Virus record (IMG/VR): IMGVR_UViG_3300050131_000019
Location: 1-64,000 of that record
DNA from: an uncultured virus (IMG/VR IMGVR_UViG_3300050131_000019)
Lineage: Duplodnaviria > Heunggongvirae > Uroviricota > Caudoviricetes
Reading direction: 5' to 3' (one strand)
DNA: 64,000 nucleotides
This document shows, piece by piece, positions 1 to 64,000 of this stretch. The notes under the pieces are model-generated. The model saw only the letters and a program-made list of their open reading frames with translations. It did no database searches and was not told the origin of the DNA. A program made the translations under genes and the position numbers. How positions within the stretch are numbered: position 1 is the stretch's first letter; the number at the start of each line of letters is the position of its first letter.

Positions 1-148
1 CGTCTGCCAGTGCCAGCACCAAGCAAAGCCACAAGATTGTAAGTAGTATCTTGTTCACGGCTGCACCTTTCCTGCGCGGGCCGCAACAAACGTGTTTATA
101 AAGCCGCGCATACCACCATCCGCTCACTTGCTTTCTTGCTCCATATTT

Positions 149-177
149 AGAATACCACTATACCCTGCCCGTGTCAA
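149..177 (-). promoter_or_regulatory. Sigma70-like promoter overlapping the polymerase stop codon
   Basis: TTGACA-17 nt-TATTCT. Confidence 0.6.
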
Positions 178-3100
178 CCCTTAGTATAATATAAAGATTC
201 CATACCTTCCGCGCCTAGTAAAAAATCTGATGCCCAAGGAGGAGCCGTTGTCATACACTCTACTAGCTCCTTTACTCCGAGGGGGGAGTCTTCATCCACT
301 TCGGCCACGATTTCGTCGTGACAAGTTAGTACGATCTGGAAGCCCATATTTTTGGCTAGGTGCATTCCGTAAAACAGAATATCCCGGCAAAAAGCCTGCA
401 CGATGTTTTCGAAAGTCTTAGCCCCCCTAGTCTCTATACTCGTCCATTGGTGAGTGACTTGCGAGATGCCGTCCACACGGAGATCAGCTTTTCGGTAAGA
501 ATTACCCTTACGGGAGGTGGCGTCTACCCACGTTACCGAGGGGTTAATATAGTGCAGAGCGCGGCCCGAGGGTAGCCAGACACAGAGTACCCGGCCCTTC
601 ATTTCTAGGCGGATAGGCCCTAGTTCGGCGGTCGTATCGTTTTCCACGACTCTAGCGAAAGCCCGGTGGAGATCGTACCAGTACTGTTCTACCTCTCGGT
701 ATGTATTTCTGTAGACCTGTACCGCCTTTTCTGCATACTCTAAGGTAAGTTCAATACCCATATTTTCCGCGTAAGCAAGCAAGCCAGTCTTAACCGAGTT
801 ACCCTCTTCATCTGTAGTTTCTTCGCCCGCACTAAGTCCGTACCCGCAGTTATGAACAATCAGGGGACCCTTCTCCGTCAGGATCGTGAACCGACTCCTC
901 GGACCCGAGTTTAGAATGTCGAACGTAGGCACCCCGGCATTGGGACTGTTCTGCAATGATCCTTTCTGGAGAGAATCCTTTGTTGATTTTTCGGCAGACG
1001 TTTCCGCACTCCCGGTACTGGGGGCAGTATCTTTCCCAGAACTCAACGGCAGAAAGTTTTTCTCCCAGATAGTGGATGTAGCAAAGGTTTTCTTTATTCC
1101 TCCCATTAACTTTTGAGGTAACAAATCGAAGATTCCCTTTTTCATAATGGCCGTCATTATCTTCTCGGTCGATCTGGTACGCGGGCTTGTCATAGTTCTT
1201 AAGGGTAAGGCAGTGTCCGATGAAATCGTACACATCCTCAAATTTGCACTGAATCCCCCGTCCTCCGTAGCGATGAGCGGCAGAACCGACTCCCCGGCAG
1301 CGCGACAGAATCGCGTAGTACCTGTTCGCCAGCCGGTCAATAAGTTCTCTAGGTTCCGAAAATCTGACGTATACTCCGTTCTGGTCTTCCTGAACCTTTT
1401 TTCGGGCACAAGGGAGGCAACGACTTGTCTTACCCTTTTCAAGATTCTCCCTATTGACCAGTTTTTCGGAGCCGCAGACCCCGCATCGGCAAGGGTAACT
1501 GAGGTATTTTTTAACCTTCTGAGCGAGTCCGGTAGTAACCCACTCGCCAAATTTATAGCCGACCTCTCGTAGAGGCCACTTTGCGTCACTTCGCACGCTT
1601 CTTTCCACCCTTCTTCTGTAAGAATCCCGTGCTCCGGAGTAACATCTACTCGGAGCAGGTTGATAACTTTCTTGTCCCCCTGATACACACAACCATCGTG
1701 AGACACCCATTCACCGCCATCCCACAGCTTATCCTCTAAGGTAACGTTCACAATCTTCTTTACCCCGTGGTTGGTAAGGACCATAGTATCTTCACCGAAA
1801 CATCCGAGGGTAGGCGCTTTAGCGTTTGTCCTAGCGGTCTTATCCCCCGCCTTATACGTCTCCCACAACTCCTCGTAGGTAGCGTGACCATCCATTTGTG
1901 CTGCAAAAGCAATATAAGGGTCTCTCCCCTGACGAAACACTTCCAGAAGAGGTTCGCACTCTGTAACCCATCCGGCTCCACGAGCTTCGATAGCGGAGAG
2001 ATCGGCAATCACGAACTTCTTCCCCGGAGCCGCACACAAAATCGGGCGCAAGGCCGCACAAGCCACGTCTAGCGGGCTACTAAAATTTTTCTTGATTCCC
2101 TCATAATCCCCTGATTTTAATAGGGATAAAGCGAGATCGAATTTTCCGCCCACTTCCTTGGATGCCTTCACGAGATTCTGCACTTGCACCAGCCCGGAAG
2201 TCATGCGCCCGGTTCTAGCCGCCCCCATAAAATGGAACAATCCGCGAACCCTACCATCTGACATGATAGAAGCCCGGTATGCGTCCAGCTTACTAACCGA
2301 ACTTTTACTGAGTTGTAGCCTAAGTTCCAGAGCTTTCCGGCACTGTTCATTTAGATCACACTCCCCGTTCAAAGCCCGCTTGATAAAGGGCTTTCCGATA
2401 GACAGAAAAGTGTACCCGTTCTGTCTGGCATACGCCAGCACCTGAACCGGGGACTTGGGGTTCTTGATGCCTGTAAGTTCGAGAAACTGTTTGGTAAGAG
2501 CCGATTGCTCTTTTTCTACGACTATACTCGCCCCCTGTAGAAGCACCGAGTCCGTGTAGATTCCATAGTCGTTGATTTCTTCTGATAGCGCGAAGTTTTC
2601 ATATTCCCAGTCCGGAAGAGGAAAGTCCTTTAGCCGGTGCAGGATTTCCCGCATAGCTTCTACGTCCGTTTTGCAGTAATCACAGAAGCGGGAATACTCC
2701 TTAACATGGGTATCCCAGTCACGATAGGAAGTCGGCTCAATTCCGAAGAGGGTTAGCTCCCCGCCAAACCGAAGGGGCTTGCAGAAAAGATCGACCATGC
2801 TAACATCTTTTACAAAAAATTCGGTCAGCTTCTTGGACTTGATATCCAGAATCTTGCCCACTTTTTCCAGCTTACCGGGCATACTCATAGCCCGACTCAG
2901 GATCATCGGGTCAATAAATCTATCAACCGGAATATCAATATCAAAAAATCTTTTTATGGCAAGGCGTTCAAACTGACAATTGTGAGCGACGATTATTTGA
3001 AAAGGGTCCTGCAACCCCTGAAGTAAGTCTTCCGGGATAGGACCCTTGTGGCATTCCCATAGCTGTACGTCGGCATCCCCCCACGCATAAGCAAACATGA

Positions 3101-3194
3101 GGAGTTCGCAGCTAGGATGATCTATGTATTTGTATGCCCCAGTTGTCGAGATATCCAGTTCGTTCCGTGTTTCGAGGTCGATATGCAGAAGCAT
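174..3194 (-). CDS. Family A DNA polymerase (3'-5' exonuclease plus polymerase) containing an intein
   Basis: Exonuclease motifs HIDLET and AHNCQFE. Polymerase motifs ARTGR, motif A IADLSAIEAR, motif B RTNAKAPTLG/CGYG (split by the intein) and motif C CHDEIV. Confidence 0.95.
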   Translation of the reverse strand: MLLHIDLETRNELDISTTGAYKYIDHPSCELLMFAYAWGDADVQLWECHKGPIPEDLLQGLQDPFQIIVAHNCQFERLAIKRFFDIDIPVDRFIDPMILSRAMSMPGKLEKVGKILDIKSKKLTEFFVKDVSMVDLFCKPLRFGGELTLFGIEPTSYRDWDTHVKEYSRFCDYCKTDVEAMREILHRLKDFPLPDWEYENFALSEEINDYGIYTDSVLLQGASIVVEKEQSALTKQFLELTGIKNPKSPVQVLAYARQNGYTFLSIGKPFIKRALNGECDLNEQCRKALELRLQLSKSSVSKLDAYRASIMSDGRVRGLFHFMGAARTGRMTSGLVQVQNLVKASKEVGGKFDLALSLLKSGDYEGIKKNFSSPLDVACAALRPILCAAPGKKFVIADLSAIEARGAGWVTECEPLLEVFRQGRDPYIAFAAQMDGHATYEELWETYKAGDKTARTNAKAPTLGCFGEDTMVLTNHGVKKIVNVTLEDKLWDGGEWVSHDGCVYQGDKKVINLLRVDVTPEHGILTEEGWKEACEVTQSGLYERSAINLASGLLPDSLRRLKNTSVTLADAGSAAPKNWSIGRILKRVRQVVASLVPEKRFRKTRTEYTSDFRNLENLLTGWRTGTTRFCRAAGESVLPLIATEDGGFSANLRMCTISSDTALPLRTMTSPRTRSTEKIMTAIMKKGIFDLLPQKLMGGIKKTFATSTIWEKNFLPLSSGKDTAPSTGSAETSAEKSTKDSLQKGSLQNSPNAGVPTFDILNSGPRSRFTILTEKGPLIVHNCGYGLSAGEETTDEEGNSVKTGLLAYAENMGIELTLEYAEKAVQVYRNTYREVEQYWYDLHRAFARVVENDTTAELGPIRLEMKGRVLCVWLPSGRALHYINPSVTWVDATSRKGNSYRKADLRVDGISQVTHQWTSIETRGAKTFENIVQAFCRDILFYGMHLAKNMGFQIVLTCHDEIVAEVDEDSPLGVKELVECMTTAPPWASDFLLGAEGMESLYYTKG
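849..1802 (-). mobile_element. Intein (318 aa, polymerase residues 465-782) inserted in motif B
   Basis: Starts CFGEDTMV (block A), has TPEH (block B), ends TFDILNSGPRSRF...IVHN followed by extein Cys. Removing it restores KAPTLG-CGYG. Confidence 0.93.
850..1710 (-). CDS. HNH-type homing endonuclease nested out of frame inside the intein (true start probably a GTG near 1597-1609)
   Basis: Motifs KFGEW..CRCGVCG..RCLPC, RYYAILSRC, RYGGRGI and IDREDNDGHYEKGNLRF..N. Reading frame differs from the polymerase/intein frame. Confidence 0.85.
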   Translation of the reverse strand: MGVSRWLCVSGGQESYQPAPSRCYSGARDSYRRRVERSVRSDAKWPLREVGYKFGEWVTTGLAQKVKKYLSYPCRCGVCGSEKLVNRENLEKGKTSRCLPCARKKVQEDQNGVYVRFSEPRELIDRLANRYYAILSRCRGVGSAAHRYGGRGIQCKFEDVYDFIGHCLTLKNYDKPAYQIDREDNDGHYEKGNLRFVTSKVNGRNKENLCYIHYLGEKLSAVEFWERYCPQYRECGNVCRKINKGFSPERIIAEQSQCRGAYVRHSKLGSEESVHDPDGEGSPDCS

Positions 3195-3204
3195 TTTATC
3201 CTTT

Positions 3205-3278
3205 TGGTTCCGGGTCCACGAATCGAACGTAGGTTAGGAGGATCAAAACCTCCTGTCTTACCACTAAACGAACCCGGA
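3205..3278 (-). tRNA. trnQ: tRNA-Gln (anticodon TTG), CCA encoded
   Basis: Acceptor TCCGGGT/ACCCGGA plus A-CCA. Anticodon arm GGAGG-TTTTGAT-CCTCC. T-loop GTTCGATTC. D-loop AGTGGTA. Confidence 0.93.
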
Positions 3279-3281
3279 ATT

Positions 3282-3857
3282 TTATTCCTGTTCCACCTGG
3301 TCCCAGAAAGTCTTCAGATTTATCCGAATCTTCCCCGGATACCAGCAAACAGTGGGGGCGTTACGGATTGCCTCGTTCAGTTCTTCGATTTTAGTACATA
3401 CCTCGTCAGGGAGTTCTCCATCTTCCGGAAGATCGTCACACCAATTGTCATAGTCAATAGTGTGAAGTTTCCCCCGCGCACACTTCACTATTTGAACTTC
3501 TGCTTCTTCGTTCTCCCCTAAGTCGGCTTTCAAATCGGCCATCCAATCCAAAAGAGAATCTTCATCGAAGAAGTATGTATCATCATTATAGACGCACACC
3601 GGCTCAGACCCGTCCCAGTCTTCCACAGGAAGAGCATAGTACTTATCTGAGTCTAGCTTAGACTGGCAAGAATCACACCTAACATGGCCCTTTGAGTATA
3701 TTTTACCGCAAGGGCAGGTTCGGTGGGTACACCCCGCGTATCTGGCAATATTTTCGTCTTTCCCGTAAAACCTCCCGTCGCTGGCTACCCACCCGCTTAT
3801 GTCTGTTTTGAAGGTTGCAGCTTCCGGGCTATCATACATGATTATTTTCTCGGTCAT
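3282..3857 (-). CDS. Hypothetical protein with Cys cluster (CxCG..CxxC)
   Basis: Long ORF with ATGA overlap to the lysozyme stop and GGGAG Shine-Dalgarno (SD). Confidence 0.75.
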   Translation of the reverse strand: MTEKIIMYDSPEAATFKTDISGWVASDGRFYGKDENIARYAGCTHRTCPCGKIYSKGHVRCDSCQSKLDSDKYYALPVEDWDGSEPVCVYNDDTYFFDEDSLLDWMADLKADLGENEEAEVQIVKCARGKLHTIDYDNWCDDLPEDGELPDEVCTKIEELNEAIRNAPTVCWYPGKIRINLKTFWDQVEQE

Positions 3858-4273
3858 TGTGTCTCCCACAACTTGAGTTCTGCTTCCCTGCGCCTAGTAA
3901 GTCCGGGCACTGGTAGTCCGCCTGATTTATCCCACCGAAGAATCTGAACAGGAATATTTTCCAGTCCGTGAGACAGCAAAAGTCGGAGTGATCCTACCCC
4001 CAAATTAAATCCAAAATCCACGAGGGAATCAAATTGATTCTGGGTAAATGTATGTTCTAGCGCGAGTCTATTTAAGACAGACTCCACGCCCTGTACATCC
4101 TTGCTGAGGAGTTCGGCGCACTGCTCTTCTGATATCCCGTTCGGGTAATGTTCCCCCGGAAGCAACAAATGGCCTACTCCGATAGTCCACTTACCGGCTA
4201 CATCTTGGTACTGTGTTAGCCGCCGCCCCTCAAAAGATTCGATAAATTGTAAACCCGCACTACTGGTTTTCAT
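3854..4273 (-). CDS. Phage lysozyme / endolysin (GH24)
   Basis: FEG..YQDVAGKWTIGVGH catalytic region, QFDSLVDFGFNLG, GLTRRREAE. Confidence 0.93.
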   Translation of the reverse strand: MKTSSAGLQFIESFEGRRLTQYQDVAGKWTIGVGHLLLPGEHYPNGISEEQCAELLSKDVQGVESVLNRLALEHTFTQNQFDSLVDFGFNLGVGSLRLLLSHGLENIPVQILRWDKSGGLPVPGLTRRREAELKLWETQ

Positions 4274-4602
4274 AGCTGGCTCCCCGAGAATTCAATGCTA
4301 AAAAATAGCTCTACTTCCTCACTATCTCTTTCGGCGGAAAACCCTCCCGTGCGAATGTAGACGCTCTTGGGCTTATCAAGCAAATCAGAAATTAGCCCCT
4401 CGGCAACCTCTTTTATCTTCTCTAGAGTGGGGATAGCTTCTCCCCACTTCCATCCGGTAAGCACCATATAGGCATGTACCTTCTCGAAGTCAAACTCAGA
4501 AAATATTTCCCGTATGATTCTCCGCTTGGCTACCTCTTTACTGATTTTCATAATTCTCTGCTTATCTACATTTTTACTGGTTTTCATAGTAGGTCTCCTC
4601 AC
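4270..4602 (-). CDS. Hypothetical protein, paralog of 10425..10718
   Basis: Shared FDFxKVxAYM..W..P..TGGF pattern. Confidence 0.75.
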   Translation of the reverse strand: MRRPTMKTSKNVDKQRIMKISKEVAKRRIIREIFSEFDFEKVHAYMVLTGWKWGEAIPTLEKIKEVAEGLISDLLDKPKSVYIRTGGFSAERDSEEVELFFSIEFSGSQL

Positions 4603-4798
4603 AAGCCTCCTGAATTTGTTTGATAATTCCTAGCTGTTCCGGAGTGAATGGTCGAGATCGCTCAAAATCCTGTTTGGAATCTGCCTTCAGCCGCTCGGCC
4701 CCGCTAGGATTACTTTGCTTATTCGCAGGTAGCAACTTCCGCCAACTTACTAGGACATTTTTACTGGCCGTCTTGAAGTTGGAAGTCATCCAGCCATC

Positions 4799-5665
4799 TT
4801 AGAACATTCTGTCTAGAATTTCGACCAAATACGTAGTCTCGACCTTATCTGGATTCTTGTCCCGAAGAAGTTTGATAACCTGTAGGAAATACGCCGTGTC
4901 AACACCAATCAACTGATCCTCTAGAACGTCAATGTCGGTAAGGTCCAATTCGCTGATCTGCATACAAATCTTGAGTATCTGTCCTGCATTTGCGTGCCAG
5001 CCGCGAGAAATAAATTTCTTAAGTCGAGCCACGCTGCATACAGGATACTTACTGCCCACGTACACAAGCTGCTTCGCTAGGATAGCCGCGAGAGCTTCCG
5101 GCCTAAGAACCAACTCATTATCCCAACTCGTCCAGACGTTAGTCGTGTGGATAAAGTCATAATTCTTGTGAATCTCGTCAGGCTCTCCATAGAACCGAAT
5201 CACAATCTGAATTTTGTCACTCAGGGTGATAGCGTTTGAACTCAAAAATACCGGCCTATACTTTTCCTTACCAGTCTCTGTTACCTGCTGGGCCGCAGTT
5301 TCGAGGGCCTCATACTTCTCACTGACTTCACCTTCACCACCTTCTGTGACTACCTCTCCCTCGGCTACCGCGATTCCGTCAGAAGGAATAACAATCTTGA
5401 TCCGGCCACCGATGTCGGTAACCTTGAATTCCGTGTTGTGGAATTTCTCGACGTAGTACTTTGCCAGCGCAAGAGCCGAAGCATGATCTTTGCAGTACAC
5501 GTCAAAATCGTTGACGGGTTCACCGAGCAGAAGGGAGGTAATACACCCTCCGGTTACGATGACCTTGTTCTTTACTTGGTTGCGGGTAAGTTCCGGCAAG
5601 GACTCAAGCCAGTCACCCACCTTAGCCTTCAAAATTTTGCGAATTGTTTTTGCAGTCGTGCCCAT
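4799..5665 (-). CDS. Nucleotidyltransferase-fold protein
   Basis: TGGCITSLL..VNDFDVY (GG..DxD motif), YDFIH, RLKKFISRGW. Confidence 0.7.
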   Translation of the reverse strand: MGTTAKTIRKILKAKVGDWLESLPELTRNQVKNKVIVTGGCITSLLLGEPVNDFDVYCKDHASALALAKYYVEKFHNTEFKVTDIGGRIKIVIPSDGIAVAEGEVVTEGGEGEVSEKYEALETAAQQVTETGKEKYRPVFLSSNAITLSDKIQIVIRFYGEPDEIHKNYDFIHTTNVWTSWDNELVLRPEALAAILAKQLVYVGSKYPVCSVARLKKFISRGWHANAGQILKICMQISELDLTDIDVLEDQLIGVDTAYFLQVIKLLRDKNPDKVETTYLVEILDRMF

Positions 5666-5895
5666 GTATTTCTCCTTTGTTAGTCGTTCCCTATTCTCCC
5701 GTATCTGTCAATAAACGCCCGGAAGAGAACAAAAACCTCTCCACCGTTCAGGGTAGTTTGTGCATCTATATTGAATTCCCGCAGGAAATCGTGGGATACT
5801 AAAGAAATTTCGTCGGGCAAAAGCTTCCGACGTTTCCACCACATAAACCTCTTCATAAACCGCCACTCCGGAACCATGTTATCCCCTTATCCTTA

Positions 5896-5924
5896 ATACT
5901 ACCACAACTTAGAGTCCGTGTCAA
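5896..5924 (-). promoter_or_regulatory. Sigma70-like promoter
   Basis: TTGACA-17 nt-TAGTAT with extended TG. Confidence 0.55.
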
Positions 5925-6177
5925 GGTATTTCCAGTGTGTAGGTTTGTAATAAACATACATGCTACCGTCTGGGAAGAACCAGAGATTTCCCTCTCGCTT
6001 TAGCCGGGTCTCGTTTCTCTTGCCGTCCCCGTCGTCTATCTTGGTATCGACAACTTCTCCGGAAAACGGAATACTGCTGTTTGTACTGATCCAGCTATCA
6101 CCGGCCTCTAGTAATTTCTTGAGTCTCGGCCCCACAGTCAAAACAGTTCCGAACTTCTTAGATTTATCAAGCATCAC
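5899..6177 (-). CDS. Hypothetical protein
   Basis: Tightly packed ORF with DUF551-like ending PTHWKY. Confidence 0.65.
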   Translation of the reverse strand: MMLDKSKKFGTVLTVGPRLKKLLEAGDSWISTNSSIPFSGEVVDTKIDDGDGKRNETRLKREGNLWFFPDGSMYVYYKPTHWKYLDTDSKLW

Positions 6178-6541
6178 TTCTCCCCCTTCAGTTTTTCAAT
6201 CAAACCCAGCCGAAAGATTTTGGCGTTTTCTTCTTCCTCAAAAGTAACCCATTGATCTTTCTTATCTAGCTTAATTATATAGTTACCATAAGCAGTCTTG
6301 AATATTTCTACTCGGTCTTCTGGCTTAGCTGGTTCCGGAAAAAGATTTTTGCACACACTAGCCGCTAGGTCCGAGGAGTCTCCAATAGACATTTCGGCCA
6401 TGTCTCTACACTTATCATAAACTGTCATGAAAACATCTACCTTTGTTACTTCTGTCATTTTACTGCCTCCATCCAGAAATGTTTTTAGAAATCCGAAGGT
6501 TGTATGTACTGTATCTACCATCTTCCCACTTCATTTCTGCC

Positions 6542-6943
6542 TCAATTCCAAAGGTTGTTAAAGTACTTGACAAAAAGTTTCAGGCCCTTTTTCTGAATCT
6601 TTTCGAGATTTTCCCGCTGGGTATCGGTTTCGTAAGCACAATCGGCCAAGGTGTACGCGGCACGAAACCCCTCGGATATGTCATCCAGAATTGCATTCCA
6701 CTTTTTCTCTCCCAGTCCGCAAGGGTAGCCAGGATCGAGTTTCAGGTCTTCAAGAGCTTGTGGCATAAACTCGCACAGGTACGCGTCGATGCTCCACACA
6801 TCAGAGTCCGCATACCCGCGCCAGCCGCGCTGCAAAAACCACTTTACTGGTTTGTAATAGCTGCTCGGGCTGAAAAAGTGCTTCCACCACGGTAGGCAGA
6901 ATTTTCGGTACCCCGCCCCAAAACCGATTCCTACATAGCTCAT
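6542..6943 (-). CDS. Hypothetical phage protein
   Basis: QRGWRGYADSDVWSID..LFVKYFNNLW pattern, SD GAGG. Confidence 0.7.
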   Translation of the reverse strand: MSYVGIGFGAGYRKFCLPWWKHFFSPSSYYKPVKWFLQRGWRGYADSDVWSIDAYLCEFMPQALEDLKLDPGYPCGLGEKKWNAILDDISEGFRAAYTLADCAYETDTQRENLEKIQKKGLKLFVKYFNNLWN

Positions 6944-6959
6944 AATCCCTCACTCTTTA

Positions 6960-6988
6960 ACTGTATCACAGGGGGGTGCCCGAGTCAA
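6960..6988 (-). promoter_or_regulatory. Sigma70-like promoter
   Basis: TTGACT-17 nt-TACAGT with extended TG. Confidence 0.55.
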
Positions 6989-7214
6989 GGGATTTCTGAA
7001 GTTTTTGGCAGGCGGGACAGACGGGATCAAAAGCCCCCCAGTGGCAGGCTTTCTTGTGATTCCGGAAAGCGGAACCGTTTTCGTACATACGATTCTTCCA
7101 AATTTTCTCTTGGAAGTTACTTACATACTTTGCGCGAGTCCCCGAGGCGAACTCCTGCGGGGTCATCTTTATTTTCTGGCCTATACGTCCTTTTTTACTC
7201 ACATCCATGATATA

Positions 7215-7307
7215 ATTAGAACATAGAAGCGCTTCCGAGTCAAGGAAAACTTTTTTACAGATTTCTTGAAGATTATGCTTGACACGGGAAGAAACTTGGA
7301 GTATCAT
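7215..7307. promoter_or_regulatory. Back-to-back divergent sigma70-like promoters
   Basis: Minus strand TTGACT-17-TCTAAT (7243-7215) with ATG at 7208. Plus strand TTGACA-17-TATCAT (7279-7307). Confidence 0.65.
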
Positions 7308-7604
7308 AGAGATATGTAAGGAAGTCGGCTCACAAAGAACGTTCGCCTCCGCGAACGGTGGCCTTCGGCCTTTCGGGTACTGGCACTTAAGCCACCCGGC
7401 GTCTGAGGGGTATTTAAGTTTACATTTTAGCTTATTTACTTATTACGAACGTAGTCGAAGACGAAGTGAGAGCAATTGACGTGGCTTCGCCACAACAGAT
7501 AAAGGGATTACTGCTCTGGCAGAATCCCAAATAAAAGGAAGCTACAACATAAACTCAATCTCTCCCGCTCGCTTCGCTCGGGACCTCAGTAAAGGAAGAT
7601 AGAG

Positions 7605-8009
7605 ATGTTCATATATCTCGCAACTTGTTCCGAAACCGGCAAATACTATGTCGGACAGACCATAAACACCGTGAGCTTTCGGTGGAAACAGCACGTATAC
7701 TCTTCTAAAAGCTATAGGTGTAATACCTTTCTGGGTAGAGCTATACGTAAATACGGAGAGGATAGTTTTAAGCTAGAAACTCTGTGCGAGTGTCCCGACT
7801 CGGAGAGCCTGAATCTCGCGGAGAAGTTTTTCATCTACTTCTTGGGGTCCAAGAAAAAGTCTCTAGGGTATAACCTTACAGAGGGCGGAGATAGTCTTGG
7901 GTCCTACTCGAAAGAACTGGCTACCAAAAAGAACGAGCAGAAGCTACAGGAAAAGAAGTGGTTAAACTACACTCAATTTAAGTATGACTTTAAGAGAAAA
8001 GAGGACTAA
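7605..8009 (+). CDS. GIY-YIG homing endonuclease-like protein
   Basis: IYLAT..YYVGQT..RWKQH..AIRKYG..GYNLTEGG. Confidence 0.85.
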   Translation: MFIYLATCSETGKYYVGQTINTVSFRWKQHVYSSKSYRCNTFLGRAIRKYGEDSFKLETLCECPDSESLNLAEKFFIYFLGSKKKSLGYNLTEGGDSLGSYSKELATKKNEQKLQEKKWLNYTQFKYDFKRKED

Positions 8010-8314
8010 TGCCCTTCAAACCCGGAGTTAATCCCAATCCCAATAGGCATATCCCTGACCCGGATATCCCTCCCCCAGCCAAAAAGTACCAGCAGAAAAA
8101 ATCTGCCATCAACCGTCTTTTGTCCATAGCCCTGAACATAGCCGAGAACGAGAGTATCGGGGAGGCCCAGAGGCTGGCGGCGGTCAAAATCGGCTCGGAG
8201 TTGTGGAGCAAACGCCCTGCGCCCCGCCGTAAATCGGAAAAGGAGAAGCTGCTCATTAGTGCTTTGCAAGGTTCTAAGCCCAAAAAGAAAGCCCCCGCCG
8301 AGGCAGGAGCTTAG
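8009..8314 (+). CDS. Small basic hypothetical protein
   Basis: SD GAGG, TAATG coupling to the upstream gene, N-terminus MPFKPG. Confidence 0.65.
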   Translation: MPFKPGVNPNPNRHIPDPDIPPPAKKYQQKKSAINRLLSIALNIAENESIGEAQRLAAVKIGSELWSKRPAPRRKSEKEKLLISALQGSKPKKKAPAEAGA

Positions 8315-8930
8315 TTTTCCATTTTCCGGAATTTTTGGTCTGAGGCTAGAATGGAATCTCCGTGTCATTTGTTCCAGGATAGTATGGGTCTCCTACTGCT
8401 GTCGAGTAGAATGACTCAACTTTAAAATCACGCATTTTTCCTGCTTTCAAAAGTGCATCGCGTAACAGGTTTGAAATGTCCTGTGGGCTATACCAAGGCT
8501 GCGTGGTGGTTTCATCACCCTCAGTTTCAGTAATAAAGAGAGTTACTTCCCAGTCTTGTTTACGTCGGATTTTACTCACGTCTTTAGCATCCTTTCCAGT
8601 TTCCAATTTGGAAATTAGTCAATCTGTAAGCTAATTTCACTACATTTGTCTTCAAGAATTTCCCGGAGTTCTTTGTCTGTAACCAGCATCATTTCCGGCT
8701 GATCCTCCGGGCTATCCCGATCTGGCAACTCACACACATCCTGGATGATAGATTCGATCCAGTCTTGTACATTGCTCGTAGTTATACCTCTATTCATTGG
8801 GTCACCGCGTAGCGCGGAACAAAGAAGTTTTCAAGTTGTCCAGTCTTCCGGTTTAGGTTTTGTCGGATACCAAATACGTCGTGGGCAACAAAATGTCCCC
8901 CGTTTGACTCCTCTAAACAATTTGGACACT

Positions 8931-9170
8931 TCATGACGCCTCCTGCCAAATTTCGTGGTTGCTACGTTCGTAGAGATACCCGCACCGGGCCGCTAGAATG
9001 GTCTGGGCATCTTCCGGAAGGGTTGAGTATACCGAGCACCAAGGGAGTTTGTATACGGTGCCCTCTAGGTACTCATTTTCGAGGTAGTCGTATACAGCTT
9101 TGTGGCTTTCTGCCTCATACCTTAGGTAGACATGAAGCAGATCACGGGTTAACGAAACGTAAAACGTCAT
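8931..9170 (-). CDS. Hypothetical protein downstream of ribozyme R1
   Basis: SD AAGGAGG then ATG at 9170. Confidence 0.7.
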   Translation of the reverse strand: MTFYVSLTRDLLHVYLRYEAESHKAVYDYLENEYLEGTVYKLPWCSVYSTLPEDAQTILAARCGYLYERSNHEIWQEAS

Positions 9171-9181
9171 ACTTCCTCCTT

Positions 9182-9233
9182 GGATGATTGGTAAACGCAC
9201 ACCGTCGCCTCGTGTAGGCTCATCCTTGACGGC
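9182..9233 (-). ncRNA. Minimal HDV-like ribozyme R1
   Basis: GCCGTC AA GGATGA GCC TACACGA GGC GACGGT GT GCGTTTA CCAA TCATCC. P1 opens with G-U; P2, P3, P1.1 (AC/GT) and J4/2 CCAA are all present. Confidence 0.88.
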
Positions 9234-9260
9234 AACCCCGATATTGCTCGGGGCGGGCAG

Positions 9261-10226
9261 TTAATTCACGTTGTCCAAAACGGTTTCGAGGTCCAAATTT
9301 TTTGAGGCCCACCTATCCACAGAGGCTTCCAGAGGGATACCAAGTTTGCGGCACATCACTGCGATCTGCTGAGCAAACTCCACGGCCACGTTCTTGTCGT
9401 AGTCCCGGCCAAAATCTTCGGCCATAACCTCGGCGGCTAGTGCTCCGGAGAGTTCCGCAAAAATTTTGAATTTCGCCAGTAGCTTTACGGGTGAGTTCTC
9501 TGCGATGCTCTTCTTCTCCTTGGGGGGTTGACCTTGGGCCTCTTCCACCTTTTCCTTGACATCTTTTACTTTCAACTTCTCCCCGGACTTCTCCTTAGCC
9601 TTAATCAGCTTGTCCTGATCGACGGGCTGAAGCTTGGATAGCTGAAGAGCAGCCGATGTGGAAAATTCTCCCTTGCGGAGCTTGTCCTGTGCTTCTGGGG
9701 AGAGTTCCAAGAGCTTCTGGCGCTCCTTGACCCAAGCAACAGCCTTAGCCAGCTTCTCTGGGGTATCCGCTCCGGGGAAGTACTTCTTGGCAATTTCCTC
9801 TACGCCTTTCCCGAACTTGTGTTGGTAGACAGAGATGCAAAAAGCGTCATCGAGGGGGTTCACGTCAGTTCTGTTGCGATTTTCCGCCACGGTAAGGTCA
9901 AGGGCCTCTTCTTCTGACTTTACTGCGGAGTAGTTGAACTTCAGCTTGATCTTCTTAGCCGGGTCTGAAATCGCCCTGTTAAGCTGCACGATAGCCCGGA
10001 GCCTGCGATGCCCGGCAATCAGCACAGGCCACCCTTCCACCGTTTTGCAAGCTATGGCAGCAATGAGTTGACCACGGTGCAGGATATCATCTGCAAGCTC
10101 GGATACGTCTGTCTCTTCACTTCGACCGCTGAGTTCCGGCTTGATGATTACATTTTCAGGGGCAACAACATACCCGCCATTTGCAGTGCGGTCCACTCCA
10201 GCTTCTTTACAGAAAGTTACAGCCAT
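9261..10226 (-). CDS. ParB/Srx-domain protein
   Basis: ELADDI..GQL..LIAGHRRLRA..AENRNRTDVNPLDDA, followed by an HTH-like region. Confidence 0.88.
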   Translation of the reverse strand: MAVTFCKEAGVDRTANGGYVVAPENVIIKPELSGRSEETDVSELADDILHRGQLIAAIACKTVEGWPVLIAGHRRLRAIVQLNRAISDPAKKIKLKFNYSAVKSEEEALDLTVAENRNRTDVNPLDDAFCISVYQHKFGKGVEEIAKKYFPGADTPEKLAKAVAWVKERQKLLELSPEAQDKLRKGEFSTSAALQLSKLQPVDQDKLIKAKEKSGEKLKVKDVKEKVEEAQGQPPKEKKSIAENSPVKLLAKFKIFAELSGALAAEVMAEDFGRDYDKNVAVEFAQQIAVMCRKLGIPLEASVDRWASKNLDLETVLDNVN

Positions 10227-10424
10227 GTTATTCCTCCACGGAATCCGACAAATACTTTGTGATGGACCCTACCAAGCTCTCAGCCGGGTCCGAGTTTGAA
10301 ACCTTGAAGCCACTCCCTTTCAAATAAGTATAGACTTGGTGGAAAGCCTCATCTACACTACTTTTAATGAGAGGGTCACTAAGTTCGTACCGCGTGTGCC
10401 AATATCTTCCTTCTGGGGTTATGC

Positions 10425-10718
10425 TCATTTTTCCCTCGGTAGCGCGGTTTCAGTACGGAAAGGTTCAAAGCTGAGAGACAGGTAGGTGGTATTACCTTCC
10501 CATCGGTCTGTTCGGGCGTGGAATCCCCCGGTACTTACTGACCCGTGTCCCTTGTGCTTCGAGTTAAGTGCGTCTGTGAGAACCGTTCGGGCTGTACTCA
10601 CTAGGTCTTCAAGAGAGGGGGGTCCGTAGAAGTATTGCCAGTCAACGGACTCCATGTAGGCTTTAACCTTGTGGAAGTCAAACTTGTCGAGAGTTTCTTG
10701 AATCACGTTTTGCTTCAT
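10425..10718 (-). CDS. Hypothetical protein, paralog of 4270..4602
   Basis: FDFHKVKAYM..W..TGGF. Confidence 0.75.
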   Translation of the reverse strand: MKQNVIQETLDKFDFHKVKAYMESVDWQYFYGPPSLEDLVSTARTVLTDALNSKHKGHGSVSTGGFHARTDRWEGNTTYLSLSFEPFRTETALPREK

Positions 10719-10742
10719 TTTTTTTTCCTCACTTTCAGAGTC

Positions 10743-11015
10743 TCACGAGATTTCGCTCGTGTCAAGAAAATTTTTAATGTCCATCGCATCATATAGATGC
10801 CGCTTTCGCGCCGCAATTTTTTTCGGTAAGAGAATTTTTTCATCTTGCGGCACTCCAGTTTTTCCAAGGTGGAACTTTTTGCACAGCGGACACCTGTAGG
10901 TGTGTAAGAATTCTGCGCCGGGTAACTCTTTTCGGCGCATTTCCAGCATCACACTCTTAGCAAGGTCCTCACTTCTGTATTTCCGTTTTCCGGAAGAGCA
11001 GAGTCTGGATTTCAC
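10743..11015 (-). CDS. Small zinc-finger protein
   Basis: C..GKRKY..YRCPLCKKFH. Lies downstream of ribozyme R2. Confidence 0.7.
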   Translation of the reverse strand: MKSRLCSSGKRKYRSEDLAKSVMLEMRRKELPGAEFLHTYRCPLCKKFHLGKTGVPQDEKILLPKKIAARKRHLYDAMDIKNFLDTSEIS

Positions 11016-11032
11016 AATTTGGCCCTCTTTCT

Positions 11033-11084
11033 AGATCATTGGTAGTTGCACACTCTCGCCGCGTGTAGGCTGATCCGTGAGAGC
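11033..11084 (-). ncRNA. Minimal HDV-like ribozyme R2
   Basis: GCTCTC AC GGATCA GCC TACACGC GGC GAGAGT GT GCAACTA CCAA TGATCT. Confidence 0.88.
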
Positions 11085-11707
11085 TACCCCCATACGCTGG
11101 GGGCGGGCGGCTGGTAAACAGTTACTGTTGTTCTGGAGTCCTTGGGGGACAAAGCCTTCATTACCTGTGCAATCTGTTCCCTTACTTCGGAAACCTTGCG
11201 GAGGAACAGGTCGTGCCCGAAGTAGGAGGTTTTTGTGAGGTCTGCAAACCACGGAGTTTCTATATCCCACTTTTTGAGGGTACCTATGTAGACGGTAAGG
11301 TCCCTTGTCCTCGGGTCTGTGGTGAGGTCTGTATGGACCAAAAGAAAGGCTGATACTTTGTTCTCTACCCCGTTCCCTGCCCTATTGTGGATTTCGATCA
11401 GGATAAAGGGCGACCCTTTGGGGGCCTCGGAGATAATGCGGAGAACGTCCACATCGTCTTTTGCCGATACGAAACTGTAAGTGTTGGGGGTTTTAGATTT
11501 CACCGGATTCCTCTCTTCGTACTGCTTGTCTGCGGTCTGTCTCGCCTTTAGCTCGTCTGGAGTTTTATTCAGAATCGCGGCGTGGTAAAGATGAACCCAG
11601 TTGTCGTGCGAAACAATTTCTTCCCAACTGTCATTTCCACAATACGCGGCACGATATAGCCGCGCCTTCTCGTATTCTTCGGGGGTGTGCTTTCCAGAAT
11701 AGTTCAT
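11084..11707 (-). CDS. Hypothetical protein whose TAG stop overlaps G1 of ribozyme R2
   Basis: SD AAGGAG, ATG at 11707. N-terminus related to 11704..11934 and 28034..28279. Confidence 0.7.
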   Translation of the reverse strand: MNYSGKHTPEEYEKARLYRAAYCGNDSWEEIVSHDNWVHLYHAAILNKTPDELKARQTADKQYEERNPVKSKTPNTYSFVSAKDDVDVLRIISEAPKGSPFILIEIHNRAGNGVENKVSAFLLVHTDLTTDPRTRDLTVYIGTLKKWDIETPWFADLTKTSYFGHDLFLRKVSEVREQIAQVMKALSPKDSRTTVTVYQPPAPSVWG

Positions 11708-11934
11708 TTCTTCTCCTTGACAAGTTCTTTGAAAAACTTGTCGGTTAACTCTTTCGCTTTGAGTTCCGTGGGGGTTTTGGCCTGCACGTATAGCTTGTAC
11801 CAGATATCCGCTTCCGTACCCTTCCAAGGTACTTTTCCAAAATTGTACTGGTCAAGCCAAATCTCTTGGTACTTGAGGCCGATTTCGAGTTGCTTCTTGG
11901 TATATTTCAAATTTTCCCTCCATTCGGTCCACAC
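11704..11934 (-). CDS. Hypothetical protein
   Basis: Packed ORF with paralogous KY..Q..W.KLY..T.TEL.AK motif. Confidence 0.65.
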   Translation of the reverse strand: MWTEWRENLKYTKKQLEIGLKYQEIWLDQYNFGKVPWKGTEADIWYKLYVQAKTPTELKAKELTDKFFKELVKEKK

Positions 11935-12461
11935 TTACCGTCGATGTAGTCGAGCCAACGTTTCCTGTTGAAGTTAGGATTCCGGGATTGGCAGAATTCT
12001 GCTAGCTCCCGAACTTCCCCGTTCTTGAAGAGATCAATCCTCCACCGACCTCTGCGGATAACGTTTGCGAGTTCGATAAAGTCCTGATTTGACATACTCA
12101 CGCTCCCTCCAGTGCTTCCTGGATTACTTTTTTGAGTTCTTCCTCATCAAAAACATAAAAGTTGTTCCCTACGTAGGGGTGGACTCTTTCCTCTTGATCC
12201 AAGATTTCCTGCGCGATTTTCTTGGTCAAACGTTCTAAGTTGTTTCCAGTGAATTTCATTTTCTCCTCCCGTGTACTCCCTTGTTGCAGTGACAAACATC
12301 TGTTATGCCGTGGCTTAAATTCCGTTTTCCGGAACACTTGGCATGATAGTTAGCTTTACAGTAACTACAAGACCCAGATTTCCGGCTAGGTGTAGGGGCT
12401 TCATTTACTGGAAGCCCCAATTTTATGGTCTGATCGATTATCTCAGTTAGCGTTCGGCGTG

Positions 12462-12659
12462 TCAAGAGGCTTCTCCGTTCAGGACAGCCAAAAGGTTGTT
12501 AAGCAGGTTGTTATCCTCAACAAGATCAGACTTGTGAGATGCAAACTGGAGAGTCTGTTTATTTTCCCAATTCAGACTTCCGGCAAAAGTACAGGGCTGG
12601 ACGGTATATAACAAACTTCCGTCTCGGTACCAAACACCCTCTTTGTAGTCAATTTTCAT
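12462..12659 (-). CDS. Hypothetical protein downstream of ribozyme R3
   Basis: SD AAGGAGG. Confidence 0.7.
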   Translation of the reverse strand: MKIDYKEGVWYRDGSLLYTVQPCTFAGSLNWENKQTLQFASHKSDLVEDNNLLNNLLAVLNGEAS

Positions 12660-12670
12660 ACACCCTCCTT

Positions 12671-12722
12671 AGACTCTTAGTAGGTGCTCAGCCGCGCCAC
12701 GGGAAGGCGAGTCTTTGCGGCC
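12671..12722 (-). ncRNA. Minimal HDV-like ribozyme R3
   Basis: GGCCGC AA AGACTC GCC TTCCCGT GGC GCGGCT GA GCACCTA CTAA GAGTCT. P1.1 TC/GA, J4/2 CTAA. Confidence 0.9.
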
Positions 12723-12744
12723 ACCCGGATTTCTCCGGGGCTAG

Positions 12745-13038
12745 TTACACGAAGGAATACAAGCACTCGAACTCTTCGTCGTAGAGGATTCCGCAGCGGT
12801 GGATGTCAATCAAATCCGCCTCCGTAGCAACTTTTAGGAGTTCCCTTATGTTTGTTTCCAGAAAAATTTCATCGTGCCCGGCATTACTGACCATATCACT
12901 ATTCCCCGGAACCAGTTTATCCAGTAAGAGAAAGCCGTGTAGGTCAGGCCGGTTGCTCAACTTGTTCTCGATACGGTCAAACTTCAAGAACTCGTCGTCG
13001 TGGTCTTTAAAGAATTGGTGTAACTCTTCCTGTTTCAT
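12745..13038 (-). CDS. Hypothetical protein
   Basis: SD AGGAG, packed ORF. Confidence 0.75.
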   Translation of the reverse strand: MKQEELHQFFKDHDDEFLKFDRIENKLSNRPDLHGFLLLDKLVPGNSDMVSNAGHDEIFLETNIRELLKVATEADLIDIHRCGILYDEEFECLYSFV

Positions 13039-13039
13039 G

Positions 13040-13537
13040 TTAGCTCCTAATCCAGAAATCTGTATCTCCGAACGACACTAGACTGTAGTCGTACTGAAGT
13101 TCCCTTGCCGCTCTTTCCCAGTCAATGCCGGTATACGGCCAAGAGTTAGATACTTTGTGGTCCAGCATTCCGCAATCCTCGGCTAGCTGCTGCGCGTACT
13201 CTTCAAAGTAGCTGTCCCGGATAAGTGTCTCACCCGAGTCCTAATCGGAGTAGCCTTCGCACTCTTCAGCCAGTTCCTTGAGAGTCTTGAGTTCTTCCCC
13301 GTCTTCGGACTCGTCCCACTCCTCAAGTTCTTTCTGGGCCGCAGAGAGAGTCTCTCCTAGAGTTTCCAGTTCCTTGGCATCACTCGCCAACACACTGGTA
13401 TCGTCGGTAGCGTCTGTTATGGTTTCTTGCGCCCCGTCAACCGCATCGACCAAGGACTGTCTCTCGGATTCGAGTTCCTCAATCCGCTCGATAACGTCTC
13501 GGCTGTCAATCACGTCGTCAAAGTTACTGATGCTCAT
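13040..13537 (-). pseudogene. Acidic ArdA-like antirestriction-type protein interrupted by an in-frame TAG at 13241-13243
   Basis: Frame continues past the stop: GYSD*DSGETLIRDSYFEEYAQQLAEDCG..WPYTGIDWERAARELQYDY..FWIRS, ending at TAA 13040-13042. Confidence 0.7.
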
Positions 13538-13545
13538 ACGTCCTC

Positions 13546-13899
13546 CTAGACTACCTGTGCAATGGTTGGAAACACGTTTTCTTCGGCTGTCTCACTCAGA
13601 ACGGCAACTATATCTCCCAACACCCGAAAGTTTTCCCCGTATCCGTTGAGACGGTATACTCTCATGTTCACCACGTTTTGGGTGTGTGGGTTGGGGGCCA
13701 ACCCTAAAGAAACGCCGTCTTCGTTTGCATACAACTGTTTGCAATTCCTAATCCCCGGAACCAAGGATTCAATGTAGCCTCCGACAGCTTTCTGAAGCTC
13801 CTTGAAGTCAAACTTCTTTCCGTTTTCCGGTTGGACTTTGATCGTGCGGCCATCTGTCTTGAAGATGTACCCGCGCTGAACTTTCTTTACTGCGGTCAT
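13546..13899 (-). CDS. DUF3846-like protein downstream of ribozyme R4
   Basis: ELQKAVGGYIE..ANEDG..N..VLGDI. Confidence 0.75.
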   Translation of the reverse strand: MTAVKKVQRGYIFKTDGRTIKVQPENGKKFDFKELQKAVGGYIESLVPGIRNCKQLYANEDGVSLGLAPNPHTQNVVNMRVYRLNGYGENFRVLGDIVAVLSETAEENVFPTIAQVV

Positions 13900-13904
13900 G
13901 TTTT

Positions 13905-13981
13905 CTCCTCGGGTATTTGGTAGTTACGCAGCCACCCCTCGTGCCGGGATACCCTTGTGGCCTGCCGGATAACGCTCCGGC
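13905..13981. repeat. 77-bp exact direct repeat, copy 1 (hairpin, ribozyme, SD)
   Basis: Identical to 17481..17557. Confidence 0.95.
13911..13962 (-). ncRNA. Minimal HDV-like ribozyme R4
   Basis: GGCCAC AA GGGTAT CCC GGCACGA GGG GTGGCT GC GTAACTA CCAA ATACCC. P1.1 GC/GC. Confidence 0.82.
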
Positions 13982-14175
13982 TAGCGGTTGACTATCATCC
14001 ACACGAAACTAGACTGATGTTTCCATTGTCGTCCGACCCAAAGTTTTCTTTAGCGAAGACAATAGCCTCCTGTTTGGTGGAGAAAATGCCAACATTCCTG
14101 AAAGGTATATCCGGATCACCAAGAGACTCCTCATCGGGGATATCAACGTACCACCGTTTTTCGTAAACGTCAAAA

Positions 14176-14679
14176 TCAGTCATCTTCTTCCTCCTCTTCC
14201 GTGTAAGGCGTGAGTGGTGGGTTCTCGGGGACGGCGGAGATTGCTTCCTGCTTTACTGTTTCCAATCCATAAAATCCCCAGCAGGAGTCAACGTCAGTTC
14301 CTTCCCCGTCTTCAATGATAAATCCGTAAACATCCCCAGATAGGTACTGGTTCCAAGTTTCAACCATACCCTCAGCGTATTTCCGGGTATCTGGGGTCTC
14401 GTCGCGCTTGACTACCACGAATCCGATCTGGCCGGAATCAAACCCCATGTAGTAGTGATCCAAGCTGGCTAAGGAAAGATGAACCCCGCCATGAATCAGG
14501 GCTTGCAGGGGGAATACATCATACTCTTCCTCCCACTCTGAAAGATTCTCTCCGATATCCGAGGCGTATTCTCCGTTTGGCCCCTCAACTTCAAAGTAAC
14601 GGTTCCGGGTGGTTACGATAAAGCATTCTTCGTCCCCCTCAAAGGGGCATTCGGCATCAAAGTCTTGCTCAATAGTCAC
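14176..14679 (-). CDS. Acidic hypothetical phage protein
   Basis: DSGQIG..WNQYLSGDVYGF..DSCWGFYG. Confidence 0.75.
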   Translation of the reverse strand: MTIEQDFDAECPFEGDEECFIVTTRNRYFEVEGPNGEYASDIGENLSEWEEEYDVFPLQALIHGGVHLSLASLDHYYMGFDSGQIGFVVVKRDETPDTRKYAEGMVETWNQYLSGDVYGFIIEDGEGTDVDSCWGFYGLETVKQEAISAVPENPPLTPYTEEEEEDD

Positions 14680-14953
14680 TTTGTAGCCATTGTGCGTGAA
14701 GGTTTCGGTTGAGTCGTTTCTCCTACAAGCCTGACTTTCTCCAGCAAACTAGCTGGCACTGAAATTTGGTCCCCGGTCTCCCACTCAACAAACACCAGCA
14801 TCTTGCGCGGGTCCGGGTATACACTCTTACCGTGGAACCCTTCGATCATCCGGCAAACTCCCTTGTTCCCCGGACCTATGCCGGTATAGAAGTCATATCC
14901 GGTAGTCCGAACTACGTCGCCTGCTTGAAATTTCATAAATCCTCCACTTTTCG

Positions 14954-15027
14954 ATTGTCGCACAAATTTTCAGGTTTGTCAAACGTTGTGTTTTCAACGG
15001 TTTGCAACGTTTTCCACAGTTTCCACA
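14954..15027 (-). promoter_or_regulatory. Early promoter with upstream IHF-like site and DnaA-box-like 9-mers
   Basis: TTGACA-17-GACAAT (14982-14954). Plus strand shows TTTCAACGGTTTG and TTTTCCACA (15010-15018). Confidence 0.65.
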
Positions 15028-15043
15028 GTTCCGGAAAACGGAA

Positions 15044-15409
15044 TTACCTCGCCCGGTAAACTGGAACCTCCGCCAGTTTGAGACAAAGGGCGGCGGCGAG
15101 GCGATGGTTTCCCTCTAGGTTATCTCCACTTAGAGAGAGAGGATGATCGATTCCGCGCTCCTCTACTTCACTAATAAGCTCCTCTCCGGCAAACTTTTTG
15201 AGTCGTTCGTGGCTCCACCCCCGGAATACCACTGCGGCATTTCGTATTTCTTCGGGGCGCAGATAGACAAATTCCCAATCCGTCTCTCCCCGTTTCTCGT
15301 AGGAATCCAGAAGACAGCGGGCATCGTCGGAACTCTCGGGGTCCGGGATATTCTGCCAAGTACTAAATATGGTCCCCGGCTCTGGATTGTACGGCGATCT
15401 GGGTTTCAT
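15044..15409 (-). CDS. Small ParB-N-like domain protein
   Basis: GIDHPL..LEGNHRLAAA..VPV. Confidence 0.6.
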   Translation of the reverse strand: MKPRSPYNPEPGTIFSTWQNIPDPESSDDARCLLDSYEKRGETDWEFVYLRPEEIRNAAVVFRGWSHERLKKFAGEELISEVEERGIDHPLSLSGDNLEGNHRLAAALCLKLAEVPVYRAR

Positions 15410-15978
15410 TCCGCACTCCCTCTGGTATGTACCCAACATACCGCTTGTAGGTCGCGGGGAGAAATTCCCCCTATCCAGCGAGAAGCCTCTTGGTAGCTGG
15501 CTTCCATTTCGAGATACATCCTGCCCCCAATGGCAATAGCTGTACACAAAGGATTCGCCGCTCTAGCGGCCCAAACGTCGATGGTGCATACGTATGAGTT
15601 TCCGGTAATGTTCTTGAAGAATCTTTGTACTTTCAGCCAACGGTTACAGCGAGTACCTGATGTGAAAGTCTTCATCGGGTCTTCCCCGTTAGCAATGTTC
15701 CACGCCTTGTTAATGTTCATGTAGGTTCCGGCCACGCTCGGTATGATTTGTGACCCATTATCCGCCGCCCGGATAATCAACCTAGCCCCTTTCACGTTTG
15801 TTTCCCATGTTTGTCTGGGGGATAGCGCGGCTATTACACCGGCACCCCTGTTAACATCTTTTGGGCAGAGTTCCCTTGCAAGAGATTCTGCGCGGCCATA
15901 CCATTCCCGGCCAGCCCGCAACTCATCTTTACTGGCCGAGGAATAGCATTTGATTATGTTACGGACAAAAGGTTTCAT
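15406..15978 (-). CDS. Hypothetical phage protein, possibly DNA-glycosylase-like fold
   Basis: GREWY..AGVIAALSP..W..N, TIDVWA, LQAVCW. Confidence 0.7.
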   Translation of the reverse strand: MKPFVRNIIKCYSSASKDELRAGREWYGRAESLARELCPKDVNRGAGVIAALSPRQTWETNVKGARLIIRAADNGSQIIPSVAGTYMNINKAWNIANGEDPMKTFTSGTRCNRWLKVQRFFKNITGNSYVCTIDVWAARAANPLCTAIAIGGRMYLEMEASYQEASRWIGGISPRDLQAVCWVHTRGSAE

Positions 15979-16187
15979 TACTCCCCCAGAAAGTCTTTGA
16001 CAATTTCCGCAAGCTCTTCCCAAGTGTCTAAGGAGTCTTTGTAGGCCCGTACTGACGCGTCGTTTGCAGAAGTGTGGTGGGGCAGCATGTAGTCTCCGTC
16101 TATCCGAAGTTTGTGCCCATCTTTTCGAGTTACCGTTAGGACGGGCTGATCCCCGTAAATGTTGATTTCTAAATCAAGTTTTGCCAT
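15978..16187 (-). CDS. Hypothetical protein downstream of ribozyme R5
   Basis: SD AAGGAGG. Confidence 0.7.
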   Translation of the reverse strand: MAKLDLEINIYGDQPVLTVTRKDGHKLRIDGDYMLPHHTSANDASVRAYKDSLDTWEELAEIVKDFLGE

Positions 16188-16199
16188 TATTCCTCCTTT

Positions 16200-16258
16200 G
16201 GAGATTGGCCGGATTGCTCCGTTTCTAGCCCCGCTACGTAGAAGCTCTCCTTGGGGCC
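16200..16258 (-). ncRNA. HDV-like ribozyme R5 with a short P4 stem
   Basis: GGCCCC AA GGAGA GCT TCTACGT AGC GGGGCT AG AAA CGGA-GCAA-TCCG G CCAA TCTCC. P1.1 CT/AG, GNRA-capped P4. Confidence 0.9.
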
Positions 16259-16275
16259 ACCCCGTAACCGGGGGG

Positions 16276-16917
16276 TTAATCCTTATTCCTTTCCCTATTC
16301 ATGCTGTTTACTGCGTCTTCTCCTTCTTGGTCCATTGCACCCCAGAGGATAGTGTCAAACTCTCCGTTGCAGTTACTATCCTCCATGATGTCATATTCGT
16401 TCCACTCTCTTTGTTCGAGGAAAGCATCAATCAGTGTTCTGATCTGGTTGTGGTCCCACTCTGAAACATTTTTGGGCCACTCCGACAGATTTGAAGAGTA
16501 GAAGCTAAGAAATCCATCATAGCTGGTGAATTTCTCTTTAACTACCTTCCGAAGAACTTCTTTATCCGCCCCCGTGTACAATCTCTTTACCGCAGCGGCG
16601 GGTATTGTCAGGAAAATCCGGTCGGTAGCGAAGTTGTATGCTCGGGGGGATTCCAAAGCGTCCCACTTCGCGTTGAGGTCAATCTTCGTCTCATCCTTGA
16701 ACCACGCGCAAAAGTTTTCTGCGTACATTTTGGCATATTCCCTGTACGCCTGCTGCCAGTTGATATGCTCCCACAGTTCGAGCGGCTCACCTTCGGAGTC
16801 TGCCAGAGGAATCTGATCTCCGTGGTCATCTTCGGTTATTTGCTCACAAGCCTTATCTAGCTCAGAATTATGGATAGAGTTGTAGAATCCGGAAAACGGA
16901 ATTGTTGCTGTCGGCAT
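16276..16917 (-). CDS. Acidic hypothetical phage protein
   Basis: FSGFYNS..SPRAYNFATDRIF..SYDGFLSFYS, SD GGAGG. Confidence 0.8.
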   Translation of the reverse strand: MPTATIPFSGFYNSIHNSELDKACEQITEDDHGDQIPLADSEGEPLELWEHINWQQAYREYAKMYAENFCAWFKDETKIDLNAKWDALESPRAYNFATDRIFLTIPAAAVKRLYTGADKEVLRKVVKEKFTSYDGFLSFYSSNLSEWPKNVSEWDHNQIRTLIDAFLEQREWNEYDIMEDSNCNGEFDTILWGAMDQEGEDAVNSMNRERNKD

Positions 16918-16925
16918 GATACCTC

Positions 16926-17174
16926 CTACACAAACTCAGTTACGGTTAGTATGTTTTGCAGGAGAACAGACTCCTGCCGGTTATGCGCCTTGATGCTAGA
17001 GGCCACCAGAAGCGCGGTAGGATGAGATATGCCCTCAAGCTCAATTACCAGAGAACCTTCCTCTACCCCTTTCCACGCTCCGGTAGCCTTGTACATCGTG
17101 TAGCCCTCGACTAGCCCGGAGAGAATCTTCTTGATTCCCTTCACATTTTTGCGCTCTGTAAAAATTCTGTACAT
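16926..17174 (-). CDS. Hypothetical protein
   Basis: SD GGAGG and ATG at 17174, just downstream of the promoter at 17222-17194. Confidence 0.65.
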   Translation of the reverse strand: MYRIFTERKNVKGIKKILSGLVEGYTMYKATGAWKGVEEGSLVIELEGISHPTALLVASSIKAHNRQESVLLQNILTVTEFV

Positions 17175-17193
17175 GTTTTCCTCCACTTTTTGA

Positions 17194-17278
17194 ATCGTAC
17201 CTGAAATTTTTAGGTTTGTCAACCAGCGAAAACAAAAGACTTAGCAACGTTTTCCACAGGTTTTCAAGGTTTTGCACA
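17194..17278 (-). promoter_or_regulatory. Early promoter with DnaA-box-like 9-mers upstream
   Basis: TTGACA-17-TACGAT. TTTTCCACA at 17250 and TTTTGCACA at 17270. Confidence 0.65.
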
Positions 17279-17280
17279 GG

Positions 17281-17475
17281 CTAGAATTTTCGGGCATCAA
17301 CTATCACGTTGCAGACCGGCTCGGTCCAGAAGCTAAACGTGTAACCACATTCTGGACAATTGTCTGTCCAATACCCCGCAGAGGGGTTGTCATAGAAGTC
17401 CAGCGAAAGACTCTTATCACACGCAGGGCACTTGAAGTTTTCCGTGTTTCCTGCGTTTTCGCCAACTACAATCAT
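17281..17475 (-). CDS. Zinc-ribbon protein downstream of ribozyme R6
   Basis: CPAC..CPECG, SD GAGGAGG. Confidence 0.7.
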   Translation of the reverse strand: MIVVGENAGNTENFKCPACDKSLSLDFYDNPSAGYWTDNCPECGYTFSFWTEPVCNVIVDARKF

Positions 17476-17480
17476 AAATC

Positions 17481-17557
17481 CTCCTCGGGTATTTGGTAGT
17501 TACGCAGCCACCCCTCGTGCCGGGATACCCTTGTGGCCTGCCGGATAACGCTCCGGC
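17481..17557. repeat. 77-bp exact direct repeat, copy 2
   Basis: Identical to 13905..13981. Confidence 0.95.
17487..17538 (-). ncRNA. Minimal HDV-like ribozyme R6 (identical to R4)
   Basis: Same 52 nt as R4. Confidence 0.82.
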
Positions 17558-17962
17558 CCGGTTATCGGAGAACTATTGCCAAGATGAGCAAGAGCAAACC
17601 TACAGAAGCTACGAACAGAACAGGAAACCAACTGACTGTTATGGGAGAATTTCTCAGTTTCTTCATCTACCACACCTTACTGAGAAAGTGCCAAGCCACT
17701 ATACCAACCACAATCCAGAAGCCAGCACCTAGAATGAATACCGCGCCCCACGCAACAAGAAACTCTGTATTAACCTCCTGTCGTCTCATACTTCCTCCTC
17801 GTCAGTCAGTTCCGTTTCTGCGGCAGCACGGAAGGCATCATCGGCTGCACCATAGGCGTCTGATCCTGTCCGGTATATGCAGTTTTGCGCCATTTTTTCA
17901 GACCCAGAAGGGTCTATTACAATGATTTTTACCACCCAAATATCATTCATACTTCCTCCTTT

Positions 17963-18016
17963 GGGTAATCTGTAAACTCCAACACCCACGCCACTTGACG
18001 GCTTACCCGTGTGGGC
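17963..18016 (-). ncRNA. Minimal HDV-like ribozyme R7 (most divergent copy)
   Basis: GCCCAC AC GGGTAA GCC GTCAAGT GGC GTGGGT GT TGGAGTTTA CAGA TTACCC. P1.1 has only 1 bp. Followed by AAAGGAGG and ATG at 17950. Confidence 0.75.
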
Positions 18017-18047
18017 TACCAGATTACGGCTCTGGCTGGCCGGTAGA

Positions 18048-18581
18048 TTAGAAAGAGTAGTCTTCTGCCTCTGTGCGGGTGAGGAAGAAATGAATTCCGG
18101 AACCACATACTGTCCAACGGTTTTCATTCCAGCCGTTGAGCGGCACTACCGTCTCTCCTTTTCGGTAGGTAATAACCCCGTACTTTCCCCCGCTTTTCGC
18201 TTCTTCGGCCCCCACCACTTCGAGGACTACTGCTTTAGAGCACCGGCACTTGCGCCCCGCCCCGTGGCTTCTCTTAGCGTCTTCTGTGATGAGGAGTTTT
18301 ACCAGAATACCGCCGCTACATTTCTTCCACCCCACGAAAGACCCCTCTTCCGGAAGGAACTGTATCTGTGCTACAGCCCTTTCTGCGTTTTCGGCTCCGG
18401 ACAGGTCGGCTCCGTACAGGTTGGCTCCGTACAGGTTGGCTCCGGACAGGTTGGCTCCGGACAGGTAGGCTCCGTACAGGTTGGCTTTTGCTGCCATCGC
18501 CGCAACAACCAATTCGGTAATTGTCTTAGCGGCCTCAAGAGTAAACAAGACCGCTCCATAAACGTTTTTCAGTTCCATCAC
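18048..18581 (-). CDS. Pentapeptide-repeat protein with DUF5758-like C-terminal domain
   Basis: A(N/D)L(Y/S)G repeats, then GWKK..RKCRCSKA..CGSGIHFF. Confidence 0.88.
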   Translation of the reverse strand: MMELKNVYGAVLFTLEAAKTITELVVAAMAAKANLYGAYLSGANLSGANLYGANLYGADLSGAENAERAVAQIQFLPEEGSFVGWKKCSGGILVKLLITEDAKRSHGAGRKCRCSKAVVLEVVGAEEAKSGGKYGVITYRKGETVVPLNGWNENRWTVCGSGIHFFLTRTEAEDYSF

Positions 18582-18837
18582 ATCTCCTTTACCGTGCTAA
18601 CAAAGCCGCCCATTCGTCCGTATGGAATTTAACCACACGAGCCTGTAAGAACGTTCCGCAGAACTCCAAGGCTGCGGCATGAGTCTTAAAATCTGCCGCG
18701 CTACCGTAGAGGTTACGGGCTTCCACGTACCCACCGTCTTTGTAGATGAGTACACTGTATTCCCCGGAAGTAAATCCGGTGCTAAGGTTGTGCTGTCCTG
18801 CTAACGGTGTTTCTTGCATAAATCCTCCGATGTTCAA

Positions 18838-18903
18838 AGCATTTCTGAAACTTTCGTTGTTGTCAAATCCGTTTATTTTCAACGGCTTGCAGCGTTTTCC
18901 ACA
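18838..18903 (-). promoter_or_regulatory. Early promoter with IHF-like and DnaA-box-like element
   Basis: TTGACA at 18866-18861 with a weak -10. TTTTCAACGGCTTGCAGCGTTTTCCACA at 18876-18903. Confidence 0.55.
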
Positions 18904-19172
18904 GCCCAACGGGGAATATCTCCAACGGTTCCAATCTTCTTCCATACAGGCTGATTTGTCACCCGGCTACCTCACTCTCTCATTACAGCGGTTGTAGATT
19001 GGTTCGGAGGCATCCACATACTTCTGGATGGCGGGGGAATACTTCGGCTCCGCCAAGAAGTTTAAGATACGCTGTGCGAAATGCCCTGCGTCTGTTTCCC
19101 CGTCGAGCCACAGGCTAGTTCCATCTTCCCGGACGATCTCAGCACAATTGTAATTGAGGCTTATTGTTCCCT

Positions 19173-19490
19173 TCATACTTCCTCCTCATAGTCCAAGTAG
19201 TCCAGATCGTCCCAATAGTCTTTCTCTTGCATCTCCTGATAGTCGCGGCACTCTTTGGTATGAGTGTAAGTCCCGAAGACGTACTCCGGGTCAAACCACA
19301 TACCGGATACCCAAGCATCCTCGCCTTGAATAGTCAACAGTAGATGCTGGTCGTGTCCCGCGCACCCTGGGCAAGAAGAGTATCGCCAGTCCCGCACGGT
19401 AAAAGTCTCTGTTGTGCCGTGTATTGACATGGAGAACCAGCGGTCTCTGTCATTACATACGGTAACCTTGTCTCCGATTCGGAACGTCAT
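19173..19490 (-). CDS. Hypothetical protein
   Basis: SD GGAGGAG, packed ORF. Confidence 0.7.
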   Translation of the reverse strand: MTFRIGDKVTVCNDRDRWFSMSIHGTTETFTVRDWRYSSCPGCAGHDQHLLLTIQGEDAWVSGMWFDPEYVFGTYTHTKECRDYQEMQEKDYWDDLDYLDYEEEV

Positions 19491-20034
19491 ATCTCCTCCA
19501 CTCCTTCAATTCTGTCCGGCATAGCATTGCTGTGCATTGCGTAGCCGACACCATACTTGGCCACATATTCTACAGCCGCGCTACCACTTACCGCGCTTAT
19601 CCTGATAGTCTCAGAAAATCCCCGGTAAGAGTAGAACACCCGGTAGTCTTTCACTTGGCCTCCTGTAAGAAGTTTAGTATGGCCTGGGCGTACTCGGCGG
19701 CATCATACATCCGGGTCTCTTCCCCGATCTGGTCATTACCCTTCCATCGCATGAAAGAGTTCCTCCAGCTAGAGAGGGATAACTCTACCCCATCCTCTCT
19801 CATTACCGACACGGAAGCTACGCCACTTCCTTCGTGTACTATCATTGTCCCTGTCATAATTCCTCCAACAATCTGCGGATAAATTCAACGGTATCCTTTT
19901 TCCGTTTGTCCAGAGCACACTCAGTGTACCTCGAACAACCTTGTGTAGTCAACTGGTCGGCCACCAAACTCCCTTGCACGTTGGCTAGCCGAAGGAATAA
20001 GTACAATCTCCTTGTGGCACAGGGAGCATGTCAT

Positions 20035-20301
20035 TTACAGCCCCCTATAACCATACCCCAACTTCTGTGAGGTATGATAGACCATTTCCTTGAGGTTGGT
20101 GATCTTGGCGGACTCCTCAGCGATTATCTCTGAGGTAATAGTTACTAGTTGGTCGAGCAGGAGGGTATGTTCCCCCACCACCAGAGACTTTTGGTACCCC
20201 TTGAATCTGAATGTGGCGGACTCAAGCAATGAGTTATGGCGTGCAATCGCTTCCTCATACCGTGCGATTGCTCCTATGCGCTTTGCTTTCTTCGTCTGCA
20301 T
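20035..20301 (-). CDS. Hypothetical protein, first gene of the main leftward operon
   Basis: SD AAGGAG and ATG at 20301, with TTGCAA..TATGGT upstream. Confidence 0.6.
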   Translation of the reverse strand: MQTKKAKRIGAIARYEEAIARHNSLLESATFRFKGYQKSLVVGEHTLLLDQLVTITSEIIAEESAKITNLKEMVYHTSQKLGYGYRGL

Positions 20302-20993
20302 TGTAGCTCCTTGCCGTGTTGGTCGCGGCGATGTTTTGACCATAGGCGCAACGATTTTTTTTTGCAAGCCCCATTTTGTGGAAAACGCTGCAAGTTATTG
20401 AAAACGAAGCGAAAATAAAGTTCAAAATTGTGGGAAACTATTTTTAGCAACCTGTGGAAAACCGCTTTGGCCCAAAAATTGCTCGCGTGCGATAATAGAC
20501 CGGCCAACCAAACAACGTACTCCTTACCACACTACCACTCAAGGATGCGCGTGCGGGCGCGTAGGACGCGATAATAGGCACTATGCGCGATACTCTTCCC
20601 CAATTATTCCGTTTTCCGGAATATCACGCGGCACGATTCCACGTTCTGATTAAAAAAAGGGAGTGTAGCAGACTGGTAAGGTGCTGGTAAACTACTGATA
20701 GCAGACAAGTTGCGGCATGATTCACTGATCTTATCCCCGCTACCGAGTGTATTAGGCCGGTCAAGGTATGATACGTGCTATGGTGGAGTACAGGGAAGGA
20801 TCGTTTTCGCCTGATTTTCGCTTTGACGCTTTACTAACGATTTATAGGCTTATGGCGCGATAGTTCGGATTTTTGACTAGGGTATATGCTTAGACTCGCC
20901 AGCACGCTGGATAAACCGTTATGCTAACGCGGGGATCACCGTTGCACGCGCCCATGCGCTACACTTTTACAGGTTTTCAAGATATTTTGGCGC

Positions 20994-21021
20994 AAGAAAA
21001 ACCCCATCCGAGGATGGGGTT
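20994..21021 (-). terminator. Intrinsic terminator
   Basis: AACCCCATCC-TC-GGATGGGGTT followed by TTTCTT on the minus strand, after ORF 21042..21314. Confidence 0.75.
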
Positions 21022-21922
21022 CAATCTTTACAGCGAATTGACTATGCGCAAGCTTTACAGTGACAACCTAGTACAGGGGATGTGACATGAGCGAATGCAA
21101 GCTGCGAGGCGACACGCGAACGGTGGGCAAGTAGCTGGGCCTTGCTCTGGTATTCCGTGCGTGACACGCTACCATCGGACCGCGCTGTGACGCTGTAATA
21201 TGCAGGCATAGACCGCACAGCTTGTACAGGCCGGGATGGTACGTGGAAGTGCACGCTCGGGGCGTGAGGGCCAAACGTAGCAGGATGGGGCTGTATGATG
21301 CGCGTCTGAATCATAGCGAAGCCTTTCCATACAGGATAACTTCGAGAGTTTCAGACAGCACGGTATGTCCATTGCCGTCACCGTAGCCATAGGTCGTAAC
21401 GGCTATTACATTACCGTCACGCTCCGCTATCTTGACAGATAGCACGTCAAGAAAAAAATCGAGGTCAAGGTCTTGTGTTTCCATACACACTCCAAAAGCA
21501 AACCCCGCACCCATCAAGGGATACAGGGTTTTCGGCTTAGATAAAATGCCCCCGTACAGTCTCACAGACCCTACAAAGGCATTTTACCGTTTTGTTGTGT
21601 TCCGCGAATATGGCCCTTACATCTTTTGCGGCTAATCCGCTCCATTTTGCCGCAAGATTCCAGCACCGTGTCACGGTAGCACGCTGGTTTGAGTGGACTG
21701 GTAGACGCTATTGGATACCGCTACCAGTTCTGCAATATCCAAAGCGATTGAAACGGGCACGCTGTCCGATACCTGTACGGTGCGCCGTTCGGACAATTGT
21801 CCGATACGATTGACGATTACTTGGATGGTCATAAGACTCCAATGGGCTTGGATTGAATGGGCTTGTAACCATTCCGCCGCATTAACAGGGTAGCCGTTTA
21901 GCTTGCCCTGCTACTCTGCGAG

Positions 21923-22306
21923 TTACTTTACGACCGGGAGTGAAGCGAGATACTGCGCCGCCTTGACGCGCAAGTCGTTCGCCGGAACGATCTTTCCGTT
22001 TGGTGTTCCATCATCCTTGAGCAAGGGCTGTGCCGCGACAATCGCATCGGCGTTATCCCGAATGTAGGTAACAACCGTAGGGATAAAGGCGGCGATCTCA
22101 AGCCATTGACCCGGATACGCTGAAATGGGGAACTGCCCATTCACGCCATACAAGCCAACCGTGCCTCCCTTGACAGCCTTATGTGTGGCATCCGCCGCGC
22201 GGGGCGAGGAGTGTTTCACTGTGAGCTTGGTTGCCTTTGCTGCGGACTGCGCAACAATCTGCGCTTTCAAAGCTGCAATCTGTGTTTCCATTTCTTGCAT
22301 GGTCAT
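21923..22306 (-). CDS. Hypothetical protein
   Basis: KGGTVGLYGVNGQFPISAYPGQW motif, Ala-rich N-terminal helix. Confidence 0.75.
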   Translation of the reverse strand: MTMQEMETQIAALKAQIVAQSAAKATKLTVKHSSPRAADATHKAVKGGTVGLYGVNGQFPISAYPGQWLEIAAFIPTVVTYIRDNADAIVAAQPLLKDDGTPNGKIVPANDLRVKAAQYLASLPVVK

Positions 22307-23088
22307 AATACACTCGTTTTCCGCGCCATAAGCGCTTGTGATTGAATACCTTACAGGGTATTGTCTGCACTCACCTTAGTTTACAGGTCGTCCGGTGTTG
22401 GCTGGTCCATACCGTGAGGCTGTTTCATTGTGCTGCCTCAATTCCTTACGCCTTCCCTATAGCAATGCAGATGCCAAACTATCGACCGCTCAAAACAAAA
22501 GACTTAGCTGGTAACGTAACTAGTAACATAATGTAAGCTTTACTCGATTGCTGTATACATTTTACAATTTGAGTGTAAAGATTGCCGATGGTCAAATTAT
22601 ACATAGTCTATATGCTTGCAATGCCATACAGTTTGCATTGATCGTTCTATCCTATTGATTGCATTAGACTTACAGATTATGGAAAACTCTTCAATATGAG
22701 GGGCAATAGCACCTGCAAGTGCTTGATTCTATTGGTTTTAGGCCCAATATGCAACCTTTTAGTTGTGTTTTCACTTCTTTCCCCAGTATTTCGTAAACTG
22801 TATTGATTGCAAACGATTTAGCTCAGATAATCCCGCAACGTTGCAAGCAAGTGACCCAATGTAGAGTGGTCGAGAGTCAAATAGTCGAGAGTCTAAGTCT
22901 ATCTGGGCCTGATACTAGCCTAGTCGTTGTCTATTCTTGCTATGTGTAGAGTATAGGGCGCTCTTTAAGTCTATTGTTGTCTATGACATACCTATTCCCC
23001 TAGTAGGGTAGGGTGGGAAGCCCCCTTGACCACCTGCATGACGCCTGAACCTGACTAGCAGAAATCACCATTTATTTCAACGGTTTAC

Positions 23089-23117
23089 TTGACACGGCTC
23101 TTCGCTTGTGATACAAT
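23089..23117 (+). promoter_or_regulatory. Main rightward sigma70-like promoter
   Basis: TTGACA-17-TACAAT with extended TG. IHF-like TTTCAACGGTTTA immediately upstream. Confidence 0.75.
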
Positions 23118-23277
23118 GTATTCAGGGTCGAAGAAACCCAATTTCCCAAATAGGGGTACCGGGATGACCAAATTTAAGGTACCATCCCCCGAATGTAATA
23201 CACGTAATATGGAATCTCAGGATTAAGACAGTATTAAGACCATATCGGTAATACACGTAATACAAGGATTGGAATTC

Positions 23278-24051
23278 ATGGCAAAGAGCGAGACAGGATT
23301 TATCTACTTTATTCGTACAGAATCTTCGGACAGGGTTAAGATAGGATATACCGAGGGAAGTCCTAAGAGACGGTTGATCGAACTGTGTATAGGTTCTTCA
23401 GATAACTTAGTACTTGAGGGTGGTATACCCGACGGAACCTTCGGGCATTCGGAAAGGTCGCTACATAAGTTTTTTGAGGAGTTTCATATAAGAGGAGAGT
23501 GGTTCCGAAGGGAAGGAAATCTAGCACTGTTTATTGATAAGTGCGTGGAAGGGGATTTAGTATTAGCAGAAAAGCTATCGACGCCTGTCCCTATTCTAGA
23601 GACATTGAACCAAACAAAATTCAGTACTTTAAAATCCTTTAGAATCCCAAATGACCTTGTCGAAAGAATGGAAAGGCAGGTAGAGAACACCGGGGAGACC
23701 GCTAGCAAGATTATCGTAGACTCCTTATATCAGTACTTCGATAATTCTGATAAGGAGGGAAGATACGAGGCCCTTAATTCTAAAGCACCTGAGCCTTCAC
23801 TTACTCTGGAGGGTATCCGGAGCATATTTGAGGAGTATCTATCTCCGAGACAGACCAAGACAAAGCCTTTTAAGGCTATCCCGGAGATTGGGGTCGTGGA
23901 AGATCAGTCTGAATCCGTTCCGGTCAGCATTCCGGCTGGACTAAGAAATATTCAAAGTCAACAACATTCTGCTCGGTGCGCGTGCTTTATCTGTAAGCCG
24001 CCCAAGGATGCGGTGGCCGAGCCTAAGAAAAAGAAGTGGGGGAAGAAATGA
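23278..24051 (+). CDS. T5orf172/GIY-YIG-like domain protein with a ribbon-helix-helix-like central segment
   Basis: FIYFIR..RVKIGYT..RRL..ERSLH..RGEWF, then KSFRIPNDLVERME. Confidence 0.75.
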   Translation: MAKSETGFIYFIRTESSDRVKIGYTEGSPKRRLIELCIGSSDNLVLEGGIPDGTFGHSERSLHKFFEEFHIRGEWFRREGNLALFIDKCVEGDLVLAEKLSTPVPILETLNQTKFSTLKSFRIPNDLVERMERQVENTGETASKIIVDSLYQYFDNSDKEGRYEALNSKAPEPSLTLEGIRSIFEEYLSPRQTKTKPFKAIPEIGVVEDQSESVPVSIPAGLRNIQSQQHSARCACFICKPPKDAVAEPKKKKWGKK

Positions 24052-24824
24052 CAGAGAAAAAGTTGACTCTTTTGGAAATCGAGATGTTAGAAGCCCTAAT
24101 TGAGGTTCTTCACGCATACGCGGATTATGGAAAAGCGGCACTCAGAGATAGCGACGAGTATACCTCCCTTACTGCGGTACGTCGGGCTATCCGAAATGCG
24201 AGGGGGAAGAAATGAGCAAGTACCTTATACCTGACGGGATGCTCCAAGCTGGAAGAGGAGCGTATGACGCCTACGTGACAGCCGAAGAAGGTTCTCTCCG
24301 GATTCTAGAAGCTGGGGCAAAATGGTTGTCCGAAAATCCTATCGTGCCTACTCCCGAGCAGCTTCAAAGCATCGCAGATAAGAATAATCGGGGTAAGAGC
24401 TATCCCGAAGCTATTGAGATGTATGTGATCGGATTTCAGAAGATCATGCTCCTTAAGGCCGAGCCGGAGATGATCGGGGAAGAAACGGTCGGCCAGTTCT
24501 GCGCCCGTCATCAAACCATCGGTAAGGCTGTGATCGAAGCTTACCGGAGAGGAAAGGAATCCAAATGAAGTATGCACCCGAAGAACACCGGCAGATGCAG
24601 GAAGCCCTCCGAATGCACGAAGGGAAGATCGTAGATACCGTCGTCCTAGATGCAGACGGCGAAGGAACAAAGTTCACCTTCTTTGGCGGGGGAACGTACT
24701 GGCATAGGAATGCTTTTACTGAGGCCGAGCAGCGGCTATACCGAGCGGAGGAAATTATCCGAAATATCCTACACGATGTTTCTGGAAGCTATGTAGCCGC
24801 CGAAGAATTTCTAGAGGAGGCTGA

Positions 24825-25019
24825 GTGAGTATCCAGACCTTTGAATGTCCCAAGTGCGGGCACCGGCTAGAAAAGATCATCCGGAATTCGGAAAATGCCA
24901 TTACAGTTACCAGAGTCTATTGTCCGGAATGTATCGCCCGGCTCCAGTTGGAAGAGATGAAACAAGTTCTGAGTGTCCCATCCCCGGCCATCTGGAATTG
25001 TTCTAAGGGGTCTCTATGA
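24825..25019 (+). CDS. FmdB-like zinc-ribbon protein
   Basis: FECPKCGH..CPEC..S.P. Confidence 0.65.
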   Translation: MSIQTFECPKCGHRLEKIIRNSENAITVTRVYCPECIARLQLEEMKQVLSVPSPAIWNCSKGSL

Positions 25020-25390
25020 ATTGCCCCAGATGCTGGACCGATCTCGGTAATGATCCTAACCGTCCGCACTATGAGCCGGGGATTGATTATGTTCCTTGCG
25101 AACCGTCCCCCGAGGAGCAGGCATTTAAGAGGGAACTGGACTACCGGATGTGGCTAGTTTCGGAAGCTGTACGGGATATTGAGAGGGGGCTTAAAAAATG
25201 AATTGTCCGGATTGTGGACGGGACCTAGAAAAGATTCCGGAGCAGTACCGGGATTTTGTACACTCTATCCCCGGAAAATCGGACTGGTGCTTGCCTCCTG
25301 AAAAGTTCTCTCCGGAAGCAGAAGCTGCTCTAGATAAGCAGGCGGAAGCGTTAACAAAACAATTTCGTAAGACCCTAGAGGAGGTACTAA

Positions 25391-25708
25391 ATGGTAACAT
25401 GGTCATATCGTTGGGATGAATCGAAGAAAGGATGGACCCTTCATCGTAGGGTTGACCAGAAATATCTGGCCCGGACAGGATTTACTTGGCGCGGGCCGAG
25501 TTTGTGGTATAATAAACCTATTGGGCCAATCACCCAGTTTAACCACATTCTTAGAGAGACGTTGTTGACGAACTACTATTCAAATTCCTTTTTTAGTAAG
25601 TCACCGTTTCTTGGCGGGATGAGGATGTGTCTTCCAGTTCATTCGGGAAAGACGATCCAGTTCTTTACCTACGGCCTGAAGGAGAAAAATGAAACCCACA
25701 GTTCCTGA
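25391..25708 (+). CDS. Small protein containing a segment homologous to the capsid N-terminus
   Basis: SPFLG..LPVHSGKTIQFFTY versus capsid TPFLG..LPRHSGNVIQFFSY. Confidence 0.7.
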   Translation: MVTWSYRWDESKKGWTLHRRVDQKYLARTGFTWRGPSLWYNKPIGPITQFNHILRETLLTNYYSNSFFSKSPFLGGMRMCLPVHSGKTIQFFTYGLKEKNETHSS

Positions 25709-26749
25709 AGTTCTACCGCTTGTCTGGGACCTATATGATAGAAGTCTGGACGGGTGCTGCCTGCATATCGTTCTGGACGACGGAAACGTAGATGATGCTT
25801 CTGTAAAGTTCTGTATGCGATACGCAGAGGAGATGGTCCACTGGGAGTGCCTATGTCTAGCTGAAACTTTGCTGCACATGAGTAAAACCCAAAGGACTCA
25901 GCTATCTAGCCGAGCCTACGAAAGGCAGCATCTGAGATACCACGGAGGAGCCTAATGGAAGAAACACGAAACAGTAAGCACTGGCTGGTAAGCCCACCAC
26001 CGCCCGGAATCCTGATCTCGGTGTTTGATACTCGGGATAATCGCGGGTGGCGCGTCATGTATCCGGAAGAAATTTCAGCCCGCCTCCCGGAGTATCTTTA
26101 CTGGAGGGTCACTGGAGTAGGAGAAGAAATGGATCACCCAGCCGTGCCTAATGCCGCTGCGTACTATATTCTCAAGGTCAAGGACTACGGGGATGTGGTC
26201 TTCTACGGTACTGAAGTTGAGGCGGAAGACCTAAAGATGACTTGGGAACTCCGGAGCAAGAGTAGCGTCTTCCTCAAGAAGGCTACTAAGAGTGATCCTA
26301 AACACAAGAAGCTGGTATCGGACGAGATCGAAGCTATCCGGTTGGATCGGTCGTTTGGAATCCAGATTCCCCCGGTTCAGACAGATGGGTGGTTCTAATG
26401 CTTACTGAGGAAAGACTCAAAGAAATTTTGGATTACAAGGGCCGCAATCTTGGGGTGTTTCCCAAGTGTTGTCCTTGGTCGATAGCTACCTACAAAGAAA
26501 TACTGTCTCTTGCCCAAGAGGTCTTCTGCTGGAGAAACATACAGGATTGGGAAGAGAAGTACGGGGGAACTAAATGAAATTCGGTAAAAGTTTTCAAGAC
26601 GGGGTACTAGAGAATCTCCTCTTCCACCAAGAGCAGGACGCCGTGGCCCACAACAAGAAGTGGGATAGGATAGCTTTCTGGGGATTTATCTTTGCATGGG
26701 CTATGCTTTTTGCTGGGGTAATATGGAGCGATCTAGCAAGAGGAGTCTT

Positions 26750-27082
26750 ATGAGTCAGTTACTGTTTTCTTTAACTTCGAAGGACTTTGTGTTTCAGACT
26801 TTTTGTACCGGGGGTAATGGAGGCCAGCATCGTAATGCTAAGCAGAACGGGGTTCGGTGTATACATCCTCCTTCTGGAGCGAGGGCGGAGCATAGGGACG
26901 GTCGGGACCAGCCTAAGAATAGACAGGAGGCATTTCGGAAGTGCTGCGAAACTCCGGAGTTCAAGGCTTGGCACCGGACGGAAGTTTTTCGGCGTCTTGG
27001 CAAGACAAAAGATATAGAACGGATTGTAGATGAGCAGATGGACTCTAAAAACATAAAGGTGGAATACTATGAGTCTTTATAA
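26750..27082 (+). CDS. Stand-alone GGQ (RF-1 domain) peptidyl-tRNA hydrolase-like protein
   Basis: TGGNGGQHRN..GVRCIHPPSG..RDQPKNR. SD GAGGAG before ATG at 26750. Confidence 0.88.
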   Translation: MSQLLFSLTSKDFVFQTFCTGGNGGQHRNAKQNGVRCIHPPSGARAEHRDGRDQPKNRQEAFRKCCETPEFKAWHRTEVFRRLGKTKDIERIVDEQMDSKNIKVEYYESL

Positions 27083-27530
27083 AGAAGGCATACACATGAT
27101 GTTGCCAAGCGAGGACGAGTCTATCCGCAGGCAGGCCGCGCAGTATTTTCACTACATGTACGCGGATCAGGAGACTCTTACCTTCGGGCAGGCTATTGAA
27201 GCCTTGGTAATCCTCAACAAGGCTCTTACTGAACGGCTCAGAGCGTATGAGAAGGCGGAACTAGATCGGGCGATGCTCTCCGTTTCTCCCGTATACATCA
27301 CGGATGATCCACTCGCAAAAAGATGAATACTATAAAGCGACGTGTAACTCTAAGGGTTTGTATGTTTTGCGGGCACCGATGGCGGTACAAGAAATGCCTT
27401 CGGGTCCGGTGCCCGGAGTGCCGGAAGAACCAGACTGAAAAAATACAAAAAGTAAAAAAGATGACACCAGTTCCGGAAACTGGAAACCAGACGCTCGAAA
27501 ATATTCGAAAAGAATTTCTCCAGAAATACC

Positions 27531-27559
27531 TTGACAAGGATAAGGACTTGTGATATAAT
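27531..27559 (+). promoter_or_regulatory. Consensus sigma70 promoter
   Basis: TTGACA-17-TATAAT with extended TG. Confidence 0.8.
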
Positions 27560-28033
27560 GTACTTAGACTGGAAAAAAGGGATGATACTTCTAGTTCTCG
27601 GGATGGCTTCTGCACAGAGTTCCTTACCTCCTGAGACCTTTCAGTCTGAACTGTTTTTGTCCTCGGTACAATGTCATATCAGAGATGGCGTTGTCTATAA
27701 CTGTAGGTTGAACAAGGATAAGAAGCTAGACGACGCTGTACAAGAGCTATACGATCTATATCAATCGAGTCTAGACTCCGGGGATGGTCCAGACGAAAGT
27801 GCGCCCGAATGATTACCTGCCTTGAGTGCCTAACCCGAGAAGCCTGCCCCGGCTACAGCCACTGTAAGCAGTGTGAGGGCGCGGGTATTACAGGCGTCGT
27901 TCGGTTTGATACTACGGCGCTTTCCAGAGGACTTCGGGAGGAGTTTGATAAATTCGATAAGCGAATCTACGACCTTGAAGTAGCTCTTGGCCTACGTCAA
28001 GGCGTGAACAATAACGAGGGATAAAAGGAGAAT

Positions 28034-28279
28034 ATGAAATATTCAAGAGAACAATACGAGCGGGCAGCAAAGTACTATGATACCTATTTCTCTAGGGGTG
28101 GTTTTTATTCTGATCCGGATAGGTGGGTAAAACTGTATGAAGAGGTTGGAAACGGGAGAAGTACTGACACAGAATTACAAGCAAAACTATTCGTAGAAGG
28201 TCTATACGGAGGACCTGCTTTCTCTCTTGGACACAGTAACATTGCTCGTACTGCGACTGGACTGGGGCGGGTTTTATAA
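28034..28279 (+). CDS. Small protein ending in a portal-derived peptide
   Basis: GHSNIARTATG identical to the portal. SD AAGGAG. Confidence 0.7.
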   Translation: MKYSREQYERAAKYYDTYFSRGGFYSDPDRWVKLYEEVGNGRSTDTELQAKLFVEGLYGGPAFSLGHSNIARTATGLGRVL

Positions 28280-28504
28280 TTTCCAAATGAGGGATAAAAT
28301 GATATCTTGTGTTTTCAACTTTCCCCTACCCGAAACTCAAGAGGCTATCGACTTCTTGGTCGTTGAGACTCGTCATGCCGTTCAAAAAGCCCAAGTGGAC
28401 AACCCGGAGCTTCTAAAGCCCGGAGTGTTTTTTGTAACGATCTCCGCAGGAGATGTTGGTGTAACCACGGAGGAAGATAAATTTGAGTACCACCCGGAGG
28501 GATA

Positions 28505-28885
28505 GTGACTCAGGTAAGAGGGTTTAAGCCTTCGGCAAAGTACCAAAGGCTATACAATAGGTACAACAAATTGTACTTCTCGGGGGAGCTACCACCATGT
28601 ATAGTGGGTGCTGCGCCTTTGCTAAAGATTGAATACGTCGAGAACAAAGTTTTTGGAAAGTCTAAAAAAGTGTCAGGAGGGGAATATGCCTTGCTATGCT
28701 GGGAAGATGATCAGTCCTATATTATCCTAGATAAAGGAACTACTGTTTTTCATATAGTGATCGCAAAGCAGTCGGTTCTTCACGAGCAAATTCATCTATA
28801 CTTGGGAACACGAGGCCACGGTAAAGAATTCAAGGACCAGATCAGAAGGATCGCTGCTCTAGGCGCGTTGGATACCCTAATCTAG
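28505..28885 (+). CDS. SprT-like zinc metalloprotease
   Basis: YNKLYF..L, LHEQIH (HExxH), HGKEFK. Confidence 0.75.
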   Translation: MTQVRGFKPSAKYQRLYNRYNKLYFSGELPPCIVGAAPLLKIEYVENKVFGKSKKVSGGEYALLCWEDDQSYIILDKGTTVFHIVIAKQSVLHEQIHLYLGTRGHGKEFKDQIRRIAALGALDTLI

Positions 28886-28900
28886 AAGGAAAAGGAAACT

Positions 28901-29278
28901 ATGTATACACTCAGTTTGGTACACAATACGGCCTTCCCCGAACCGGGAGAATTTTTCAACAACACTAAGAATGGCGGGGTTCTAACAATGTCTCGTCTTC
29001 GTCGAGAAGTCTTGCGGGCGAGTGTCGAAGGTCTGGAAACTTTCGAGGATAAAAAGTATCGGGGCTGGATTCATCCCTATGTCCTGCACGACGTTCTTAA
29101 TGATGCCTCCTTTAACGGATTAACAGATATTATAGCACGCGGAGAGAAGAAAGACAAAGCATTTGTATCAATAACTCTTGCGGGAGTTGAGTTTATTTCA
29201 ACGACAGACGTTCGGGTCTCTACCTTTATCTTCGGTAAAAACTCTGATCCCCTCGATCTTAAACTTATCTACATCTAA
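28901..29278 (+). CDS. Truncated paralog of the major capsid protein
   Basis: IHPYVLHDVLNDASFNGLTDII versus capsid INPLVVHDIYNDASFNGLTDIM. Confidence 0.8.
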   Translation: MYTLSLVHNTAFPEPGEFFNNTKNGGVLTMSRLRREVLRASVEGLETFEDKKYRGWIHPYVLHDVLNDASFNGLTDIIARGEKKDKAFVSITLAGVEFISTTDVRVSTFIFGKNSDPLDLKLIYI

Positions 29279-29689
29279 AGTAACCAAAATATAGGGTACT
29301 AAAGATTTATTTGAAATGGTTACTATTCTGGCCGGATTTGTGGTATAATAGTACTAGTGACAAAAATGTTTATAGGGGGAGAAGCCTCCCGTAGAAGGCT
29401 CAAATCCTCCCCCATCGATTTAAGTTACCGGAAATATCCGGCTACCCTGCCTCGGGGGTTTGTACTGAGGCACTTTTTGATTCAGGTAATACCTGACCAC
29501 GCGGTTGTTGGAACCGCATCTGAGCAGATGGCGCTGGAGTAACATACTACCCAGGTATCTGCTCAACAATTTGATTCCGGAAAATGGAATCTGCCAAGCC
29601 GCACGTCCGGAGCAACTCCGGGGGATCGGTTGCATTGCAACGGAGGAGGTCGCTCCTCCTCTATCTCTTTTCGAAAAGGAATAAATCTT

Positions 29690-30325
29690 ATGGCCGGTAT
29701 TCTCACTTCTCAATCTATCAAGAATCTTCCCACAGTGCTCCTCACTACCGCTACCGAGACCGCTGTTCTGGTCCCCGCTTCTGGTCTTTACTCTGGCTAC
29801 CCTTCGCCCATTATGCCCGCAGGTTCCGGCTTCGTCCTGATCTCCGATCCGGATGCGCAGTCGAGTAACCCCACGGCGGCTACGCCCACGTATAGCAACG
29901 CTTCATTGGATGGTCAGCCTTTCATCCTTCGTGCAGTGTTCAACGTGAATACGGCGGGTTCATACACCTTCGTTCCCAAGATTTATCAGGTTCCCGCTTC
30001 GGTGGTTGTGAATAATGCTTCGAGCACTCTCGGGTCTTCGACGCTGACGAACGATCACCTGATCGTTACCGGCGCTACCCTGACTATCAGCGGTAAGGGC
30101 CAGTACGTTCTGGAAACCCAGCTTCTGTGGGATTCAGTCTCGGGCAAGCTGAACGGCGTGTTCGATTCGATCACGGATGCTACCTACACGGGTCCTGCTG
30201 CTAATACCGCGCAGCTTACCACGGTCGGTGCGCTTGATTTGAATTTTGTGCTGAGTGTTACTCTAGGAACGGCTAATGCCGCCAATTCTTATACGCTCAA
30301 AGAATTTTCTCTCAACCGCATCTGA
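29690..30325 (+). CDS. Putative virion structural protein, paralog of 50785..51495
   Basis: Thr/Ser-rich. Shares ATET, PF.LR, GQ..L.T..WDSV and EFS motifs. Confidence 0.75.
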   Translation: MAGILTSQSIKNLPTVLLTTATETAVLVPASGLYSGYPSPIMPAGSGFVLISDPDAQSSNPTAATPTYSNASLDGQPFILRAVFNVNTAGSYTFVPKIYQVPASVVVNNASSTLGSSTLTNDHLIVTGATLTISGKGQYVLETQLLWDSVSGKLNGVFDSITDATYTGPAANTAQLTTVGALDLNFVLSVTLGTANAANSYTLKEFSLNRI

Positions 30326-30782
30326 TGAACTAACCACGGGCCTACTTCGGTAGGCCCAGAGGTCTCTATGGAGTTCTTTCTAATCATTGCTTTGCTTATT
30401 GCTCTTGCCCTGTTGTGGCTAGATCGCGCCTCCACTGTTGCAGAACTCAAGACTCTCGCAGCGGGAGTGGTTATCGATATTGAAAATATTGCGGCTAAGG
30501 CCGGTAAGGGTAGTCTCAAGATTGAACTCTCTGCCGCTGTGGAGAAACTTAAAGACAAACTCTGATGGGTAATTTTTACCGGCTGTACCTAGATTCCGTT
30601 AAGCCGGTAAGGTGGGCTGTAGATACCGGCGATCCTTTGTCCTCTAAACACTTTGAAATCGTTATACTTAGTTCTCCGGGATCGACCAACTCTGATCCGG
30701 AACCGGGGCGTATTCCTAAAGTCTGGCTAGAATTTTATGATGCCGAACTCCGGGAAGAAGAAGGGATCGGCTACATCGAGGA

Positions 30783-31544
30783 TTGATGGCTCGGAAGATT
30801 AAGTCGTATTGGTGGACGAGGGTTCCAAACTTTGGAGATGGACTGTCCCCCCTTCTTCTTTCTAGGTTCGCCAATCTGACCCCTGAATGGAGTTCGGTTG
30901 AAGAGGCTTCTGTAGTCTCTATCGGTTCTATTCTGGAGCATATCCCCCCGAATTGGGGTGGTTTTATTCTAGGATCAGGTAAACTCAGAGAAATTTCAGT
31001 TCTTAAGTTCGATCCCAAAGATGTAAAGATTCTCTCCCTTCGGGGGCCGTTATCTGCAAAAGGGATTCCCGGTGATTATTCTCTCGGTGATCCTGGAGTC
31101 TTAGCTAACGAACTAGTCGGACCGCAGGAGAAGCAGTGGGACTTGGGAATAGTTCCTCACTGGCAGGATGATGAACTTGCCGACAGGTTCTTAAAACTTA
31201 TTCCCAGTAAGTTCTCTTGCCGGGTAATTAGCCCTTCATCCGACCCTCTGACTGTAGTTCGGGAGATAGGGGCTTGTAAGAGAATTGTAACATCTTCCTT
31301 ACATGGGATGATTGTAGCAGACTCTTTTGGGGGAATCCCTCGCCGGGTTGAGTCCTGCGATAAGATGAATGTGGACGGTGGGCTATTCAAGTTTAAAGAC
31401 TATAGCGCCTCCATAAAAACAGAGTTTGAAATTGGAAAAATGATTGAGCCGTCACGGTTCCGAGTGGAAGATATTAAATTCAATATCTACGACGCTTACC
31501 GCCAACTCGGAGGTTACCGTGCGCAGAATCTACGAGACCTGTAA
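30783..31544 (+). CDS. Polysaccharide pyruvyl transferase family protein (ExoV-like)
   Basis: NFGD, IGSIL, RGPLS, GDPG, GIVPH, TSSLHGMIVADSFG. Confidence 0.85.
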   Translation: MMARKIKSYWWTRVPNFGDGLSPLLLSRFANLTPEWSSVEEASVVSIGSILEHIPPNWGGFILGSGKLREISVLKFDPKDVKILSLRGPLSAKGIPGDYSLGDPGVLANELVGPQEKQWDLGIVPHWQDDELADRFLKLIPSKFSCRVISPSSDPLTVVREIGACKRIVTSSLHGMIVADSFGGIPRRVESCDKMNVDGGLFKFKDYSASIKTEFEIGKMIEPSRFRVEDIKFNIYDAYRQLGGYRAQNLRDL

Positions 31545-32439
31545 AAGGGTAATTTCCTTCTACCTATCAAAGTTGTTTCATAGGCGGGGATACGGGATCA
31601 GTATCTTGGTTCCTTTATGTTTATCAGATGATGGACCCCGAGCCAGAAACTGGGCTTGGTTACAAGAGTACTGGAGAGAAAACCTTCCCGGTGCTGAAAT
31701 TGTAGTTGGAGAAGACGCGGACGTTAAAAAAGGTCTTGCCTTCTCCAAATCCGTCGCTGTGAATAATGCGGTGAGTAAGGCCCTCGGAGACATCTTTGTA
31801 GTTGTAGATGCCGATGGGTACATTTCGGTTGAGTCAGTCTTGCTCTGTGCTAAAGAGATTCGAACCGAAAGAAAAAGAGGGTACCGGGTCTGGTTCGTTC
31901 CTTACCGCAAATTTTTCCGCTTAACGGAAGAAGCTACGAAGAGGGTTTTAGAATCTGATCCAAAAAATCCCCACAAGTTTTCTATTCCTCCCTCCGATGA
32001 CGAAATTCTAAATAAAGGATTTTATAAAGATAGTCCCGAGGCTTCTATCGGGCACTGGTACGGGGCCTTAATTCAGATTATGTCCCGCGAAGCCTTCGAG
32101 GAAGTCGGAGGATGGGATTCCAGATTTCGTGGATGGGGCGGGGAAGATCATGCGGCGATGCGGGCTATGGATACGCTATACGGCCCTCATAAAACTCTAC
32201 CAAGTCCTGTTCTACATTTATGGCATCCTATTCAATCTTCTACGATAGGGTCTGCCAAAAACAGAGTGTGGAACAATCAGACTTCTGGAAGTGTTAACGA
32301 CGCCCTCTCCGGAAGATATTATTGGTCCCAAGGCAATATCCGGCGTATGCGGAGTCTAGTAGATGAATTTCGGTTTCTCAAAGTAAAAAAGATACAAGAA
32401 GTTCTTCCCGATCCTGTTAATGCAAACTACAGTCGTTAA
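31519..32439 (+). CDS. Glycosyltransferase (GT-A fold, GT2/GT7-like)
   Basis: FSKSVAVN, VVDAD, VGGWDSRFRGWGGED, HLWH. Confidence 0.88.
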   Translation: MRRIYETCKRVISFYLSKLFHRRGYGISILVPLCLSDDGPRARNWAWLQEYWRENLPGAEIVVGEDADVKKGLAFSKSVAVNNAVSKALGDIFVVVDADGYISVESVLLCAKEIRTERKRGYRVWFVPYRKFFRLTEEATKRVLESDPKNPHKFSIPPSDDEILNKGFYKDSPEASIGHWYGALIQIMSREAFEEVGGWDSRFRGWGGEDHAAMRAMDTLYGPHKTLPSPVLHLWHPIQSSTIGSAKNRVWNNQTSGSVNDALSGRYYWSQGNIRRMRSLVDEFRFLKVKKIQEVLPDPVNANYSR

Positions 32440-32453
32440 GTTAAAGAGGTTCT

Positions 32454-32813
32454 ATGGCAGCGGCAACAGCCTTCACGATCACAATTTCCACAATCTCATC
32501 CGGCCCCTTCAGCTTGGCGACACTCCTAAGTACGGGCGTTGCTCCTTCGGGCTGTACCCTCGGGGTTGGGGCCGTTATCACGCCTTACACCGCTAAACCT
32601 ATTGCCTATGTCAGCTTCCAGAATGTGAGCGGCGGAACCCTGTACCTCGGGGATTCTACTCTTACTGGAAGTACTAACATGGGCATTTCTATTCCTACAG
32701 GGGGAGTAGAGCAGATTGTTCCCGGTCGTGGCGGCTCGGCGTGGGCCAACTTTATTTACTTCAATGCTAGCGCAGCAACGGTAGTTAATATCACTGTGAT
32801 CTACGGAACCTAG
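32454..32813 (+). CDS. Small beta-rich putative structural protein
   Basis: FQNVSGGTLYLGD, SD GAGG. Confidence 0.65.
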   Translation: MAAATAFTITISTISSGPFSLATLLSTGVAPSGCTLGVGAVITPYTAKPIAYVSFQNVSGGTLYLGDSTLTGSTNMGISIPTGGVEQIVPGRGGSAWANFIYFNASAATVVNITVIYGT

Positions 32814-32968
32814 AGGACGGATGAAAAAGCTGCTTCTGTTCCTGTTCTTTAGTACCGTTTGCTTTGCACAGTCGAGCATCACCGCATCCAACACGGTAGG
32901 TATCTTTCGTAGGCGCTGCAACGCCCTCCCGTAAAACAAAAATCTTAAAAAAGTGAAATAGGTGAACC

Positions 32969-33289
32969 GTGGCAGATTCCGAGAAGTCCCTCAAGAAACC
33001 CGAGAAGTCCAAGAAGAAAAGTTCTTCCAAGAAAAAGCGTCATAAAATCCGGTCCATACATATTCAACCTACTGATAATAATGGTTTTATCGCAACTCAT
33101 GAACACGAACCAGACGAGGATGACGAGACAGGCCAAGCCCCTCCTTCTACTATTCACGCTCTTGGTAACCTCGACCAACTTCACCAGCACTTGGATGACA
33201 CGCTCGGCGGCGCACCGGGCGGCGGACAAGCTCCCCCGGCTGCTCAAGAGGCCCCTCCAGCGGCTGCTGGCGGAATGGCAGGAATGTAA
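32969..33289 (+). CDS. Hypothetical protein with basic N-terminus
   Basis: Packed ORF with SD AGGTG. Confidence 0.7.
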   Translation: MADSEKSLKKPEKSKKKSSSKKKRHKIRSIHIQPTDNNGFIATHEHEPDEDDETGQAPPSTIHALGNLDQLHQHLDDTLGGAPGGGQAPPAAQEAPPAAAGGMAGM

Positions 33290-33423
33290 TGCCTTTAGCT
33301 AAAGGTAAAAGCAACAAGACGGTCGGTAAAAATATTAAGACAGAAATTCTGTCAGGCCGTCCGCAGAAACAGGCAGTTGCGATTGCGCTCAATACAGCGG
33401 GTCGCGGAAGGAAAAAGAAATGA
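33289..33423 (+). CDS. Small basic phage protein (44 aa, below the ORF-track cutoff)
   Basis: MPLAKGKSNKTVGKNIKTE..GRPQKQAVAIAL. Confidence 0.75.
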   Translation: MPLAKGKSNKTVGKNIKTEILSGRPQKQAVAIALNTAGRGRKKK

Positions 33424-33539
33424 AGAAGCCTGAGAAGCCCTCGAAGGGCAACAAGCCTGAAATCAAATTGAAAATCAAGGCAAAAGGTAGTCCCGAAGCT
33501 GTCAAGGCTGCGGTAAAGAAGATCGTTAAGTAGGGACCA

Positions 33540-35531
33540 GTGGACCTAGACGAATTTTACAGCAAGCACGGAGAAAATCCAGATTGGTCCTCGGTAGACG
33601 CCCTAGACTTTTACCTTCTCGTAGATAGTAAGAGGGCAGAGTTCCAAGCTCTTGCGGACGAAGGAATCCTCAATCAGCACTATCTCTGGGAGCCTATCCG
33701 CCGTAGGACAATTACTGATCTGTACTTTCTGTCCCTCTGCTGCTGGGACTCAATGCCAGATGGCGGAATAGAAGTTCCACTATCCGAGAACGTAATGAAC
33801 CTAGAAAATCACAAAGAGATGATTTCTATGTTCGTAAAGAAAGACCCTGATCTAAGCTTATCGAAACAAAAGGGTTTCAAGACTAGACTTATATTATACC
33901 CCCGTGGTACCCAGAAGTCGAGTTGGGATTATCTTGATTTGGTTCAGTGGATTCTTCTAGATCACACCGTTAGGATTCTGGTACTTACCGCCGCTGACGA
34001 TATGGCGGGCGACACTGTAGATTTAATCAAGGGCTATTTCTTTATAAGAGAGTCCTTTGTAAGCCTCATGAATCTTTTCTGGCCGGAACACTGCCTACTA
34101 GAGAAGGATTCAGGCAAGTCGGGTGACTTTACTACCCCGATGTGGACCAGAAAGCAGATCACCCGCAAAGAGCCTACCATCATGGCTCGTGGTATTACCG
34201 CCACTATAAGTGGATATCACTTTGAGATCATAGCGGGAGACGATGCAGTTTCCGACAGAAACTCTTTGACCACGGAACAGTGCGCTGCTGTAAAGAAAAG
34301 ATACTATCTCACTCGTAAAACTCTTCGCTCTTTCGGTTTCACCAATCTCGTCGGGACTCGCTACCATGAGGACGATCTTTATGGGGATATAATCTCCAAG
34401 ACGCAGGTAGGAAATTTCAAGGCAGAGAGCATCAATCTCTGTACAAAGAAAGTTACAAACGTCGAAAAGGGTATGGATATCCTGATCGGCGCGGCGATGC
34501 AGATCAAGTTAGACTGTTCCGCCGAACTAGCTAAGTTCAATATCCCTCGTCGAGATTGGTTTAGAAAAGCAGGACGGCTGGGTGTAGAACTAGTCATGCC
34601 GGGTAACCCCCACCTGACTTATGATAAGTGGCTAGGCGACTACGAAGATGATCCCGAGACCTTCGAGGCGCAGATGAACCAGAATTGCTTGAGCGCAGTT
34701 GCCTCCGTCTTTACTGAAGAGCTTCTCCTCAAAGCAGTTATACACTGGAACGAACTTCCAGTTATGGGTAGACGCTCAATTGCGTTTGACCTTAACGGCG
34801 GTAAAGGTAAAAAAGATAATGACTTCGTTGTAGGTAATTGCTGTTTATGGGACGACAAGGGCATAGGCTATATTATTGATCTAGTTAGGGATGTATTTCC
34901 TAATCCCACAGCAATAGCCAAAGCCGTAGTAACATTTTGTACCAAACACCACCCGGACATCCTGAGTATTGAAGACGCTCTCGGTTCTAGAATGCTTCAG
35001 CCCACTATAGAGGCAGAAGCAGATAAGTATAGAAATCCTAGAACCGGGGAACCAGACGAGTTCGTGAAAAATCTGGTAAGGCGCATACACTGGAGTCCGA
35101 TAGACACTAGAGAAGACTCTAAACGAAATAGAATCAACTCCCTCCAACCTTTACTGATGTATGGCCGGATGCGATTCGTGAACTACCTCCCGTACATGGA
35201 TCAACTCAAAACTGAGTTTGTCCGGAAGATTACACGCGGGAGTAAAAATGATATTCCAGATTCGATAAGTCTCCAAATTCCTTTCATGCCTGTTCCAGCC
35301 GCTACTCCTCAGTCGCAAGAAGACAAAGACAAACGGGAGCAAGAACTGAGAAAGCAGCAGCAGGAAGTCCGAGACAAATCAGCTTGGAATCAAATGTTCG
35401 AAGACAGGAATAATATCTGGTATGAAAATCCTGCTCCTCCACAGCAGCAAGAGTACTTGTTAGATGATTATCAGCAGCCGTCTCACGAGGAGGGACTCGA
35501 TAACATCCTCGGAGCGGGTTTAATAGGATAA
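33540..35531 (+). CDS. terL: Terminase large subunit
   Basis: LILYPRGTQKSS (Walker A-like), GYHFEIIAGDD (Walker B), VGTRY, nuclease motifs AFDL..D and KNDIPD. Confidence 0.9.
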   Translation: MDLDEFYSKHGENPDWSSVDALDFYLLVDSKRAEFQALADEGILNQHYLWEPIRRRTITDLYFLSLCCWDSMPDGGIEVPLSENVMNLENHKEMISMFVKKDPDLSLSKQKGFKTRLILYPRGTQKSSWDYLDLVQWILLDHTVRILVLTAADDMAGDTVDLIKGYFFIRESFVSLMNLFWPEHCLLEKDSGKSGDFTTPMWTRKQITRKEPTIMARGITATISGYHFEIIAGDDAVSDRNSLTTEQCAAVKKRYYLTRKTLRSFGFTNLVGTRYHEDDLYGDIISKTQVGNFKAESINLCTKKVTNVEKGMDILIGAAMQIKLDCSAELAKFNIPRRDWFRKAGRLGVELVMPGNPHLTYDKWLGDYEDDPETFEAQMNQNCLSAVASVFTEELLLKAVIHWNELPVMGRRSIAFDLNGGKGKKDNDFVVGNCCLWDDKGIGYIIDLVRDVFPNPTAIAKAVVTFCTKHHPDILSIEDALGSRMLQPTIEAEADKYRNPRTGEPDEFVKNLVRRIHWSPIDTREDSKRNRINSLQPLLMYGRMRFVNYLPYMDQLKTEFVRKITRGSKNDIPDSISLQIPFMPVPAATPQSQEDKDKREQELRKQQQEVRDKSAWNQMFEDRNNIWYENPAPPQQQEYLLDDYQQPSHEEGLDNILGAGLIG

Positions 35532-35575
35532 CCTTAAGACTCGGATTAGAGAACTTTTGAGTCGGAAAAGGCAAT

Positions 35576-36289
35576 ATGGCACAGGTAGGTTTTGCGATAG
35601 GACTCCCTTTTGGCGGTCGTCTGGTCCACCCTAAGTGGGCGGTTAGCCTAAAGACGATGGATTTTCCAGTTAATACCACGCAATCAATAATCATGATCGA
35701 GGGTAAGGAAGTAACAGAAGCCCGGAACATGATTGCGAAAGCAGCGATAGAATCCAAGTGCAAGTATCTGTGGTTTCTAGACGATGACGTTATCTCCCCC
35801 CGCTATGCAGTGCAGTACCTCGGATATCTTCTCGACCAGAACGAAGATGAAGGCGTGATGGTATCCACAGGGATTTACTGTACGAAGACAGTTCCCCCGG
35901 CTCCCGTTATTTACCGTAGGGAAAGTAGCGGGGCGTTCTGGGACTGGAGTCTGAACGAGGTCTTTGATATAGATGAGTGTGGCGCAGGCTGCATGTTAAT
36001 CAATATGAAGGTTTTCGATCACCTTGAGTATCCATATTTCCGGGATACAACGGAATATAAAAACGGCGAAGATGGCCCAGTAATGCACGCTACCAGCGAA
36101 GACATCTATTTCTGTCGTTCGGTAAAAGAAAAAGGATTCAGGATTCAGGCTCACGGAACCGTTTTGTGCGCCCACTACGACAACAAAAGCAATAGCTTCT
36201 TTACTCTTCCGGAAGACAGCAAGCCTGTCAAGCTAGCCCGAAAGAAAGAAGAAGCTGAAGCTAAACTTGGAATTTTAAAGGACATCTAA
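35576..36289 (+). CDS. Glycosyltransferase-like protein (GT-A fold)
   Basis: ARN, WFLDDD, GAGCMLI, SEDIYFC. Confidence 0.82.
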   Translation: MAQVGFAIGLPFGGRLVHPKWAVSLKTMDFPVNTTQSIIMIEGKEVTEARNMIAKAAIESKCKYLWFLDDDVISPRYAVQYLGYLLDQNEDEGVMVSTGIYCTKTVPPAPVIYRRESSGAFWDWSLNEVFDIDECGAGCMLINMKVFDHLEYPYFRDTTEYKNGEDGPVMHATSEDIYFCRSVKEKGFRIQAHGTVLCAHYDNKSNSFFTLPEDSKPVKLARKKEEAEAKLGILKDI

Positions 36290-36609
36290 TGGCAGGCGAA
36301 ATCATCCAACTTTCCGAAGACCTTATGCACCCGAGAAACTACGTTGCCCCTTCTGCGGATAACGACAGGACCGAAGGCAAGGGTAAAGGCCAGATCGCTA
36401 CTCAGGGTCTGGATCAGATTTATAACAACGATGCACAGTCTAAGGGCGGTCCCGGCGATCCCGGAGTCTGGGGCGGTGCGGAACAGTCGGTTAACAAGTC
36501 TACAGCCGAAGCGGGTACTTCGGTTGCTCCCGAGTACTTTAATGACTTTACTACAGGTCAGTGGGGCTGCAAATCAGAGGCTCGTGTCAAGGGCGTTAAT
36601 CCCCGGTAA
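36289..36609 (+). CDS. Hypothetical protein
   Basis: TAATG coupling, SD AAGG. Confidence 0.65.
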   Translation: MAGEIIQLSEDLMHPRNYVAPSADNDRTEGKGKGQIATQGLDQIYNNDAQSKGGPGDPGVWGGAEQSVNKSTAEAGTSVAPEYFNDFTTGQWGCKSEARVKGVNPR

Positions 36610-36670
36610 CCGTTCAGTTACTTTACAGACTGTCACCGTTCGGTTCCATTTTCCGGAATACTAGGTACCC

Positions 36671-38752
36671 ATGTCTCAGATCGATCCAGCAAACACGCTA
36701 GCAGATACACTAACTGAAGAGCAGATCGCCCAAATTCTCCAAACAGGGAAGTGGGCACCTGACCCTGCTCTTACTCTAGTGCTCCGGGATACCGATAGTG
36801 CCGAAACCGCGAAGGCGGCTAAGCAGTGGATCGCGGGGTGGAATTCTGCTAGCATTCTGTACCAGTCTACGACTACTCCTAAATTTTGGGAAGGCACACA
36901 AGTAGAACGGGCTAATGTTCCCTTCTACACCGTGGCTAAAGTTGTGAACTCATTGACGCCTCAAATTGTCAATGGGCTTTTTTATGACGATCCTCCTTTC
37001 ATTTTTCAGCCTCGTCCGGGGACAAGTCAAGATACTGTAGAAGCCGTAGCAGATATCATTGGATACCAACTCAAAGAAATTGGGTTCAAAGAACAAGTCC
37101 GTCTCGGAGTAATGAACGTAGTTCTTTACGGAACGAACATCTGGAAGTGGGGATGGGACAGTAAGAAGATTTCTCGTACATACTTCGCCTTGGACGAAAA
37201 GAAGGATACTATTCCTTCGGAAATTCCGGGCCAGCCTGATGTAGAATTCCACGATCCGAACGCCCCACTAGTTGAAAGAACCGAAGAAATCCGCGTTGAG
37301 CAGCCCCGGTTCGAAAATATCACGTCTATCCGAGACGTTTTGGTTGATCCTACGCTTCGGGTACCCGATATTACCAAGGGAAAGTTTGTAATCCACAGGC
37401 TGTATCTCACTTATAATGAGCTAATTGCCCTCAAAGATACCCCCGGATACGACATTCCAAGCGAGCAAGAAGTCATTTCTTGGTTCACACCCCCGGAAGA
37501 AACTGCCCTTCCGGATATGGATGAACGTACCGGAATCAGCCCAATGTGGGATATGCGGGCCGATCCGAGGTGGGAAAAGGCTACAATTGATCCATTTAAT
37601 CAGCCTTTAGAGGTTTTAGAGCGTTGGGACAAAGAAAAAGTCATAATCGTAGTCCAGCGCAAGAAAGTTATCTGTAACGGAAAGAATCCTTACTCCGAAA
37701 TTCCCTTCCTTTCCTGTAATTTTTGGGATGTACCCGGAGCGTTTTACGGCCTCGGCGTGGGTCGGACGGTTGGTTCTGAGCAGCGTTTGCAGATGGGAAT
37801 CGTCAATACTTGGCTTGATTCCGTCGCTCTCTCCCTCTCTGGTGTATACGTTAGGAAGCGTACCAATAGTATTCCTACCCAGAGTATCCGGATTTCACCG
37901 GGCAGGGTTGTTGAACTAGAGAATGTAGAAGACCTGAAGCCTCTCGCCCGTCCTCCGGCTGTCCCGGAAGCGGCGGAGCACCTCGGAATGTCCGCGAGTC
38001 GTGTAGAGCAGAACTCTGGTGCCGGTGAAATATCTTCACAGGGTCAAGCGGGGTCTTCAGGACATAGTAACATCGCTCGTACCGCGACCGGAGCGGCGGG
38101 GCTTCTCCAAGGGCAAGGTATTGGAATCTCAGACCTCGTTGAAAAGTTTTCGTGCAACGTATTCCTTCCCTTCCTTTACCGCGTGATGGAGATGAACAGA
38201 AATCTCCTCCCGGCAGAGACAATTAAAAGAATCTTGAATGATGAACTCCAGAAGGCTTATCTCGCAGAAGGCACAGGAACTATTGAAGACATCCGTAAGG
38301 CCCGGATGGAGATCGAGATTCAGGCCGGGGCTAAACTCGCAGATCGTAGGGCGGTAAGCGCGAGTCTTCCCCTCCTAACCTCGTATCTCGGACAGCAGTT
38401 TGTTGTTCAAAACCTCGCTACGCAGGGACTCAAAGTAGATCAGAAGATGGTCGTTAAGACGATCTTTGAAGCTGCTGGATTCAAGAGCTTCTATAGTCTG
38501 ATTGTTCCAATGACCGATCAGGAAAAACAGCAGTCGCAAGCTAACTCTCCCGCCGCTATGAACCAATCCAAGATTCAGGCAGAATCGCAGATGGCTCTCC
38601 AGAAATATCAGGCGCAGTCCCAGCTTAGGGATCAAGAGAATATAGCTAAGGCAGGTATGGAAGTACTCCGGAAAAATCTCGAAGCCACTAGTACCCCCGA
38701 GGCGATGACTGGTCAGGTTGGGGCGAACGAGGGATTCGGATCAAATTTATAA
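36671..38752 (+). CDS. Portal protein
   Basis: 693 aa, follows TerL. Motifs NPY..PF..PGAFYGLGVG and RTATG, Gln-rich C-terminus. Confidence 0.88.
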   Translation: MSQIDPANTLADTLTEEQIAQILQTGKWAPDPALTLVLRDTDSAETAKAAKQWIAGWNSASILYQSTTTPKFWEGTQVERANVPFYTVAKVVNSLTPQIVNGLFYDDPPFIFQPRPGTSQDTVEAVADIIGYQLKEIGFKEQVRLGVMNVVLYGTNIWKWGWDSKKISRTYFALDEKKDTIPSEIPGQPDVEFHDPNAPLVERTEEIRVEQPRFENITSIRDVLVDPTLRVPDITKGKFVIHRLYLTYNELIALKDTPGYDIPSEQEVISWFTPPEETALPDMDERTGISPMWDMRADPRWEKATIDPFNQPLEVLERWDKEKVIIVVQRKKVICNGKNPYSEIPFLSCNFWDVPGAFYGLGVGRTVGSEQRLQMGIVNTWLDSVALSLSGVYVRKRTNSIPTQSIRISPGRVVELENVEDLKPLARPPAVPEAAEHLGMSASRVEQNSGAGEISSQGQAGSSGHSNIARTATGAAGLLQGQGIGISDLVEKFSCNVFLPFLYRVMEMNRNLLPAETIKRILNDELQKAYLAEGTGTIEDIRKARMEIEIQAGAKLADRRAVSASLPLLTSYLGQQFVVQNLATQGLKVDQKMVVKTIFEAAGFKSFYSLIVPMTDQEKQQSQANSPAAMNQSKIQAESQMALQKYQAQSQLRDQENIAKAGMEVLRKNLEATSTPEAMTGQVGANEGFGSNL

Positions 38753-38753
38753 C

Positions 38754-38782
38754 TTGACAGGACACCCTATTTGTAGTATAAT
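38754..38782 (+). promoter_or_regulatory. Consensus sigma70 promoter
   Basis: TTGACA-17-TATAAT. Confidence 0.8.
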
Positions 38783-38802
38783 GTATTTAAGATAAAGGAC
38801 CC

Positions 38803-39075
38803 ATGAAAACTCTCTCCTCCGCTGTAGCTTTTCTAATCCTATTTGCTATACTCGGTGGAGTTTTCGCCGTGTATCAGTACAATGTTCTTGTCAACGATAT
38901 GAACGTAGAATTCTCAGTCCAACAGAAACAGATTCTGAGTCTTGAGAAACAGGTACGCGATCTTCAGAAACAGAAACCAGTAAATAAGTTTTACCTCATG
39001 CCCCCCTCTCCACAGGCCCAGACTACGGAAAAGCCTAGTTCGTATAGCCCCGACCAATATACTTCTAGCCGCTAG
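38803..39075 (+). CDS. Membrane-anchored coiled-coil protein
   Basis: N-terminal hydrophobic helix, own promoter and SD. Confidence 0.7.
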   Translation: MKTLSSAVAFLILFAILGGVFAVYQYNVLVNDMNVEFSVQQKQILSLEKQVRDLQKQKPVNKFYLMPPSPQAQTTEKPSSYSPDQYTSSR

Positions 39076-39239
39076 TGGAAAGTGGAATATGGACCCCCGA
39101 ATCCAGCTACTTGCTATACTTGAGAACATGCGCCACTTATTTGGGTCTACCTCTCCCCAGTTCTCTTACTGGAAAAGACGAGTAAATTCTGCTCTAGTGG
39201 ATGATAAAGACCTATTTATTCTGTTGAAAAATACCCAGG

Positions 39240-39596
39240 ATGGACAATTTCATGACTGATTACGAAGAGCTTACCCCGGACCAGATCGCGGAAGAGGCTC
39301 AAGAACGAATTAACAAAGCGGCTGATCTTCAGTTTACTGTAAATACTAAGGGCTGGAATACTCTGCTTGCTACCTTCGAAGAAATGAAGGACGCCCAGAT
39401 CGCCAATTTTATGGCAATCCCCCCAGGTTCCGCGAACGAAAAAGATATCATTGCCGCGCACAACGTTGCGTATACTACAGCTTTTATTCTAAATGAAGTT
39501 GTTAACGCGACTAACCGAGCAATTCAAGATGGGTTCAACGCTCAAGCCGAACTACAATCTTTTAAGAACCCCGAGGTCAGTTCCGAATGGGAATAA
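39240..39596 (+). CDS. Hypothetical head-module protein
   Basis: Lies after the portal, SD AGGA. Confidence 0.7.
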   Translation: MDNFMTDYEELTPDQIAEEAQERINKAADLQFTVNTKGWNTLLATFEEMKDAQIANFMAIPPGSANEKDIIAAHNVAYTTAFILNEVVNATNRAIQDGFNAQAELQSFKNPEVSSEWE

Positions 39597-42500
39597 ATAA
39601 ACTTATAGTGTTTCTTCTCTTGGCGACAGGACTGTGTTATTCACAGTCTGCCCAGAGGATTTCCGTTGCCATACAAAGCCCAGCGGCTGCGGCGGGTTAC
39701 GCTAGAATTATTCCCCATGCCTCTATCTACGTTTGTACATATAACTCTCAGTTGAACTGCTCTTCCGGTAATTACCTTTCTATTTATTCGGATGTAGGTC
39801 TTACGAGCGGAATTGCACAGCCATTGGTTGCTGATTCTGTGGGTGGTTATCAGTATTATATTCAGGCAGGTACGCAGGTAGTCGAGAAGGTTTGTTATAC
39901 GGGGGCGCAGTGCCAAAGCTACGCGGTGTATATAGGAACTAGTAACCTATCCATATCCGGGAATGGCGCTCCTACCCAGACGTGTTCTCTCCCCAATCAA
40001 GGTCAAATCTATATAGATAACCTGAATGGACAGATTTATTCCTGCAACGGGACTATCTGGCAAATAGCTGCCACCACCGCCGTGCCAGCTTCTCCCTCCT
40101 TTGCGATACAGTTTGCTAACTCGGGGGCTACACACTTTCAGGCGGACTCATCTATAACTGTGAATCCAACTACGCACACGTTCACAGCACCGAATGTATC
40201 TGCAAGCACCGTCGTGGCTGGCGCTATATCGCCCGGATTTACAGTCTCAATCAAAGACCCGCGCTGCGGTGGCGCAGTGGATGGGGTAACAGACGATGCA
40301 GCCGCCTGGACGGCTTGTATCGCACTGGCGTCGGCAAATAGCGGAACCGTCACAACGGATGGATTGTCACTGCTGGAAAGCACACCAACGATTCCGAGCA
40401 CTGGAAATTTCAAGATCGAAGGCACAACTCCTGGCGCGGGAATGCTTTTCTCAAATCCATCGGGATGGGCCAGAACGGTCGTCCTCCCGTGGCTTTATGG
40501 ATCCACAATCAATGCGGGAATTTACGTGCCCTCTGGTGCTTCTAATATCACGATTGAGGATATGGCTTTGACCTGCGCACCATCGAGCGCAACAGGTTGC
40601 GGAACGCCAATATTCTTGCTCGATGACAACAACATCACGCTACGTAATAATACCTATGGGGCTGGGATCTGGAGCAACTACGGAAATGGCATTGAGTTTT
40701 TCGGAGGTCACGACCTAACTTTCGATGGGGGAACGATCTTCGGGTATAACTCTGCTGGAATCCGAGGCAACTACTCGTCTGGATTGAGCGGCACGTCCCT
40801 GAGAGTTCATGCGCGGAATCTGAATATTCAAGGCGCTAATCCATCGAGTATATACACCCCCGGATCGTTGGAGTTTTTCAATTCCCAATCAAGCGATTTT
40901 ACCAACAACAATATCGACCAAGGTAATGTGTTGAAACCCGTCTCCAACCCTTGCTGTGGGTACGGCGGACTGTTCTACACGACTGCCAATCATCACATTC
41001 CGATTACGTCGCTCTCTGGCATGGGCCATTCGATGACAGCCACGGTCCCAGGTAGCTCACCTATCCCGATCACGTCCATGACCACCTCTGGGACGACGAC
41101 GACAATTACGGTAGGAAGTACACTCTTTCCGTCAGTTCTCGTTCCCGCCCAGACGGTTCTTTGTGGAAATTATGGAGTTGTTGGAGGCACCGGCACTTTA
41201 CCAGCAAACGGGTATTGCACAATCATCGGAACCAATCAGGTAATGTTCCCAACACCCAGTTATGATGCGACCGGGGCTAATCTGACAAACGCTGTCTTCT
41301 GGCTTTACGGATTCCTTCCCGACATCGGCCAGCAGTTTTACGTTGACCTGGCCGGTGTGTTTAGGGGAAACGCATCCATCAGCAGCCTGACCTACACCGC
41401 CTCTTATCTGACTGGGACGTTGAGCACCGGGCATTACTCAGTGCAGGACATTGGCACCTATTATGCCTGCACAATTGGGGGCATAACCGCGCCCACGTTG
41501 CCAAGCATCACCGCAAACGTAGCTGGTGGAGCAATCACCAGCTACACAGTGGTCAGCGGCGGAGCAAATGCCACCCAGGATTACAGTTTCACCATCACGG
41601 ATTCGACAGGCACAGGGGCAACCACGGGCGCACAGACATTTAATTCCAGTGGGGCATTGACGGCTTTAGCGGCAGGGACAGCTACAGGGTCGGGTTATAC
41701 AAGCCCGACTGTTACCGTGAGTGGTGGGGATGGGCTGAGCGGTAATTATAGCTGCACGGTCGCAAGCGCCGCTCCCGATACATTTACGACTCAGTTGCCG
41801 GGGCTGCATTCCGTGATTCCGGCAGCAGCGGTGGCGACTGCCACGGTTTCCAGACAGTTAGGCGTCTCCACGATGGCAACCGTCACTGGGTATGGTTCTT
41901 TTACGTTTGGCTTGGCGGGCGGAGACACAACGGGAGTCAATCTCTCTAATAGCATCCTGTCCATGACGGGCACGACGACGATCACGGTTACAGTTGGAGC
42001 GGGCATCCTCCCTCCAGTTGGCTCGACGTTCGTCGCGAACATCATAGGCGTTACGGGCGGGACCGGAACCCTGAACGGATATTTCTTCTACTCGACAGTC
42101 GCATCGCCGACCACATTCACTTTCCAGCAGTCCAAGGCTTCCGCTGTTGGTGCGAACGTATCAAGTGCTTATCTAGTGGCGCAGGCTGGCGTAGTTTCCG
42201 CGTTCGATACGTCGAGCGGCAACAAGTACAGTAACACTGGCGGCACGGGGATATACTTTGCAGATTGCAATTTGTGCAGTTCCGAAGGCGATCACTTTTT
42301 CAATATCGATCAGCAAGAGCTAGACACCTCGTTGCCGGTTGGAGCCGTGGCAATGAACGGCGTCATCGGGGGTGTAATTGATGGGGACGTAGTAAACGGG
42401 TCAGCAACAAACTGCTTTGAGGCCGAGATTACCTTTGGGTTGGTCATTTCTGGAAGTTCATGCAAAGATGCTACTGAAAGCGGCATCAAACTAGCCGGGG

Positions 42501-44158
42501 TCTTCAACTACAGCATCGGAGATTATACTCAGACGGGAACCTCAAGGTTTGGCGTCAATATCAACGGAGTTTCTACGGGTGCAACGGGGACGCTCAACAT
42601 TTCCGGCACTACCTCTGTCGCCATAAATCCATATGGCAGCGCGTCCAGCAATCTGATCTTCGGAGGCCCCACGAAGATTTTAGCATCGCAAGGATTTTGC
42701 TTGGAGGATAACACTACCGCATCATCCTACACCGGTCTCGATTGCAACGGAGTCCCGCTGATAGTCAGTGGCACAAACCAGAGTTTCGACAACCTGAGCG
42801 TTGAGAACATTCCAGCATCTAGTCCGGCGATTACCTTGTTAAATTCAACGAACGCATCATTCACAAACCTGATCGCATCTAATCTGTCGAATCTTTTCTA
42901 CACTTCAGGATTCAATTCGAATCCCAACATAAACGGAGGCCAAGTTTCCAATGTGGCCGATCCATACCTTGAAGCCTACCCGGCCTATGTCACCGGGTCT
43001 GTGGCCACTGGGTCCAATGTAATTCAATCCATAAGCAGTACACTTGGCGTGGGCGACATTGTTTCTGACGCGACAGTGTTTGGCGGCTCTGGACACATAC
43101 CAATAGGTTCGGTCGTGCTTTCGGTTAACTCCGGGACGGGTTGCACATCGGCATGTGTGGTCATATCCAACACGGCAACTGGAACCGTTTCGGGGGATAT
43201 ACTTTACGTTTTTGGCTCGGTGACGACGGGTATGAAGTGGTACAACGTAACAGCCACTGGCGGCGCCGGAGCGGGCCAGGGATTCTTGGCGTACTCGATT
43301 CAAGGGCTAGATATGCAGGGTGGCAGTTTCTCGGGCTACTCTGGAAGTGTAATTGATTTGCGTGGCACAAGCGGAACCAGCACACCCAACTCAGTGAAGG
43401 GTGTCACAATCGCAGGCGGGTCTAGAAGCCTTGGCGTGTCTCAGCAAGCGAGCAATACCACTGCAACAGCCAACTCCTTCAGCGGGGCAACGTCCGCCGG
43501 AATCTCCGATCTCACATCGAATCTGGGAAACAGTTATCTAGGCAACTTCTTATCTGGCATAACTGCGCCAACAGCGATCAGCAATGTCAATGCTGTAGTC
43601 ACCGGAAACGTGGCAGGGATAGGCACGGGGACACCAACCTCGGCAAGCATCCCATGCAACGCGAATAGCGTGTCGAATCTTTATTACCAAGCATCGACCG
43701 CCAGCGGCAGACAGCCGTGGATGTGCGATCCTGTGACGGTAACATGGGTACAAGTTCCCGCTCCTAGTGCGGTGCAATTCAACACCGTTAAAACGGTGGC
43801 CAGCGTGCCACTGACAACCTACTCAGGTACGGCTGGTATTGGAACAACTACCCTACGGACTCCGAGTGCGACCGGACTTTTCCAACTGTGTGTCTATATG
43901 GAAGTAGACACGGTGGGAACCGCCGGAAATTTCCAGTTCGGAGTAGGTTACACGTCGGCATTCGGGAGCGCCGCGCACAACAGCAATATCGGGACATCTG
44001 TTGCCGTCAGCACACCGCACGCAACTACATTTCCGGGGTCTGCGTGTTCGACATTTGGGGCTAAAGCTGGCACTAATATCGTGTACCAGATCACGGCTAC
44101 TAGTGTCACGGGCACACCGACAATCGAGTACGGCGCGACGTTGACGCAATTGCAATAG
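39587..44158 (+). CDS. Large tailspike/fiber-like beta-helix protein with signal peptide
   Basis: GAVDGVTDDAAAW pectate-lyase-like entry motif and G/S/T/N-rich beta-helix repeats. N-terminal domain shared with 54718..57318. Confidence 0.8.
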   Translation: MGINKLIVFLLLATGLCYSQSAQRISVAIQSPAAAAGYARIIPHASIYVCTYNSQLNCSSGNYLSIYSDVGLTSGIAQPLVADSVGGYQYYIQAGTQVVEKVCYTGAQCQSYAVYIGTSNLSISGNGAPTQTCSLPNQGQIYIDNLNGQIYSCNGTIWQIAATTAVPASPSFAIQFANSGATHFQADSSITVNPTTHTFTAPNVSASTVVAGAISPGFTVSIKDPRCGGAVDGVTDDAAAWTACIALASANSGTVTTDGLSLLESTPTIPSTGNFKIEGTTPGAGMLFSNPSGWARTVVLPWLYGSTINAGIYVPSGASNITIEDMALTCAPSSATGCGTPIFLLDDNNITLRNNTYGAGIWSNYGNGIEFFGGHDLTFDGGTIFGYNSAGIRGNYSSGLSGTSLRVHARNLNIQGANPSSIYTPGSLEFFNSQSSDFTNNNIDQGNVLKPVSNPCCGYGGLFYTTANHHIPITSLSGMGHSMTATVPGSSPIPITSMTTSGTTTTITVGSTLFPSVLVPAQTVLCGNYGVVGGTGTLPANGYCTIIGTNQVMFPTPSYDATGANLTNAVFWLYGFLPDIGQQFYVDLAGVFRGNASISSLTYTASYLTGTLSTGHYSVQDIGTYYACTIGGITAPTLPSITANVAGGAITSYTVVSGGANATQDYSFTITDSTGTGATTGAQTFNSSGALTALAAGTATGSGYTSPTVTVSGGDGLSGNYSCTVASAAPDTFTTQLPGLHSVIPAAAVATATVSRQLGVSTMATVTGYGSFTFGLAGGDTTGVNLSNSILSMTGTTTITVTVGAGILPPVGSTFVANIIGVTGGTGTLNGYFFYSTVASPTTFTFQQSKASAVGANVSSAYLVAQAGVVSAFDTSSGNKYSNTGGTGIYFADCNLCSSEGDHFFNIDQQELDTSLPVGAVAMNGVIGGVIDGDVVNGSATNCFEAEITFGLVISGSSCKDATESGIKLAGVFNYSIGDYTQTGTSRFGVNINGVSTGATGTLNISGTTSVAINPYGSASSNLIFGGPTKILASQGFCLEDNTTASSYTGLDCNGVPLIVSGTNQSFDNLSVENIPASSPAITLLNSTNASFTNLIASNLSNLFYTSGFNSNPNINGGQVSNVADPYLEAYPAYVTGSVATGSNVIQSISSTLGVGDIVSDATVFGGSGHIPIGSVVLSVNSGTGCTSACVVISNTATGTVSGDILYVFGSVTTGMKWYNVTATGGAGAGQGFLAYSIQGLDMQGGSFSGYSGSVIDLRGTSGTSTPNSVKGVTIAGGSRSLGVSQQASNTTATANSFSGATSAGISDLTSNLGNSYLGNFLSGITAPTAISNVNAVVTGNVAGIGTGTPTSASIPCNANSVSNLYYQASTASGRQPWMCDPVTVTWVQVPAPSAVQFNTVKTVASVPLTTYSGTAGIGTTTLRTPSATGLFQLCVYMEVDTVGTAGNFQFGVGYTSAFGSAAHNSNIGTSVAVSTPHATTFPGSACSTFGAKAGTNIVYQITATSVTGTPTIEYGATLTQLQ

Positions 44159-44258
44159 GCAACGCCGTGTTGTGCGGGGCAACGGACACGAGCACTTATA
44201 ACTACGACATCCTGAACTAAGCACTGAAGCTGGCGGCACAGCGGTACCCCGAGGAGCT

Positions 44259-44679
44259 ATGAAAAATCCAATTCTACCGATTCTACTGACGATCTTTCTA
44301 TTTGGTGTTGGGGCCTCTGCCCAGTCTACCTACTGGGTACCTGGTAGCGGTGGCACTGTAACTAGCGTAGCAGGTACCACCAATCAAATTGATGTGGCTA
44401 CAGGTACGACCACAGCGATTATATCGCTCGATCCGGCCCTAAATTTGGGAGGTACTTTCACGGCGCATCAGTTCTACGGCAACAACCGGAACTATCGCTA
44501 CTATCAATTTCTCTGCCACTCTAGGAGTGGCCCCCGGATTGTGTATCGTCAGCCAGAATGGCGGGGGATCCCTATTTGACGTTGGTCACGGGGTCCCGAG
44601 TACCGCATCCTTTACCATTACGGCGGGATTAACGGTGGCAGCATCTACCCTGAATGTAGACTACAACTGCATTTTGTAA
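44259..44679 (+). pseudogene. Frameshifted or internally deleted fiber-like gene with signal peptide
   Basis: Fiber-like up to HQFYGNN (~44485), then continues in another frame as TGTIATINF..VDYNCIL to TAA at 44679. Confidence 0.6.
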
Positions 44680-44749
44680 CTTTTTTATAGCAACATTCCG
44701 TTTTCCGGAAAAATAACCGGCTCTGGGATTCAGAGCAGTTAAGGACAAT

Positions 44750-45901
44750 ATGCCAGTAGACGAACAGAATGAAGTATTCAATGAGTGGTCTCAGGGAGTT
44801 AGCCTAGCTAACTCGGACTACTTCCAAGAGGTCCCGACTGAGCTTGATAACCCCGCAAACTTTGTGGTTCCAGATCAACCTGTAGCTCCAGAACAAGTAC
44901 TTCCCGCTGCGCCAGAACAAGTACTTCCTGTAGATAACGAACCTGAAGTTATCCAGCTTGAAGATGGGGGAACAGTAACCATCGAGAAAACCAGTAAGGG
45001 ATGGAAGGCCATTCTGGATAGTGGAACCCCCGGTGTCCCCCAGGAGAATTTTTACGGCGGAACTTGGCGTCAACTTTTGGCCGGTCTTGCGAAGGGTAAG
45101 CTCGAAGCCTCGAAGACTATCAAGAAGCTTAAGAAAGAAAAACTGTTAGGTGGAGATGAAAATACCCCACTCCCGGCCCCGGTCTCCCGACCCCTTAAAG
45201 TGAGCGTTCCTACGGCGGACGAGGTTTACGCAGTCAAGAATAAGTTTGATGAGAATATTGTTGATGGGTTTGATGAGTACTTCCGGAAACGTTTTGGGGT
45301 AGACCCAGAAGTTTTTGCCGAGAAGCTGAAGTCAGCAGACGGCGCGGAACGAATCGTTAACGCCCAGATTATCAAGAAGGCAATTGATGAAGTTAATGGG
45401 GATTTTGTAAGAGAGAACCCGGACTACGTAGAAAATTATACAGGGTCCGATGTATGGCAGGAAAATGCCCGACTCCTTATCTCCAGAATTAGCAAGACAT
45501 ATTTGAACAAAAAGATTTCCAAGAAGACTCCGGACGAGGAAGTAGACAACACTGTTGCTGAACTTTACTCGAAAGGTTTTTGGACAGTAGAGAATTTAGA
45601 AACCGCGAAGGATGAGTTGATCGATAGCGAATTGCTTAAGCGTTCAACCAAACCCCACGTTTCTACGACTCAACCCCAGCAAGTGGCGGCACCTGTAGTG
45701 ACCCGCCCATCCGAGCAACCCGCCCCGCGTATTGCAGCGACTCCCGGACAGCCAATGGTTCTAGGTTTCTCAGCTAGCAACAGTTCACCCTCTGCTACAC
45801 CGGAACCCCGAACGTTGACAGACACCGATCTTCAATCCCTCCCAATGGAGCAGCTACGGAAAATCGCGGCGGCTCAGATACAAGCGATGAGGGGAAGATA
45901 G
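44750..45901 (+). CDS. Putative capsid scaffolding protein
   Basis: Acidic and Pro-rich, immediately upstream of the capsid gene. Confidence 0.7.
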   Translation: MPVDEQNEVFNEWSQGVSLANSDYFQEVPTELDNPANFVVPDQPVAPEQVLPAAPEQVLPVDNEPEVIQLEDGGTVTIEKTSKGWKAILDSGTPGVPQENFYGGTWRQLLAGLAKGKLEASKTIKKLKKEKLLGGDENTPLPAPVSRPLKVSVPTADEVYAVKNKFDENIVDGFDEYFRKRFGVDPEVFAEKLKSADGAERIVNAQIIKKAIDEVNGDFVRENPDYVENYTGSDVWQENARLLISRISKTYLNKKISKKTPDEEVDNTVAELYSKGFWTVENLETAKDELIDSELLKRSTKPHVSTTQPQQVAAPVVTRPSEQPAPRIAATPGQPMVLGFSASNSSPSATPEPRTLTDTDLQSLPMEQLRKIAAAQIQAMRGR

Positions 45902-45925
45902 CAACAATAAACAAGGTGGGTCATA

Positions 45926-48093
45926 ATGGCCTATACTCCCGCAGTAAATACAGTTACCAGTGGTAACTTTCCTAACGCTTTGGCCGTTTACTATGAGCGT
46001 AAAGCAATTCCAAACCTTAAAGCAAGCACTCCGTTTCTGGGGGCAACAAAGCAGTGGCCTTTGCCGAGGCACTCCGGTAACGTGATTCAGTTCTTCTCCT
46101 ATAACCTCTTGGGCGCGAATGTCTCTCAGACCACCGAGGGTTTCGTGGGTTCTCCTGTTCCCGAGAGCGCAGTCAAGATTCAGGCGACAATCGGTGAACT
46201 TGCTGCTTAACAGCTAACTGGCCGATATAAAATTCCGCTAAATCGGTGAACATCTGTGGTATAATGGTGTTATGCCAACAGAAAATACCGAGCTAACTCA
46301 AATGAAAGATCACACAAAAGCGTATATGGCCGGAGTCCTCGACGGAGACGGTCATCTAGGAATTCAGAAACACGGGCAGTATAGTCCTAGTATACAGGTT
46401 TGTGGTGAGTCTAAATCGCTTATGGAATGGATCGTCCTTAACTTTGGGGGATCAATCCGCAAAGAAAAAATCAAGAGCGGTAAAGACTTCTACAAATGGA
46501 TACTCTACGGGAAGAATTCTCAAAAAGATTTCGTAGAAGGTATCACACCTTTTGTGTTCATAAAAAGATCACAAGCAGAGATTCTCCAAGAGTTTCTTAA
46601 TATCAATCGGAGTGACTACGATCCGGAAAAGAGAGAATCTTACTATCTAGCAATTAGGAAAGCTAGATCATTGAGCAGCGTAGAGACTGACATGCGGAAC
46701 AAACTAGACAATAAACTGGCTTGCGCTTATGCGGCTGGTCTGGTTGATACAGACGGACACATAAATTTATACACGGTTCCCTCGGGAAAGTCTAAAGGTA
46801 GCATACGAACAGGAATAGAAATCGTAAATATCTATAGACCTATTCTCGATGAGCTAGCAAGGCAGTTTGGGGGTCACGTAAGGAAAAGAACAGAAGACGG
46901 GTACAAGACTCGGTATCAGTGGTTCGTTACTGATATGAAATCCGAGGAAAAACTCCTTCTGGCGATGCTCCCTTATATGATTGTGAAGAGAGAAAAAGCA
47001 GAAAATCTTCTCAAGCACCTCCGAGAAAGACTTAGTTTGAAGATACAGCCCGAACTCATAGGTGACTATGAGAGTGTCCCAGTGGGAACGCTGAAGACCT
47101 AAACACGTTTGCAATACGCTGATTACACCAATAGCTCTGACCTGTTCTTGGATACGGCGATTGACGACAAGGGCGCACTTAGCTCTTTGGCCGAGGAAAT
47201 GAACTATCGCCTCGCCCTCACCCTGAATCTGTTGGTCTCCACGGCTGCGGATTCTCTGAATGGCATCGACGGTTCTGTGAATCAGCAGTTGGCAGTCGGT
47301 ACCTATCTTACCGCGTCGAACCTGCGTACCATCGCTCAGCAGCTTGAGTCGGTGAACGTTCGTCCGTTCGAAGCCAACACCTACGCCGGGGTTATCAATC
47401 CTCTGGTTGTGCATGATATCTATAATGACGCCAGCTTCAACGGCCTCACGGATATCATGAAGCGCCAGTCCGATTCTTCGAAGAAGTTGTTCGAAGGTCT
47501 GGATCGTGACGCCCCTCTGGAGTTCGCGGGTATTAAGTTCAAGAGCACCACAACCGCATCGGCTGTGACCATCTCTTCGAACATTTACTATCCCACGTAC
47601 ATCTTCGGTGACGATGCTCTTCTAAGTATCTTCCTCGGTCCTAATCCGGCTGACAAGAACAAGAAGAACTACTCACTGAATATCCAGATGGCTCCCGAAG
47701 GCGGCTCGGTCTCCGACCCGGCTCGCTTGATTGGTGAACTTGCTGCTTAAGCAGCTAATCGGCCAATCTAAAACTCAGCTATATCGGTGAACCTCTCCTA
47801 AAATTTTAGGAGACAATACCGAGGGAAGACTAGGGAAAGTACCTAAACCTAGAACCCGTAACGACTAATACGCTGGGCCTTCGAAAGAAGTGAAGATAGA
47901 GTCTGAGCTATACGGCGACGTATAGAGTGTCTCCGGGGTGATCCGGGGGTGGATTAAGTCCACGATGACCTGAAAAGGCATCTCCAAAACGCAACTGGGG
48001 TGGATTTCATATAACTGTAAGTTCGTGGTCACGCCTCCGCCCGGAGTAGTTATGAGGGCACGCAAGCTCCTGAGCCAGACGTCTTCAAGCTAA
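45926..48093 (+). CDS. Major capsid protein (N4-gp56-like), join(45926..46195,47112..47735,47998..48093), about 329 aa
   Basis: Splicing gives in-frame junctions QATIG|QYADY and PARLIG|GWISYN. An alternative 3' site at G47991 would add QL. Confidence 0.88.
46196..47111 (+). mobile_element. Group I intron 1 in the capsid gene (916 nt) carrying a LAGLIDADG ORF
   Basis: P1 ATCGGT/GCCGAT with U-G at the splice site. P3 TTCCGC/GCGGAA. P4 TCGGT/ACCGA. R element GTAGAGACTG, S element AAGATACAGCC. P9 CTCATAG-GTGA-CTATGAG. Terminal G. Confidence 0.9.
46272..47102 (+). CDS. Double-motif LAGLIDADG homing endonuclease
   Basis: YMAGVLDGDG and YAAGLVDTDG. Confidence 0.92.
   Translation: MPTENTELTQMKDHTKAYMAGVLDGDGHLGIQKHGQYSPSIQVCGESKSLMEWIVLNFGGSIRKEKIKSGKDFYKWILYGKNSQKDFVEGITPFVFIKRSQAEILQEFLNINRSDYDPEKRESYYLAIRKARSLSSVETDMRNKLDNKLACAYAAGLVDTDGHINLYTVPSGKSKGSIRTGIEIVNIYRPILDELARQFGGHVRKRTEDGYKTRYQWFVTDMKSEEKLLLAMLPYMIVKREKAENLLKHLRERLSLKIQPELIGDYESVPVGTLKT
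47736..47997 (+). mobile_element. Group I intron 2 in the capsid gene (262 nt, no ORF)
   Basis: P1 GATTGGT/GCCAATC. P3 CTCAGC/GCTGGG. R element GTAACGACTA, S element AAGATAGAGTCT. P9 CTATACG-GCGA-CGTATAG. Confidence 0.9.
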
Positions 48094-48140
48094 ACAAAAC
48101 AAAGGACTTATAGTTTATAGAAAATATTTTCTATAAGTCC

Positions 48141-48169
48141 TTGACTCAGTGAAGTTTTCGTGGTATAAT
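48141..48169 (+). promoter_or_regulatory. Sigma70-like promoter
   Basis: TTGACT-17-TATAAT with extended TG. Confidence 0.78.
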
Positions 48170-48263
48170 GTAGTTAGGATCAAACTTCCGGTGTCATGAA
48201 CCGGAACACCCGAGGGGAGTTAGCTCCTACTTTCTCCCCTCAAAAATTCTTCTAGGAGGAAGA

Positions 48264-49016
48264 ATGTACGATATTTACGAATATACGAATCTAATTAATA
48301 ACAAGAAGTATGTCGGGCAGAGTATAGATAAAGATACCCGGAGACGGCAGCACTTATACGAGGCTAAAAGGGGTTCTACCTGTCCCTTTCATCGTGCCAT
48401 AAGAAAATACGGAATAGATAACTTCTCTTTTAGAATTATTGAATCTGTAGATACTCAAAAAGGCGCTGACGATCAAGAAGACTTTTGGATAAACGAACTA
48501 GACACGCGAAGCCGGGATCGAGGATATAATCTCAGGGGTGGGGGGATAGCAGGTCTCTTAGCTGAAGAGAGTAAGCAAAAAATCAGTAATTCTCTTACTG
48601 AGTACTACTCCGATGAAAAGAACCGCGAAACTATTAGGGATTCCTTGAAGAATTACTATGAGCAGAACCCGGATCGTGTAGAGAAGATACGGGAGGAGTC
48701 CAGAGAGAATATAAAGGAAAGAAAGAGAAATGACTTGGGTCAACTTCTTCCGTCTTCGGGTGTTCCCGTTCCCGAGAAGACTCCAGAGGAGAAAAAAGCT
48801 ATTAATAAAAGAAAAAGCGAAATGATGCTTTCCAAGTCTCCCGAAGAAAAGGCTCGGATCAGCAAGAAGTTAAGTGATGCCCAGAAAGCCAGATATGCTG
48901 CTATGACCCCGGAAGAAAAAGAAGCCTTTTGTAAAAGAAAACGAGAGATTTCAGTTGCATATCACGCCAAAAAGAAATCAGGAATCCAATGCACAGTAGC
49001 CCAAGAAAATTCGTAA
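48264..49016 (+). CDS. GIY-YIG homing endonuclease
   Basis: IYEYTN..KYVGQS..RRRQH..AIRKYG..GYNLRGGG, with NUMOD-like C-terminus. Confidence 0.88.
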   Translation: MYDIYEYTNLINNKKYVGQSIDKDTRRRQHLYEAKRGSTCPFHRAIRKYGIDNFSFRIIESVDTQKGADDQEDFWINELDTRSRDRGYNLRGGGIAGLLAEESKQKISNSLTEYYSDEKNRETIRDSLKNYYEQNPDRVEKIREESRENIKERKRNDLGQLLPSSGVPVPEKTPEEKKAINKRKSEMMLSKSPEEKARISKKLSDAQKARYAAMTPEEKEAFCKRKREISVAYHAKKKSGIQCTVAQENS

Positions 49017-49529
49017 TATATACGGAGGCTTCCGTTTCTGATCCAGCCTTCGTTGTTGTAGCGGAGGAAATTTTTCCAGATAAAAGTCCAGTCCGTTATA
49101 GCGATTTCAGCGTTTTGAAATCCATCATTGCTCAAGTAGAAGGAACTCCCGGATACAACACCGGGGTGTATTTTAGGAACTAAAAGGAAACCCATGCCTG
49201 ACGAAAAAGTTGTAGTTCCCGCAGTGGCTCCGGTTGTAGCGGCTCCCGCCGTTCCCGCCCCTGAAAAATATGTCACCCTCGAAAAGTTTGCAAAACTGGT
49301 AACTCTACTTGCCGATCATGGCATTCATCTGAAGTAGGGCGGTTTCTAGCGGGATTCGACAGGGCCTATCCTTGGCCGGTGACTCCCTGAAGATTGTTTG
49401 GTCTCGCAAATACATTCCAAGGCTACCGTAGGCACACCGCCTACTATTCCGGAAAATGGACTAGCGGGCCAAGACCTTTCAAGACCTCCCGCAAAATTAC
49501 TCCCCGCCCCTTCAATTTCTTGGAGACCA

Positions 49530-49721
49530 ATGAAAAAGATTTTTATACTGTGCTTCCTTGCGCTGATCCTCGCCTGTGGGATTAAGGCTAACGCTACCAC
49601 CTACTGTGTCCACTATACCAAGTGGACTATCGGTTTGGATGGAGTAGACGTGTACCTTATGGCGCAGTGCTCCGTTAATGGCATTTGGCAAGACCCTTAT
49701 GCCATCGCTCAAATCTACTAA
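49530..49721 (+). CDS. Small secreted-type protein
   Basis: MKKIFILCFLALILACGIKANA signal peptide, SD GGAG. Confidence 0.6.
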   Translation: MKKIFILCFLALILACGIKANATTYCVHYTKWTIGLDGVDVYLMAQCSVNGIWQDPYAIAQIY

Positions 49722-49731
49722 GAGGTAATAT

Positions 49732-50127
49732 ATGTCCGTTACTGCCCAAGCTGTAGGTTCCGTAAAACTCACAAATAACTTAACGGGCGCGAACTCGTTC
49801 ACAACTCCTCTTAACCTCGCTTACGCCGGGACGCTCTCCTCGTATGCTCAGGGATTTGCTATCGCTTCTACCCCCACGACAATTTCAGTTCCTAATCTGA
49901 GCGGGCAGTTTCTGTACATCAAGAACCTCGCATCGATAGCGGGGCAGAATGTTTTGGTCACCTGGACGCCACAGGGCGGCTCTACAGAGTCAGCCCTTAC
50001 TTTGTCCGCAGGAGCCTCGATCATCTTCTGTGAAAGCGATACGACAAACGGGATCACCGCCCTTTCTCTTACCGCAACAGGAACTACCACCACAGGAACC
50101 ACCGTCGAATTTCTCTTGGTAGGATAA
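49732..50127 (+). CDS. Putative virion structural protein
   Basis: Thr/Ser-rich beta protein, FLYIKNL. Confidence 0.7.
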   Translation: MSVTAQAVGSVKLTNNLTGANSFTTPLNLAYAGTLSSYAQGFAIASTPTTISVPNLSGQFLYIKNLASIAGQNVLVTWTPQGGSTESALTLSAGASIIFCESDTTNGITALSLTATGTTTTGTTVEFLLVG

Positions 50128-50129
50128 TT

Positions 50130-50744
50130 TTGGACATCCCGGTGCTCTACCTAATCCGTCACGGACAAACGAAGCCCAACGCCGCCAACCAGTTTCGTGG
50201 GGATTCCGATGTCCCTCTGACCCCAAAAGGTCGTAAAGACGCTGAGGACGTTGCCGAATTCCTAAAGGGAATCGAGCCTAGCTTTATTATATCATCGGAC
50301 AGGTCCCGAGCGATAGAAACTACGCAAATTCTTCAGAAATATTTTGATGCTCCCGTACATACGTCCCCCGAACTTCGAGCATGGGATGTGGGGGAATTTA
50401 CCGGAAAGCCCCGCAATAAAGAAAACTTGGCGGAGATTCAGAAGTATATAGATGATCCTTGTCTCACCGTTCCGGGCGGGGAATCTTTAGCAGAATTTGC
50501 ATCGCGGACTATGCCCGCGATTGATGAGTGTTTTCAACTAGCCAACTGCCACGGAGTGGGGTTCGTCGTCGCACACAGTTCGGTAATCCATCAACTGGGT
50601 TCTGATCTGTTAGGAAGCCACACGGCCCTAGTGGTAGACCCCGGTGGGGTTGTTCTGGTAGGACTATCTGGCGAGGGTTGTTCCGAAGCAGAAGCAATCT
50701 TCAAACCAATGGAAAAAGAAGAAAATTCAGAAAGTATCTCGTAA
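50130..50744 (+). CDS. Histidine phosphatase (phosphoglycerate mutase family)
   Basis: LIRHGQT, SSDRSRA, PGGES, VVAHS. Confidence 0.9.
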   Translation: MDIPVLYLIRHGQTKPNAANQFRGDSDVPLTPKGRKDAEDVAEFLKGIEPSFIISSDRSRAIETTQILQKYFDAPVHTSPELRAWDVGEFTGKPRNKENLAEIQKYIDDPCLTVPGGESLAEFASRTMPAIDECFQLANCHGVGFVVAHSSVIHQLGSDLLGSHTALVVDPGGVVLVGLSGEGCSEAEAIFKPMEKEENSESIS

Positions 50745-50784
50745 AGTAGTTCATAGTCGGTCTGACCGAATAAGGAGAAACATC

Positions 50785-51495
50785 TTGGCAAATTTTGATA
50801 CAATCGATGCACACGTAGGTGGCACAGGCCGCGAACAAATCAATGTTCTTACCCTTACCTCCGCAACTGAAACCCTTCTCTTGATGGGTACTGACACTTC
50901 CGGTACGACGGTCACCGCCGTTCTTGGAGTTCCCACAGGATCACGTACTGACGCCTCGGGACATACTCTTCTGTATGGTGCGGGTGCTCCCGTCGAGTTT
51001 AACCAGAATGGGGCAGTTAGCTCCCAGAGCAAGGGCCGCAAGGCTTCTGTGTTTACCGCGTCCCCGAATTTCTCTGTCAGTACGTTTGACTCTGGTCGTC
51101 CGTTCCGGATCAGACTTTTTGGGACCGCCTCGGTAGCCGCAGTTACTGTTACTACGGTAACTAACTCAATCGTGGTGGCAATTTATCAGGGAACTGCAAT
51201 CGTGGCTACTCGTCAGGTTTCTATCCTTACAGCGGGCGGAAGCTCTACTAGCACGACCGCTGCCGCAGTGGGTCAGTTCTTCTTGGATACCACCGTGCAG
51301 TGGGACTCGGTAAATCAGGTTCTTGGTGGCTGGTACGGCGGAAACGCTCTTAACACCCTCACCGCGTTTCACGCGCTGGGTAACGCCGTGTCGGTTACTA
51401 CGGCCAACAACCTTCAGTTCTGTGCGTCGGCTACCTTCGGTCACGCAGAGGGTGGTACGGTCACGGTTTCTGAATTCTCGATTGAACAGGTTTGA
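50785..51495 (+). CDS. Putative virion structural protein, paralog of 29690..30325
   Basis: TTG start with SD AAGGAG, shared motifs. Confidence 0.75.
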   Translation: MANFDTIDAHVGGTGREQINVLTLTSATETLLLMGTDTSGTTVTAVLGVPTGSRTDASGHTLLYGAGAPVEFNQNGAVSSQSKGRKASVFTASPNFSVSTFDSGRPFRIRLFGTASVAAVTVTTVTNSIVVAIYQGTAIVATRQVSILTAGGSSTSTTAAAVGQFFLDTTVQWDSVNQVLGGWYGGNALNTLTAFHALGNAVSVTTANNLQFCASATFGHAEGGTVTVSEFSIEQV

Positions 51496-51584
51496 TGACT
51501 TTAGTAATTACTTTTGATTACTTTAATCTGAACAGTTCTCATAAAAGAGTATCATTATACCGGAATTTGTGATATAATGGTATA

Positions 51585-52331
51585 ATGAGTAAAATTAAAG
51601 ATTTGACTAATCAAAAGTTCGGGAAGCTGACGGCAATAAAAAGAATAGGGGCTACGAAGCAGGGGGCTTCCCTGTGGTTGTGTAAATGCGACTGCGGGGA
51701 AACTTCCGAGGTTCGGGCAGCAAGCCTCCTTAACAAATCCACGCAGAGTTGTGGATGTTCTAAAGTAGAAAACGCCAAGAAGAGGATTCTTGACCTTACC
51801 GGACAAAAGTTTGGAAGACTCCTAGTAACAGGACCCACCGATAAACGAGTTACCGGAAGAATCTGTTGGGAATGCCTATGTGACTGTGGGAAAACAAAAG
51901 CAGTTATCTCTAACAACTTGGTACGAGGTATCGCTACGAGTTGCGGGTGCTATAATTTAGAACTTATACGAGGAAACAAATTTGCCTCCACTCTGGAGTC
52001 TGGGGTGAAATATCTTTTAGAAATATACAGAAGTAATGCTCAGACGAAAGACCGGAGCTTTTGCCTCTCTTTTGAGGAGTTTAAAAATTTAACCTCATCT
52101 CCGTGCCATTATTGTGGGTCTATGCCCTCAAAGGTGGCTAAAAGTAGAAAAGCCCGCATTCCATATACGTACAACGGGATAGACCGGAAAAACAACGATG
52201 TTGGGTACGAAATAGATAATTGTCTTCCCTGTTGTTCGTTCTGTAACCATGCTAAGCACATTTTATCCTATGAAGATTTCCTATCTTGGATTCAACGTTT
52301 AGTTCAATTTAACCTTCATCGAGGCAACTGA
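51585..52331 (+). CDS. HNH homing endonuclease with duplicated DLTxQKFG-CxCDCG domains
   Basis: Two DLT.QKFG.L..W.C.CDCG..SCGC repeats, then CHYCG..GIDRKNN..GY..N..CN. Confidence 0.88.
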   Translation: MSKIKDLTNQKFGKLTAIKRIGATKQGASLWLCKCDCGETSEVRAASLLNKSTQSCGCSKVENAKKRILDLTGQKFGRLLVTGPTDKRVTGRICWECLCDCGKTKAVISNNLVRGIATSCGCYNLELIRGNKFASTLESGVKYLLEIYRSNAQTKDRSFCLSFEEFKNLTSSPCHYCGSMPSKVAKSRKARIPYTYNGIDRKNNDVGYEIDNCLPCCSFCNHAKHILSYEDFLSWIQRLVQFNLHRGN

Positions 52332-52975
52332 TGACTGACGATCCGTATGTAAAGCCTTCACACAACCTTCTGTTCTCTCCCACTCTTTGTGGTAAAGAAT
52401 GCCAAGCCTGCCGCCGCGTTCTTCCATACTCAATTTTTCCGACCGATAGTTCTATCAGGGATGGAAGGGCACTTATTTGTCCAAAATGTAAAGCTACTCC
52501 AAGGCTTTCTACAGCCGAGAATGCGTCTCGGGTGCGGGAGGCCAATTTTTCTTCAGACGCAGTAAGGAAACAGCGTCGAGAGAATGAGGAAGATTTTTTG
52601 GACAGGGACCCCCGAGGCCGGGTAATGTACCTCGGGGATTTTGTTCACAAGCTTGAACAAGCCGGGGTCGTAATTATTGTGGGCGAGGCCCACTTTGCTC
52701 AAGAGGTTAGTCTGTACGTTTTTGATCTTCGGCATCCCCCCACAAACGCCTTCTATGTAGGTTGGCTCCCAACGGGGTTGATTCAAGAATTCTCCGAGTA
52801 CGAGTACAATAAGTACTCTATTCCCCAGTGGGAAACCGTTCACGGTTACCGGGGAGTTCTGAAAAATCTTATCAGCAACGGATACCTTACTGAAGATAAG
52901 TGTAGCAAAACCTTCGGGCCTTGCGATGAAAAAGTATGGGTCAAGGAAATGTTCGGGATTCGTAACAAGCAGTAA
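52331..52975 (+). CDS. Hypothetical protein with CxxC pairs
   Basis: TGATG coupling, CQAC and CPKC. Confidence 0.75.
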   Translation: MTDDPYVKPSHNLLFSPTLCGKECQACRRVLPYSIFPTDSSIRDGRALICPKCKATPRLSTAENASRVREANFSSDAVRKQRRENEEDFLDRDPRGRVMYLGDFVHKLEQAGVVIIVGEAHFAQEVSLYVFDLRHPPTNAFYVGWLPTGLIQEFSEYEYNKYSIPQWETVHGYRGVLKNLISNGYLTEDKCSKTFGPCDEKVWVKEMFGIRNKQ

Positions 52976-53101
52976 GCGAGTAAATCGCGCCAATAAGGTG
53001 TATTATATTGCACGTTAAGTGCCTTAACGTACATTATATTGCACGTTAACTGATTTGTTGTATAAGGAAACGGGGTATTCCGTTTTCCGGAAAAGAGATA
53101 T

Positions 53102-53695
53102 ATGGCTAAGGAAACTACTACAAACGTCGATACAAACGCCCCGGTTACTTTGTCCGTCGCGGACCTTCTGACGGTAATTGCTAAGATTCAGGCGGATAAT
53201 GCCGAAGCTTTGGCTAAGTCCGGGGAGCGGAACGCGGAAGTTTTGTCCTCCTCACTAGAGAAGTTGAGTCCAAGCTACAAGACTCCGGGCCAGAAGCAGA
53301 ACGAGCAGCAGCTTAAGCAGGCTTCCCGTGAGGGCGAGCTAAACAAGATTCGCATGAAGAAGCGTCAACAGCACTTCTGCGATCATGAGATTGGTCAGAC
53401 TGGTCGGAAGCGACTGGGCGAGGGCGCGTTCTTCCCCATGAAGATGGCTACCGGAGAAGTGATTGCCGTTTGCTGCTACTGCCAGAAAGTCATTTCCAGT
53501 ATCAACCCCAAGCATGAGAAGTTCTGGAAGAAGGTCGGCGGAACGATGGGCGAGGCCGGTCAGATTTCCGGGCTTAACGATCCTATCGAGGCTGCTCTCC
53601 AGAGGCTTACTGGTGACGAGCAGGATGCCGTTCGCAAGTCCCGGCTGGAGTATAGGAAGATCGTTCCTACGGAAATCGATAACTACGACGACTAA
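53102..53695 (+). CDS. Hypothetical protein
   Basis: 197-aa ORF in the late operon, CDH..CCYC. Confidence 0.75.
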   Translation: MAKETTTNVDTNAPVTLSVADLLTVIAKIQADNAEALAKSGERNAEVLSSSLEKLSPSYKTPGQKQNEQQLKQASREGELNKIRMKKRQQHFCDHEIGQTGRKRLGEGAFFPMKMATGEVIAVCCYCQKVISSINPKHEKFWKKVGGTMGEAGQISGLNDPIEAALQRLTGDEQDAVRKSRLEYRKIVPTEIDNYDD

Positions 53696-53718
53696 TACTA
53701 CAAGTAATTTGAGGTACT

Positions 53719-54453
53719 ATGCCAAGTACGATTCCGCTGTCCAAAACGATAGAGTATGCTAGACGATTCATATACAATTCCCCCCTTCTGTTTACTAATG
53801 AAGGTACGTTGGCGTTCTCTATCGCGGACGATGTTCGACAGTTTATTCTCTCTCCTCCTTTTTGCTGGAGATGGAATCGTGGAACCGTAGCTCCTATTAC
53901 CTGTCAAGCCGGTCAAACGGATTATCAGGTAAACCTCCCAGATTTTGGGTGGATCGAAAGAGCTTGGATTACCTTCCCATCAACAGGTATTGACCCTAAT
54001 CAGCCCCTCCCCACAAAAGAACTTACTGTCAATTCTACCTTGGCTCAGGAAACTGTCCAAGGCCAGCCCGCGTTCATAAGTGCATTGCTGGATGATAACA
54101 ATGGTAACATTACCTTTCGGCTTATGGGTACTCCGGATGACGAATATATTCTGAATATTATATATCAGAAAGTCCCGCCCAACTTCTCCTCGGTTACTGA
54201 TACTTGGTACCCGATCCCGGACTATCTATCCTATCTCGTACAAGCCGGTTTTCTCAGTAAGGCTTACGAATACAAGGGAGACGAACGCCTCGGTTTCTCG
54301 TGGCAGCAATTTCTTAAACAGGTAGTCGCAGCCTCGGACGGCTTGACAGAAGCCGAGAAAAATATTTTCCTCGAACCTAGAATTGCAGCAGCCCGCGAGC
54401 AGGGTGCTTTGCAGACGAGTCAGCAAGCCAGAAGCGCACGCGGAGGTGCATAG
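53719..54453 (+). CDS. Putative head-tail adaptor / tail tubular A-like protein
   Basis: PFCWRWNR, GQTDY, PDDEY..YQ, PIPD. Paralog of 58783..59877. Confidence 0.65.
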   Translation: MPSTIPLSKTIEYARRFIYNSPLLFTNEGTLAFSIADDVRQFILSPPFCWRWNRGTVAPITCQAGQTDYQVNLPDFGWIERAWITFPSTGIDPNQPLPTKELTVNSTLAQETVQGQPAFISALLDDNNGNITFRLMGTPDDEYILNIIYQKVPPNFSSVTDTWYPIPDYLSYLVQAGFLSKAYEYKGDERLGFSWQQFLKQVVAASDGLTEAEKNIFLEPRIAAAREQGALQTSQQARSARGGA

Positions 54454-54734
54454 TGTTTAAATTTATTTTCGCACATCTCGGAAATCTAGGGACTAGCTTC
54501 AAATGGTTTATGACCATGTGCCTCGGAGAAGGCGGAACGATTAGTTTTGGCCGCTCCTTGAGTGCGTTTTGGAGTCTATATTTTGCTGCTATAGACTGGA
54601 ATCTATTTGCTAAGTCAGGTCATCTAGTCGATAATGCTACGCTTTTGACACAACTTACTGTTATTACCACGAGTTACGCGATCACCAAGGCACTGAGAGC
54701 AAGCGACGGAGCGAAAGATGATCCTAAAGTTTAA
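54453..54734 (+). CDS. Small membrane protein (holin candidate)
   Basis: Two hydrophobic segments and a charged C-terminus. Confidence 0.5.
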   Translation: MFKFIFAHLGNLGTSFKWFMTMCLGEGGTISFGRSLSAFWSLYFAAIDWNLFAKSGHLVDNATLLTQLTVITTSYAITKALRASDGAKDDPKV

Positions 54735-57318
54735 GTACCTTCTTCCCCTACTGTTAGTAGCCGCCGCTTTCGGTCAGTCCGGGCAGCGGTCTGGGCAGGC
54801 TTTGCTTAAAGGTGGGGGGAATTTTGCGATCATCGCCCCCAGCGCCTCTGTGTATGTGTGCGTATATAACTCCCAGCTTGCCTGTTCTACCCAAGTAGCT
54901 ACATGGTCGGACCCCGCTCTTACTGTTCCGGTTTCTCAACCTATTATAGCAGATGTGAACGGTGTATATAGCTACTATCTCCCGAGTTCCCAGAGGGTAG
55001 TGGAAAAGGTTTGTTCTATACAGAACCAGTGTAGCTCCTACGCGGTAAGTATTCCATACGGGGCGAGCGGGTCCTCCGGAGCGGTACTTGCGGTATTCGG
55101 GAGATACGGGGCAGTTGTAGCGGGTACTGGGGATTATAGCTTCTCCCAAATATCAAGTACACTTCTTCACTCTCAGTTGCCTACTCTCCTTAGTGGGGAT
55201 ATTCCAAACAACATTTCTACCGCTGCGCAGCTAACGTCGGCTTTGGCCGCGTGCGGCTCGGCAACTTGTTCGTTAACTATCATTGGAAACATTGCAATTG
55301 CGTCCAATTTGTCAATCCCTTCTAACGTTAGCCTCACCTTTTCAGGGGGTCAGTTACTACCTGGATCAGGTGCTACAGTAACGATTCTTGGAAAGATAAC
55401 GGACACGTCTTCGCAGATATTCGGTGGTGTAGGTTCTATCGCCGGGTTGACTCTTGATCGACCTGAGTGGTTCGGAACGGGAGCAACGTGCGTAAGCGGT
55501 GCGTGCCCGTCGATTAAGACCGCCATCTCAGCGTTAGGTAGTAACGGGGGTACCGTAAGACTGGGCTACGCTTTCTACCGTAGCGGATACGAAGCGGGGA
55601 CAAACCTGACGCTTCCGAATATCACAGTTCAAGGAGTTCAAGAGCCTGCATTTAATACCGCTACCCCCACTGCTTTGGTGAACGGATCGATTATTCAAGG
55701 TACCTTCGGGGTCGCTGCGGGGGCGAATAACCTCACTATTTCCGGTGTTGGCTTTGATACTGGGTCGGCCTTCGTCTCCTCGCAGTATGGAGGTACGTCT
55801 TCAGATGCCTTCTCCATCTACGTACCCGGACAAACTACAGGTACAACCCCAATATCAAATGTCAATATTAGTAACGCAGCGTGCTTGGTCTCAAGTGCTT
55901 CGGCGTTATTCCACTGTTTCTTAGCGGAGAATGTTGTCAACTCCACGTTCCGGGATATCTCAGGATTTTATGGTGTCCACGGGATGATTATCAAGGGCGT
56001 GCACGACACGGCGGACGGACTCTATTTCCACGGTCACAACTACGACTGCTTGATTGTTAAGTCGGACGACTACGCTCCAACCAGTAATATAACAGTGAGT
56101 AATATGCACTGCAATAGCGTGATAGCCGGAGATACGGGAGGCGTAATATTGCAGGCTGAAACGGCCTCGCTAGCTAACGTGTCTTTAAGCAACTTCGCTA
56201 TTCAGGGAGCGAACTTCGGTGTTTCTACGATTGTTAGTGCATCTGGGGTCTCTAGGATATCAGTTGCAAACGGAACCGTTGACTACGGTGGGCTATCTTC
56301 TGCTCCGAGTTCTCAGATGTGTATTGGCGACTCCGGAACAGGAACCTATAATTACTCCAGCTTTACAAACATAGATTGCAATAACTACCAGTACGCCACG
56401 TACTTTCCGACCCGCATGGATGCCTCCATGATCTCAAATCTAACCTCAAATAACTCCGCACAGGGCATTTGGCTTAACGGGTCAAACACGGTTATATCTA
56501 ATGTGTTTGAGGAGGCAGACACGGGGTTCAATTCATCGCTTGTTACCTCAAGTGTAGGTGGATCGAGTATCTCTGTGCAAAATCTTACCGAGTACGGGGC
56601 TTATGGGTACTTATCTATCGTGAGCAACGGTGCGCACATTGCGTTCGGTGATTTACTGGACGGAACCGGATTATTTCTCCAGCAGACCATAGAAGTTGGA
56701 AGCCCGTACACCGTGCGTGGAGGGACCGGAGCTACTAACGACTTTACCGTACAGGATGCAACGGGAGTTTATAACAACTGGTTGGTGACAGATGCCGGAA
56801 TTGGTCATCTACGCGGTGATATGTGGGCCAACAGCTATCTAGTACAAGGGCATATAGCGATCCCTGCTACGGCTGGTGGTTATTTAGGTCCGGCAACGGG
56901 ATATGTCCAGCTTGCCCCCGCTCCTTCGGGTGCTGGCTGTCTCTACCAAAACGGCGCTAGTACCTATTCATGGGCTACGTGCGGCGGTGTTACGCCGCTG
57001 GCGACTCCCGCCTCGGCCATTACAATTTCTCTCCCCCACGGGTACGGAGTTTGTACCGGGACCTGTACTGTAACGCTACCCGCCCCAACAACAGCGGGGG
57101 ATGACTTCTGTCTGTGGAACGACGTGGGAGTAAGTACTGCAATTACAATTTCAGGACATACAGGTGTTTTCTTTTCTCAAACTGATTTAAGTGCTTACGG
57201 GACAACGGGCGGTACCTTTACTGCCACGGCAGCGGCGGGGAACAAAGTTTGCATGGTGGCAAGGGATACAACGCACTGGATTCCGCTATCCTATGCAGGA
57301 ACTTGGACGGCCAATTAG
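54718..57318 (+). CDS. Tailspike-like beta-helix protein with signal peptide
   Basis: N-terminal domain shared with 39587..44158, VLAVFGRYGAV motif, beta-helix repeats. Confidence 0.8.
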   Translation: MILKFKYLLPLLLVAAAFGQSGQRSGQALLKGGGNFAIIAPSASVYVCVYNSQLACSTQVATWSDPALTVPVSQPIIADVNGVYSYYLPSSQRVVEKVCSIQNQCSSYAVSIPYGASGSSGAVLAVFGRYGAVVAGTGDYSFSQISSTLLHSQLPTLLSGDIPNNISTAAQLTSALAACGSATCSLTIIGNIAIASNLSIPSNVSLTFSGGQLLPGSGATVTILGKITDTSSQIFGGVGSIAGLTLDRPEWFGTGATCVSGACPSIKTAISALGSNGGTVRLGYAFYRSGYEAGTNLTLPNITVQGVQEPAFNTATPTALVNGSIIQGTFGVAAGANNLTISGVGFDTGSAFVSSQYGGTSSDAFSIYVPGQTTGTTPISNVNISNAACLVSSASALFHCFLAENVVNSTFRDISGFYGVHGMIIKGVHDTADGLYFHGHNYDCLIVKSDDYAPTSNITVSNMHCNSVIAGDTGGVILQAETASLANVSLSNFAIQGANFGVSTIVSASGVSRISVANGTVDYGGLSSAPSSQMCIGDSGTGTYNYSSFTNIDCNNYQYATYFPTRMDASMISNLTSNNSAQGIWLNGSNTVISNVFEEADTGFNSSLVTSSVGGSSISVQNLTEYGAYGYLSIVSNGAHIAFGDLLDGTGLFLQQTIEVGSPYTVRGGTGATNDFTVQDATGVYNNWLVTDAGIGHLRGDMWANSYLVQGHIAIPATAGGYLGPATGYVQLAPAPSGAGCLYQNGASTYSWATCGGVTPLATPASAITISLPHGYGVCTGTCTVTLPAPTTAGDDFCLWNDVGVSTAITISGHTGVFFSQTDLSAYGTTGGTFTATAAAGNKVCMVARDTTHWIPLSYAGTWTAN

Positions 57319-58400
57319 TGAGATATTCTCTCATACTCCTCGTTCTTCTTTGGATTCCTGGATGCTCTTGGCCCCAGATTCCTGGGGGGCTGATAGGGGG
57401 GATCACTCCGGTATCTTCGAATATTTTTTCCCCCGCTGCGGGACATTACAGCACTGCGCAGAGTGTAACGATCACTGCTCCAGCCGGAACCACTTGTTAC
57501 TACACCACAGACGGTAGCACTCCAAATATTGCTTCTACCCCCTATACAACTCCAATTACTGTTTCAGCAAACACAACCCTGAGTGCCGTATGCGCTGATG
57601 TTGTTAAGAGCTACACGAACGTTCAAGCTGACTCGACGCAGGATACCGGCACTAGCAGGGGTTGGAAGTGTATCACCGCGAGCGGCCTGCCTTCACCTTG
57701 CTATTCCGGTGGAGGCGTGGTGGGAACAATCTCGGCGGAATCGCAGACCTATGGTAGTACGGGGGTCGAGTCAGCTTCGACGACGGCGAGCACAGGCGAA
57801 AATCAACTCCTAGTCGTTTACACACAGTTAGGAGCGGGTGGCCTAGCGTCCGTGCTCGCAGAAGACAAAATCATTCAACCCTCGCAAGGTTCAACATACG
57901 TCGCTAATCAAGAAGCTGATATGAATTTGAACGACTCTACACAGTCTCCTCCCCGGTATCATGCAGGAGGTCTTCAGTGTAACCAGCAGTCGGGATCGCT
58001 TCAATGGCAGATTGATAATCAGCAGGGAAGTTGGCAAAACATCTCACCGCCCATTACATTCGGGTGCCCGTTATCTACCACTCAGGCTACCGAAATCAAA
58101 TACTCTATGCACTGGACAAACGGAGATACGGGGTGTGGCGGGTATGGATGTGATAGTTATGATGTACTAAGTATCTGTGTTGGGGGAACGTGTAACAACT
58201 ACTCTCTTGGAAGAACACTTGAGGCATACACGGAGACCTGGGGCGACATCATGATTATTCAGGATCAGACAGACTTGACTAATACAACGCAGTCTGGTGC
58301 AAATCCAACTACTTCTACGCGCACCATCACGCAGGATAACATGGCTGCGGGCATTTACTCAACAATGGTTACAGCTACCGCAGGATATACGATTCCATGA
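57318..58400 (+). CDS. Secreted-type protein with CHB_HEX_C / Fn3-associated domain
   Basis: GTG start overlapping the upstream TAG. FSPAAGHYSTAQSVTIT..YYTTDGSTP..YTTPITVS. Confidence 0.75.
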   Translation: MRYSLILLVLLWIPGCSWPQIPGGLIGGITPVSSNIFSPAAGHYSTAQSVTITAPAGTTCYYTTDGSTPNIASTPYTTPITVSANTTLSAVCADVVKSYTNVQADSTQDTGTSRGWKCITASGLPSPCYSGGGVVGTISAESQTYGSTGVESASTTASTGENQLLVVYTQLGAGGLASVLAEDKIIQPSQGSTYVANQEADMNLNDSTQSPPRYHAGGLQCNQQSGSLQWQIDNQQGSWQNISPPITFGCPLSTTQATEIKYSMHWTNGDTGCGGYGCDSYDVLSICVGGTCNNYSLGRTLEAYTETWGDIMIIQDQTDLTNTTQSGANPTTSTRTITQDNMAAGIYSTMVTATAGYTIP

Positions 58401-58660
58401 TACGCGCCCTAGCAATCTTACTGCTCTCGATAAGTATTCCTAGTCACCAGTCTGCTCCTGTAGCTAGTCTAGTCCAGCCTCCTTCATATCCGCATAATCT
58501 TACACTCTATAATCCGAAGGGTGAGCAGGTTATAACCTGTCAAATCGTGGATAACGGAGACACCATCAAAGACTGCAAGATTCGGGATGGGTTCACCTTG
58601 GACGATGTAATGACATCATGGGCCGATGCTTATAAGGACTTGGAAGGCAAAAAACAGTGA
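58397..58660 (+). CDS. Small secreted-type protein
   Basis: Hydrophobic N-terminus. C..I..C..LDD motif shared with the ORF ending at 27812. Confidence 0.65.
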   Translation: MIRALAILLLSISIPSHQSAPVASLVQPPSYPHNLTLYNPKGEQVITCQIVDNGDTIKDCKIRDGFTLDDVMTSWADAYKDLEGKKQ

Positions 58661-58782
58661 CTCTCGACGTGTTTGTATTTGCGGTTGGACTTATTGGCGG
58701 CCTTTTGCTCGCGGGTGTCTTACTCGAAATGTTCTTCACGAAGTTGCTCCAAAAATATTTATAAGAAAGCAGAGGAGACCCC

Positions 58783-59877
58783 ATTCCCGTCTTTCCAAAT
58801 CTAGCCCCACCGAGTTCCGTAACTATTCAAAGCGTGGTCGATTACTGCCGAGCGGTGGACCCCGCGTGTAACCCTATCCTCCCGGCTGGTGGCTACAACT
58901 ATGAGCCCGCGCTTACGTTTGCGAATGACGTACTCCAGAAAATCTTGTTTCAAGGAATGAACTGGAGATGGAATACCTCCTATATTCCGCTGTTCCTTAC
59001 TAACTGCCTCCAGCAGGATTACATTACGAACGTTAAAGATATTGGTTGGTTTACCTCCGGCTATATCATCGATATCAATAACTCGACCAACGCCAATAAT
59101 CAAGCACCTAAACCTATCCGAGGTCTGGAAGTAAACCGGGCAATGGGGATTACTCCCTTCGCAAATCTTCCTACTGAGTCCTGCTTCATCCTGAACAATC
59201 AAGCCAATTTTGGGGTGTGGCAACCTAATACTGCGTACCCCTGTCCTTACGGAGTCGCTGCTGCCCCGGCTACACCTATCTGCCAAATTGTGGATGGCGT
59301 CGGTAACATGCTGTTTTTGGATACCGCGCAGATGGGATTGACGACTAACTCCCCCGGATTTCCTAACAATAATTCAATACCCCCGGTCGCGCCCAATAGT
59401 CCTTATGGAGTTACAGGAAGCGTAGCACCACTGCTTCCTCCTAACTCTGCTCCGGGTACGCAGGTAATTGACGGTACGGTAACGTGGACAGTAGCCGATC
59501 CTAACGGGTATGCTATTAGATTTAATCCGCTCCCCGGTCTAGGTGGGCTTGCTTGGCTAGTGTGGATGGAGTACCAGAGGAAAGCCCCCAAGTGGCTTAC
59601 TTTACAGAGTACGATTTCTCCTATCCCAGATGACTACGCCTTTTTGTTTCGTCAAGGTTTCTTGGCTAAGTGCCTGCAAGCGGCAGGGAGCAAGAATGCT
59701 CAGGCGGCTTACCAGCAATTCGAAGAGCAGGTAGATCAAGCCCTTCGTGCGTCTACCCGAGAGATTTCTGCTTTCGGTATGGTTCCGGACAACTCTATGA
59801 GTTCTTCCAACAGTTCTATAATGAGCTACCCTGCTGGCCCATCTAATCCGTTTTCCAGCAATGTCCAGTACTATTGA
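58783..59877 (+). CDS. Putative adaptor / tail protein (start ATT 58783 or GTG 58834)
   Basis: WRWNT, QQDY, YQRK, PIPDDY shared with 53719..54453. Confidence 0.7.
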   Translation: MPVFPNLAPPSSVTIQSVVDYCRAVDPACNPILPAGGYNYEPALTFANDVLQKILFQGMNWRWNTSYIPLFLTNCLQQDYITNVKDIGWFTSGYIIDINNSTNANNQAPKPIRGLEVNRAMGITPFANLPTESCFILNNQANFGVWQPNTAYPCPYGVAAAPATPICQIVDGVGNMLFLDTAQMGLTTNSPGFPNNNSIPPVAPNSPYGVTGSVAPLLPPNSAPGTQVIDGTVTWTVADPNGYAIRFNPLPGLGGLAWLVWMEYQRKAPKWLTLQSTISPIPDDYAFLFRQGFLAKCLQAAGSKNAQAAYQQFEEQVDQALRASTREISAFGMVPDNSMSSSNSSIMSYPAGPSNPFSSNVQYY

Positions 59878-59878
59878 T

Positions 59879-59907
59879 TTGACGAGATCAGAACTATGTG
59901 ATATAAT
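59879..59907 (+). promoter_or_regulatory. Sigma70-like promoter giving a probable leaderless transcript
   Basis: TTGACG-17-TATAAT with ATG 7 nt downstream. Confidence 0.78.
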
Positions 59908-59914
59908 ATAGATA

Positions 59915-60805
59915 ATGGAAAATATAGAACAAAAGCCGTACGGGATTATCTACTTTGCTTTGAACAAGTTGAATGGAAAGTGCTACGTGGGACAGTCCAT
60001 CCAAGCCGAAGGGAAAAGGTGGAAGCAGCATATATCCTCCAGTCGCCATAGGGGAAGTAAACTATATTTTCATAAAGCCATTCACCACTACGGACCCGAA
60101 AACTTCGAGTTTCGTACTATCCTATCCTGCCCCGATCAAGCGTCTCTAAACTCCGCTGAAACCTATTTTATAGAATTCTTCGGTTCTATAGACCCCAAAA
60201 TAGGATACAATAGTACCCTCGGAGGGGACGCGGAAGTTCCTAGCGAGCAGACCAAAAAGAACATGATTACTGCTTGGGCTAAGCGCCGGGGAGGGGATAT
60301 CCCGGATACAGAAACCCTGATTAGGGATTATAAGTCAGGGCTATCTTCCGTTAAGATTGCAAAAAAATACGGGATATCCAAGTTCTGTGTACTCCGTAGA
60401 TTTAAAGTGGTGGGGTTTGATACACGATCTAATTCTGAGTCTAAAAGACTGCCCGGAATACCGTCGCTAGGGGATGAGTATCTGGCAGGAAAAGACCTCG
60501 GGGTTCTGGCCGAAAAATACGGGGTAACTCCTTCGTGGGTGTGGGGTCAACTAAAACAGAGCAACGTGCCCCTGAGAACGGCTACGGCCTCCCGCACTCT
60601 CAATATGGAGAAAACCGGAGAATTAAGTACACTACCCTCCCCCGAAGATTTGGCAGAAGAATACCTATCTGGAGTATCTTCCGTAAAGCTTTCGAAGAAG
60701 TACAATACAACTAAAACTAGGATATTAGCCTACCTCATCAAGAGTGGAATTACCCTTCGGACTAAATCCGAGGCTTGGGTAGGGCGAAAACAAAGCAAAA
60801 CATAA
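59915..60805 (+). CDS. GIY-YIG homing endonuclease with three HTH-like repeats
   Basis: GIIYFA..CYVGQS..RWKQH..GYNSTLGG, repeated Y.SG.S..K..KKY. Confidence 0.88.
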   Translation: MENIEQKPYGIIYFALNKLNGKCYVGQSIQAEGKRWKQHISSSRHRGSKLYFHKAIHHYGPENFEFRTILSCPDQASLNSAETYFIEFFGSIDPKIGYNSTLGGDAEVPSEQTKKNMITAWAKRRGGDIPDTETLIRDYKSGLSSVKIAKKYGISKFCVLRRFKVVGFDTRSNSESKRLPGIPSLGDEYLAGKDLGVLAEKYGVTPSWVWGQLKQSNVPLRTATASRTLNMEKTGELSTLPSPEDLAEEYLSGVSSVKLSKKYNTTKTRILAYLIKSGITLRTKSEAWVGRKQSKT

Positions 60806-60814
60806 AAGGATAAA

Positions 60815-63800
60815 ATGCCTAACCAGCTTAGCATAGCAGGCGCGAATCCGGGAAAACAAACCAAGAGAACTGCACTTTGGACGGCCCGCTGGTCAGATGG
60901 GCTTTTCACGAACTCTGGTGCCCTTAGAGACGTGTCTTCAAGGATCGAAGAGCATTATTACGGTGCTCACAATGGCCGTCTTATCGAACCTAGCGAAAAT
61001 GTCGAGATTACCTCCAAACTGACTCTCAAGAGACGGTATGGTAATTCTGTTTGGAATAGTAACACCTGGACCGACCTAAATTCTTTCTACGAGTTTCGCC
61101 AGTTTAACGCAAACGAAGAACAAATCAAGGTCATGGTTGATACCCAAGGCGCGTTGTATGACGCCTCAAATAACCAGCAATTGAATATCTGGTCCAAGGT
61201 TCCCACTAGTGGTCAGTCCTATATGCAGAGTGTAGGAAACACTCTATTTTGGGGGGACGGATACGACCGTAAAAAGTGGCTGACTACCCTGCTCGATAGA
61301 ATCCCATACAAGGTAAGTCCCTTCCCCGAGCCGCAGAATCCCTATAACTTCACTCCGTATAACCTAAACTCCTTTATCATAGATACCAACGGGGATACCG
61401 AACAGCTTATCGGTACCGTTTTACAGTTATCTAGCTTCTATATCTTAAATGACACTATTGTATTCTCCCTGTTATCTACCAAGAACGGACACGCTCTTCC
61501 TAGCGCGTATGAAATCTTGGTTCCCGGATTACAAATTTTCTTCCCCGCTGACTCCCAAGTCTCTCAAACTCTCGGTGAGCCTAACGGGGTAACTTTGTCT
61601 ATAGGGAGTCTTGTCGGCGGAATAGAGGCCGCGTCGGTTACCTTTGGAGGGTCTGGATACACTATTGGAGACATCGTTGCAGTAAACCAGACTTCGCCTC
61701 TGGGTAGCATGAACGGTACCCTAAAAGTTCTGAACGTCGGGGCAGCAGTCGGAACAGGATATAGTACAGCCACAGTTCCTACTACCACGAAGGGCGGGGG
61801 GTCCGGAGCGACCCTGAATATTGCCGCCCCTACGGGATACCTTGTCTCAGCCACTGTGGGAGCGGGCGGAACCGGATACGTAAACGGGGACTATATTATA
61901 CCTACGCAGGCAAACGCCTCTGGAGGGTATTTTAAAGTTGTAAGTACCGGGGGTGGCGGGAGTGTAGTTACCGTAGCCGTAGCTACGAATGCGGCAACAA
62001 GTTTAGGAATCCAGACAGCGGGGGAGGGGTACTACAATGCTACCGGAATTCCGGTTTCCGGAGGAACAGGAACCGGACTTACTGTAAGTATCGTTGACGA
62101 CGAAACACAGTTCAATGCTCCGTTTACCTACGGCGGTGGACCTGTAGCTACGGTTACTGTCACCACGCCCGGATCGAACTATAACATCGGGGATGTTATC
62201 GTGCCACTTGAGAGTACCCAGACCACTTCTGGAGGGGCGCAGTTTACGGTTACCAACGTGACCGGAGCGGCTTCTGGAGCAGGTCTTACCTACGGTGGTG
62301 CTGCGGTTGCGGGGTACGCTCTAGGCGCAGCCAGTGTATGGCAGACCTCCGGATACGGTACCAGTGCAGCTATGACTATTACTGGTGTGTCTGGCGGAGT
62401 AATCACCTCGGCTACTACAGCTTATGGGGGGTCTGGGTACTCGTCCGGAGACTTGTTATATATTTCTCAGGGTCCTGTTCGCGGTGCAACTCTTATAGTA
62501 AGTACCACGGGAGGCGGAGGGGCAGTTGCCCTTGTCACCGTGCTTAACGGGGGTCCCACAGCGTATACTCCAGCTACAGGGGTCGCCACATATACATCCG
62601 GGGGAGGCAACGGGGCTACAATAGATATTACCACGGTATCTTCCGGACAGATCACGGCAGGAGTTTTGAATGCCGGGGGTACTGGATATACTATAGGAGA
62701 CTTGTTGTACGTTGTACAGACGGGAACTGCCGGGGATGCTTATTTTACAGTAACATCCGTAACTGCCACGGGCGCAGGAGGGATCACGGGTCTAAGCATT
62801 CTTACTCCGGGACACGGCTATATTCAGGAAAGTGGAGTTGTAACTACCGCGCAGACGGGTACGGGAACGGGAGCTATACTTACCCTCGGGGTAGGCGCAG
62901 CGTCTTTCTTCCCACCTTTCGCGCTTTCGGATACACCTACGGTGTTTTCGGGCGGTAACCCTATCTCCGACGCGAGAACCAATGCACATATAACATGGGC
63001 CGGGGTTGGACAAGAGACTATTGACGGCTCCGCTTTGTGGGTCAACAGGGGAGTATCGATAGACGGCGGACCCGTGTATAACTGGGGGATGGCGGGCGGG
63101 ACTAACGCCCCCTCGGTTGTAGTAAACAACGCAATTGGCGGGTGGGTTGCGGATACTTACTACTCCCGCTGGGACTTTATTATAGTTACCGTTTCAGGAA
63201 GCAATTACCTGATGCAGGTAGAAGGAAGTGGAAAATCCGGAGCCGCCGCGCCTACGTGGAATACAGTTGTCGGGCAGAAAACTACCGATGGTACAGTAAC
63301 ATGGATGTGTATTGCAAACGACGGTGATACCTCCTTTACTTGGGCGGCAACTCATACATACACTCCGGGCCACGTTATTGAGGCTACGGTAAGTTCGCTG
63401 TCCTGTGTTTTTCGGCTACAGTCCTATTCTGGAATCATGACACAAGGAGTTATTCCTGCGTATTGCTGGCAACTCGGCTCGCAGTTCGGGACAGACGTAG
63501 GGGCCGCAGGAGAGATAAACGTAGGTGGAACTAATGCACCTATGGCTCAGAACGGCGGTCAGTCTCTAGCTACTGCCACCTATACGGGAAACATGAGCGG
63601 GCTATTCCTGACCTCTGGCTCAGGAACTGTAGGAACCCCCGCTGTCTCGGGAAATGGCTCAGTAGCGGGATCAAGTCCCCAATTGTTCCCGGCTACCTCC
63701 GATCTAAATATTGGGATGTTCCCCCAGCTAGTTATTCCCGCAGCAGGGACCTATACGTTTACAATCGGTCATCAGGTTGCGATGTTCTGGGGAATAGGTA

Positions 63801-64000
63801 GTGGAAGTCTAAGTCTGAATGTTACTTCAGTTCAGGTACGTGGTGGAACTCTAACAATCGTAGCTGACCGGGATTTGACGACTCTTCTTACCCCAGCGGT
63901 TAGCCTAACCTTTAATGGGCTGTTGTCTTCTACTTGGCTAAATGGGACTACGGTTGCAGTTAGTACGGTGACCGGAAATACTTTTACTGCGAATCTTGCT
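60815..64000 (+). CDS. Large tail/virion protein, truncated by the window end (absent from the ORF track)
   Basis: SD AAGGA and ATG at 60815 (MPNQLSIAGANPGK). Appears open to the window end, with Gly/Thr-rich GGSGYTIGD-type repeats. Confidence 0.8.
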   Translation, partial: MPNQLSIAGANPGKQTKRTALWTARWSDGLFTNSGALRDVSSRIEEHYYGAHNGRLIEPSENVEITSKLTLKRRYGNSVWNSNTWTDLNSFYEFRQFNANEEQIKVMVDTQGALYDASNNQQLNIWSKVPTSGQSYMQSVGNTLFWGDGYDRKKWLTTLLDRIPYKVSPFPEPQNPYNFTPYNLNSFIIDTNGDTEQLIGTVLQLSSFYILNDTIVFSLLSTKNGHALPSAYEILVPGLQIFFPADSQVSQTLGEPNGVTLSIGSLVGGIEAASVTFGGSGYTIGDIVAVNQTSPLGSMNGTLKVLNVGAAVGTGYSTATVPTTTKGGGSGATLNIAAPTGYLVSATVGAGGTGYVNGDYIIPTQANASGGYFKVVSTGGGGSVVTVAVATNAATSLGIQTAGEGYYNATGIPVSGGTGTGLTVSIVDDETQFNAPFTYGGGPVATVTVTTPGSNYNIGDVIVPLESTQTTSGGAQFTVTNVTGAASGAGLTYGGAAVAGYALGAASVWQTSGYGTSAAMTITGVSGGVITSATTAYGGSGYSSGDLLYISQGPVRGATLIVSTTGGGGAVALVTVLNGGPTAYTPATGVATYTSGGGNGATIDITTVSSGQITAGVLNAGGTGYTIGDLLYVVQTGTAGDAYFTVTSVTATGAGGITGLSILTPGHGYIQESGVVTTAQTGTGTGAILTLGVGAASFFPPFALSDTPTVFSGGNPISDARTNAHITWAGVGQETIDGSALWVNRGVSIDGGPVYNWGMAGGTNAPSVVVNNAIGGWVADTYYSRWDFIIVTVSGSNYLMQVEGSGKSGAAAPTWNTVVGQKTTDGTVTWMCIANDGDTSFTWAATHTYTPGHVIEATVSSLSCVFRLQSYSGIMTQGVIPAYCWQLGSQFGTDVGAAGEINVGGTNAPMAQNGGQSLATATYTGNMSGLFLTSGSGTVGTPAVSGNGSVAGSSPQLFPATSDLNIGMFPQLVIPAAGTYTFTIGHQVAMFWGIGSGSLSLNVTSVQVRGGTLTIVADRDLTTLLTPAVSLTFNGLLSSTWLNGTTVAVSTVTGNTFTANLA

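Follow-up and report, generated by a model that had tools for sequence, protein, structure and literature searches.

An HNH-like nuclease gene nested out of frame in a predicted class 1 intein of a phage family A DNA polymerase

The window analysed here is a stretch of 64,000 nucleotides from an uncultured virus of the Caudoviricetes (positions 1 to 64,000 of IMG/VR record IMGVR_UViG_3300050131_000019). Close to its start, one open frame on the minus strand encodes a family A DNA polymerase and continues through an intein, inside which a second ORF overlaps it on the same strand (Table 1). In profile searches the polymerase ORF matches Pfam DNA_pol_A (8e-09) and the DNA polymerase family phrog_17 (6.8e-87), and the N-extein is 60-73% identical to the nearest polymerase relatives. 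At the DNA level, the polymerase gene has no match among 50,697 phage records.

Table 1. Features of the intein-bearing polymerase gene, with positions in the window
Feature	Position	Strand	Remarks
Family A DNA polymerase gene, whose single open frame includes the intein	174..3194	-	1006 codons and stop
N-extein, residues 1-464	1803..3194	-	ends ..NAKAPTLG in polymerase motif B
Predicted class 1 intein, 318 residues	849..1802	-	Cys1 ... His-Asn; polymerase residues 465-782
N-terminal splicing (Hint) part of the intein, polymerase frame	1503..1802	-	from model pLDDT and intein structures
Stop-free host-frame "shadow" linker of 185 codons, modelled as disordered	948..1502	-	pLDDT 36-57, composition, family dN/dS
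C-terminal splicing part, blocks F and G	849..947	-	VPTFDIL..GPRSRF..LIVHN
Cys+1, directly after the intein	846-848	-	junction ..LIVHN then CGYG
C-extein, CGYGLSAGEE... to polymerase end	177..848	-	phrog_7766 and phrog_10285 (DNA polymerase) match residues 809-1005
Overlapping ORF, HNH-like nuclease, 286 codons from ATG 1710	850..1710	-	-1 frame (offset +2)
Confidently folded nuclease part, residues 11-220 counted from GTG 1596	937..1566	-	predicted model
Candidate GTG start of the nuclease	1594..1596	-	7 nt after GGTGGA; putative
Alternative nuclease starts	ATG 1708-1710; GTG 1606-1608	-	

The intein begins with Cys465 (CFGEDTMVLT), the position 1 nucleophile, and this Cys is invariant across the 38 inteins that were aligned. 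Also invariant in that alignment are T65 and H68 of block B, whose Thr-x-x-His is present here as TPEH, the block F Asp (D305) and the terminal Asn (N328). At the C-terminus the His-Asn followed by Cys that class 1 inteins require is present. An AlphaFold2 model of the host frame reaches pLDDT values of 94-98 at residues 11-105 and 91-95 at residues 300-330. When compared with known structures (VIA-align), it resembles the NrdJ-1, gp41-1 and NpuDnaB inteins (Z 14.6-13.3 over 112-118 residues), the highest rows being 8ubs (Z 14.6, rmsd 2.4, 117 aligned), 6riz (13.5) and 4o1r (13.3), and the top 31 rows, with Z from 14.6 to 7.0, are inteins or Hint domains without exception. By sequence, the intein frame has no match among PDB chains at E <= 1. 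Motifs and model together describe a bona fide class 1 Hint element that is predicted to splice, and the intein coordinates and splicing blocks given in an earlier note on this DNA were right. A fractured gene with a split intein is ruled out by the single 1006-codon ORF that runs through the intein.

The intein is inserted precisely and in frame, since its removal leaves 1006 - 318 = 688 residues, compared with 687-692 in intein-less relatives. These relatives read RTNAK(S/A/P)PTLGCGYGL across the insertion site, and among the 30 nearest polymerases motif B is unbroken (AKxPTLGCGYGL) wherever it was detected. Of the 120 nearest polymerases listed, 105 have the intein-less length of 640-760 residues and 7 have about 1000 residues with both Hint parts. 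Presence is sporadic among these closely related host alleles, and the intein is, as judged from their sequences, mobile among close relatives.

Between its splicing parts, the polymerase frame is rich in S, T, R, K and L (S 10.8% and T 12.4% in the linker, 5.5% and 5.4% in the exteins), and most of residues 111-295 are modelled with pLDDT below 50. This middle region has no endonuclease profile match in Pfam or PHROGs, in agreement with the earlier description of its composition and lack of endonuclease motifs. The sole "endonuclease" row in the polymerase frame, phrog_93, covers the N-terminal splicing part (residues 483-537). The overlapping same-strand ORF is open throughout, as had been claimed, and its TAA stop (852..850) is indeed formed by the terminal His-Asn codons of the intein (caT AAc).

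The product of the overlapping ORF matches three PHROGs labelled HNH endonuclease (phrog_374, 2e-21; phrog_3377, 3.6e-16; phrog_2081, 7.4e-06), and no family in Pfam or NCBIfam. Among 68 members of the nuclease family, none reaches significance with a Pfam HNH model, the single HNH_3 match being at E 0.081. The nuclease-frame model is confident (pLDDT 87.3) and has an N-terminal barrel and a zinc-ribbon module; both the zinc motif CxC..CxxC and the motif IDREDNDGHYEKGNLRFVTSKVNGRN lie within the folded part. Around the latter motif the model has two strands (140-144 and 156-160) and a helix (161-165). The best PDB match of the model is the HNH restriction enzyme PacI (3m7k), a weak one of only Z 5.7 with rmsd 3.3 over 85 residues, a score under the level at which chance arrangements are common. 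Searches with the nuclease sequence against PDB chains (E <= 1) and with the model by Foldseek against the PDB (E <= 0.001) returned no match, and in the ESM Atlas residues 70-222 fall only into unnamed viral clusters. Profile comparison also finds the family unrelated to the other HNH gene of the window (46272-47102, probability 0.2%).

In the HNH (beta-beta-alpha-metal) motif, an Asp/His-His pair ends the first strand and the His acts as the general base. This canonical catalytic His is absent from the family, which reads D143-R144 with the Arg invariant in 68 sequences; G149, Y151, E152, G154 and N155 are also invariant and N167 nearly so. A variant catalytic site with Arg replacing His is possible. 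The "recognisable HNH" endonuclease of the earlier note agrees with the PHROG labels, but not with Pfam, NCBIfam or the catalytic His, and its identity as HNH is weak. The nuclease family lies outside the coverage of Pfam and NCBIfam.

An overlap of this kind could stem from a sequencing or assembly artefact, in which two compensating indels shifted an in-frame intein endonuclease domain out of frame. Two independent viral contigs, each from a different metagenome, agree at 100% over all 3021 bases of the polymerase gene. Of the words sampled from window positions 700-1950, 98-100% are present in 20 runs of 17 studies, and contigs from 4 runs, at depths of up to 218, contain neither an indel nor an alternative letter. 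The pair of compensating indels that the earlier note had envisaged was looked for and not seen. The artefact would also require the host frame to be open over 185 codons by chance (about 3e-4 at the stop rates of free-standing relatives), whereas the out-of-frame layout recurs in three isolate phages, in APSE-1 and in 38 viral contigs, and the nuclease lies in frame within a long ORF at none of 80 loci. Sequencing error is excluded as the source of the layout, and an artefact of any such kind has a negligible probability.

Both frames are open beyond chance. The third frame contains 20 stops within the 248 codons of the nuclease ORF, and in 40 free-standing relatives stops number 4.1 per 100 codons in the +1 frame and 7.1 in the +2 frame, with minima of 1 and 2 stops, respectively. 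When synonymous codons were permuted, the polymerase frame remained stop-free in 322 of 20000 trials. Codons ending in TA or TG are depleted in the nuclease ORF (8 of 248, compared with 93 of 688 in the exteins; p = 1.2e-6), and this depletion indicates that two open frames have long coexisted. Across the nested loci, the host frame has no stop in 7914 codons while the third frame has 5.2-5.8 per 100. The proposal that the shadow frame was purged of stops is upheld by these counts, and the nested homologs counted here keep both frames open.

Substitutions across the family show the periodicity of the nuclease frame, being far more frequent at codon position 3 than at positions 1 and 2 in each of the frame classes described below. 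By the Nei-Gojobori method (NG86), the nuclease frame has dN/dS values of 0.11-0.28; those of the host frame are 1.1-2.3 and those of the third frame 1.3-2.4. Both dN/dS and periodicity are family-level values, because apart from identical copies no close DNA relative of the window intein was found. Amino-acid selection in the intein middle thus acts only on the nuclease frame, and the host frame there evolves like non-coding DNA, yet is purged of stops. A "dual-coding" intein had been proposed; the separate out-of-frame gene stands, but the middle is, on these values and the models, not dual-coding for two functional proteins, and true double constraint would be confined to the N-terminal overlap, some 21 codons long.

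Given two frames, it is of interest how the inner one is translated. The GTG codons that had been noticed behind purine-rich runs are at 1608 and 1596. Shine-Dalgarno (SD) duplex energies are -7.0 for GTG 1596, -6.4 for ATG 1710 and -3.6 for GTG 1608, and with a background 5th percentile of -8.4 the candidate starts of the window phage are unexceptional. In the family, the best SD energy before nuclease-frame starts averages -8.9, compared with -5.7 and -5.0 for starts in the two remaining frames over that interval (Wilcoxon p = 3e-6 and 4e-7), and energies of -10 or lower precede 6.1% of nuclease-frame starts and 1.7-1.9% of those elsewhere (Fisher p = 0.003). This enrichment of SD-like sites suggests independent translation, and expression of the nuclease is most likely uncoupled from splicing. 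In that respect the family agrees with the earlier note. A promoter scan of 700-3400 gave one site (shuffled mean 2.7) and no promoter-like site upstream within the gene.

A conserved start inside the intein motif WDGxEW was considered and rejected as a general rule. An ATG arises from xxA-TGG within this motif at 12 of 22 class-1 loci and from GAT-GGx at 14 of 20 class-2 loci, in 8 of them directly followed by a stop, and Asp codon use does not differ between the frame classes.

Programmed -1 frameshifting would instead yield a fusion of the N-extein, the N-terminal part of the intein and the nuclease, ending at the His-Asn TAA. Two host-frame heptamers of the X_XXY_YYZ type, A_AAT_TTG at 1554 and A_AAA_AAT at 1512, lie shortly before the nuclease fold or within its beginning, and the weakness of the window's own SD-like sites also speaks for a frameshift. 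However, such heptamers occur in the interval at only 4 of 22 class-1 loci and at non-homologous places, and the one at 1554 stems from the Lys-Phe codons of the nuclease G.KFG motif, where the family consensus is Arg-Phe. Half of the family has the opposite offset, for which a +1 shift would be needed, and the SD-like sites enriched before nuclease-frame start codons further argue against frameshifting, which we consider improbable.

Also to be weighed is a silent relic, that is, an effective mini-intein inherited vertically with a long junk linker, in which the nuclease is not made or is inactive. Such a relic would fit the weak translation signals of the window, and no RNA run is among the runs listed with window positions 700-1950. 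The branch leading to the nuclease is long (1.04), no relative is more than 39% identical to it, and a Lys stands where at least 90% of the family has Pro153. Yet the nuclease retains every invariant residue of the family and the zinc cysteines, its ORF is intact over 286 codons and its model is confident. A relic would soon gain stops in the nuclease frame, because only the nuclease's own function protects that frame, and the long coexistence of two open frames marked by NTA/NTG depletion argues against it. A relic is unlikely, if perhaps by a shade less so than a frameshift.

We therefore have good confidence in a composite element, made up of a working class 1 intein in motif B and a separate homing-endonuclease gene in the -1 frame that is translated on its own. 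The polymerase would be translated straight through the intein, whose Hint N- and C-parts would fold around a disordered linker of about 185 residues, the stop-free shadow of the nuclease gene, and splicing would restore ..AKAPTLG-CGYGL... The nuclease, with its barrel, zinc-ribbon DNA-binding module and a putative beta-beta-alpha-type core of the pattern DR..Y E.GN..N, would be translated from an internal start on the polymerase mRNA, either GTG 1596 or ATG 1710. It would presumably cut polymerase alleles that lack the intein, and repair would then copy the entire composite into them. In this account we infer the splicing, the activity and target of the nuclease, and its start codon.

Pseudomonas phage MR14, Vibrio phage 97.13 and Streptococcus phage Javan255 share this layout. 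Of 80 viral contigs, 40 have the nuclease ORF in another frame within a same-strand ORF of 427-1321 residues, and 38 of those 40 have intein borders of the form Cys1...[H/S/A]N followed by [C/S]; the same C-terminal border is present at 42 of 44 nested loci. One locus with a sigma-70-like host ORF of 427 residues has no intein motifs; it was regarded as a chance overlap and taken out of the intein counts. A second (L057) was left out of the border counts as its host frame is broken. The host ORFs of the 40 nested loci include 34 that match DNA_pol_A and 3 helicases. The nested loci fall into two frame classes, and insertion is mostly in polymerase motif B. Their nucleases form old lineages distinct from 29 of 30 free-standing relatives. 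The invasion of a mini-intein by an HNH gene, as put forward in the earlier note, is supported in that a separate gene lies in a bona fide intein, but not as an event in the window phage: such an origin would concern a distant ancestor.

An in-frame fusion was sought among longer proteins. A single-sequence search returned none, and a profile search returned 405 long proteins, of which the best 120 repeat the nuclease or the zinc-ribbon module in tandem, with a Hint N or C profile in none of the 120. As no in-frame fusion occurs at the 80 loci or among the best 120 of the 405 long relatives, we tentatively raise the possibility, though with more doubt than belief, that the out-of-frame layout is the standard, stable architecture of this HNH-like family rather than a chance stage before an in-frame domain. 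Part of this same tentative reading is that the two frame classes may each be an old lineage that diverged together with its inteins, and that the composite may have travelled among sites in helicases and in polymerases, at motif B and elsewhere.

The layout itself is not new. It was published in 2025-26 with other nucleases, and the record of the Hamiltonella phage APSE-1 (NC_000935) already has a DNA polymerase, P45, with a nested same-strand out-of-frame P46 annotated "HNH endonuclease". The APSE-1 intein belongs to the same family (CLAKGTLVLT..WDGIEWV..TADH....VYDLINCGPRNRF..LIVHN, then C), and P46 is 28% identical to the window ORF over 101 residues (E = 5e-8). It differs in its polymerase insertion site (between ..YGGKS and CENICQAAARD), and P46 as annotated has only 140 residues, without the zinc-ribbon module.

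Actinobacteriophage non-canonical inteins have been described in which an endonuclease VII-like homing endonuclease occupies the same-strand "frame 3", with a proposed origin in which an endonuclease gene, until then free-standing, invaded the intein (Gosselin, Arsenault and Gogarten, bioRxiv 10.1101/2025.01.02.630785). In the parts of that survey drawn on here, HNH endonucleases appear only in frame, and "DNA polymerase" is among the four host protein types of Figure 3E, the one named being the DNA polymerase III alpha subunit. The features by which non-canonical inteins were recognized in 2025-26 are present in the window, where the nuclease ORF sits between the splicing blocks and shares the strand of the polymerase but not its frame, the host frame is stop-free, and purifying selection on the nuclease frame is seen at the family level. 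As in the bona fide inteins of that survey, the endonuclease region is unstructured in the host frame, a nuclease ORF overlaps it on the same strand and the distribution is sporadic. Unlike the endonuclease VII-like enzymes described there, the nuclease here is HNH-like (DR..Y..N..N), and its setting differs in the family A polymerase motif B, the helicases of relatives, the two frame classes and the dozens of environmental loci.

A cyanobacterial dnaX intein is described as containing an out-of-frame LAGLIDADG homing endonuclease in a +2 ORF (Phillips, DeSimone and Gogarten, bioRxiv 10.64898/2026.09.14.751524); here, by contrast with that account, an HNH-like nuclease lies in a phage family A polymerase. 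The ShiLan domain is presented as an out-of-frame "hidden" HNH endonuclease in a mycobacteriophage DNA methylase, with a GTG start proposed shortly past the start of the insertion and, as described there, no splicing domains, so that the insert is thought to remain (Arsenault, Gosselin and Gogarten, Genes 2025, PMC11855218). Both ShiLan, as reported, and the window have an HNH-type ORF in another frame that adds no stop to the host gene, and in both the TAA falls within the last four bases (TAAC there, caT AAc here), whereas only the window element has canonical intein flanks. In fractured genes, split inteins flank a free-standing endonuclease gene (Dassa et al. 2009, PMC2677866). The window likewise has a free-standing-type endonuclease gene between the intein halves of a replication gene, but the host described there is two trans-spliced ORFs and the host frame here is continuous. 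The broken host frame of the relative L057 may be compared with fractured genes.

With the layout published in 2025-26, the value of the window is in breadth and not in principle. It presents two genes on one stretch of DNA under a minimal rule, in which one frame is selected and the other is merely stop-free; protein splicing discards that part, so the host frame needs only the absence of stops. Under this rule, annotation pipelines would miss such nucleases or call the intein middle "unknown". The many natural loci, in polymerases and helicases and in two frame classes, offer material to study how endonucleases enter inteins and how split inteins originate. If the out-of-frame layout is indeed the standard architecture of the family, uncoupling nuclease dosage from polymerase dosage would itself have been selected, no known class of overlapping-gene intein would be more widespread than this family, and it would represent a beta-beta-alpha nuclease with Arg/Tyr replacing the catalytic His.

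The out-of-frame nuclease ORF that the earlier note described within the polymerase intein is confirmed (Table). The region's genes all lie on the minus strand, and the intein begins with CFGEDTMVLT, contains TPEH and ends with ..GPRSRFTILTEKGPLIVHN, followed by Cys. Read in the third frame, the same DNA contains 20 stops in 248 codons. The TAA stop of the nuclease ORF was found, as claimed, within caT AAc, composed of the last base of His and the first two bases of Asn. Wherever the terminal His-Asn of an intein is encoded as CAT-AAY, the final bases of the intein spell TAA in the -1 frame, as at 850-852 in the window.

Features of the window, and intein-nuclease composites at other sites in viral-contig loci of the pattern scan (L-handles)
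Feature	Position or locus	Strand	Evidence or remark
Family A DNA polymerase ORF, 1006 codons	174..3194	-	Pfam DNA_pol_A 8e-09; phrog_17 6.8e-87
Intein, polymerase residues 465-782	1802..849	-	splits motif B: ..NAKAPTLG / CGYGLS..
Overlapping nuclease ORF, 286 codons	850..1710	-	offset +2 (= -1) vs polymerase frame
tRNA-Gln, anticodon TTG	3205-3278	-	immediately upstream of polymerase start
GIY-YIG-type homing endonuclease genes	7605-8009, 48264-49016, 59915-60805	+	among structural genes
128-residue ORF	26696-27082	+	PHROG 'RF-1 domain peptide chain release factor', phrog_3122 3.7e-21
HNH gene	46272-47102	+	phrog_5046; among structural genes
Free-standing 248-residue gene	51585-52331	+	phrog_374 7e-43; also matches endonuclease VII and HNH PHROGs
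Composite at polymerase motif A (..ADASQIE|C)	L063 2679-3455		
Composite at later polymerase site (..LLEIS|C...HN|CQSMTRD)	L026 2756-3619		
Composite in three helicases	L047, L055, L074		
Composite in host ORF without Pfam match	L045		

Compensating indel errors in the sequence are excluded as the source of this arrangement because the 3021-base gene is 100% identical from end to end in two viral contigs, each from a different metagenome (one contig may be the window's own source), 98-100% of sampled words from 700-1950 are present in 20 runs from 17 studies, all of them peat metagenomes, and contigs of four runs (four studies) show no other letter across the stretch (depth 218 in one). The earlier note had named indels in the reads as grounds for giving up its reading; the contigs of these four runs carry none.

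The genome (77,775 bases, 48.9% G+C, the window being its first 64,000 bases) belongs to a tailed phage and encodes terminase, portal and endolysin. Free-standing homing-endonuclease genes are unusually numerous in it: three GIY-YIG genes, one HNH gene and one zinc-ribbon paralogue.

The same layout is found in other phages. A tblastn search with the nuclease ORF matched 338 phage records, and in all three that were opened (Pseudomonas phage MR14, Streptococcus phage Javan255 and Vibrio phage 97.13) the match lies out of frame inside a polymerase ORF that has the same intein blocks and runs open through the nonsense-looking middle separating them. Viral contigs were scanned for the pattern of an alignment of the four ORFs, which gave 80 loci. 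In 40 of these, a nuclease open stretch of 189-324 codons lies inside a same-strand stretch of 427-1321 codons in another frame. Homologues carrying the nuclease in frame, which according to the earlier note would speak against its reading, were looked for, and none of the 80 loci has an in-frame nuclease within a long ORF; the longest nuclease-frame open stretch, located where a contig ends, has 362 codons. DNA_pol_A is detected at E <= 0.001 in 34 of the 40 host ORFs, the match usually ending around profile positions 195-220, and the others comprise three superfamily 2 helicases, one sigma-70-like protein and two ORFs without a match. With the three isolate phages and the window's copy there are 44 nested loci. 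Canonical borders, Cys1 ... [His/Ser/Ala]-Asn | [Cys/Ser], are present in 42 of them (38 in viral contigs plus all four of the others), with intein lengths of 258-332 residues. The host frame is nuclease +1 in 23 loci, the window's among them (class 1), and nuclease +2 in 21 (class 2). The APSE-1 polymerase P45 carries an intein of the same family but at another insertion site, and P46, a nested same-strand out-of-frame ORF annotated as 'HNH endonuclease', is related to the window ORF (E = 5e-8).

One provirus-derived contig, L057, is 95.6% identical to locus L072 (98% for the nucleases) and has a host frame broken in the intein N-part (2700-3000), with frame 2 open as far as 2748 and frame 1 from 2987 onwards. 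A sequencing error, a pseudogene and a fractured split-intein form are all possible explanations.

The claim that the host, or 'shadow', frame has been purged of stops holds across the family: the 44 nested loci have none in 7914 host-frame codons and 5.2-5.8 per 100 in the third frame. The matched region of 40 free-standing relatives, including four with stops in the nuclease frame itself that were kept in the count, has 4.14 and 7.09 stops per 100 codons in the +1 and +2 frames, with minima of 1 and 2, respectively. When synonymous codons of the window nuclease ORF were permuted, the mean was 2.9 host-frame stops and only 322 of 20000 trials gave zero, a control that is conservative because avoidance already shapes the codon usage. 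Codons ending in TA or TG, the sole possible starts of host-frame stops, make up 8 of 248 in the window nuclease ORF vs 93 of 688 in the exteins (p = 1.2e-6). Counted from GTG 1596, this ORF has no Met.

Nucleotide differences between nested loci track the codon periodicity of the nuclease frame in both classes. For pairs with 60-90% amino acid identity, they are 0.28, 0.22 and 0.56 by nuclease-codon position in class 1, and 0.32, 0.24 and 0.58 in class 2. By the Nei-Gojobori method, dN/dS is 0.11-0.28 in the nuclease frame (six pairs with unsaturated dS, of 14 pairs), 1.1-2.3 in the host frame and 1.3-2.4 in the third frame. The periodicity and the dN/dS by frame indicate that amino-acid selection in the middle of the intein acts on the nuclease only, the host frame being just held open. 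The term 'dual-coding', in its strong sense, is appropriate only where the nuclease overlaps the splicing parts, but not in the middle, given the host-frame dN/dS there.

Predicted folds were obtained for both products. The host-frame intein model (10 flanking residues on each side, alignment of 38 inteins) is confident at residues 11-105 and 300-330 (pLDDT 91-98) and mostly below 50 at residues 111-295 (block means 36-57). Compared with 48,161 PDB representatives, its top 31 matches are all inteins or Hint domains, including NrdJ-1 (Z 14.6, rmsd 2.4, 117 residues), gp41-1 (13.5) and NpuDnaB (13.3), each spanning both ends. The nuclease model from GTG 1596 (68 sequences, mean pLDDT 87.3) is folded at residues 11-220, and its last 28 residues, over intein blocks F and G, have low confidence. 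The two confident folds share only about 1503-1566, and the nuclease fold ends (937) nearly where the C-terminal Hint part starts (947).

The N-terminal barrel and zinc-ribbon module of the nuclease (G.KFG..V / CxCxCG) is shared with the free-standing 248-residue gene of the same phage (hhalign 97.6%, E = 3.4e-12), whose C-terminal part differs. Elsewhere the module occurs in many copies within long proteins: the database proteins P0001 and P0004 are tandem copies of the whole nuclease unit, and P0110 has about 20 zinc-ribbon module copies fused to a helicase. Such tandem copies explain bit scores of 250-500 for a 248-residue profile in these three and P0113. The catalytic part has the family motif D143 R144 .. 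G149. Y151 E152. G154 N155 .. N167, with the Arg invariant in 68 sequences. The earlier note saw a recognisable HNH endonuclease, and 'HNH endonuclease' labels do come from PHROG families, but no Pfam or NCBIfam model matches and the canonical HNH His is absent from the family. The best structural match of the model is the HNH restriction enzyme PacI, a weak one (Z 5.7). In PacI, too, the usual general-base His is missing; this would be in keeping with the Arg at that place in the nuclease, as a lead only. Because of the PHROG-only labels, the missing Pfam and NCBIfam matches and the weak PacI match, we call the nuclease HNH-like; its membership in HNH is not established by sequence or model.

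The earlier note proposed that the nuclease is made by internal initiation or by a ribosomal frameshift. In 43 nested loci, the best Shine-Dalgarno (SD)-like energy before nuclease-frame ATG, GTG or TTG codons averages -8.9 kcal/mol vs -5.7 and -5.0 in the other frames (Wilcoxon p = 3e-6 and 4e-7, per locus, same interval), although there are 6.4, 5.6 and 3.8 candidate codons per locus by frame, which helps the nuclease frame in this comparison but not in the fraction test, where energies <= -10 occur at 6.1% of nuclease-frame codons vs 1.7% and 1.9% elsewhere (Fisher p = 0.003). In 31 of 44 loci the best candidate ranks among the top 5% of that locus's background, and host-frame slippery X_XXY_YYZ heptamers are present in 4 of 22 class-1 loci. 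Internal initiation therefore appears from the sequences to be the best general mechanism, and in the window translation would start at ATG 1710 or GTG 1596. These two candidates are unexceptional (-6.4, and -7.0 after GGTGGA; 5% background -8.4), and where the nuclease fold begins, the polymerase frame of the window contains two -1 slippery heptamers, A_AAT_TTG (1548-1554) and A_AAA_AAT (1506-1512), both on the minus strand. Both points would favor a frameshift product in the window, but the heptamers of the few class-1 loci that have any lie at unrelated positions, and we consider this origin very improbable.

By their length, most of the nearest polymerase relatives lack the intein: 105 of the 120 listed nearest N-extein relatives have an intein-less length (640-760 residues), and the closest of those listed (60-73% identity) have 687-692 residues, matching 1006 minus 318 = 688. 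Among the 30 nearest, AK(S/A/P)PTLGCGYGL reads across the site wherever motif B is detected, and both Hint parts are found in seven relatives of about 1000 residues among the 120. Such a sporadic distribution is what a homing element would give. Three close polymerase relatives, P0136 (557 aa), P0195 (575 aa) and P0158 (730 aa), have the Hint N-part without the C-part, P0136 stopping just past the former; in them the same element may have been split or have decayed.

A maximum-likelihood phylogeny of 68 nucleases (omitting L020, which is identical to Javan255, the three isolate phages, the four loci whose nuclease frame contains stops, and a few short matches) places the 18 class-2 nested nucleases in one clade (support 100/99) and 29 of 30 free-standing ones in another (100/99). 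Class-1 nested nucleases form two or three groups, with the window weakly paired with L028. This grouping indicates that the nested nucleases are old lineages with a stable frame and not recent captures of free-standing genes. The invasion of a mini-intein by a free-standing gene, as envisaged in the earlier note, would be ancient.

The principle of an intein with an out-of-frame nuclease is known from publications of 2025-26, all from the same research group. In the parts of these works consulted, a 2025 intein survey (bioRxiv 10.1101/2025.01.02.630785) has HNH nucleases in frame only, the 2025 ShiLan paper (PMC11855218) reports an HNH hidden out of frame within a methylase insertion lacking splicing domains, and a 2026 preprint (bioRxiv 10.64898/2026.09.14.751524) describes a cyanobacterial dnaX intein whose LAGLIDADG gene is out of frame. 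The ShiLan insertion is reported to end in TAAC, where the hidden HNH has its stop, resembling the caT AAc end of the window intein; by analogy, one may ask whether the insertion was once an intein of the window's kind that has since decayed. The HNH-like family nested in family A polymerase inteins is not described in those parts of the three works. The reading offered in the earlier note is largely right, with dual coding, the recency of invasion and novelty overstated; relative to the literature as consulted, the new elements are the nuclease family, the host site, the occurrence of two frame classes and the breadth. The finding is of moderate interest, for the breadth it gives to a known layout.

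Follow-up and report, generated by a model that had tools for sequence, protein, structure and literature searches.

Our window is a stretch of 64,000 nucleotides from a 77,775-bp viral record recovered from peat. The ORF scan identifies a member of the Caudoviricetes (terminase, SU10-type portal and adaptor, major head protein), an SU10-type podophage whose record is 68% complete; RNA polymerase was not found among the 70 ORFs scanned. On the minus strand of this tailed phage, in gaps between small genes over a 9-kb span, lie seven HDV-like elements that a first-pass annotation had proposed, and a direct check of the sequence confirmed all seven between 9182 and 18016. The seven HDV-like copies and one twister ribozyme are all on the coding strand, at gene junctions. 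The features are listed below, with the HDV-like copies numbered in transcription order.

17963..18016, minus: HDV-like ribozyme 1; predicted cut 5' of G1 at 18016, catalytic C 17972; 35.5 bits with covariance model R1, 29.8 bits with R2
18018..18036, minus: hairpin of ribozyme 1, 1 nt short of the predicted cut; 11 nt past the stop of ORF 18048-18578
17487..17538, minus: HDV-like ribozyme 2; predicted cut 5' of 17538, catalytic C 17496; G·G at L3 1/6; same sequence as 13911
17540..17557, minus: hairpin of ribozyme 2, 1 nt short of the predicted cut; behind an ORF of 34 codons, read by eye, with its stop at 17564-17562
16200..16258, minus: HDV-like ribozyme 3; predicted cut 5' of 16258, catalytic C 16208; 5-bp P2, reversed P1.1, 4-bp P4
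16260..16273, minus: hairpin of ribozyme 3, 1 nt short of the predicted cut; 2 nt past the stop of ORF 16276-16917
13911..13962, minus: HDV-like ribozyme 4; predicted cut 5' of 13962, catalytic C 13920; G·G at L3 1/6
13964..13981, minus: hairpin of ribozyme 4, 1 nt short of the predicted cut; 13 nt past the stop of ORF 13995-14183
12671..12722, minus: HDV-like ribozyme 5; predicted cut 5' of 12722, catalytic C 12680; canonical U·G; nearest to the published theta rows
12724..12739, minus: hairpin of ribozyme 5, 1 nt short of the predicted cut; 5 nt past the stop of ORF 12745-13038
11033..11084, minus: HDV-like ribozyme 6; predicted cut 5' of 11084, catalytic C 11042; canonical U·G; G1 is the final base of the upstream UAG stop
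11086..11104, minus: hairpin of ribozyme 6, 1 nt short of the predicted cut; within the last codons of ORF 11084-11707
11084..11707, minus: 207-aa ORF of no known family; 9 codons longer at its end than its homologues; stop codon spans the predicted cut
9182..9233, minus: HDV-like ribozyme 7; predicted cut 5' of 9233, catalytic C 9191; canonical U·G; behind the ParB-like gene 9261-10226
9235..9254, minus: hairpin of ribozyme 7, 1 nt short of the predicted cut; 6 nt past the ParB-like stop codon
21857..21920, minus: type-P5 twister ribozyme; Rfam RF02684, 51.6 bits (gathering 37.6); same kind of slot, same strand
17194..17222, minus: sigma-70-type promoter-like site, 10/12, in a gap without ribozyme; repeat families D2 and D10
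14954..14982, minus: sigma-70-type promoter-like site, 10/12, TG; in a gap without ribozyme
12437..12465, minus: sigma-70-type promoter-like site, 11/12, TG
8289..8312, minus: intrinsic-terminator-like site; closes the gene run

Our descriptor specified a P1 of 6-7 bp starting with G, J1/2 of 1-7, P2 of 5-7 bp, a 3-bp P3, an L3 of 7-8 nt with G at position 6, P1.1, and C-N-R-A ahead of P2'. Searched over both strands of the whole record, it matched exactly the seven elements, each with the nested double pseudoknot ascribed to it, and it gave no match in 14 dinucleotide shuffles in either its strict or its loose version; the descriptor was composed after the elements had been seen and is not blind. 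A covariance model built solely from copies on other contigs (R2) recovered six of the seven (E 3e-12 to 8e-5; next match E 1.3). R2 misses 16200, the sole copy with a P4 stem, and model R1 matches only the 5' part of this copy (17.1 bits). The Rfam scan of the window gave no HDV-family match at E up to 5, a result that weighs little for elements of minimal form. The same scan found no hammerhead in the window, and hammerhead core-like patterns are at background level. As had been stated, no tRNA adjoins any of the seven: the only tRNA in the window (3205-3278) is about 5.9 kb from the nearest copy, and no predicted cut falls within 5 nt of a tRNA 3' end, the position that defines tRNA-associated theta ribozymes.

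The fold is supported by covariation and by the independent model. There are six distinct sequences among the seven elements (13911 and 17487 are identical), and the claim that their stems differ yet stay paired holds: across four window copies, 68 of 68 cells of P1, P2, P3 and P1.1 pair, with double changes in 11 of 17 pairs. A G·U involving G1 at the base of P1 is found in 7/7 window copies and 19/19 outside copies, and all seven window copies have the catalytic C opening J4/2 and an A three bases on. Helices P2 and P1.1 are absent from model R1 and provide an independent test of pairing. In 15 distinct copies on other contigs all 120 of their cells pair, and 27 double changes occur; none of 500 shuffles scored as high, and slid controls reached 35-48%. 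The core pattern with the catalytic C occurs at 28 viral loci, 26 of which have the full fold (two of the 26 belong to this phage), and with A, G or T in place of the C it occurs at three loci, none with the fold. Folding of whole cassettes, by a program that cannot form pseudoknots, is no stabler than that of shuffles (z -1.45 to +0.50).

Some parts of the initial description need to be narrowed. Six copies are minimal in that they lack P4 (loop 7-9 nt), but 16200 has a 4-bp P4 and is not strictly so. P1.1 is present by descriptor in all seven, but in 17963 it consists of a single Watson-Crick pair, with U opposite U. Nor do the copies look like seven equivalent cuts. The pair at L3 1/6 is U·G in 9182, 11033, 12671 and 16200 and G·G in 13911, 17487 and 17963; in antigenomic HDV, G·G at this pair is reported to leave weak activity, with k2 down 470-fold (PMC3386971). 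By this analogy the four U·G copies would probably cut fast and the G·G copies slowly or little, and 17963, with its single-pair P1.1, is probably the weakest. Since G·G recurs in two outside copies (L007 and L099), it may be compensated.

The arrangement around the elements is as regular as had been described. A hairpin (-8.1 to -14.8 kcal/mol; individual z-scores modest, -0.6 to -2.8) lies upstream of all seven and ends exactly 1 nt ahead of G1, and a Shine-Dalgarno-like (SD) run lies downstream of all seven. The distance from P2 to the start codon is 11-12 nt in six copies and 17 nt in 11033, whose SD is weaker. A scan for terminator-like sites returned 26, with no member of the seven hairpins among them, and none is a hairpin with a U-run. 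The 19 outside copies were picked by the ribozyme core only, not by their flanks. Thirteen have a hairpin ending 1-3 nt ahead of G1, 13 have an SD and start codon (by eye), and 12 have both hairpin and SD; on phages with a ParB-like or portal homologue, the full cassette is present in 10/10. Five of the 19, located in non-coding arrays, lack both hairpin and SD; most carrier contigs have a single copy and no array. Overall, the hairpin is flush with the predicted cut in 20 of 26 HDV copies examined. Neither model finds a match in two close relatives, G001 (98% complete, portal 67% identical) and G003 (47% complete), or in G004 and Tunturi_3; judged from these genomes, the cassette is dispensable.

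What follows a given gene also varies among relatives. Homologues of ORF 11084-11707 are followed by an HDV cassette in the window and in L046; by a hairpin, 1 nt and a twister core with broken P1 in L002 (twister-P1 E 4.6e-5); by a tRNA 6 nt past the stop in L009; and directly by the next SD in L045. Because homologues may be followed by an HDV copy, by a twister, by a tRNA or by no device at all, the slot behind this gene is best read as a processing site with exchangeable devices. Gene 16926-17174 has a promoter-like site ahead of it in the window and a ribozyme cassette in L005 (55% identity). The window twister is similarly placed, 2 nt past the stop of ORF 21923-22306 and ahead of the SD of ORF 21671-21832, and its P1 hairpin ends just ahead of the predicted cut.

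The first-pass annotation likened the proposed cutting to the processing of T7 early RNA. In T7, RNase III cuts the early transcript between genes, leaving hairpin-ended, separately translated messages. The window devices differ in being protein-free, with predicted 5'-OH and cyclic phosphate ends as against 5'-P and 3'-OH. A single T7-like polycistron is not borne out: the three largest ribozyme-free gaps hold the strand's best promoter-like sites (17222, 14982, 12465), so cuts and fresh starts would alternate. These internal promoter-like sites, in place of a single leader transcript, set the region apart from T7's single early RNA, as do the SU10-type affiliation of the phage and the lack of an RNA polymerase among the 70 ORFs scanned.

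Among known ribozymes, the elements are closest to the theta or minimal HDV-like ribozymes of Caudoviricetes (Kienbeck et al. 2024, PMC10879173). Both are of the same size and have a 6-bp P1, a short J1/2, a P3 that is mostly GCC/GGC, a 7-nt L3 and C-N-R-A, both occur in tailed dsDNA phages, and P4 is missing in six of the seven window copies as it is in theta. The predicted cut 1 nt behind a stem also resembles the theta cut behind the tRNA acceptor stem (PMC10879173). The window copies differ in having no adjoining tRNA and in coming from peat rather than gut. They sit between stop codon and SD at protein-gene junctions, seven in 9 kb, whereas most of the 526 published non-tRNA theta matches are reported to lie more than 200 nt from an ORF, with no assigned function (PMC10879173). 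The L3 of the first 127 published non-tRNA theta rows reads U, N-C, N-C-G-Y (PMC10879173); only 11033 and 12671 fit and the other five depart. The loop words of the six P4-less window copies have no matching ribozyme among 7,704 non-tRNA rows.

In placement the nearest precedent is the clustered prophage hammerheads. Several together border individual genes or small groups of variable genes; they cleave in vitro and in E. coli, and it was proposed that they divide long phage transcripts into mRNAs the length of an operon or a gene (Perreault et al. 2011, PMC3088659). A review makes the same suggestion for twister (PMC6765202). The window elements belong to another class, and their cleavage is predicted where that of the hammerheads is demonstrated. 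Unlike the hammerhead clusters, an HDV ribozyme would remain whole on the downstream piece and require a separate upstream hairpin, and the window cassette has fixed stem-plus-1-nt and P2-to-SD spacings. The synthetic RiboJ, a ribozyme and hairpin before the ribosome-binding site, also yields by self-cleavage a standard structured 5' end; in E. coli it raises mRNA about twofold and protein 2-10-fold (PMC6206723). RiboJ is engineered from a hammerhead, occurs once per construct and has its hairpin downstream of the cut; the window cassettes are natural and repeated, with the hairpin on the upstream piece.

Given the observed fold, covariation, conservation of the catalytic C, cassette geometry and slot exchange, we consider it probable, though some way from assured, that the elements are self-cleaving HDV-like ribozymes serving as gene-junction cassettes that cut messages into protected pieces. 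This reading gains support from the cassettes of the relatives; cleavage itself is expected from what is known of the family. Each cassette runs from stop codon through a short C-rich linker, the GC hairpin, one unpaired base, the cut, the ribozyme and the SD to the start codon. The hairpin would fold first behind RNA polymerase and shield the ribozyme from misfolding with upstream RNA; the ribozyme would then cut 5' of G1. Upstream of the cut, the RNA would finish with a stem and a single further base bearing a 2',3'-cyclic phosphate, much as at a terminator, except that transcription continues. Downstream, the RNA would open with a 5'-OH on base-paired G1 and a standard leader ahead of the ribosome-binding site, resembling a transcript newly started at a promoter. 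In this way the arm's overlapping transcripts, presumably of early genes, would be divided, with no host nuclease, into blocks of between one and five genes, each block with its own protected ends. A 5'-OH substrate is reported to be cleaved inefficiently by the 5'-end route of RNase E (PMC4191395). Such an end would protect only partly, because the enzyme also has a direct-entry route that does not depend on the 5' end (PMC4191395). A point against cassette processing is that, if the 470-fold drop carries over, G·G copies would cut too slowly for the lifetime of an mRNA.

The cassettes might instead be mainly mobile junction modules, whose common sequence lets the arm's genes swap, delete or duplicate by recombination, with cleavage tolerated or mildly useful. 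A precedent is provided by the PeSL cassettes of T4-type phages, small repeated regulatory cassettes between non-essential genes of a variable region, which can mediate shuffling (PMC2839356). An exact 77-bp duplicate surrounds 13911 and 17487, its copies 3,576 bp apart, and in one run it forms a separate contig with roughly double the depth (58 vs 32-34). The junctions of homologous genes that hold cassettes differ between relatives, and some relatives lack cassettes; in run X19 another sequence follows the 17487 cassette from the start codon on (25 letters, one contig, weak). PeSL cassettes differ, however, in comprising promoter and terminator and in being conserved as DNA, whereas what is conserved in the window cassettes is an RNA fold that carries a catalytic core. 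The six sequences differ throughout their stems with every pair kept, a sign that selection acts on the fold and the catalytic C, and such divergence loses the DNA identity needed for recombination. No joint between the two identical copies was seen among those listed in four runs. Mobility is compatible with processing; as the main role we regard it as unlikely.

A slightly smaller chance attaches to the cuts acting as decay timers, uncoupling genes and triggering turnover to shut early genes off, much as degradation follows glmS cleavage (PMC6765202). At 11084 the predicted cut falls within the UAG of ORF 11084-11707, a site at which four runs show no other letter; cutting there would leave a message without a stop, whose tmRNA-tagged product would be degraded. 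Such a loss fits poorly with simple protection of the upstream message, and the copies do vary in the rate-setting L3 1/6 pair. Protection, on the other hand, and not decay, would require a strong hairpin right at the new 3' end and pairing of the 5' end, and since the homologues of the ORF stop before the hairpin, read-through into it may be a recent accident of this lineage. About equally doubtful is an RNA-only timing programme, in which fast U·G and slow G·G cores would cut the same transcripts at different times, the 11084 cut being coupled to translation through ribosomes that traverse the hairpin and gate the ribozyme, or through the split stop and tmRNA-directed decay.

That most copies stay uncut in the cell, serving only as a roadblock to exonucleases and a standard leader, would suit the three slow G·G copies, one of them with a one-pair P1.1. 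We think this improbable: four copies have a full canonical core, the catalytic C is present at all 26 folded loci, the pattern without it yields no folded locus, and the slot is taken by a twister or tRNA in relatives. Ends with 5'-OH and 2',3'-cyclic phosphate suit RtcB-type ligation. Ligation of the pieces between two cuts into circular mRNAs is nevertheless very improbable: a PF09414 RNA ligase occurs in three of five records searched, but no RtcB turned up in any of the five (three incomplete), the ligase also occurs in ribozyme-free G001 and did not turn up in the record analysed here (68% complete), both ends would be buried in stems, and the circles that Perreault et al. sought from hammerhead clusters were not found in that study (PMC3088659).

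Ribozyme-punctuated phage operons are thus already known for hammerheads, for which the cutting of phage polycistrons was proposed and shown in 2011 (PMC3088659), and 526 non-tRNA theta matches are in print (PMC10879173). The conceptual novelty first implied for the locus does not stand, and it introduces no new fold or concept. In the literature we found no report of HDV-type ribozymes in an operon-cutting role; what is new is this class in that role, the fixed geometry, and one predicted cut that splits a stop codon. Each cassette measures under 100 nt. The locus is a source of natural insulator parts, and its G·G cores are natural variants for ribozyme chemistry. The genome offers six natural sequence variants, and relatives offer natural slot swaps for a twister, a tRNA, a promoter or nothing. 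The purpose of self-cleaving ribozymes in bacteria and phages is described as an open question (PMC6765202; for non-tRNA theta, PMC10879173). For the HDV class this locus offers a concrete and easily testable answer, a fixed cassette at protein-gene junctions; if the timing programme were true, early genes would be staged by ribozyme kinetics, which goes beyond mere segmentation.

The seven HDV-like elements lie exactly where the first-pass annotation had put them:

9182-9233, minus strand: HDV-like ribozyme (9182)
11033-11084, minus strand: HDV-like ribozyme (11033)
12671-12722, minus strand: HDV-like ribozyme (12671)
13911-13962, minus strand: HDV-like ribozyme (13911)
16200-16258, minus strand: HDV-like ribozyme (16200), with a 4-bp P4
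17487-17538, minus strand: HDV-like ribozyme (17487)
17963-18016, minus strand: HDV-like ribozyme (17963), P1.1 with a single Watson-Crick pair

A descriptor of the nested double pseudoknot, composed after the elements had been seen, finds these seven and no others in the whole record and has no match in 14 dinucleotide shuffles. A first model, limited to helices P1 and P3 and built from four window copies, found copies in related loci bearing a ParB-like gene and in loci selected by core patterns. Across 15 distinct outside copies from 12 loci, helices P2 and P1.1, absent from that model, pair in every one of 120 cells and show 27 double changes; this alignment omits three loci whose copies carry indels in P2. 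None of 500 shuffles pairs at so high a level, and slid partners pair at 35-48%. A second covariance model, built from outside copies only, recovers six of the seven window copies and, apart from those six, gives no match with E < 1.3. Neither the descriptor nor either model finds a further HDV-like copy in the record. The shuffles, the covariation and the outside-copy model together rule out an artefact or a chance origin of the seven.

Is the catalytic base maintained? The J4/2 cytosine is conserved: a core pattern with C at this position matches 28 viral loci, 26 of them with the full fold (13 from each of two scoring sets; two of the 26 are from this phage), and the same pattern with any other base matches three loci, none with the fold. 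A variant pattern with an 8-nt L3 (the loop of P3) adds no new loci to those of the main pattern. In cellular genomes, one of 30 pattern matches has the score of a genuine copy; it lies on a 1.8-kb contig from a bin (L139), and the remaining matches reach at most 17.4 bits. Contigs of four DNA runs hold no alternative letters within any of the seven ribozymes.

The claimed layout is found in every copy: P1 has 6 bp and begins with G·U, the linker is 2 nt long, P3 has 3 bp, the 7-nt L3 carries G at position 6, and C-N-R-A stands before P2. L3 position 1 is G in 13911, 17487 and 17963, and the G·G combination also occurs in two outside copies. Natural HDV always has U at this position, and a G·G mutant of the antigenomic ribozyme is still active, 470-fold slower (PMC3386971). 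The surroundings of the ribozymes agree with the initial description. An upstream hairpin (-8.1 to -14.8 kcal/mol) ends exactly 1 nt before G1 in all seven, beginning 2-13 nt past a stop codon in six; a Shine-Dalgarno sequence (SD) adjoins P2, with the start codon 11-12 nt after it in six copies and 17 nt in one; and no tRNA adjoins any copy, so that a tRNA association was rejected. A role of the hairpins as terminators was also rejected (0/7 terminator-like). Folded whole, by a program that does not handle pseudoknots, the cassettes show no stability beyond that of shuffles (z -1.45 to +0.50). The loops of many hairpins (the seven of the window and those of the phage contigs L005, L063, L068 and L099) have 4-7 nt, G first and A last, like extended GNRA loops, and a docking or protein-binding role is possible.

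We are interested in whether this cassette belongs to the ribozyme or to the phage. Among 19 outside copies selected by the core alone, 13 have a hairpin 1-3 nt before G1 (exactly 1 nt in ten), 13 are followed by an SD and start codon (read by eye), 12 have both and five have neither. These five sit in the non-coding arrays of other phages, in some cases after tRNA-like ends. Every one of the ten copies from phages with the ParB-like gene or the portal in common (41-67% identity) has both the hairpin and the SD with start codon. The cassette therefore characterizes this phage family rather than the ribozyme subfamily. Few carriers have arrays: L005 has three copies in 13.5 kb and G002 two, and most carriers have one. 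Neither model finds a copy in G001 (98% complete), G003, G004 or the Tunturiibacter phage Tunturi_3, the nearest isolate by portal. The same ribozyme subfamily occurs in non-coding arrays of the phage contigs L082, L087, L088, L106 and L098; L087 has two identical copies 143 nt apart, predicted to excise small hairpin RNAs, and in L082 the ribozyme is placed behind a tRNA-like 3' half.

The junction 3' of ORF 11084-11707 is occupied differently from phage to phage (homologues 31-43% identical). An HDV cassette follows this ORF and its L046 homologue; the L002 homologue is followed by a hairpin and, after one base, by a twister core with a broken P1 (twister-P1, E 4.6e-5, under the gathering score); a tRNA follows that of L009; and no device follows that of L045. 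Gene 16926-17174 has a promoter-like site ahead of it in the window and a ribozyme cassette ahead of it in L005. One junction takes interchangeable devices that have nothing in common but making a new RNA end. That the copies are spacers that do not cut is an improbable rival; such interchange is our strongest evidence that cutting itself is the function used. It also shows that the cut is dispensable.

A type-P5 twister above the Rfam cut-off, absent from the first-pass annotation, fills a comparable slot at 21857-21920 (minus strand): it follows a stop codon, precedes an SD and lies upstream of the seven HDV-like copies, on their strand. At 9061-9130 of L002, a twister core with an unpaired P1 comes one base after a hairpin and is followed by an SD and a start codon. 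It may be a natural twister without P1, a form that can be active. A generic twister scan matches more than 123 loci, and hammerhead pattern counts in this phage and 12 other records are about those of a reversed-pattern control. L002 also has an H-type pseudoknot, recognized by eye, between a stop codon and an SD at 2712-2775, with no Rfam match.

Here we give an example where the predicted cut and the reading frame collide. Homologues of ORF 11084-11707 stop before the hairpin, and this ORF extends nine codons beyond their ends, through the hairpin. Its UAG (11084-11086, minus strand; no other letter in four runs) straddles the predicted cut, with G1 as the final base of the codon; if cleaved there, the message would lack a stop codon. 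The split stop may be an accident of the lineage or a means of limiting that protein. A further gene of the arm (13040-13537, minus strand) has an intact L005 counterpart at 55% identity and is itself interrupted by an in-frame amber codon at 13243-13241, again with no other letter in four runs; since TAG serves as the stop codon of other genes in the arm, its recoding looks unlikely.

The record (77,775 bp, estimated 68% complete; its first 64,000 bases are the window) has the gene content of a tailed phage: SU10-type portal and adaptor, terminase, family-A DNA polymerase and a split major head gene. All 20 listed runs holding the region are peat metagenomes (17 studies), with no RNA dataset on record among them. 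The minus strand of the left arm carries small genes in a row, most of them without a known family, along with a ParB-like gene (9261-10226). Their small size and variability, together with host-type promoter-like sites, suggest early genes. The single T7-like early transcript first proposed is not borne out. The strand's best promoter-like sites (17222, 14982, 12465) lie in ribozyme-free gaps, accompanied by repeated upstream motifs, and a terminator-like site at 8312-8289 ends the gene run; taken by itself, the scan total (23 sites; 16.5 in shuffles) falls short of significance. A 29-bp motif repeated upstream of promoter-like sites (14991-15028, 17231-17279, 18876-18904) is possibly an activator site.

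The closest isolate by portal, the phage of Tunturiibacter (Acidobacteriota), is just 31% identical. As to host, polymerase matches are uninformative, and a search of species genomes for ParB-like relatives gave none. The DUF7178 gene used as bait recovered no loci. Tunturi_3 has a permuted tmRNA match (L004 38272-38496), and its annotation lists two RNA ligases and an RNA 2'-phosphotransferase. In the window, the major head gene region is broken up by two matches resembling group I introns, which come with LAGLIDADG and GIY-YIG endonuclease genes (46272-49016, plus strand). A lone tRNA-Gln (3205-3278, minus strand) fills the tight space from the stop of an ORF to the SD of the DNA polymerase gene and may be a further processing site.

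How might the cassette work? The hairpin would fold before the ribozyme and shield it from upstream RNA. Cleavage would give the upstream piece a 3' end of a stem and one base with a cyclic phosphate, and the downstream piece a leader with a base-paired 5'-OH. Both ends would resist exonucleases and also withstand the 5'-end route of RNase E. By that route the enzyme is inefficient on a 5'-OH substrate, and its direct entry circumvents the protection (PMC4191395). We consider it fairly probable that the array segments transcripts into pieces with protected ends. A less probable rival is that these are mobile, shuffling cassettes, as described for PeSL (PMC2839356); an exact 77-bp duplicate and the patchy occurrence of the cassettes speak for it. 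In run X19, behind the 17487 cassette, one contig switches to a different sequence at the start codon (window 17474; 25 letters), which hints weakly that genes are exchanged where the cassette ends. Also less probable are that the cuts act as decay timers or that the cut pieces are circularised.

Among known systems, segmentation by ribozymes has precedents. Clustered ribozymes cutting phage polycistrons were proposed in 2011, with cleavage shown for hammerheads (PMC3088659), and the idea was repeated for twister (PMC6765202). Minimal HDV-like ribozymes in phages are published, including 526 non-tRNA hits with no function assigned, most more than 200 nt from an ORF; the cut of theta ribozymes leaves a stem and one base on a tRNA, the same geometry as here behind a hairpin (PMC10879173). 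The non-tRNA theta list of that paper has no match to our copies, which may still stand in its coordinate list of all minimal ribozymes. RiboJ, an engineered counterpart, raises mRNA about twofold and protein 2-10-fold (PMC6206723). In the literature searched, which covered few subscription papers, we found no report of HDV-like arrays at phage protein-gene junctions. The conceptual novelty first implied was overstated, since the role is already known for other ribozyme classes; new is the HDV class in that role, with cleavage predicted. This is a real, unusually clean HDV-like ribozyme array, and its value lies in a testable cassette, natural swaps and a split stop codon.

What the first reader, a model, noticed from the sequence alone, without database searches (positions are those of the whole stretch)
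46190..48000. Twin related group I introns at two Ile-Gly sites of the major capsid gene
Seen: both introns begin with the identical GAACTTGCTGCTTAA followed by (G)CAGCTAA, and both sit after AT(C/T)GGT. Their guide sequences match their own exons (ATCGGT/GCCGAT versus GATTGGT/GCCAATC). One carries a LAGLIDADG ORF and the other has none. An in-frame TAA follows each 5' splice site, so full-length capsid requires both splicing events. Known: the classic phage group I introns are mostly in DNA-metabolism genes. Inference: intragenic intron transposition with retargeting of the guide sequence. The near-identical 5' ends might also allow skipping of exon 2.
Basis: partly seen in the sequence, partly recalled or inferred. 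Interest (0 to 1): 0.7.

Follow-up and report, generated by a model that had tools for sequence, protein, structure and literature searches.

The report
Two group I introns split capsid gene
The major capsid gene of this soil phage is cut into three pieces by two self-splicing group I introns, members of an intron family that has invaded many different positions of the same gene in related phages.

Summary
An N4-type major capsid gene is split into exons 45926-46195, 47112-47735 and 47998-48093. Intron 1 (46196-47111, 916 nt) carries a two-domain LAGLIDADG ORF. Intron 2 (47736-47997, 262 nt) has no ORF. Joining the exons gives a 329-aa protein that aligns end to end with 70 of 70 intron-less homologs. 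A metatranscriptome contig joins 46195 to 47112 exactly, with no mismatch. Intron 2 matches Rfam Intron_gpI over the full model at 46.3 bits, below the cut-off of 50; four relatives pass it. A nine-intron alignment shows strong covariation.

The "intragenic transposition" reading is only partly right. The two introns share only their first ~32 nt: a hairpin inside the P1 loop plus the guide GCCRAU. Their ribozyme cores are 67% identical, the lowest value in the family. I read this as two different introns of one family that exchanged or share a 5' "address" module. ATYGGT occurs exactly twice in the spliced mRNA, at the two splice sites.

In related phages the same gene holds 0 to 4 or more introns at about 20 positions.

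Splicing at intron 2 and skipping of exon 2 remain untested. Capsid-gene introns and multi-intron phage genes are already known.

The parts
45926..46195 (+). Capsid gene exon 1 (aa 1-90). Its last 6 nt, ATCGGT, form the 5' strand of P1 of intron 1.
   Evidence: ORF list. tblastn with the intron-less homolog P0001 covers aa 1-93. An RNA contig covers 46082-46195 and then jumps to 47112.
46196..47111 (+). Intron 1, a 916-nt group I intron that starts GAACTT and ends in G. Helices:
- P1-loop hairpin 46202-05/46211-14
- guide 46221-26
- P3 46233-38/46694-99
- P4 46243-48/46286-91
- P5 46249-54/46266-71
- P6 46292-94/46677-79
- P7 46683 and 46685-89 with 47046-51 (one A.C mismatch)
- P8 46701-07/47032-38
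- P9 47055-61/47066-72
   Evidence: Helix table. Partial Rfam match of the 3' core, 18.6 bits. The RNA contig skips exactly these 916 nt, GA..TG. Homologous core blocks in family members.
46255..46265 (+). TGTGGTATAAT, an extended -10-like element in the P5 loop of intron 1. It ends 7 nt before the ORF's first ATG. Similar elements sit in the P5 loops of ORF-bearing relatives (L009, L013).
   Evidence: Read from the sequence. The two-hexamer scan did not list it because there is no -35 hexamer. Promoter function is inferred.
46272..47102 (+). Two-domain LAGLIDADG homing-endonuclease ORF of 276 aa; a second possible start is Met11 at 46302. Domain 1 lies in the P6 loop and domain 2 in the P8 loop. 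The linker (..SSVETDMRN..) is encoded by P6'-J6/7-P7-P3'. The C-terminal tail is encoded by P8'-J8/7-P7'-P9.
   Evidence: Pfam LAGLIDADG_3 on aa 16-91 and LAGLIDADG_1 on aa 155-233. PHROG 5046 at 6e-31. Core positions. The same split layout occurs in L118, L124, L140 and L021.
47112..47735 (+). Capsid gene exon 2 (aa 91-298). Its last 7 nt, GATTGGT, form the 5' strand of P1 of intron 2.
   Evidence: 132 homologs at E <= 0.001. tblastn covers aa 91-298. An RNA contig covers 47112-47589.
47736..47997 (+). Intron 2, a 262-nt ORF-less group I intron. Helices:
- P1-loop hairpin 47742-46/47751-55
- guide 47762-68
- P3 47774-79/47872-77
- P4 47784-89/47817-22
- P5 47794-801/47806-13
- P6 47823-25/47855-57
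- P6a 47830-33/47849-52
- P7 47861 and 47863-66 with 47900-04
- P8 47879-82/47887-90
- P9 47908-14/47919-25
- P9.1 47931-37/47942-48
- P9.2 47949-53/47959-63
- last nucleotide G at 47997
   Evidence: Rfam RF00028 at 46.3 bits, E 4e-10, model positions 1-253. Covariation count on alignment A4. MFE fold z = -4.79. Helix table.
47998..48093 (+). Capsid gene exon 3 (aa 299-329 plus the TAA stop).
   Evidence: tblastn covers aa 299-329. Homologs read LIG|GWISYN. The spliced product is 329 aa.
48264..49016 (+). Free-standing GIY-YIG homing-endonuclease gene just downstream of the capsid gene, with a sigma-70-like promoter at 48141-48169. This is context. It is a possible helper for the mobility of ORF-less intron 2, which is inferred and not tested.
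   Evidence: Pfam GIY-YIG. TIGR01453 at 65 bits, cut-off 56. Promoter match 11 of 12. Homologs lie downstream of the capsid gene in 18 related loci.

Best explanation
Two self-splicing group I introns interrupt an N4-gp56-type (HK97-fold) major capsid gene. Both must be removed from the mRNA to give the 329-aa protein.

How each intron works:
- Each defines its 5' splice site by pairing a 6-7-nt guide (GCCGAU or GCCAAUC) with the exon end AUCGGU or GAUUGGU. The exon's last U pairs with G.
- Each ends in a G.
- A TAA in the P1 loop stops ribosomes before they enter the ribozyme.
- Intron 1 also encodes a two-domain LAGLIDADG homing endonuclease. Its reading frame is threaded through the ribozyme: domain 1 in the P6 loop, the linker across P7/P3', domain 2 in the P8 loop. 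It probably has its own -10-like promoter in the P5 loop.
- Intron 2 has no ORF.

Origin. The two are not duplicates. They belong to different branches of one intron family ('family A'), which occupies many positions of this capsid gene in related phages. What they share is a 5' module of about 32 nt: a P1-loop hairpin plus the guide. I infer that this module passed between the two co-resident introns, by short-tract gene conversion or a module swap. I also infer that it works at both sites because the only two AUYGGU hexamers of the mRNA lie there.

Shown: junctions, core helices, family covariation, the RNA junction of intron 1, and the mosaic similarity.
Inferred: self-splicing without helpers, endonuclease activity and its promoter, the direction and mechanism of the module exchange, and splicing of intron 2 in vivo.
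For: Junctions:
- The spliced product is 329 aa. It aligns across both junctions with 70 of 70 full-length homologs, 5 of them gap-free.
- IGQ[YF] is present in 63 of 70 homologs and IGGW in 68 of 70.

RNA:
- One contig of metatranscriptome run X1 is 592 nt long with 0 mismatches and depth 11.3. It joins 46195 directly to 47112, skipping 916 nt.

Ribozyme:
- Intron 2 matches RF00028 over model positions 1-253 at 46.3 bits, E 4e-10.
- Relatives of the same family score above the cut-off of 50: L115 65.5, L124 53.0, L123 66.8 and L013 50.5 bits.
- On nine ORF-less family introns, 91.7% of cells pair, against 29-46% when partners are slid. 26 of 46 pairs change on both sides, and 0 of 500 shuffles reach these values.
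- The MFE fold of intron 2 recovers P1, P4, P5, P6, P8 and P9, with z = -4.79.
- In intron 1 all core helices pair, with changes that are compensatory relative to intron 2: P3 UUCCGC/GCGGAA versus CUCAGC/GCUGGG, P6 GCU/AGC versus GGG/CCC, and P9.

P1:
- Own-exon pairing of 6 bp or more was found in 18 of 29 family-A introns, which lie at 8 of the 10 sites listed in the full report.
- Non-own exons reach 6 bp in 13.7% of 776 pairings.
- L008 has exon GAUCGGU with guide GCCGAUC at the same site as intron 2, a compensatory change.

Mosaic similarity:
- The first 32 columns are identical at 28 positions.
- The 110-nt core is 67% identical. Intron 1 is last of 20 in similarity to intron 2, while L008_s298 is 93% identical.
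- The intron 1 ORF is only 32-34% identical to the closest two-domain ORFs in the family and 29% to L021.
- AT[CT]GGT occurs exactly twice in the 990-nt spliced coding sequence, at the two 5' splice sites.
- In IMG/VR the 15-mer marks introns only in the three contigs that carry this same gene, 6 of 51 hits.

Capsid identity:
- TIGR04387 matches 75 of 78 homologs.
- The AF2 model has pLDDT 87.8, and its best fold match is the phage N4 capsid 9e99_A at E 4e-15.
Against: - Intron 2 is 3.7 bits below Rfam's gathering score, and intron 1 gives only a partial 18.6-bit match.
- P7 of intron 1 has an A.C mismatch next to the presumed G-binding pair, so it may need a helper such as its own protein.
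- No RNA contig crosses 47735|47998, so splicing of intron 2 rests on comparison only.
- The RNA evidence is a single assembled contig from one run. An intron-less DNA allele of the same strain contaminating the library cannot be formally excluded.
- The module exchange is inferred from two sequences in one lineage. Part of the shared module, the 6-nt guide, is forced by the shared target.
- My core-identity figures come from ungapped blocks found by fuzzy matching. Block 3 of intron 1 needed 8 substitutions in 22 positions.
- Automatic junction calls look wrong for about a quarter of the 41 non-redundant introns.
Confidence: 0.8

Rival explanations
1. Whole-intron intragenic transposition. 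One intron copied itself from one Ile-Gly site to the other, then gained or lost the ORF and adjusted its guide.
For: The 15-nt starts are identical, and 28 of 32 columns match at the 5' end. Both sites have the hexamer ATYGGT, which occurs nowhere else in the spliced mRNA. Both introns belong to family A.
Against: Core identity is 67%, the lowest of 20 family comparisons for intron 2. Intron 2 ranks 11th of 20 in similarity to intron 1. P3, P6, P7 and P9 differ by several compensated changes. Intron 1's P7 type (GACUG/CAG.C) and its ORF split over P6 and P8 link it to a different sub-branch: L118, L124_aa21, L140 and L021. Similarity drops right after the guide.
Confidence: 0.08
2. Guide-directed reverse splicing placed an intron carrying the GCCRAU module into the second AUYGGU of the capsid mRNA, followed by copying back into DNA. 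The core difference arose by later recombination with another family member.
For: The only two AUYGGU hexamers of the mRNA are both occupied. The exon sequence around the two sites is otherwise unrelated, which does not suit a roughly 20-bp endonuclease site. A review describes reverse splicing as needing only 4-6 complementary bases and lacking direct proof (PMC3984707, passages seen).
Against: I looked for no reverse transcriptase, and none is known to me in this record. The scenario needs two events, insertion and then core replacement. The same pattern follows from a DNA-level exchange of the 5' module.
Confidence: 0.1
3. The shared 5' end is convergence. Both introns need the same guide for the same hexamer, and a stop codon plus a hairpin in the P1 loop are selected independently.
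For: In-frame stops follow the 5' splice site within a median of 2 codons in 20 introns of the family. The guide is dictated by the target.
Against: The guide accounts for only 6 nt. The other roughly 24 nt match at 22 of 23 positions with one indel. That is closer than intron 2 is to its positional counterpart in L008 (19 of 23, counted by eye), although those two cores are 93% identical. By inspection of the 29 family-A introns listed, no other has a hairpin between the splice site and the guide.
Confidence: 0.05
4. The similar 5' splice sites serve regulated skipping of exon 2, giving a 121-aa exon 1 + exon 3 product.
For: Exons 1 and 3 join in frame. The guide of intron 1 can pair with the end of exon 2 at 6 of 7 positions including wobbles. 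Three similar introns with exon skipping are reported for phage Twort (passage in PMC3073962).
Against: No data bear on it here. The product would lack the spine helix and most of the HK97 fold (model), so a function is not obvious.
Confidence: 0.05

Closest known systems
[quoted passage not shown] I saw only its title in reference lists and a one-sentence description in PMC3073962; the paper itself is not held.
   Same: Several related group I introns lie inside one phage protein gene, all of which must be removed. This raises the possibility of exon skipping.
   Different: - Here the gene is the major capsid gene.
- The two introns are similar only in a 32-nt 5' module.
- One intron carries a LAGLIDADG gene.
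- The same gene in relatives carries introns at many other positions.
- Skipping is untested here.
Mycobacteriophage LittleE capsid intron and BAKA/Optimus tail-gene intron (PMC3706429; abstract and passages seen)
   Same: A group I-type intron in a capsid gene, with splicing shown by RT-PCR. An endonuclease-bearing intron and an ORF-less intron share a nearly identical 5' segment (156 bp at 98%).
   Different: - There the two introns lie in different genes of different phages, with one intron per gene.
- The endonuclease gene is on the opposite strand.
- Here both introns sit in one gene, and the shared segment is only about 32 nt and includes the guide.
Synechococcus LSU rDNA introns with LAGLIDADG genes that run through the ribozyme core (PMC1995217; passage seen)
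   Same: The ORF starts in a peripheral loop (P6) and continues through P7, P3 and P8 into P9, so core nucleotides both fold and code. The paper calls this uncommon.
   Different: - Here the host gene is a phage protein gene.
- In intron 1 and four relatives the second LAGLIDADG domain sits in the P8 loop, so the inter-domain linker is encoded by P7/P3'.
rDNA group I introns proposed to spread to new sites by reverse splicing (PMC1299323, abstract seen; review PMC3984707, passages seen)
   Same: Related introns lie at different sites of one gene, each with a guide matched to its own exon.
   Different: The target is a phage mRNA rather than rRNA. The window offers a sharper case: one guide module, two identical hexamers, two different ribozyme bodies.
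Intron-dense jumbo gut phages ('Jug' phages, PMC12880540; passages seen)
   Same: Many small group I introns, about 206 nt on average, split essential phage genes. Splicing is supported by metatranscriptome reads.
   Different: In the passages I saw, the introns named are in terL, nrdD and polymerase genes. I saw no capsid gene with multiple sites there, and I did not view the supplementary tables.

Membership tests
Group I self-splicing intron (Rfam RF00028 Intron_gpI) | P1: the 5' exon ends in U, paired with G of an internal guide sequence. | tested here: met
   Intron 1 pairs at 6 of 6 positions and intron 2 at 7 of 7, with the terminal U.G in both. There is a compensatory exon/guide change between the window and L008 at the same site.
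Group I self-splicing intron (Rfam RF00028 Intron_gpI) | The last intron nucleotide is G. | tested here: met
   G at 47111 and G at 47997. The skipped stretch in the RNA contig reads GA..TG.
Group I self-splicing intron (Rfam RF00028 Intron_gpI) | Conserved core P3-P9, including the P3/P7 pseudoknot, supported by covariation. | tested here: met
   Alignment A4 holds nine introns including intron 2. 91.7% of cells pair, 26 of 46 pairs change on both sides, and 0 of 500 shuffles reach this. In intron 1 every helix pairs except one A.C in P7.
Group I self-splicing intron (Rfam RF00028 Intron_gpI) | Covariance-model score at or above Rfam's gathering score of 50 bits. | tested here: inconclusive
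   Intron 2 scores 46.3 bits (E 4e-10, full model). Intron 1 scores 18.6 bits on its 3' part only, because the ORF splits the core. Four introns of the same family in relatives score 50.5-66.8 bits.
Group I self-splicing intron (Rfam RF00028 Intron_gpI) | Precise excision and exon ligation in RNA. | tested here: met
   Met for intron 1 only. One metatranscriptome contig joins 46195|47112 with 0 mismatches over 592 nt. For intron 2 no contig reaches the junction, so it is untested.
Group I self-splicing intron (Rfam RF00028 Intron_gpI) | Guanosine-dependent self-splicing in vitro. | not testable with these tools
   Needs a bench assay.
LAGLIDADG homing endonuclease (Pfam PF00961 / PF14528) | Two LAGLIDADG domains, each with the motif's acidic residue. 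| tested here: met
   PF00961 scores 30.2 bits (cut-off 23.1) on aa 155-233. PF14528 scores 23.2 bits (cut-off 22.5) on aa 16-91. The motifs ..GVLDGDGH.. and ..GLVDTDGH.. are read from the translation. Identifying the catalytic Asp in them is from recall.
LAGLIDADG homing endonuclease (Pfam PF00961 / PF14528) | Cleaves the intron-less allele at or near the insertion site. | not testable with these tools
   Needs a cleavage assay on an intron-less site such as the one in L011.
N4-gp56 family major capsid protein (NCBIfam TIGR04387) | Profile match at or above the curated cut-off of 60 bits. | tested here: inconclusive
   The single exons give no hit. The 93%-identical intron-less homolog P0001 scores 31.2 bits, E 1.3e-7. 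75 of 78 aligned homologs match at E <= 0.001, the best at 2.6e-60.
N4-gp56 family major capsid protein (NCBIfam TIGR04387) | HK97-type fold close to the phage N4 capsid protein. | tested here: met
   The AF2 model of P0001 has pLDDT 87.8 and pTM 0.81. The best Foldseek match is 9e99_A, the phage N4 capsid, at E 4.4e-15 and TM 0.65.
Collaborative homing (ORF-less intron plus neighbouring free-standing endonuclease; the cyanophage psbA case is recalled, not read here) | The free-standing endonuclease cuts the intron-less insertion site, and the intron protects its own genome. | not tested
   Circumstantial only. A GIY-YIG gene lies 266 nt downstream of intron 2. Its closest homolog (50% identity) is in L008, which shares the site-298 intron. 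More distant homologs also follow capsid genes without that intron.

The most novel reading that the evidence does not exclude
The 5' end of these introns (P1-loop hairpin plus guide) acts as a portable address label. It can move between co-resident introns, or steer reverse splicing. This would be how one intron family came to occupy about 20 positions of a single capsid gene. The window would catch the process in the act: the only two AUYGGU hexamers of the capsid mRNA each carry the same label, grafted onto two clearly different ribozyme and endonuclease bodies.
Probability: 0.3. Interest if true: 0.8.

Novelty: new variant of a known kind. Interest (0 to 1): 0.6.

Why it matters
How group I introns reach new sites is an old open question. 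The review seen says that reverse splicing has no direct experimental support. This capsid gene family offers a compact natural test set:
- One ribozyme family sits at many sites, with each guide matched to its own exon.
- Close relatives differ by the presence or absence of single introns.
- In this phage, one guide module sits on two different introns at the only two matching hexamers.

The finding also shows that the most highly expressed late gene of a phage can tolerate two to four or more introns. It further explains why gene callers report many capsid fragments for this clade: one search lists numerous exon-sized proteins whose ends lie at about positions 54, 90 and 298.

Tried and rejected
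- Rfam at gathering thresholds found no intron in the window. The match appeared only with E-value thresholds. Searching RF00028 over the whole 77.8-kb record found no further copy.
- A DNA search of the record with intron 2 found only itself and the first 60 nt of intron 1.
- Runs X2-X4 gave no contigs on the stretch. In X1 nothing crosses 47735|47998 and no 46195|47998 joint was listed. This says nothing either way.
- The first AF2 model, from 14 close homologs, was useless at pLDDT 31.5. A profile search of PDB sequences found nothing. A deeper 78-sequence alignment solved this.
- I looked by eye for a P10 pairing between the 3' exon and the guide flank and found none convincing.
- I did not assign a group I subgroup. 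There is no P2 and no P7.1/7.2, but no tool here classifies subgroups.
- Pfam and NCBIfam on the single exons gave no hits.
- Literature searches for capsid or N4-like genes with multiple group I introns found single capsid introns and giant-virus cases, but nothing on this clade. This is not proof that none is in print.
- The Landthaler & Shub paper is not held.
- Earlier notes of this scan: none for this genome.
Full report
**What is there**

The window is part of a 77.8-kb IMG/VR virus record. Between 45926 and 48093 lies a gene in three pieces.
- Exon 1 (45926-46195) ends ...ACA ATC GGT.
- Exon 2 (47112-47735) ends ...TTG ATT GGT.
- Exon 3 (47998-48093) starts GGG TGG ATT.

Intron-less homologs of 329 aa read ...VKIQATIG-QYADYTNSS... 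and ...SDPARLIG-GWISYN..., exactly across the two proposed junctions. I joined the exons by coordinates in a script. The product is 329 aa. It aligns over both junctions with 70 of 70 full-length homologs; 5 alignments are gap-free and the best is 93% identical.

The protein is a major capsid protein of the N4 type.
- 75 of 78 aligned homologs match TIGR04387, although the closest homolog P0001 scores only 31.2 bits against a cut-off of 60.
- An AF2 model of P0001 (pLDDT 87.8) has the phage N4 capsid 9e99_A as its best fold match, at E 4e-15.

- The 15-mer GAACTTGCTGCTTAA occurs only at 46196 and 47736. Chance expects 0.09 matches.
- Both copies follow AT(C/T)GGT. Both are followed by an in-frame TAA after 4 codons.
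- Each intron has a guide that pairs with its own exon: 6 of 6 positions for intron 1 and 7 of 7 for intron 2, with the terminal U.G.
- Intron 1 holds a 276-aa two-domain LAGLIDADG ORF. Intron 2 holds none.

**They are group I introns**

- Intron 2 aligns to the whole Rfam Intron_gpI model at 46.3 bits, E 4e-10. This is 3.7 bits under the gathering score.
- Four introns of the same family in related phages pass the gathering score, at 50.5-66.8 bits.
- I aligned nine ORF-less members (alignment A4). I wrote the P3-P9.1 structure from intron 2, with P7 as a pseudoknot. 91.7% of cells pair, against 29-46% with slid partners. 26 of 46 pairs change on both sides, and 0 of 500 shuffles reach the observed values.
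- An unconstrained MFE fold of intron 2 recovers P1, the P1-loop hairpin, P4, P5, P6/6a, P8 and P9-9.2, with z = -4.79.
- In intron 1 the ORF hides the core from the Rfam model, which gives only an 18.6-bit match on the 3' part. All helices can still be located:
  - P3 46233-38/46694-99
  - P4 46243-48/46286-91
  - P5 46249-54/46266-71
  - P6 46292-94/46677-79
  - P7 46683 and 46685-89 with 47046-51
  - P8 46701-07/47032-38
  - P9 47055-61/47066-72
- All of these pair fully except for one A.C in P7. Several carry changes that are compensatory relative to intron 2.

**RNA evidence**

One public metatranscriptome run (X1) holds half of the sampled words of the stretch. When its contigs were laid on the window, one 592-nt contig with no mismatch ran from 46082 to 46195 and continued at 47112-47589. 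It skips exactly the 916 nt GA..TG.

Caveats:
- It is one assembled contig from one run.
- DNA can be present in RNA libraries.
- No contig reaches the intron 2 junctions.

Contigs inside both introns (46457-46744 and 47778-47982) are also present.

**Anatomy of intron 1**

The ORF (46272-47102) occupies 831 of the 916 nt.
- Its first domain (aa 16-91) lies in the P6 loop.
- The linker ..SSVETDMRN.. is encoded by P6'-J6/7-P7-P3'.
- The second domain (aa 155-233) lies in the P8 loop.
- The tail is encoded by P8', J8/7, P7' and P9. The stop codon is 9 nt before the 3' splice site.

Five other family introns align to the intron 1 ORF over both domains: L113, L118/L149, L124_aa21, L140 and L021. 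In four of them (all but L113, which the block search skipped) P3' and J8/7 lie about 410 nt apart, against about 40-50 nt in most single-domain or ORF-less members. An ORF running from P6 through P7, P3 and P8 into P9 has been described as uncommon in cyanobacterial rDNA introns (PMC1995217, passage seen).

The P5 loop contains TGTGGTATAAT, ending 7 nt before the first ATG. Comparable -10 or full promoter-like elements sit in the P5 loops of L009 and L013. That this is a promoter for the endonuclease gene is inference. The two-hexamer scan did not list it.

**The wider picture**

I mapped an intron-less capsid protein onto 98 related loci: the window, 17 loci from IMG/VR and 80 from metagenomes. 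These reduce to 85 non-redundant loci.
- 33 of the 85 have at least one insertion of 150 nt or more.
- Of 48 loci with a near-complete gene, 29 have no insertion, 10 have one, 7 have two, 1 has three and 1 has four.
- These counts are lower bounds. Some gaps hold two introns. In L008 a 25-nt mini-exon lies between two introns.

Insertions fall at about 20 approximate positions. Ten sites are backed by an own-exon P1 of at least 6 bp. In P0001 numbering they lie at about aa 22, 28, 39, 54, 90, 91+1 nt, 116, 298 and 304, plus one near 311.

At least three ribozyme types occur. The window's type is the one I call family A.

Close relatives differ by single introns.
- L008 is 94% identical in exon 2. 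It lacks the site-90 intron but has the site-298 intron plus another 25 nt downstream.
- L009 is 93% identical. It has neither window intron but has one after aa 22.

In-frame stops follow the 5' splice site within a median of 2 codons.

**Are the two introns twins?**

Only at the 5' end.
- The first 32 alignment columns are identical at 28 positions. The part before the guide matches at 22 of 23 positions with one indel.
- Over 110 ungapped core positions the two are 67% identical. Intron 1 is the least similar of 20 family members to intron 2. Intron 2 ranks 11th of 20 for intron 1.
- The intron at the same site in L008 is 93% identical to intron 2 in the core. Yet it differs from intron 2 at 4 of the first 23 nt (counted by eye).
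- The intron 1 ORF is only 32-34% identical to the closest two-domain ORFs in the family and 29% to L021.
- By inspection of the 29 family-A introns listed, a hairpin between the splice site and the guide occurs only in intron 1, intron 2 and the L008 site-298 intron.
- The exact 15-mer marks introns only in the three IMG/VR contigs that carry this same gene, 6 of 51 hits.
- AT[CT]GGT occurs exactly twice in the 990-nt spliced coding sequence, at the two splice sites. The surrounding exon sequence is otherwise unrelated.

The simplest reading is that two different family-A introns reside in one gene. A short 5' module, hairpin plus guide, has passed between them, most likely from the site-298 lineage to the site-90 intron. 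It is usable at both sites because both present AUYGGU. I cannot decide between three routes:
- short-tract gene conversion after both introns were already in place;
- a chimeric intron that was then able to settle at site 90;
- guide-directed reverse splicing.

**Comparison with what is known**

- Capsid-gene group I introns are in print. LittleE has RT-PCR proof, and PMC3706429 cites a Tuc2009 capsid intron.
- A phage gene with three similar introns and exon skipping is known from Twort.
- An ORF-bearing and an ORF-less intron sharing a near-identical 5' segment are known from LittleE and BAKA.
- Intron-dense phage genomes with metatranscriptome support are known from Jug phages.

What I did not find in three literature searches:
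- a capsid gene family with this many insertion sites;
- a shared guide module on two different intron bodies within one gene.

The call is therefore a new variant of a known kind. The given finding is real and its mechanism is ordinary group I splicing. The evolutionary reading needs correction. The family-wide pattern is the more interesting result.

Noticed in passing
window 21857-21920 (-): Rfam Twister-P5 ribozyme match at 51.6 bits (cut-off 37.6, E 8e-8). It lies directly downstream of the minus-strand ORF 21923-22306, in the gap before ORF 21311-21565. A twister ribozyme in a phage genome may deserve its own look.
   Followed up: partly
window 48141-49016 (+): A free-standing GIY-YIG homing-endonuclease gene (TIGR01453, 65 bits) with a near-consensus sigma-70 promoter (11 of 12, TG extended), right after the capsid gene. 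Homologs at 30-50% identity follow the capsid gene in 18 related loci, some with intron-less capsid genes. The closest homolog is in L008, which shares the site-298 intron. This may be collaborative homing with ORF-less intron 2.
   Followed up: partly
L008:1392-1416: A 25-nt mini-exon (GGATGG...AAGT) lies between two family-A introns. They are inserted after aa 298 and after aa 307 of the capsid gene, and each has its own matching guide: GCCGATC and GCTTAAC.
   Followed up: partly
L010:2251-2474, L021:3488-3694, L124:4161-4387, L141:4064-4280 and others: Two further small ORF-less group I intron types of about 200-230 nt occur in the same capsid gene family. They have J8/7-P7 ..GATAGTCCGAAC.. 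and 3' ends ..GAGTAACAAAnnG. They sit at other sites, around aa 41, 250, 275-279 and 301-311. Of the four examples named here, only L124:4161-4387 was scored above the Rfam cut-off (50.9 bits); the same type also passes in L133 (61.4) and in a different L141 intron at 4352-4530 (57.5).
   Followed up: partly
proteins P0121-P0268: Many 50%-identity cluster representatives of this capsid family are exon-sized fragments. Their ends lie at about profile positions 54-55, 89-95 and 297-298. Gene callers are therefore splitting intron-bearing capsid genes across public metagenomes.
   Followed up: no
window 46196 versus L013:2243 and L014: The common intron site in relatives is 4 nt downstream of the window's site 1..ATTGGTCAGT| with guide GCTGACC, in L013, L014, L120, L126 and L141. 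The window reads CAA instead of CAG there, which would weaken pairing with that guide.
   Followed up: no
window 39587-44158 (+) and 3208-3278 (-): A 1523-aa Ser/Thr/Gly-rich ORF, probably a tail fibre or spike by its composition, lies upstream of the capsid region. A tRNA gene is also present.
   Followed up: no
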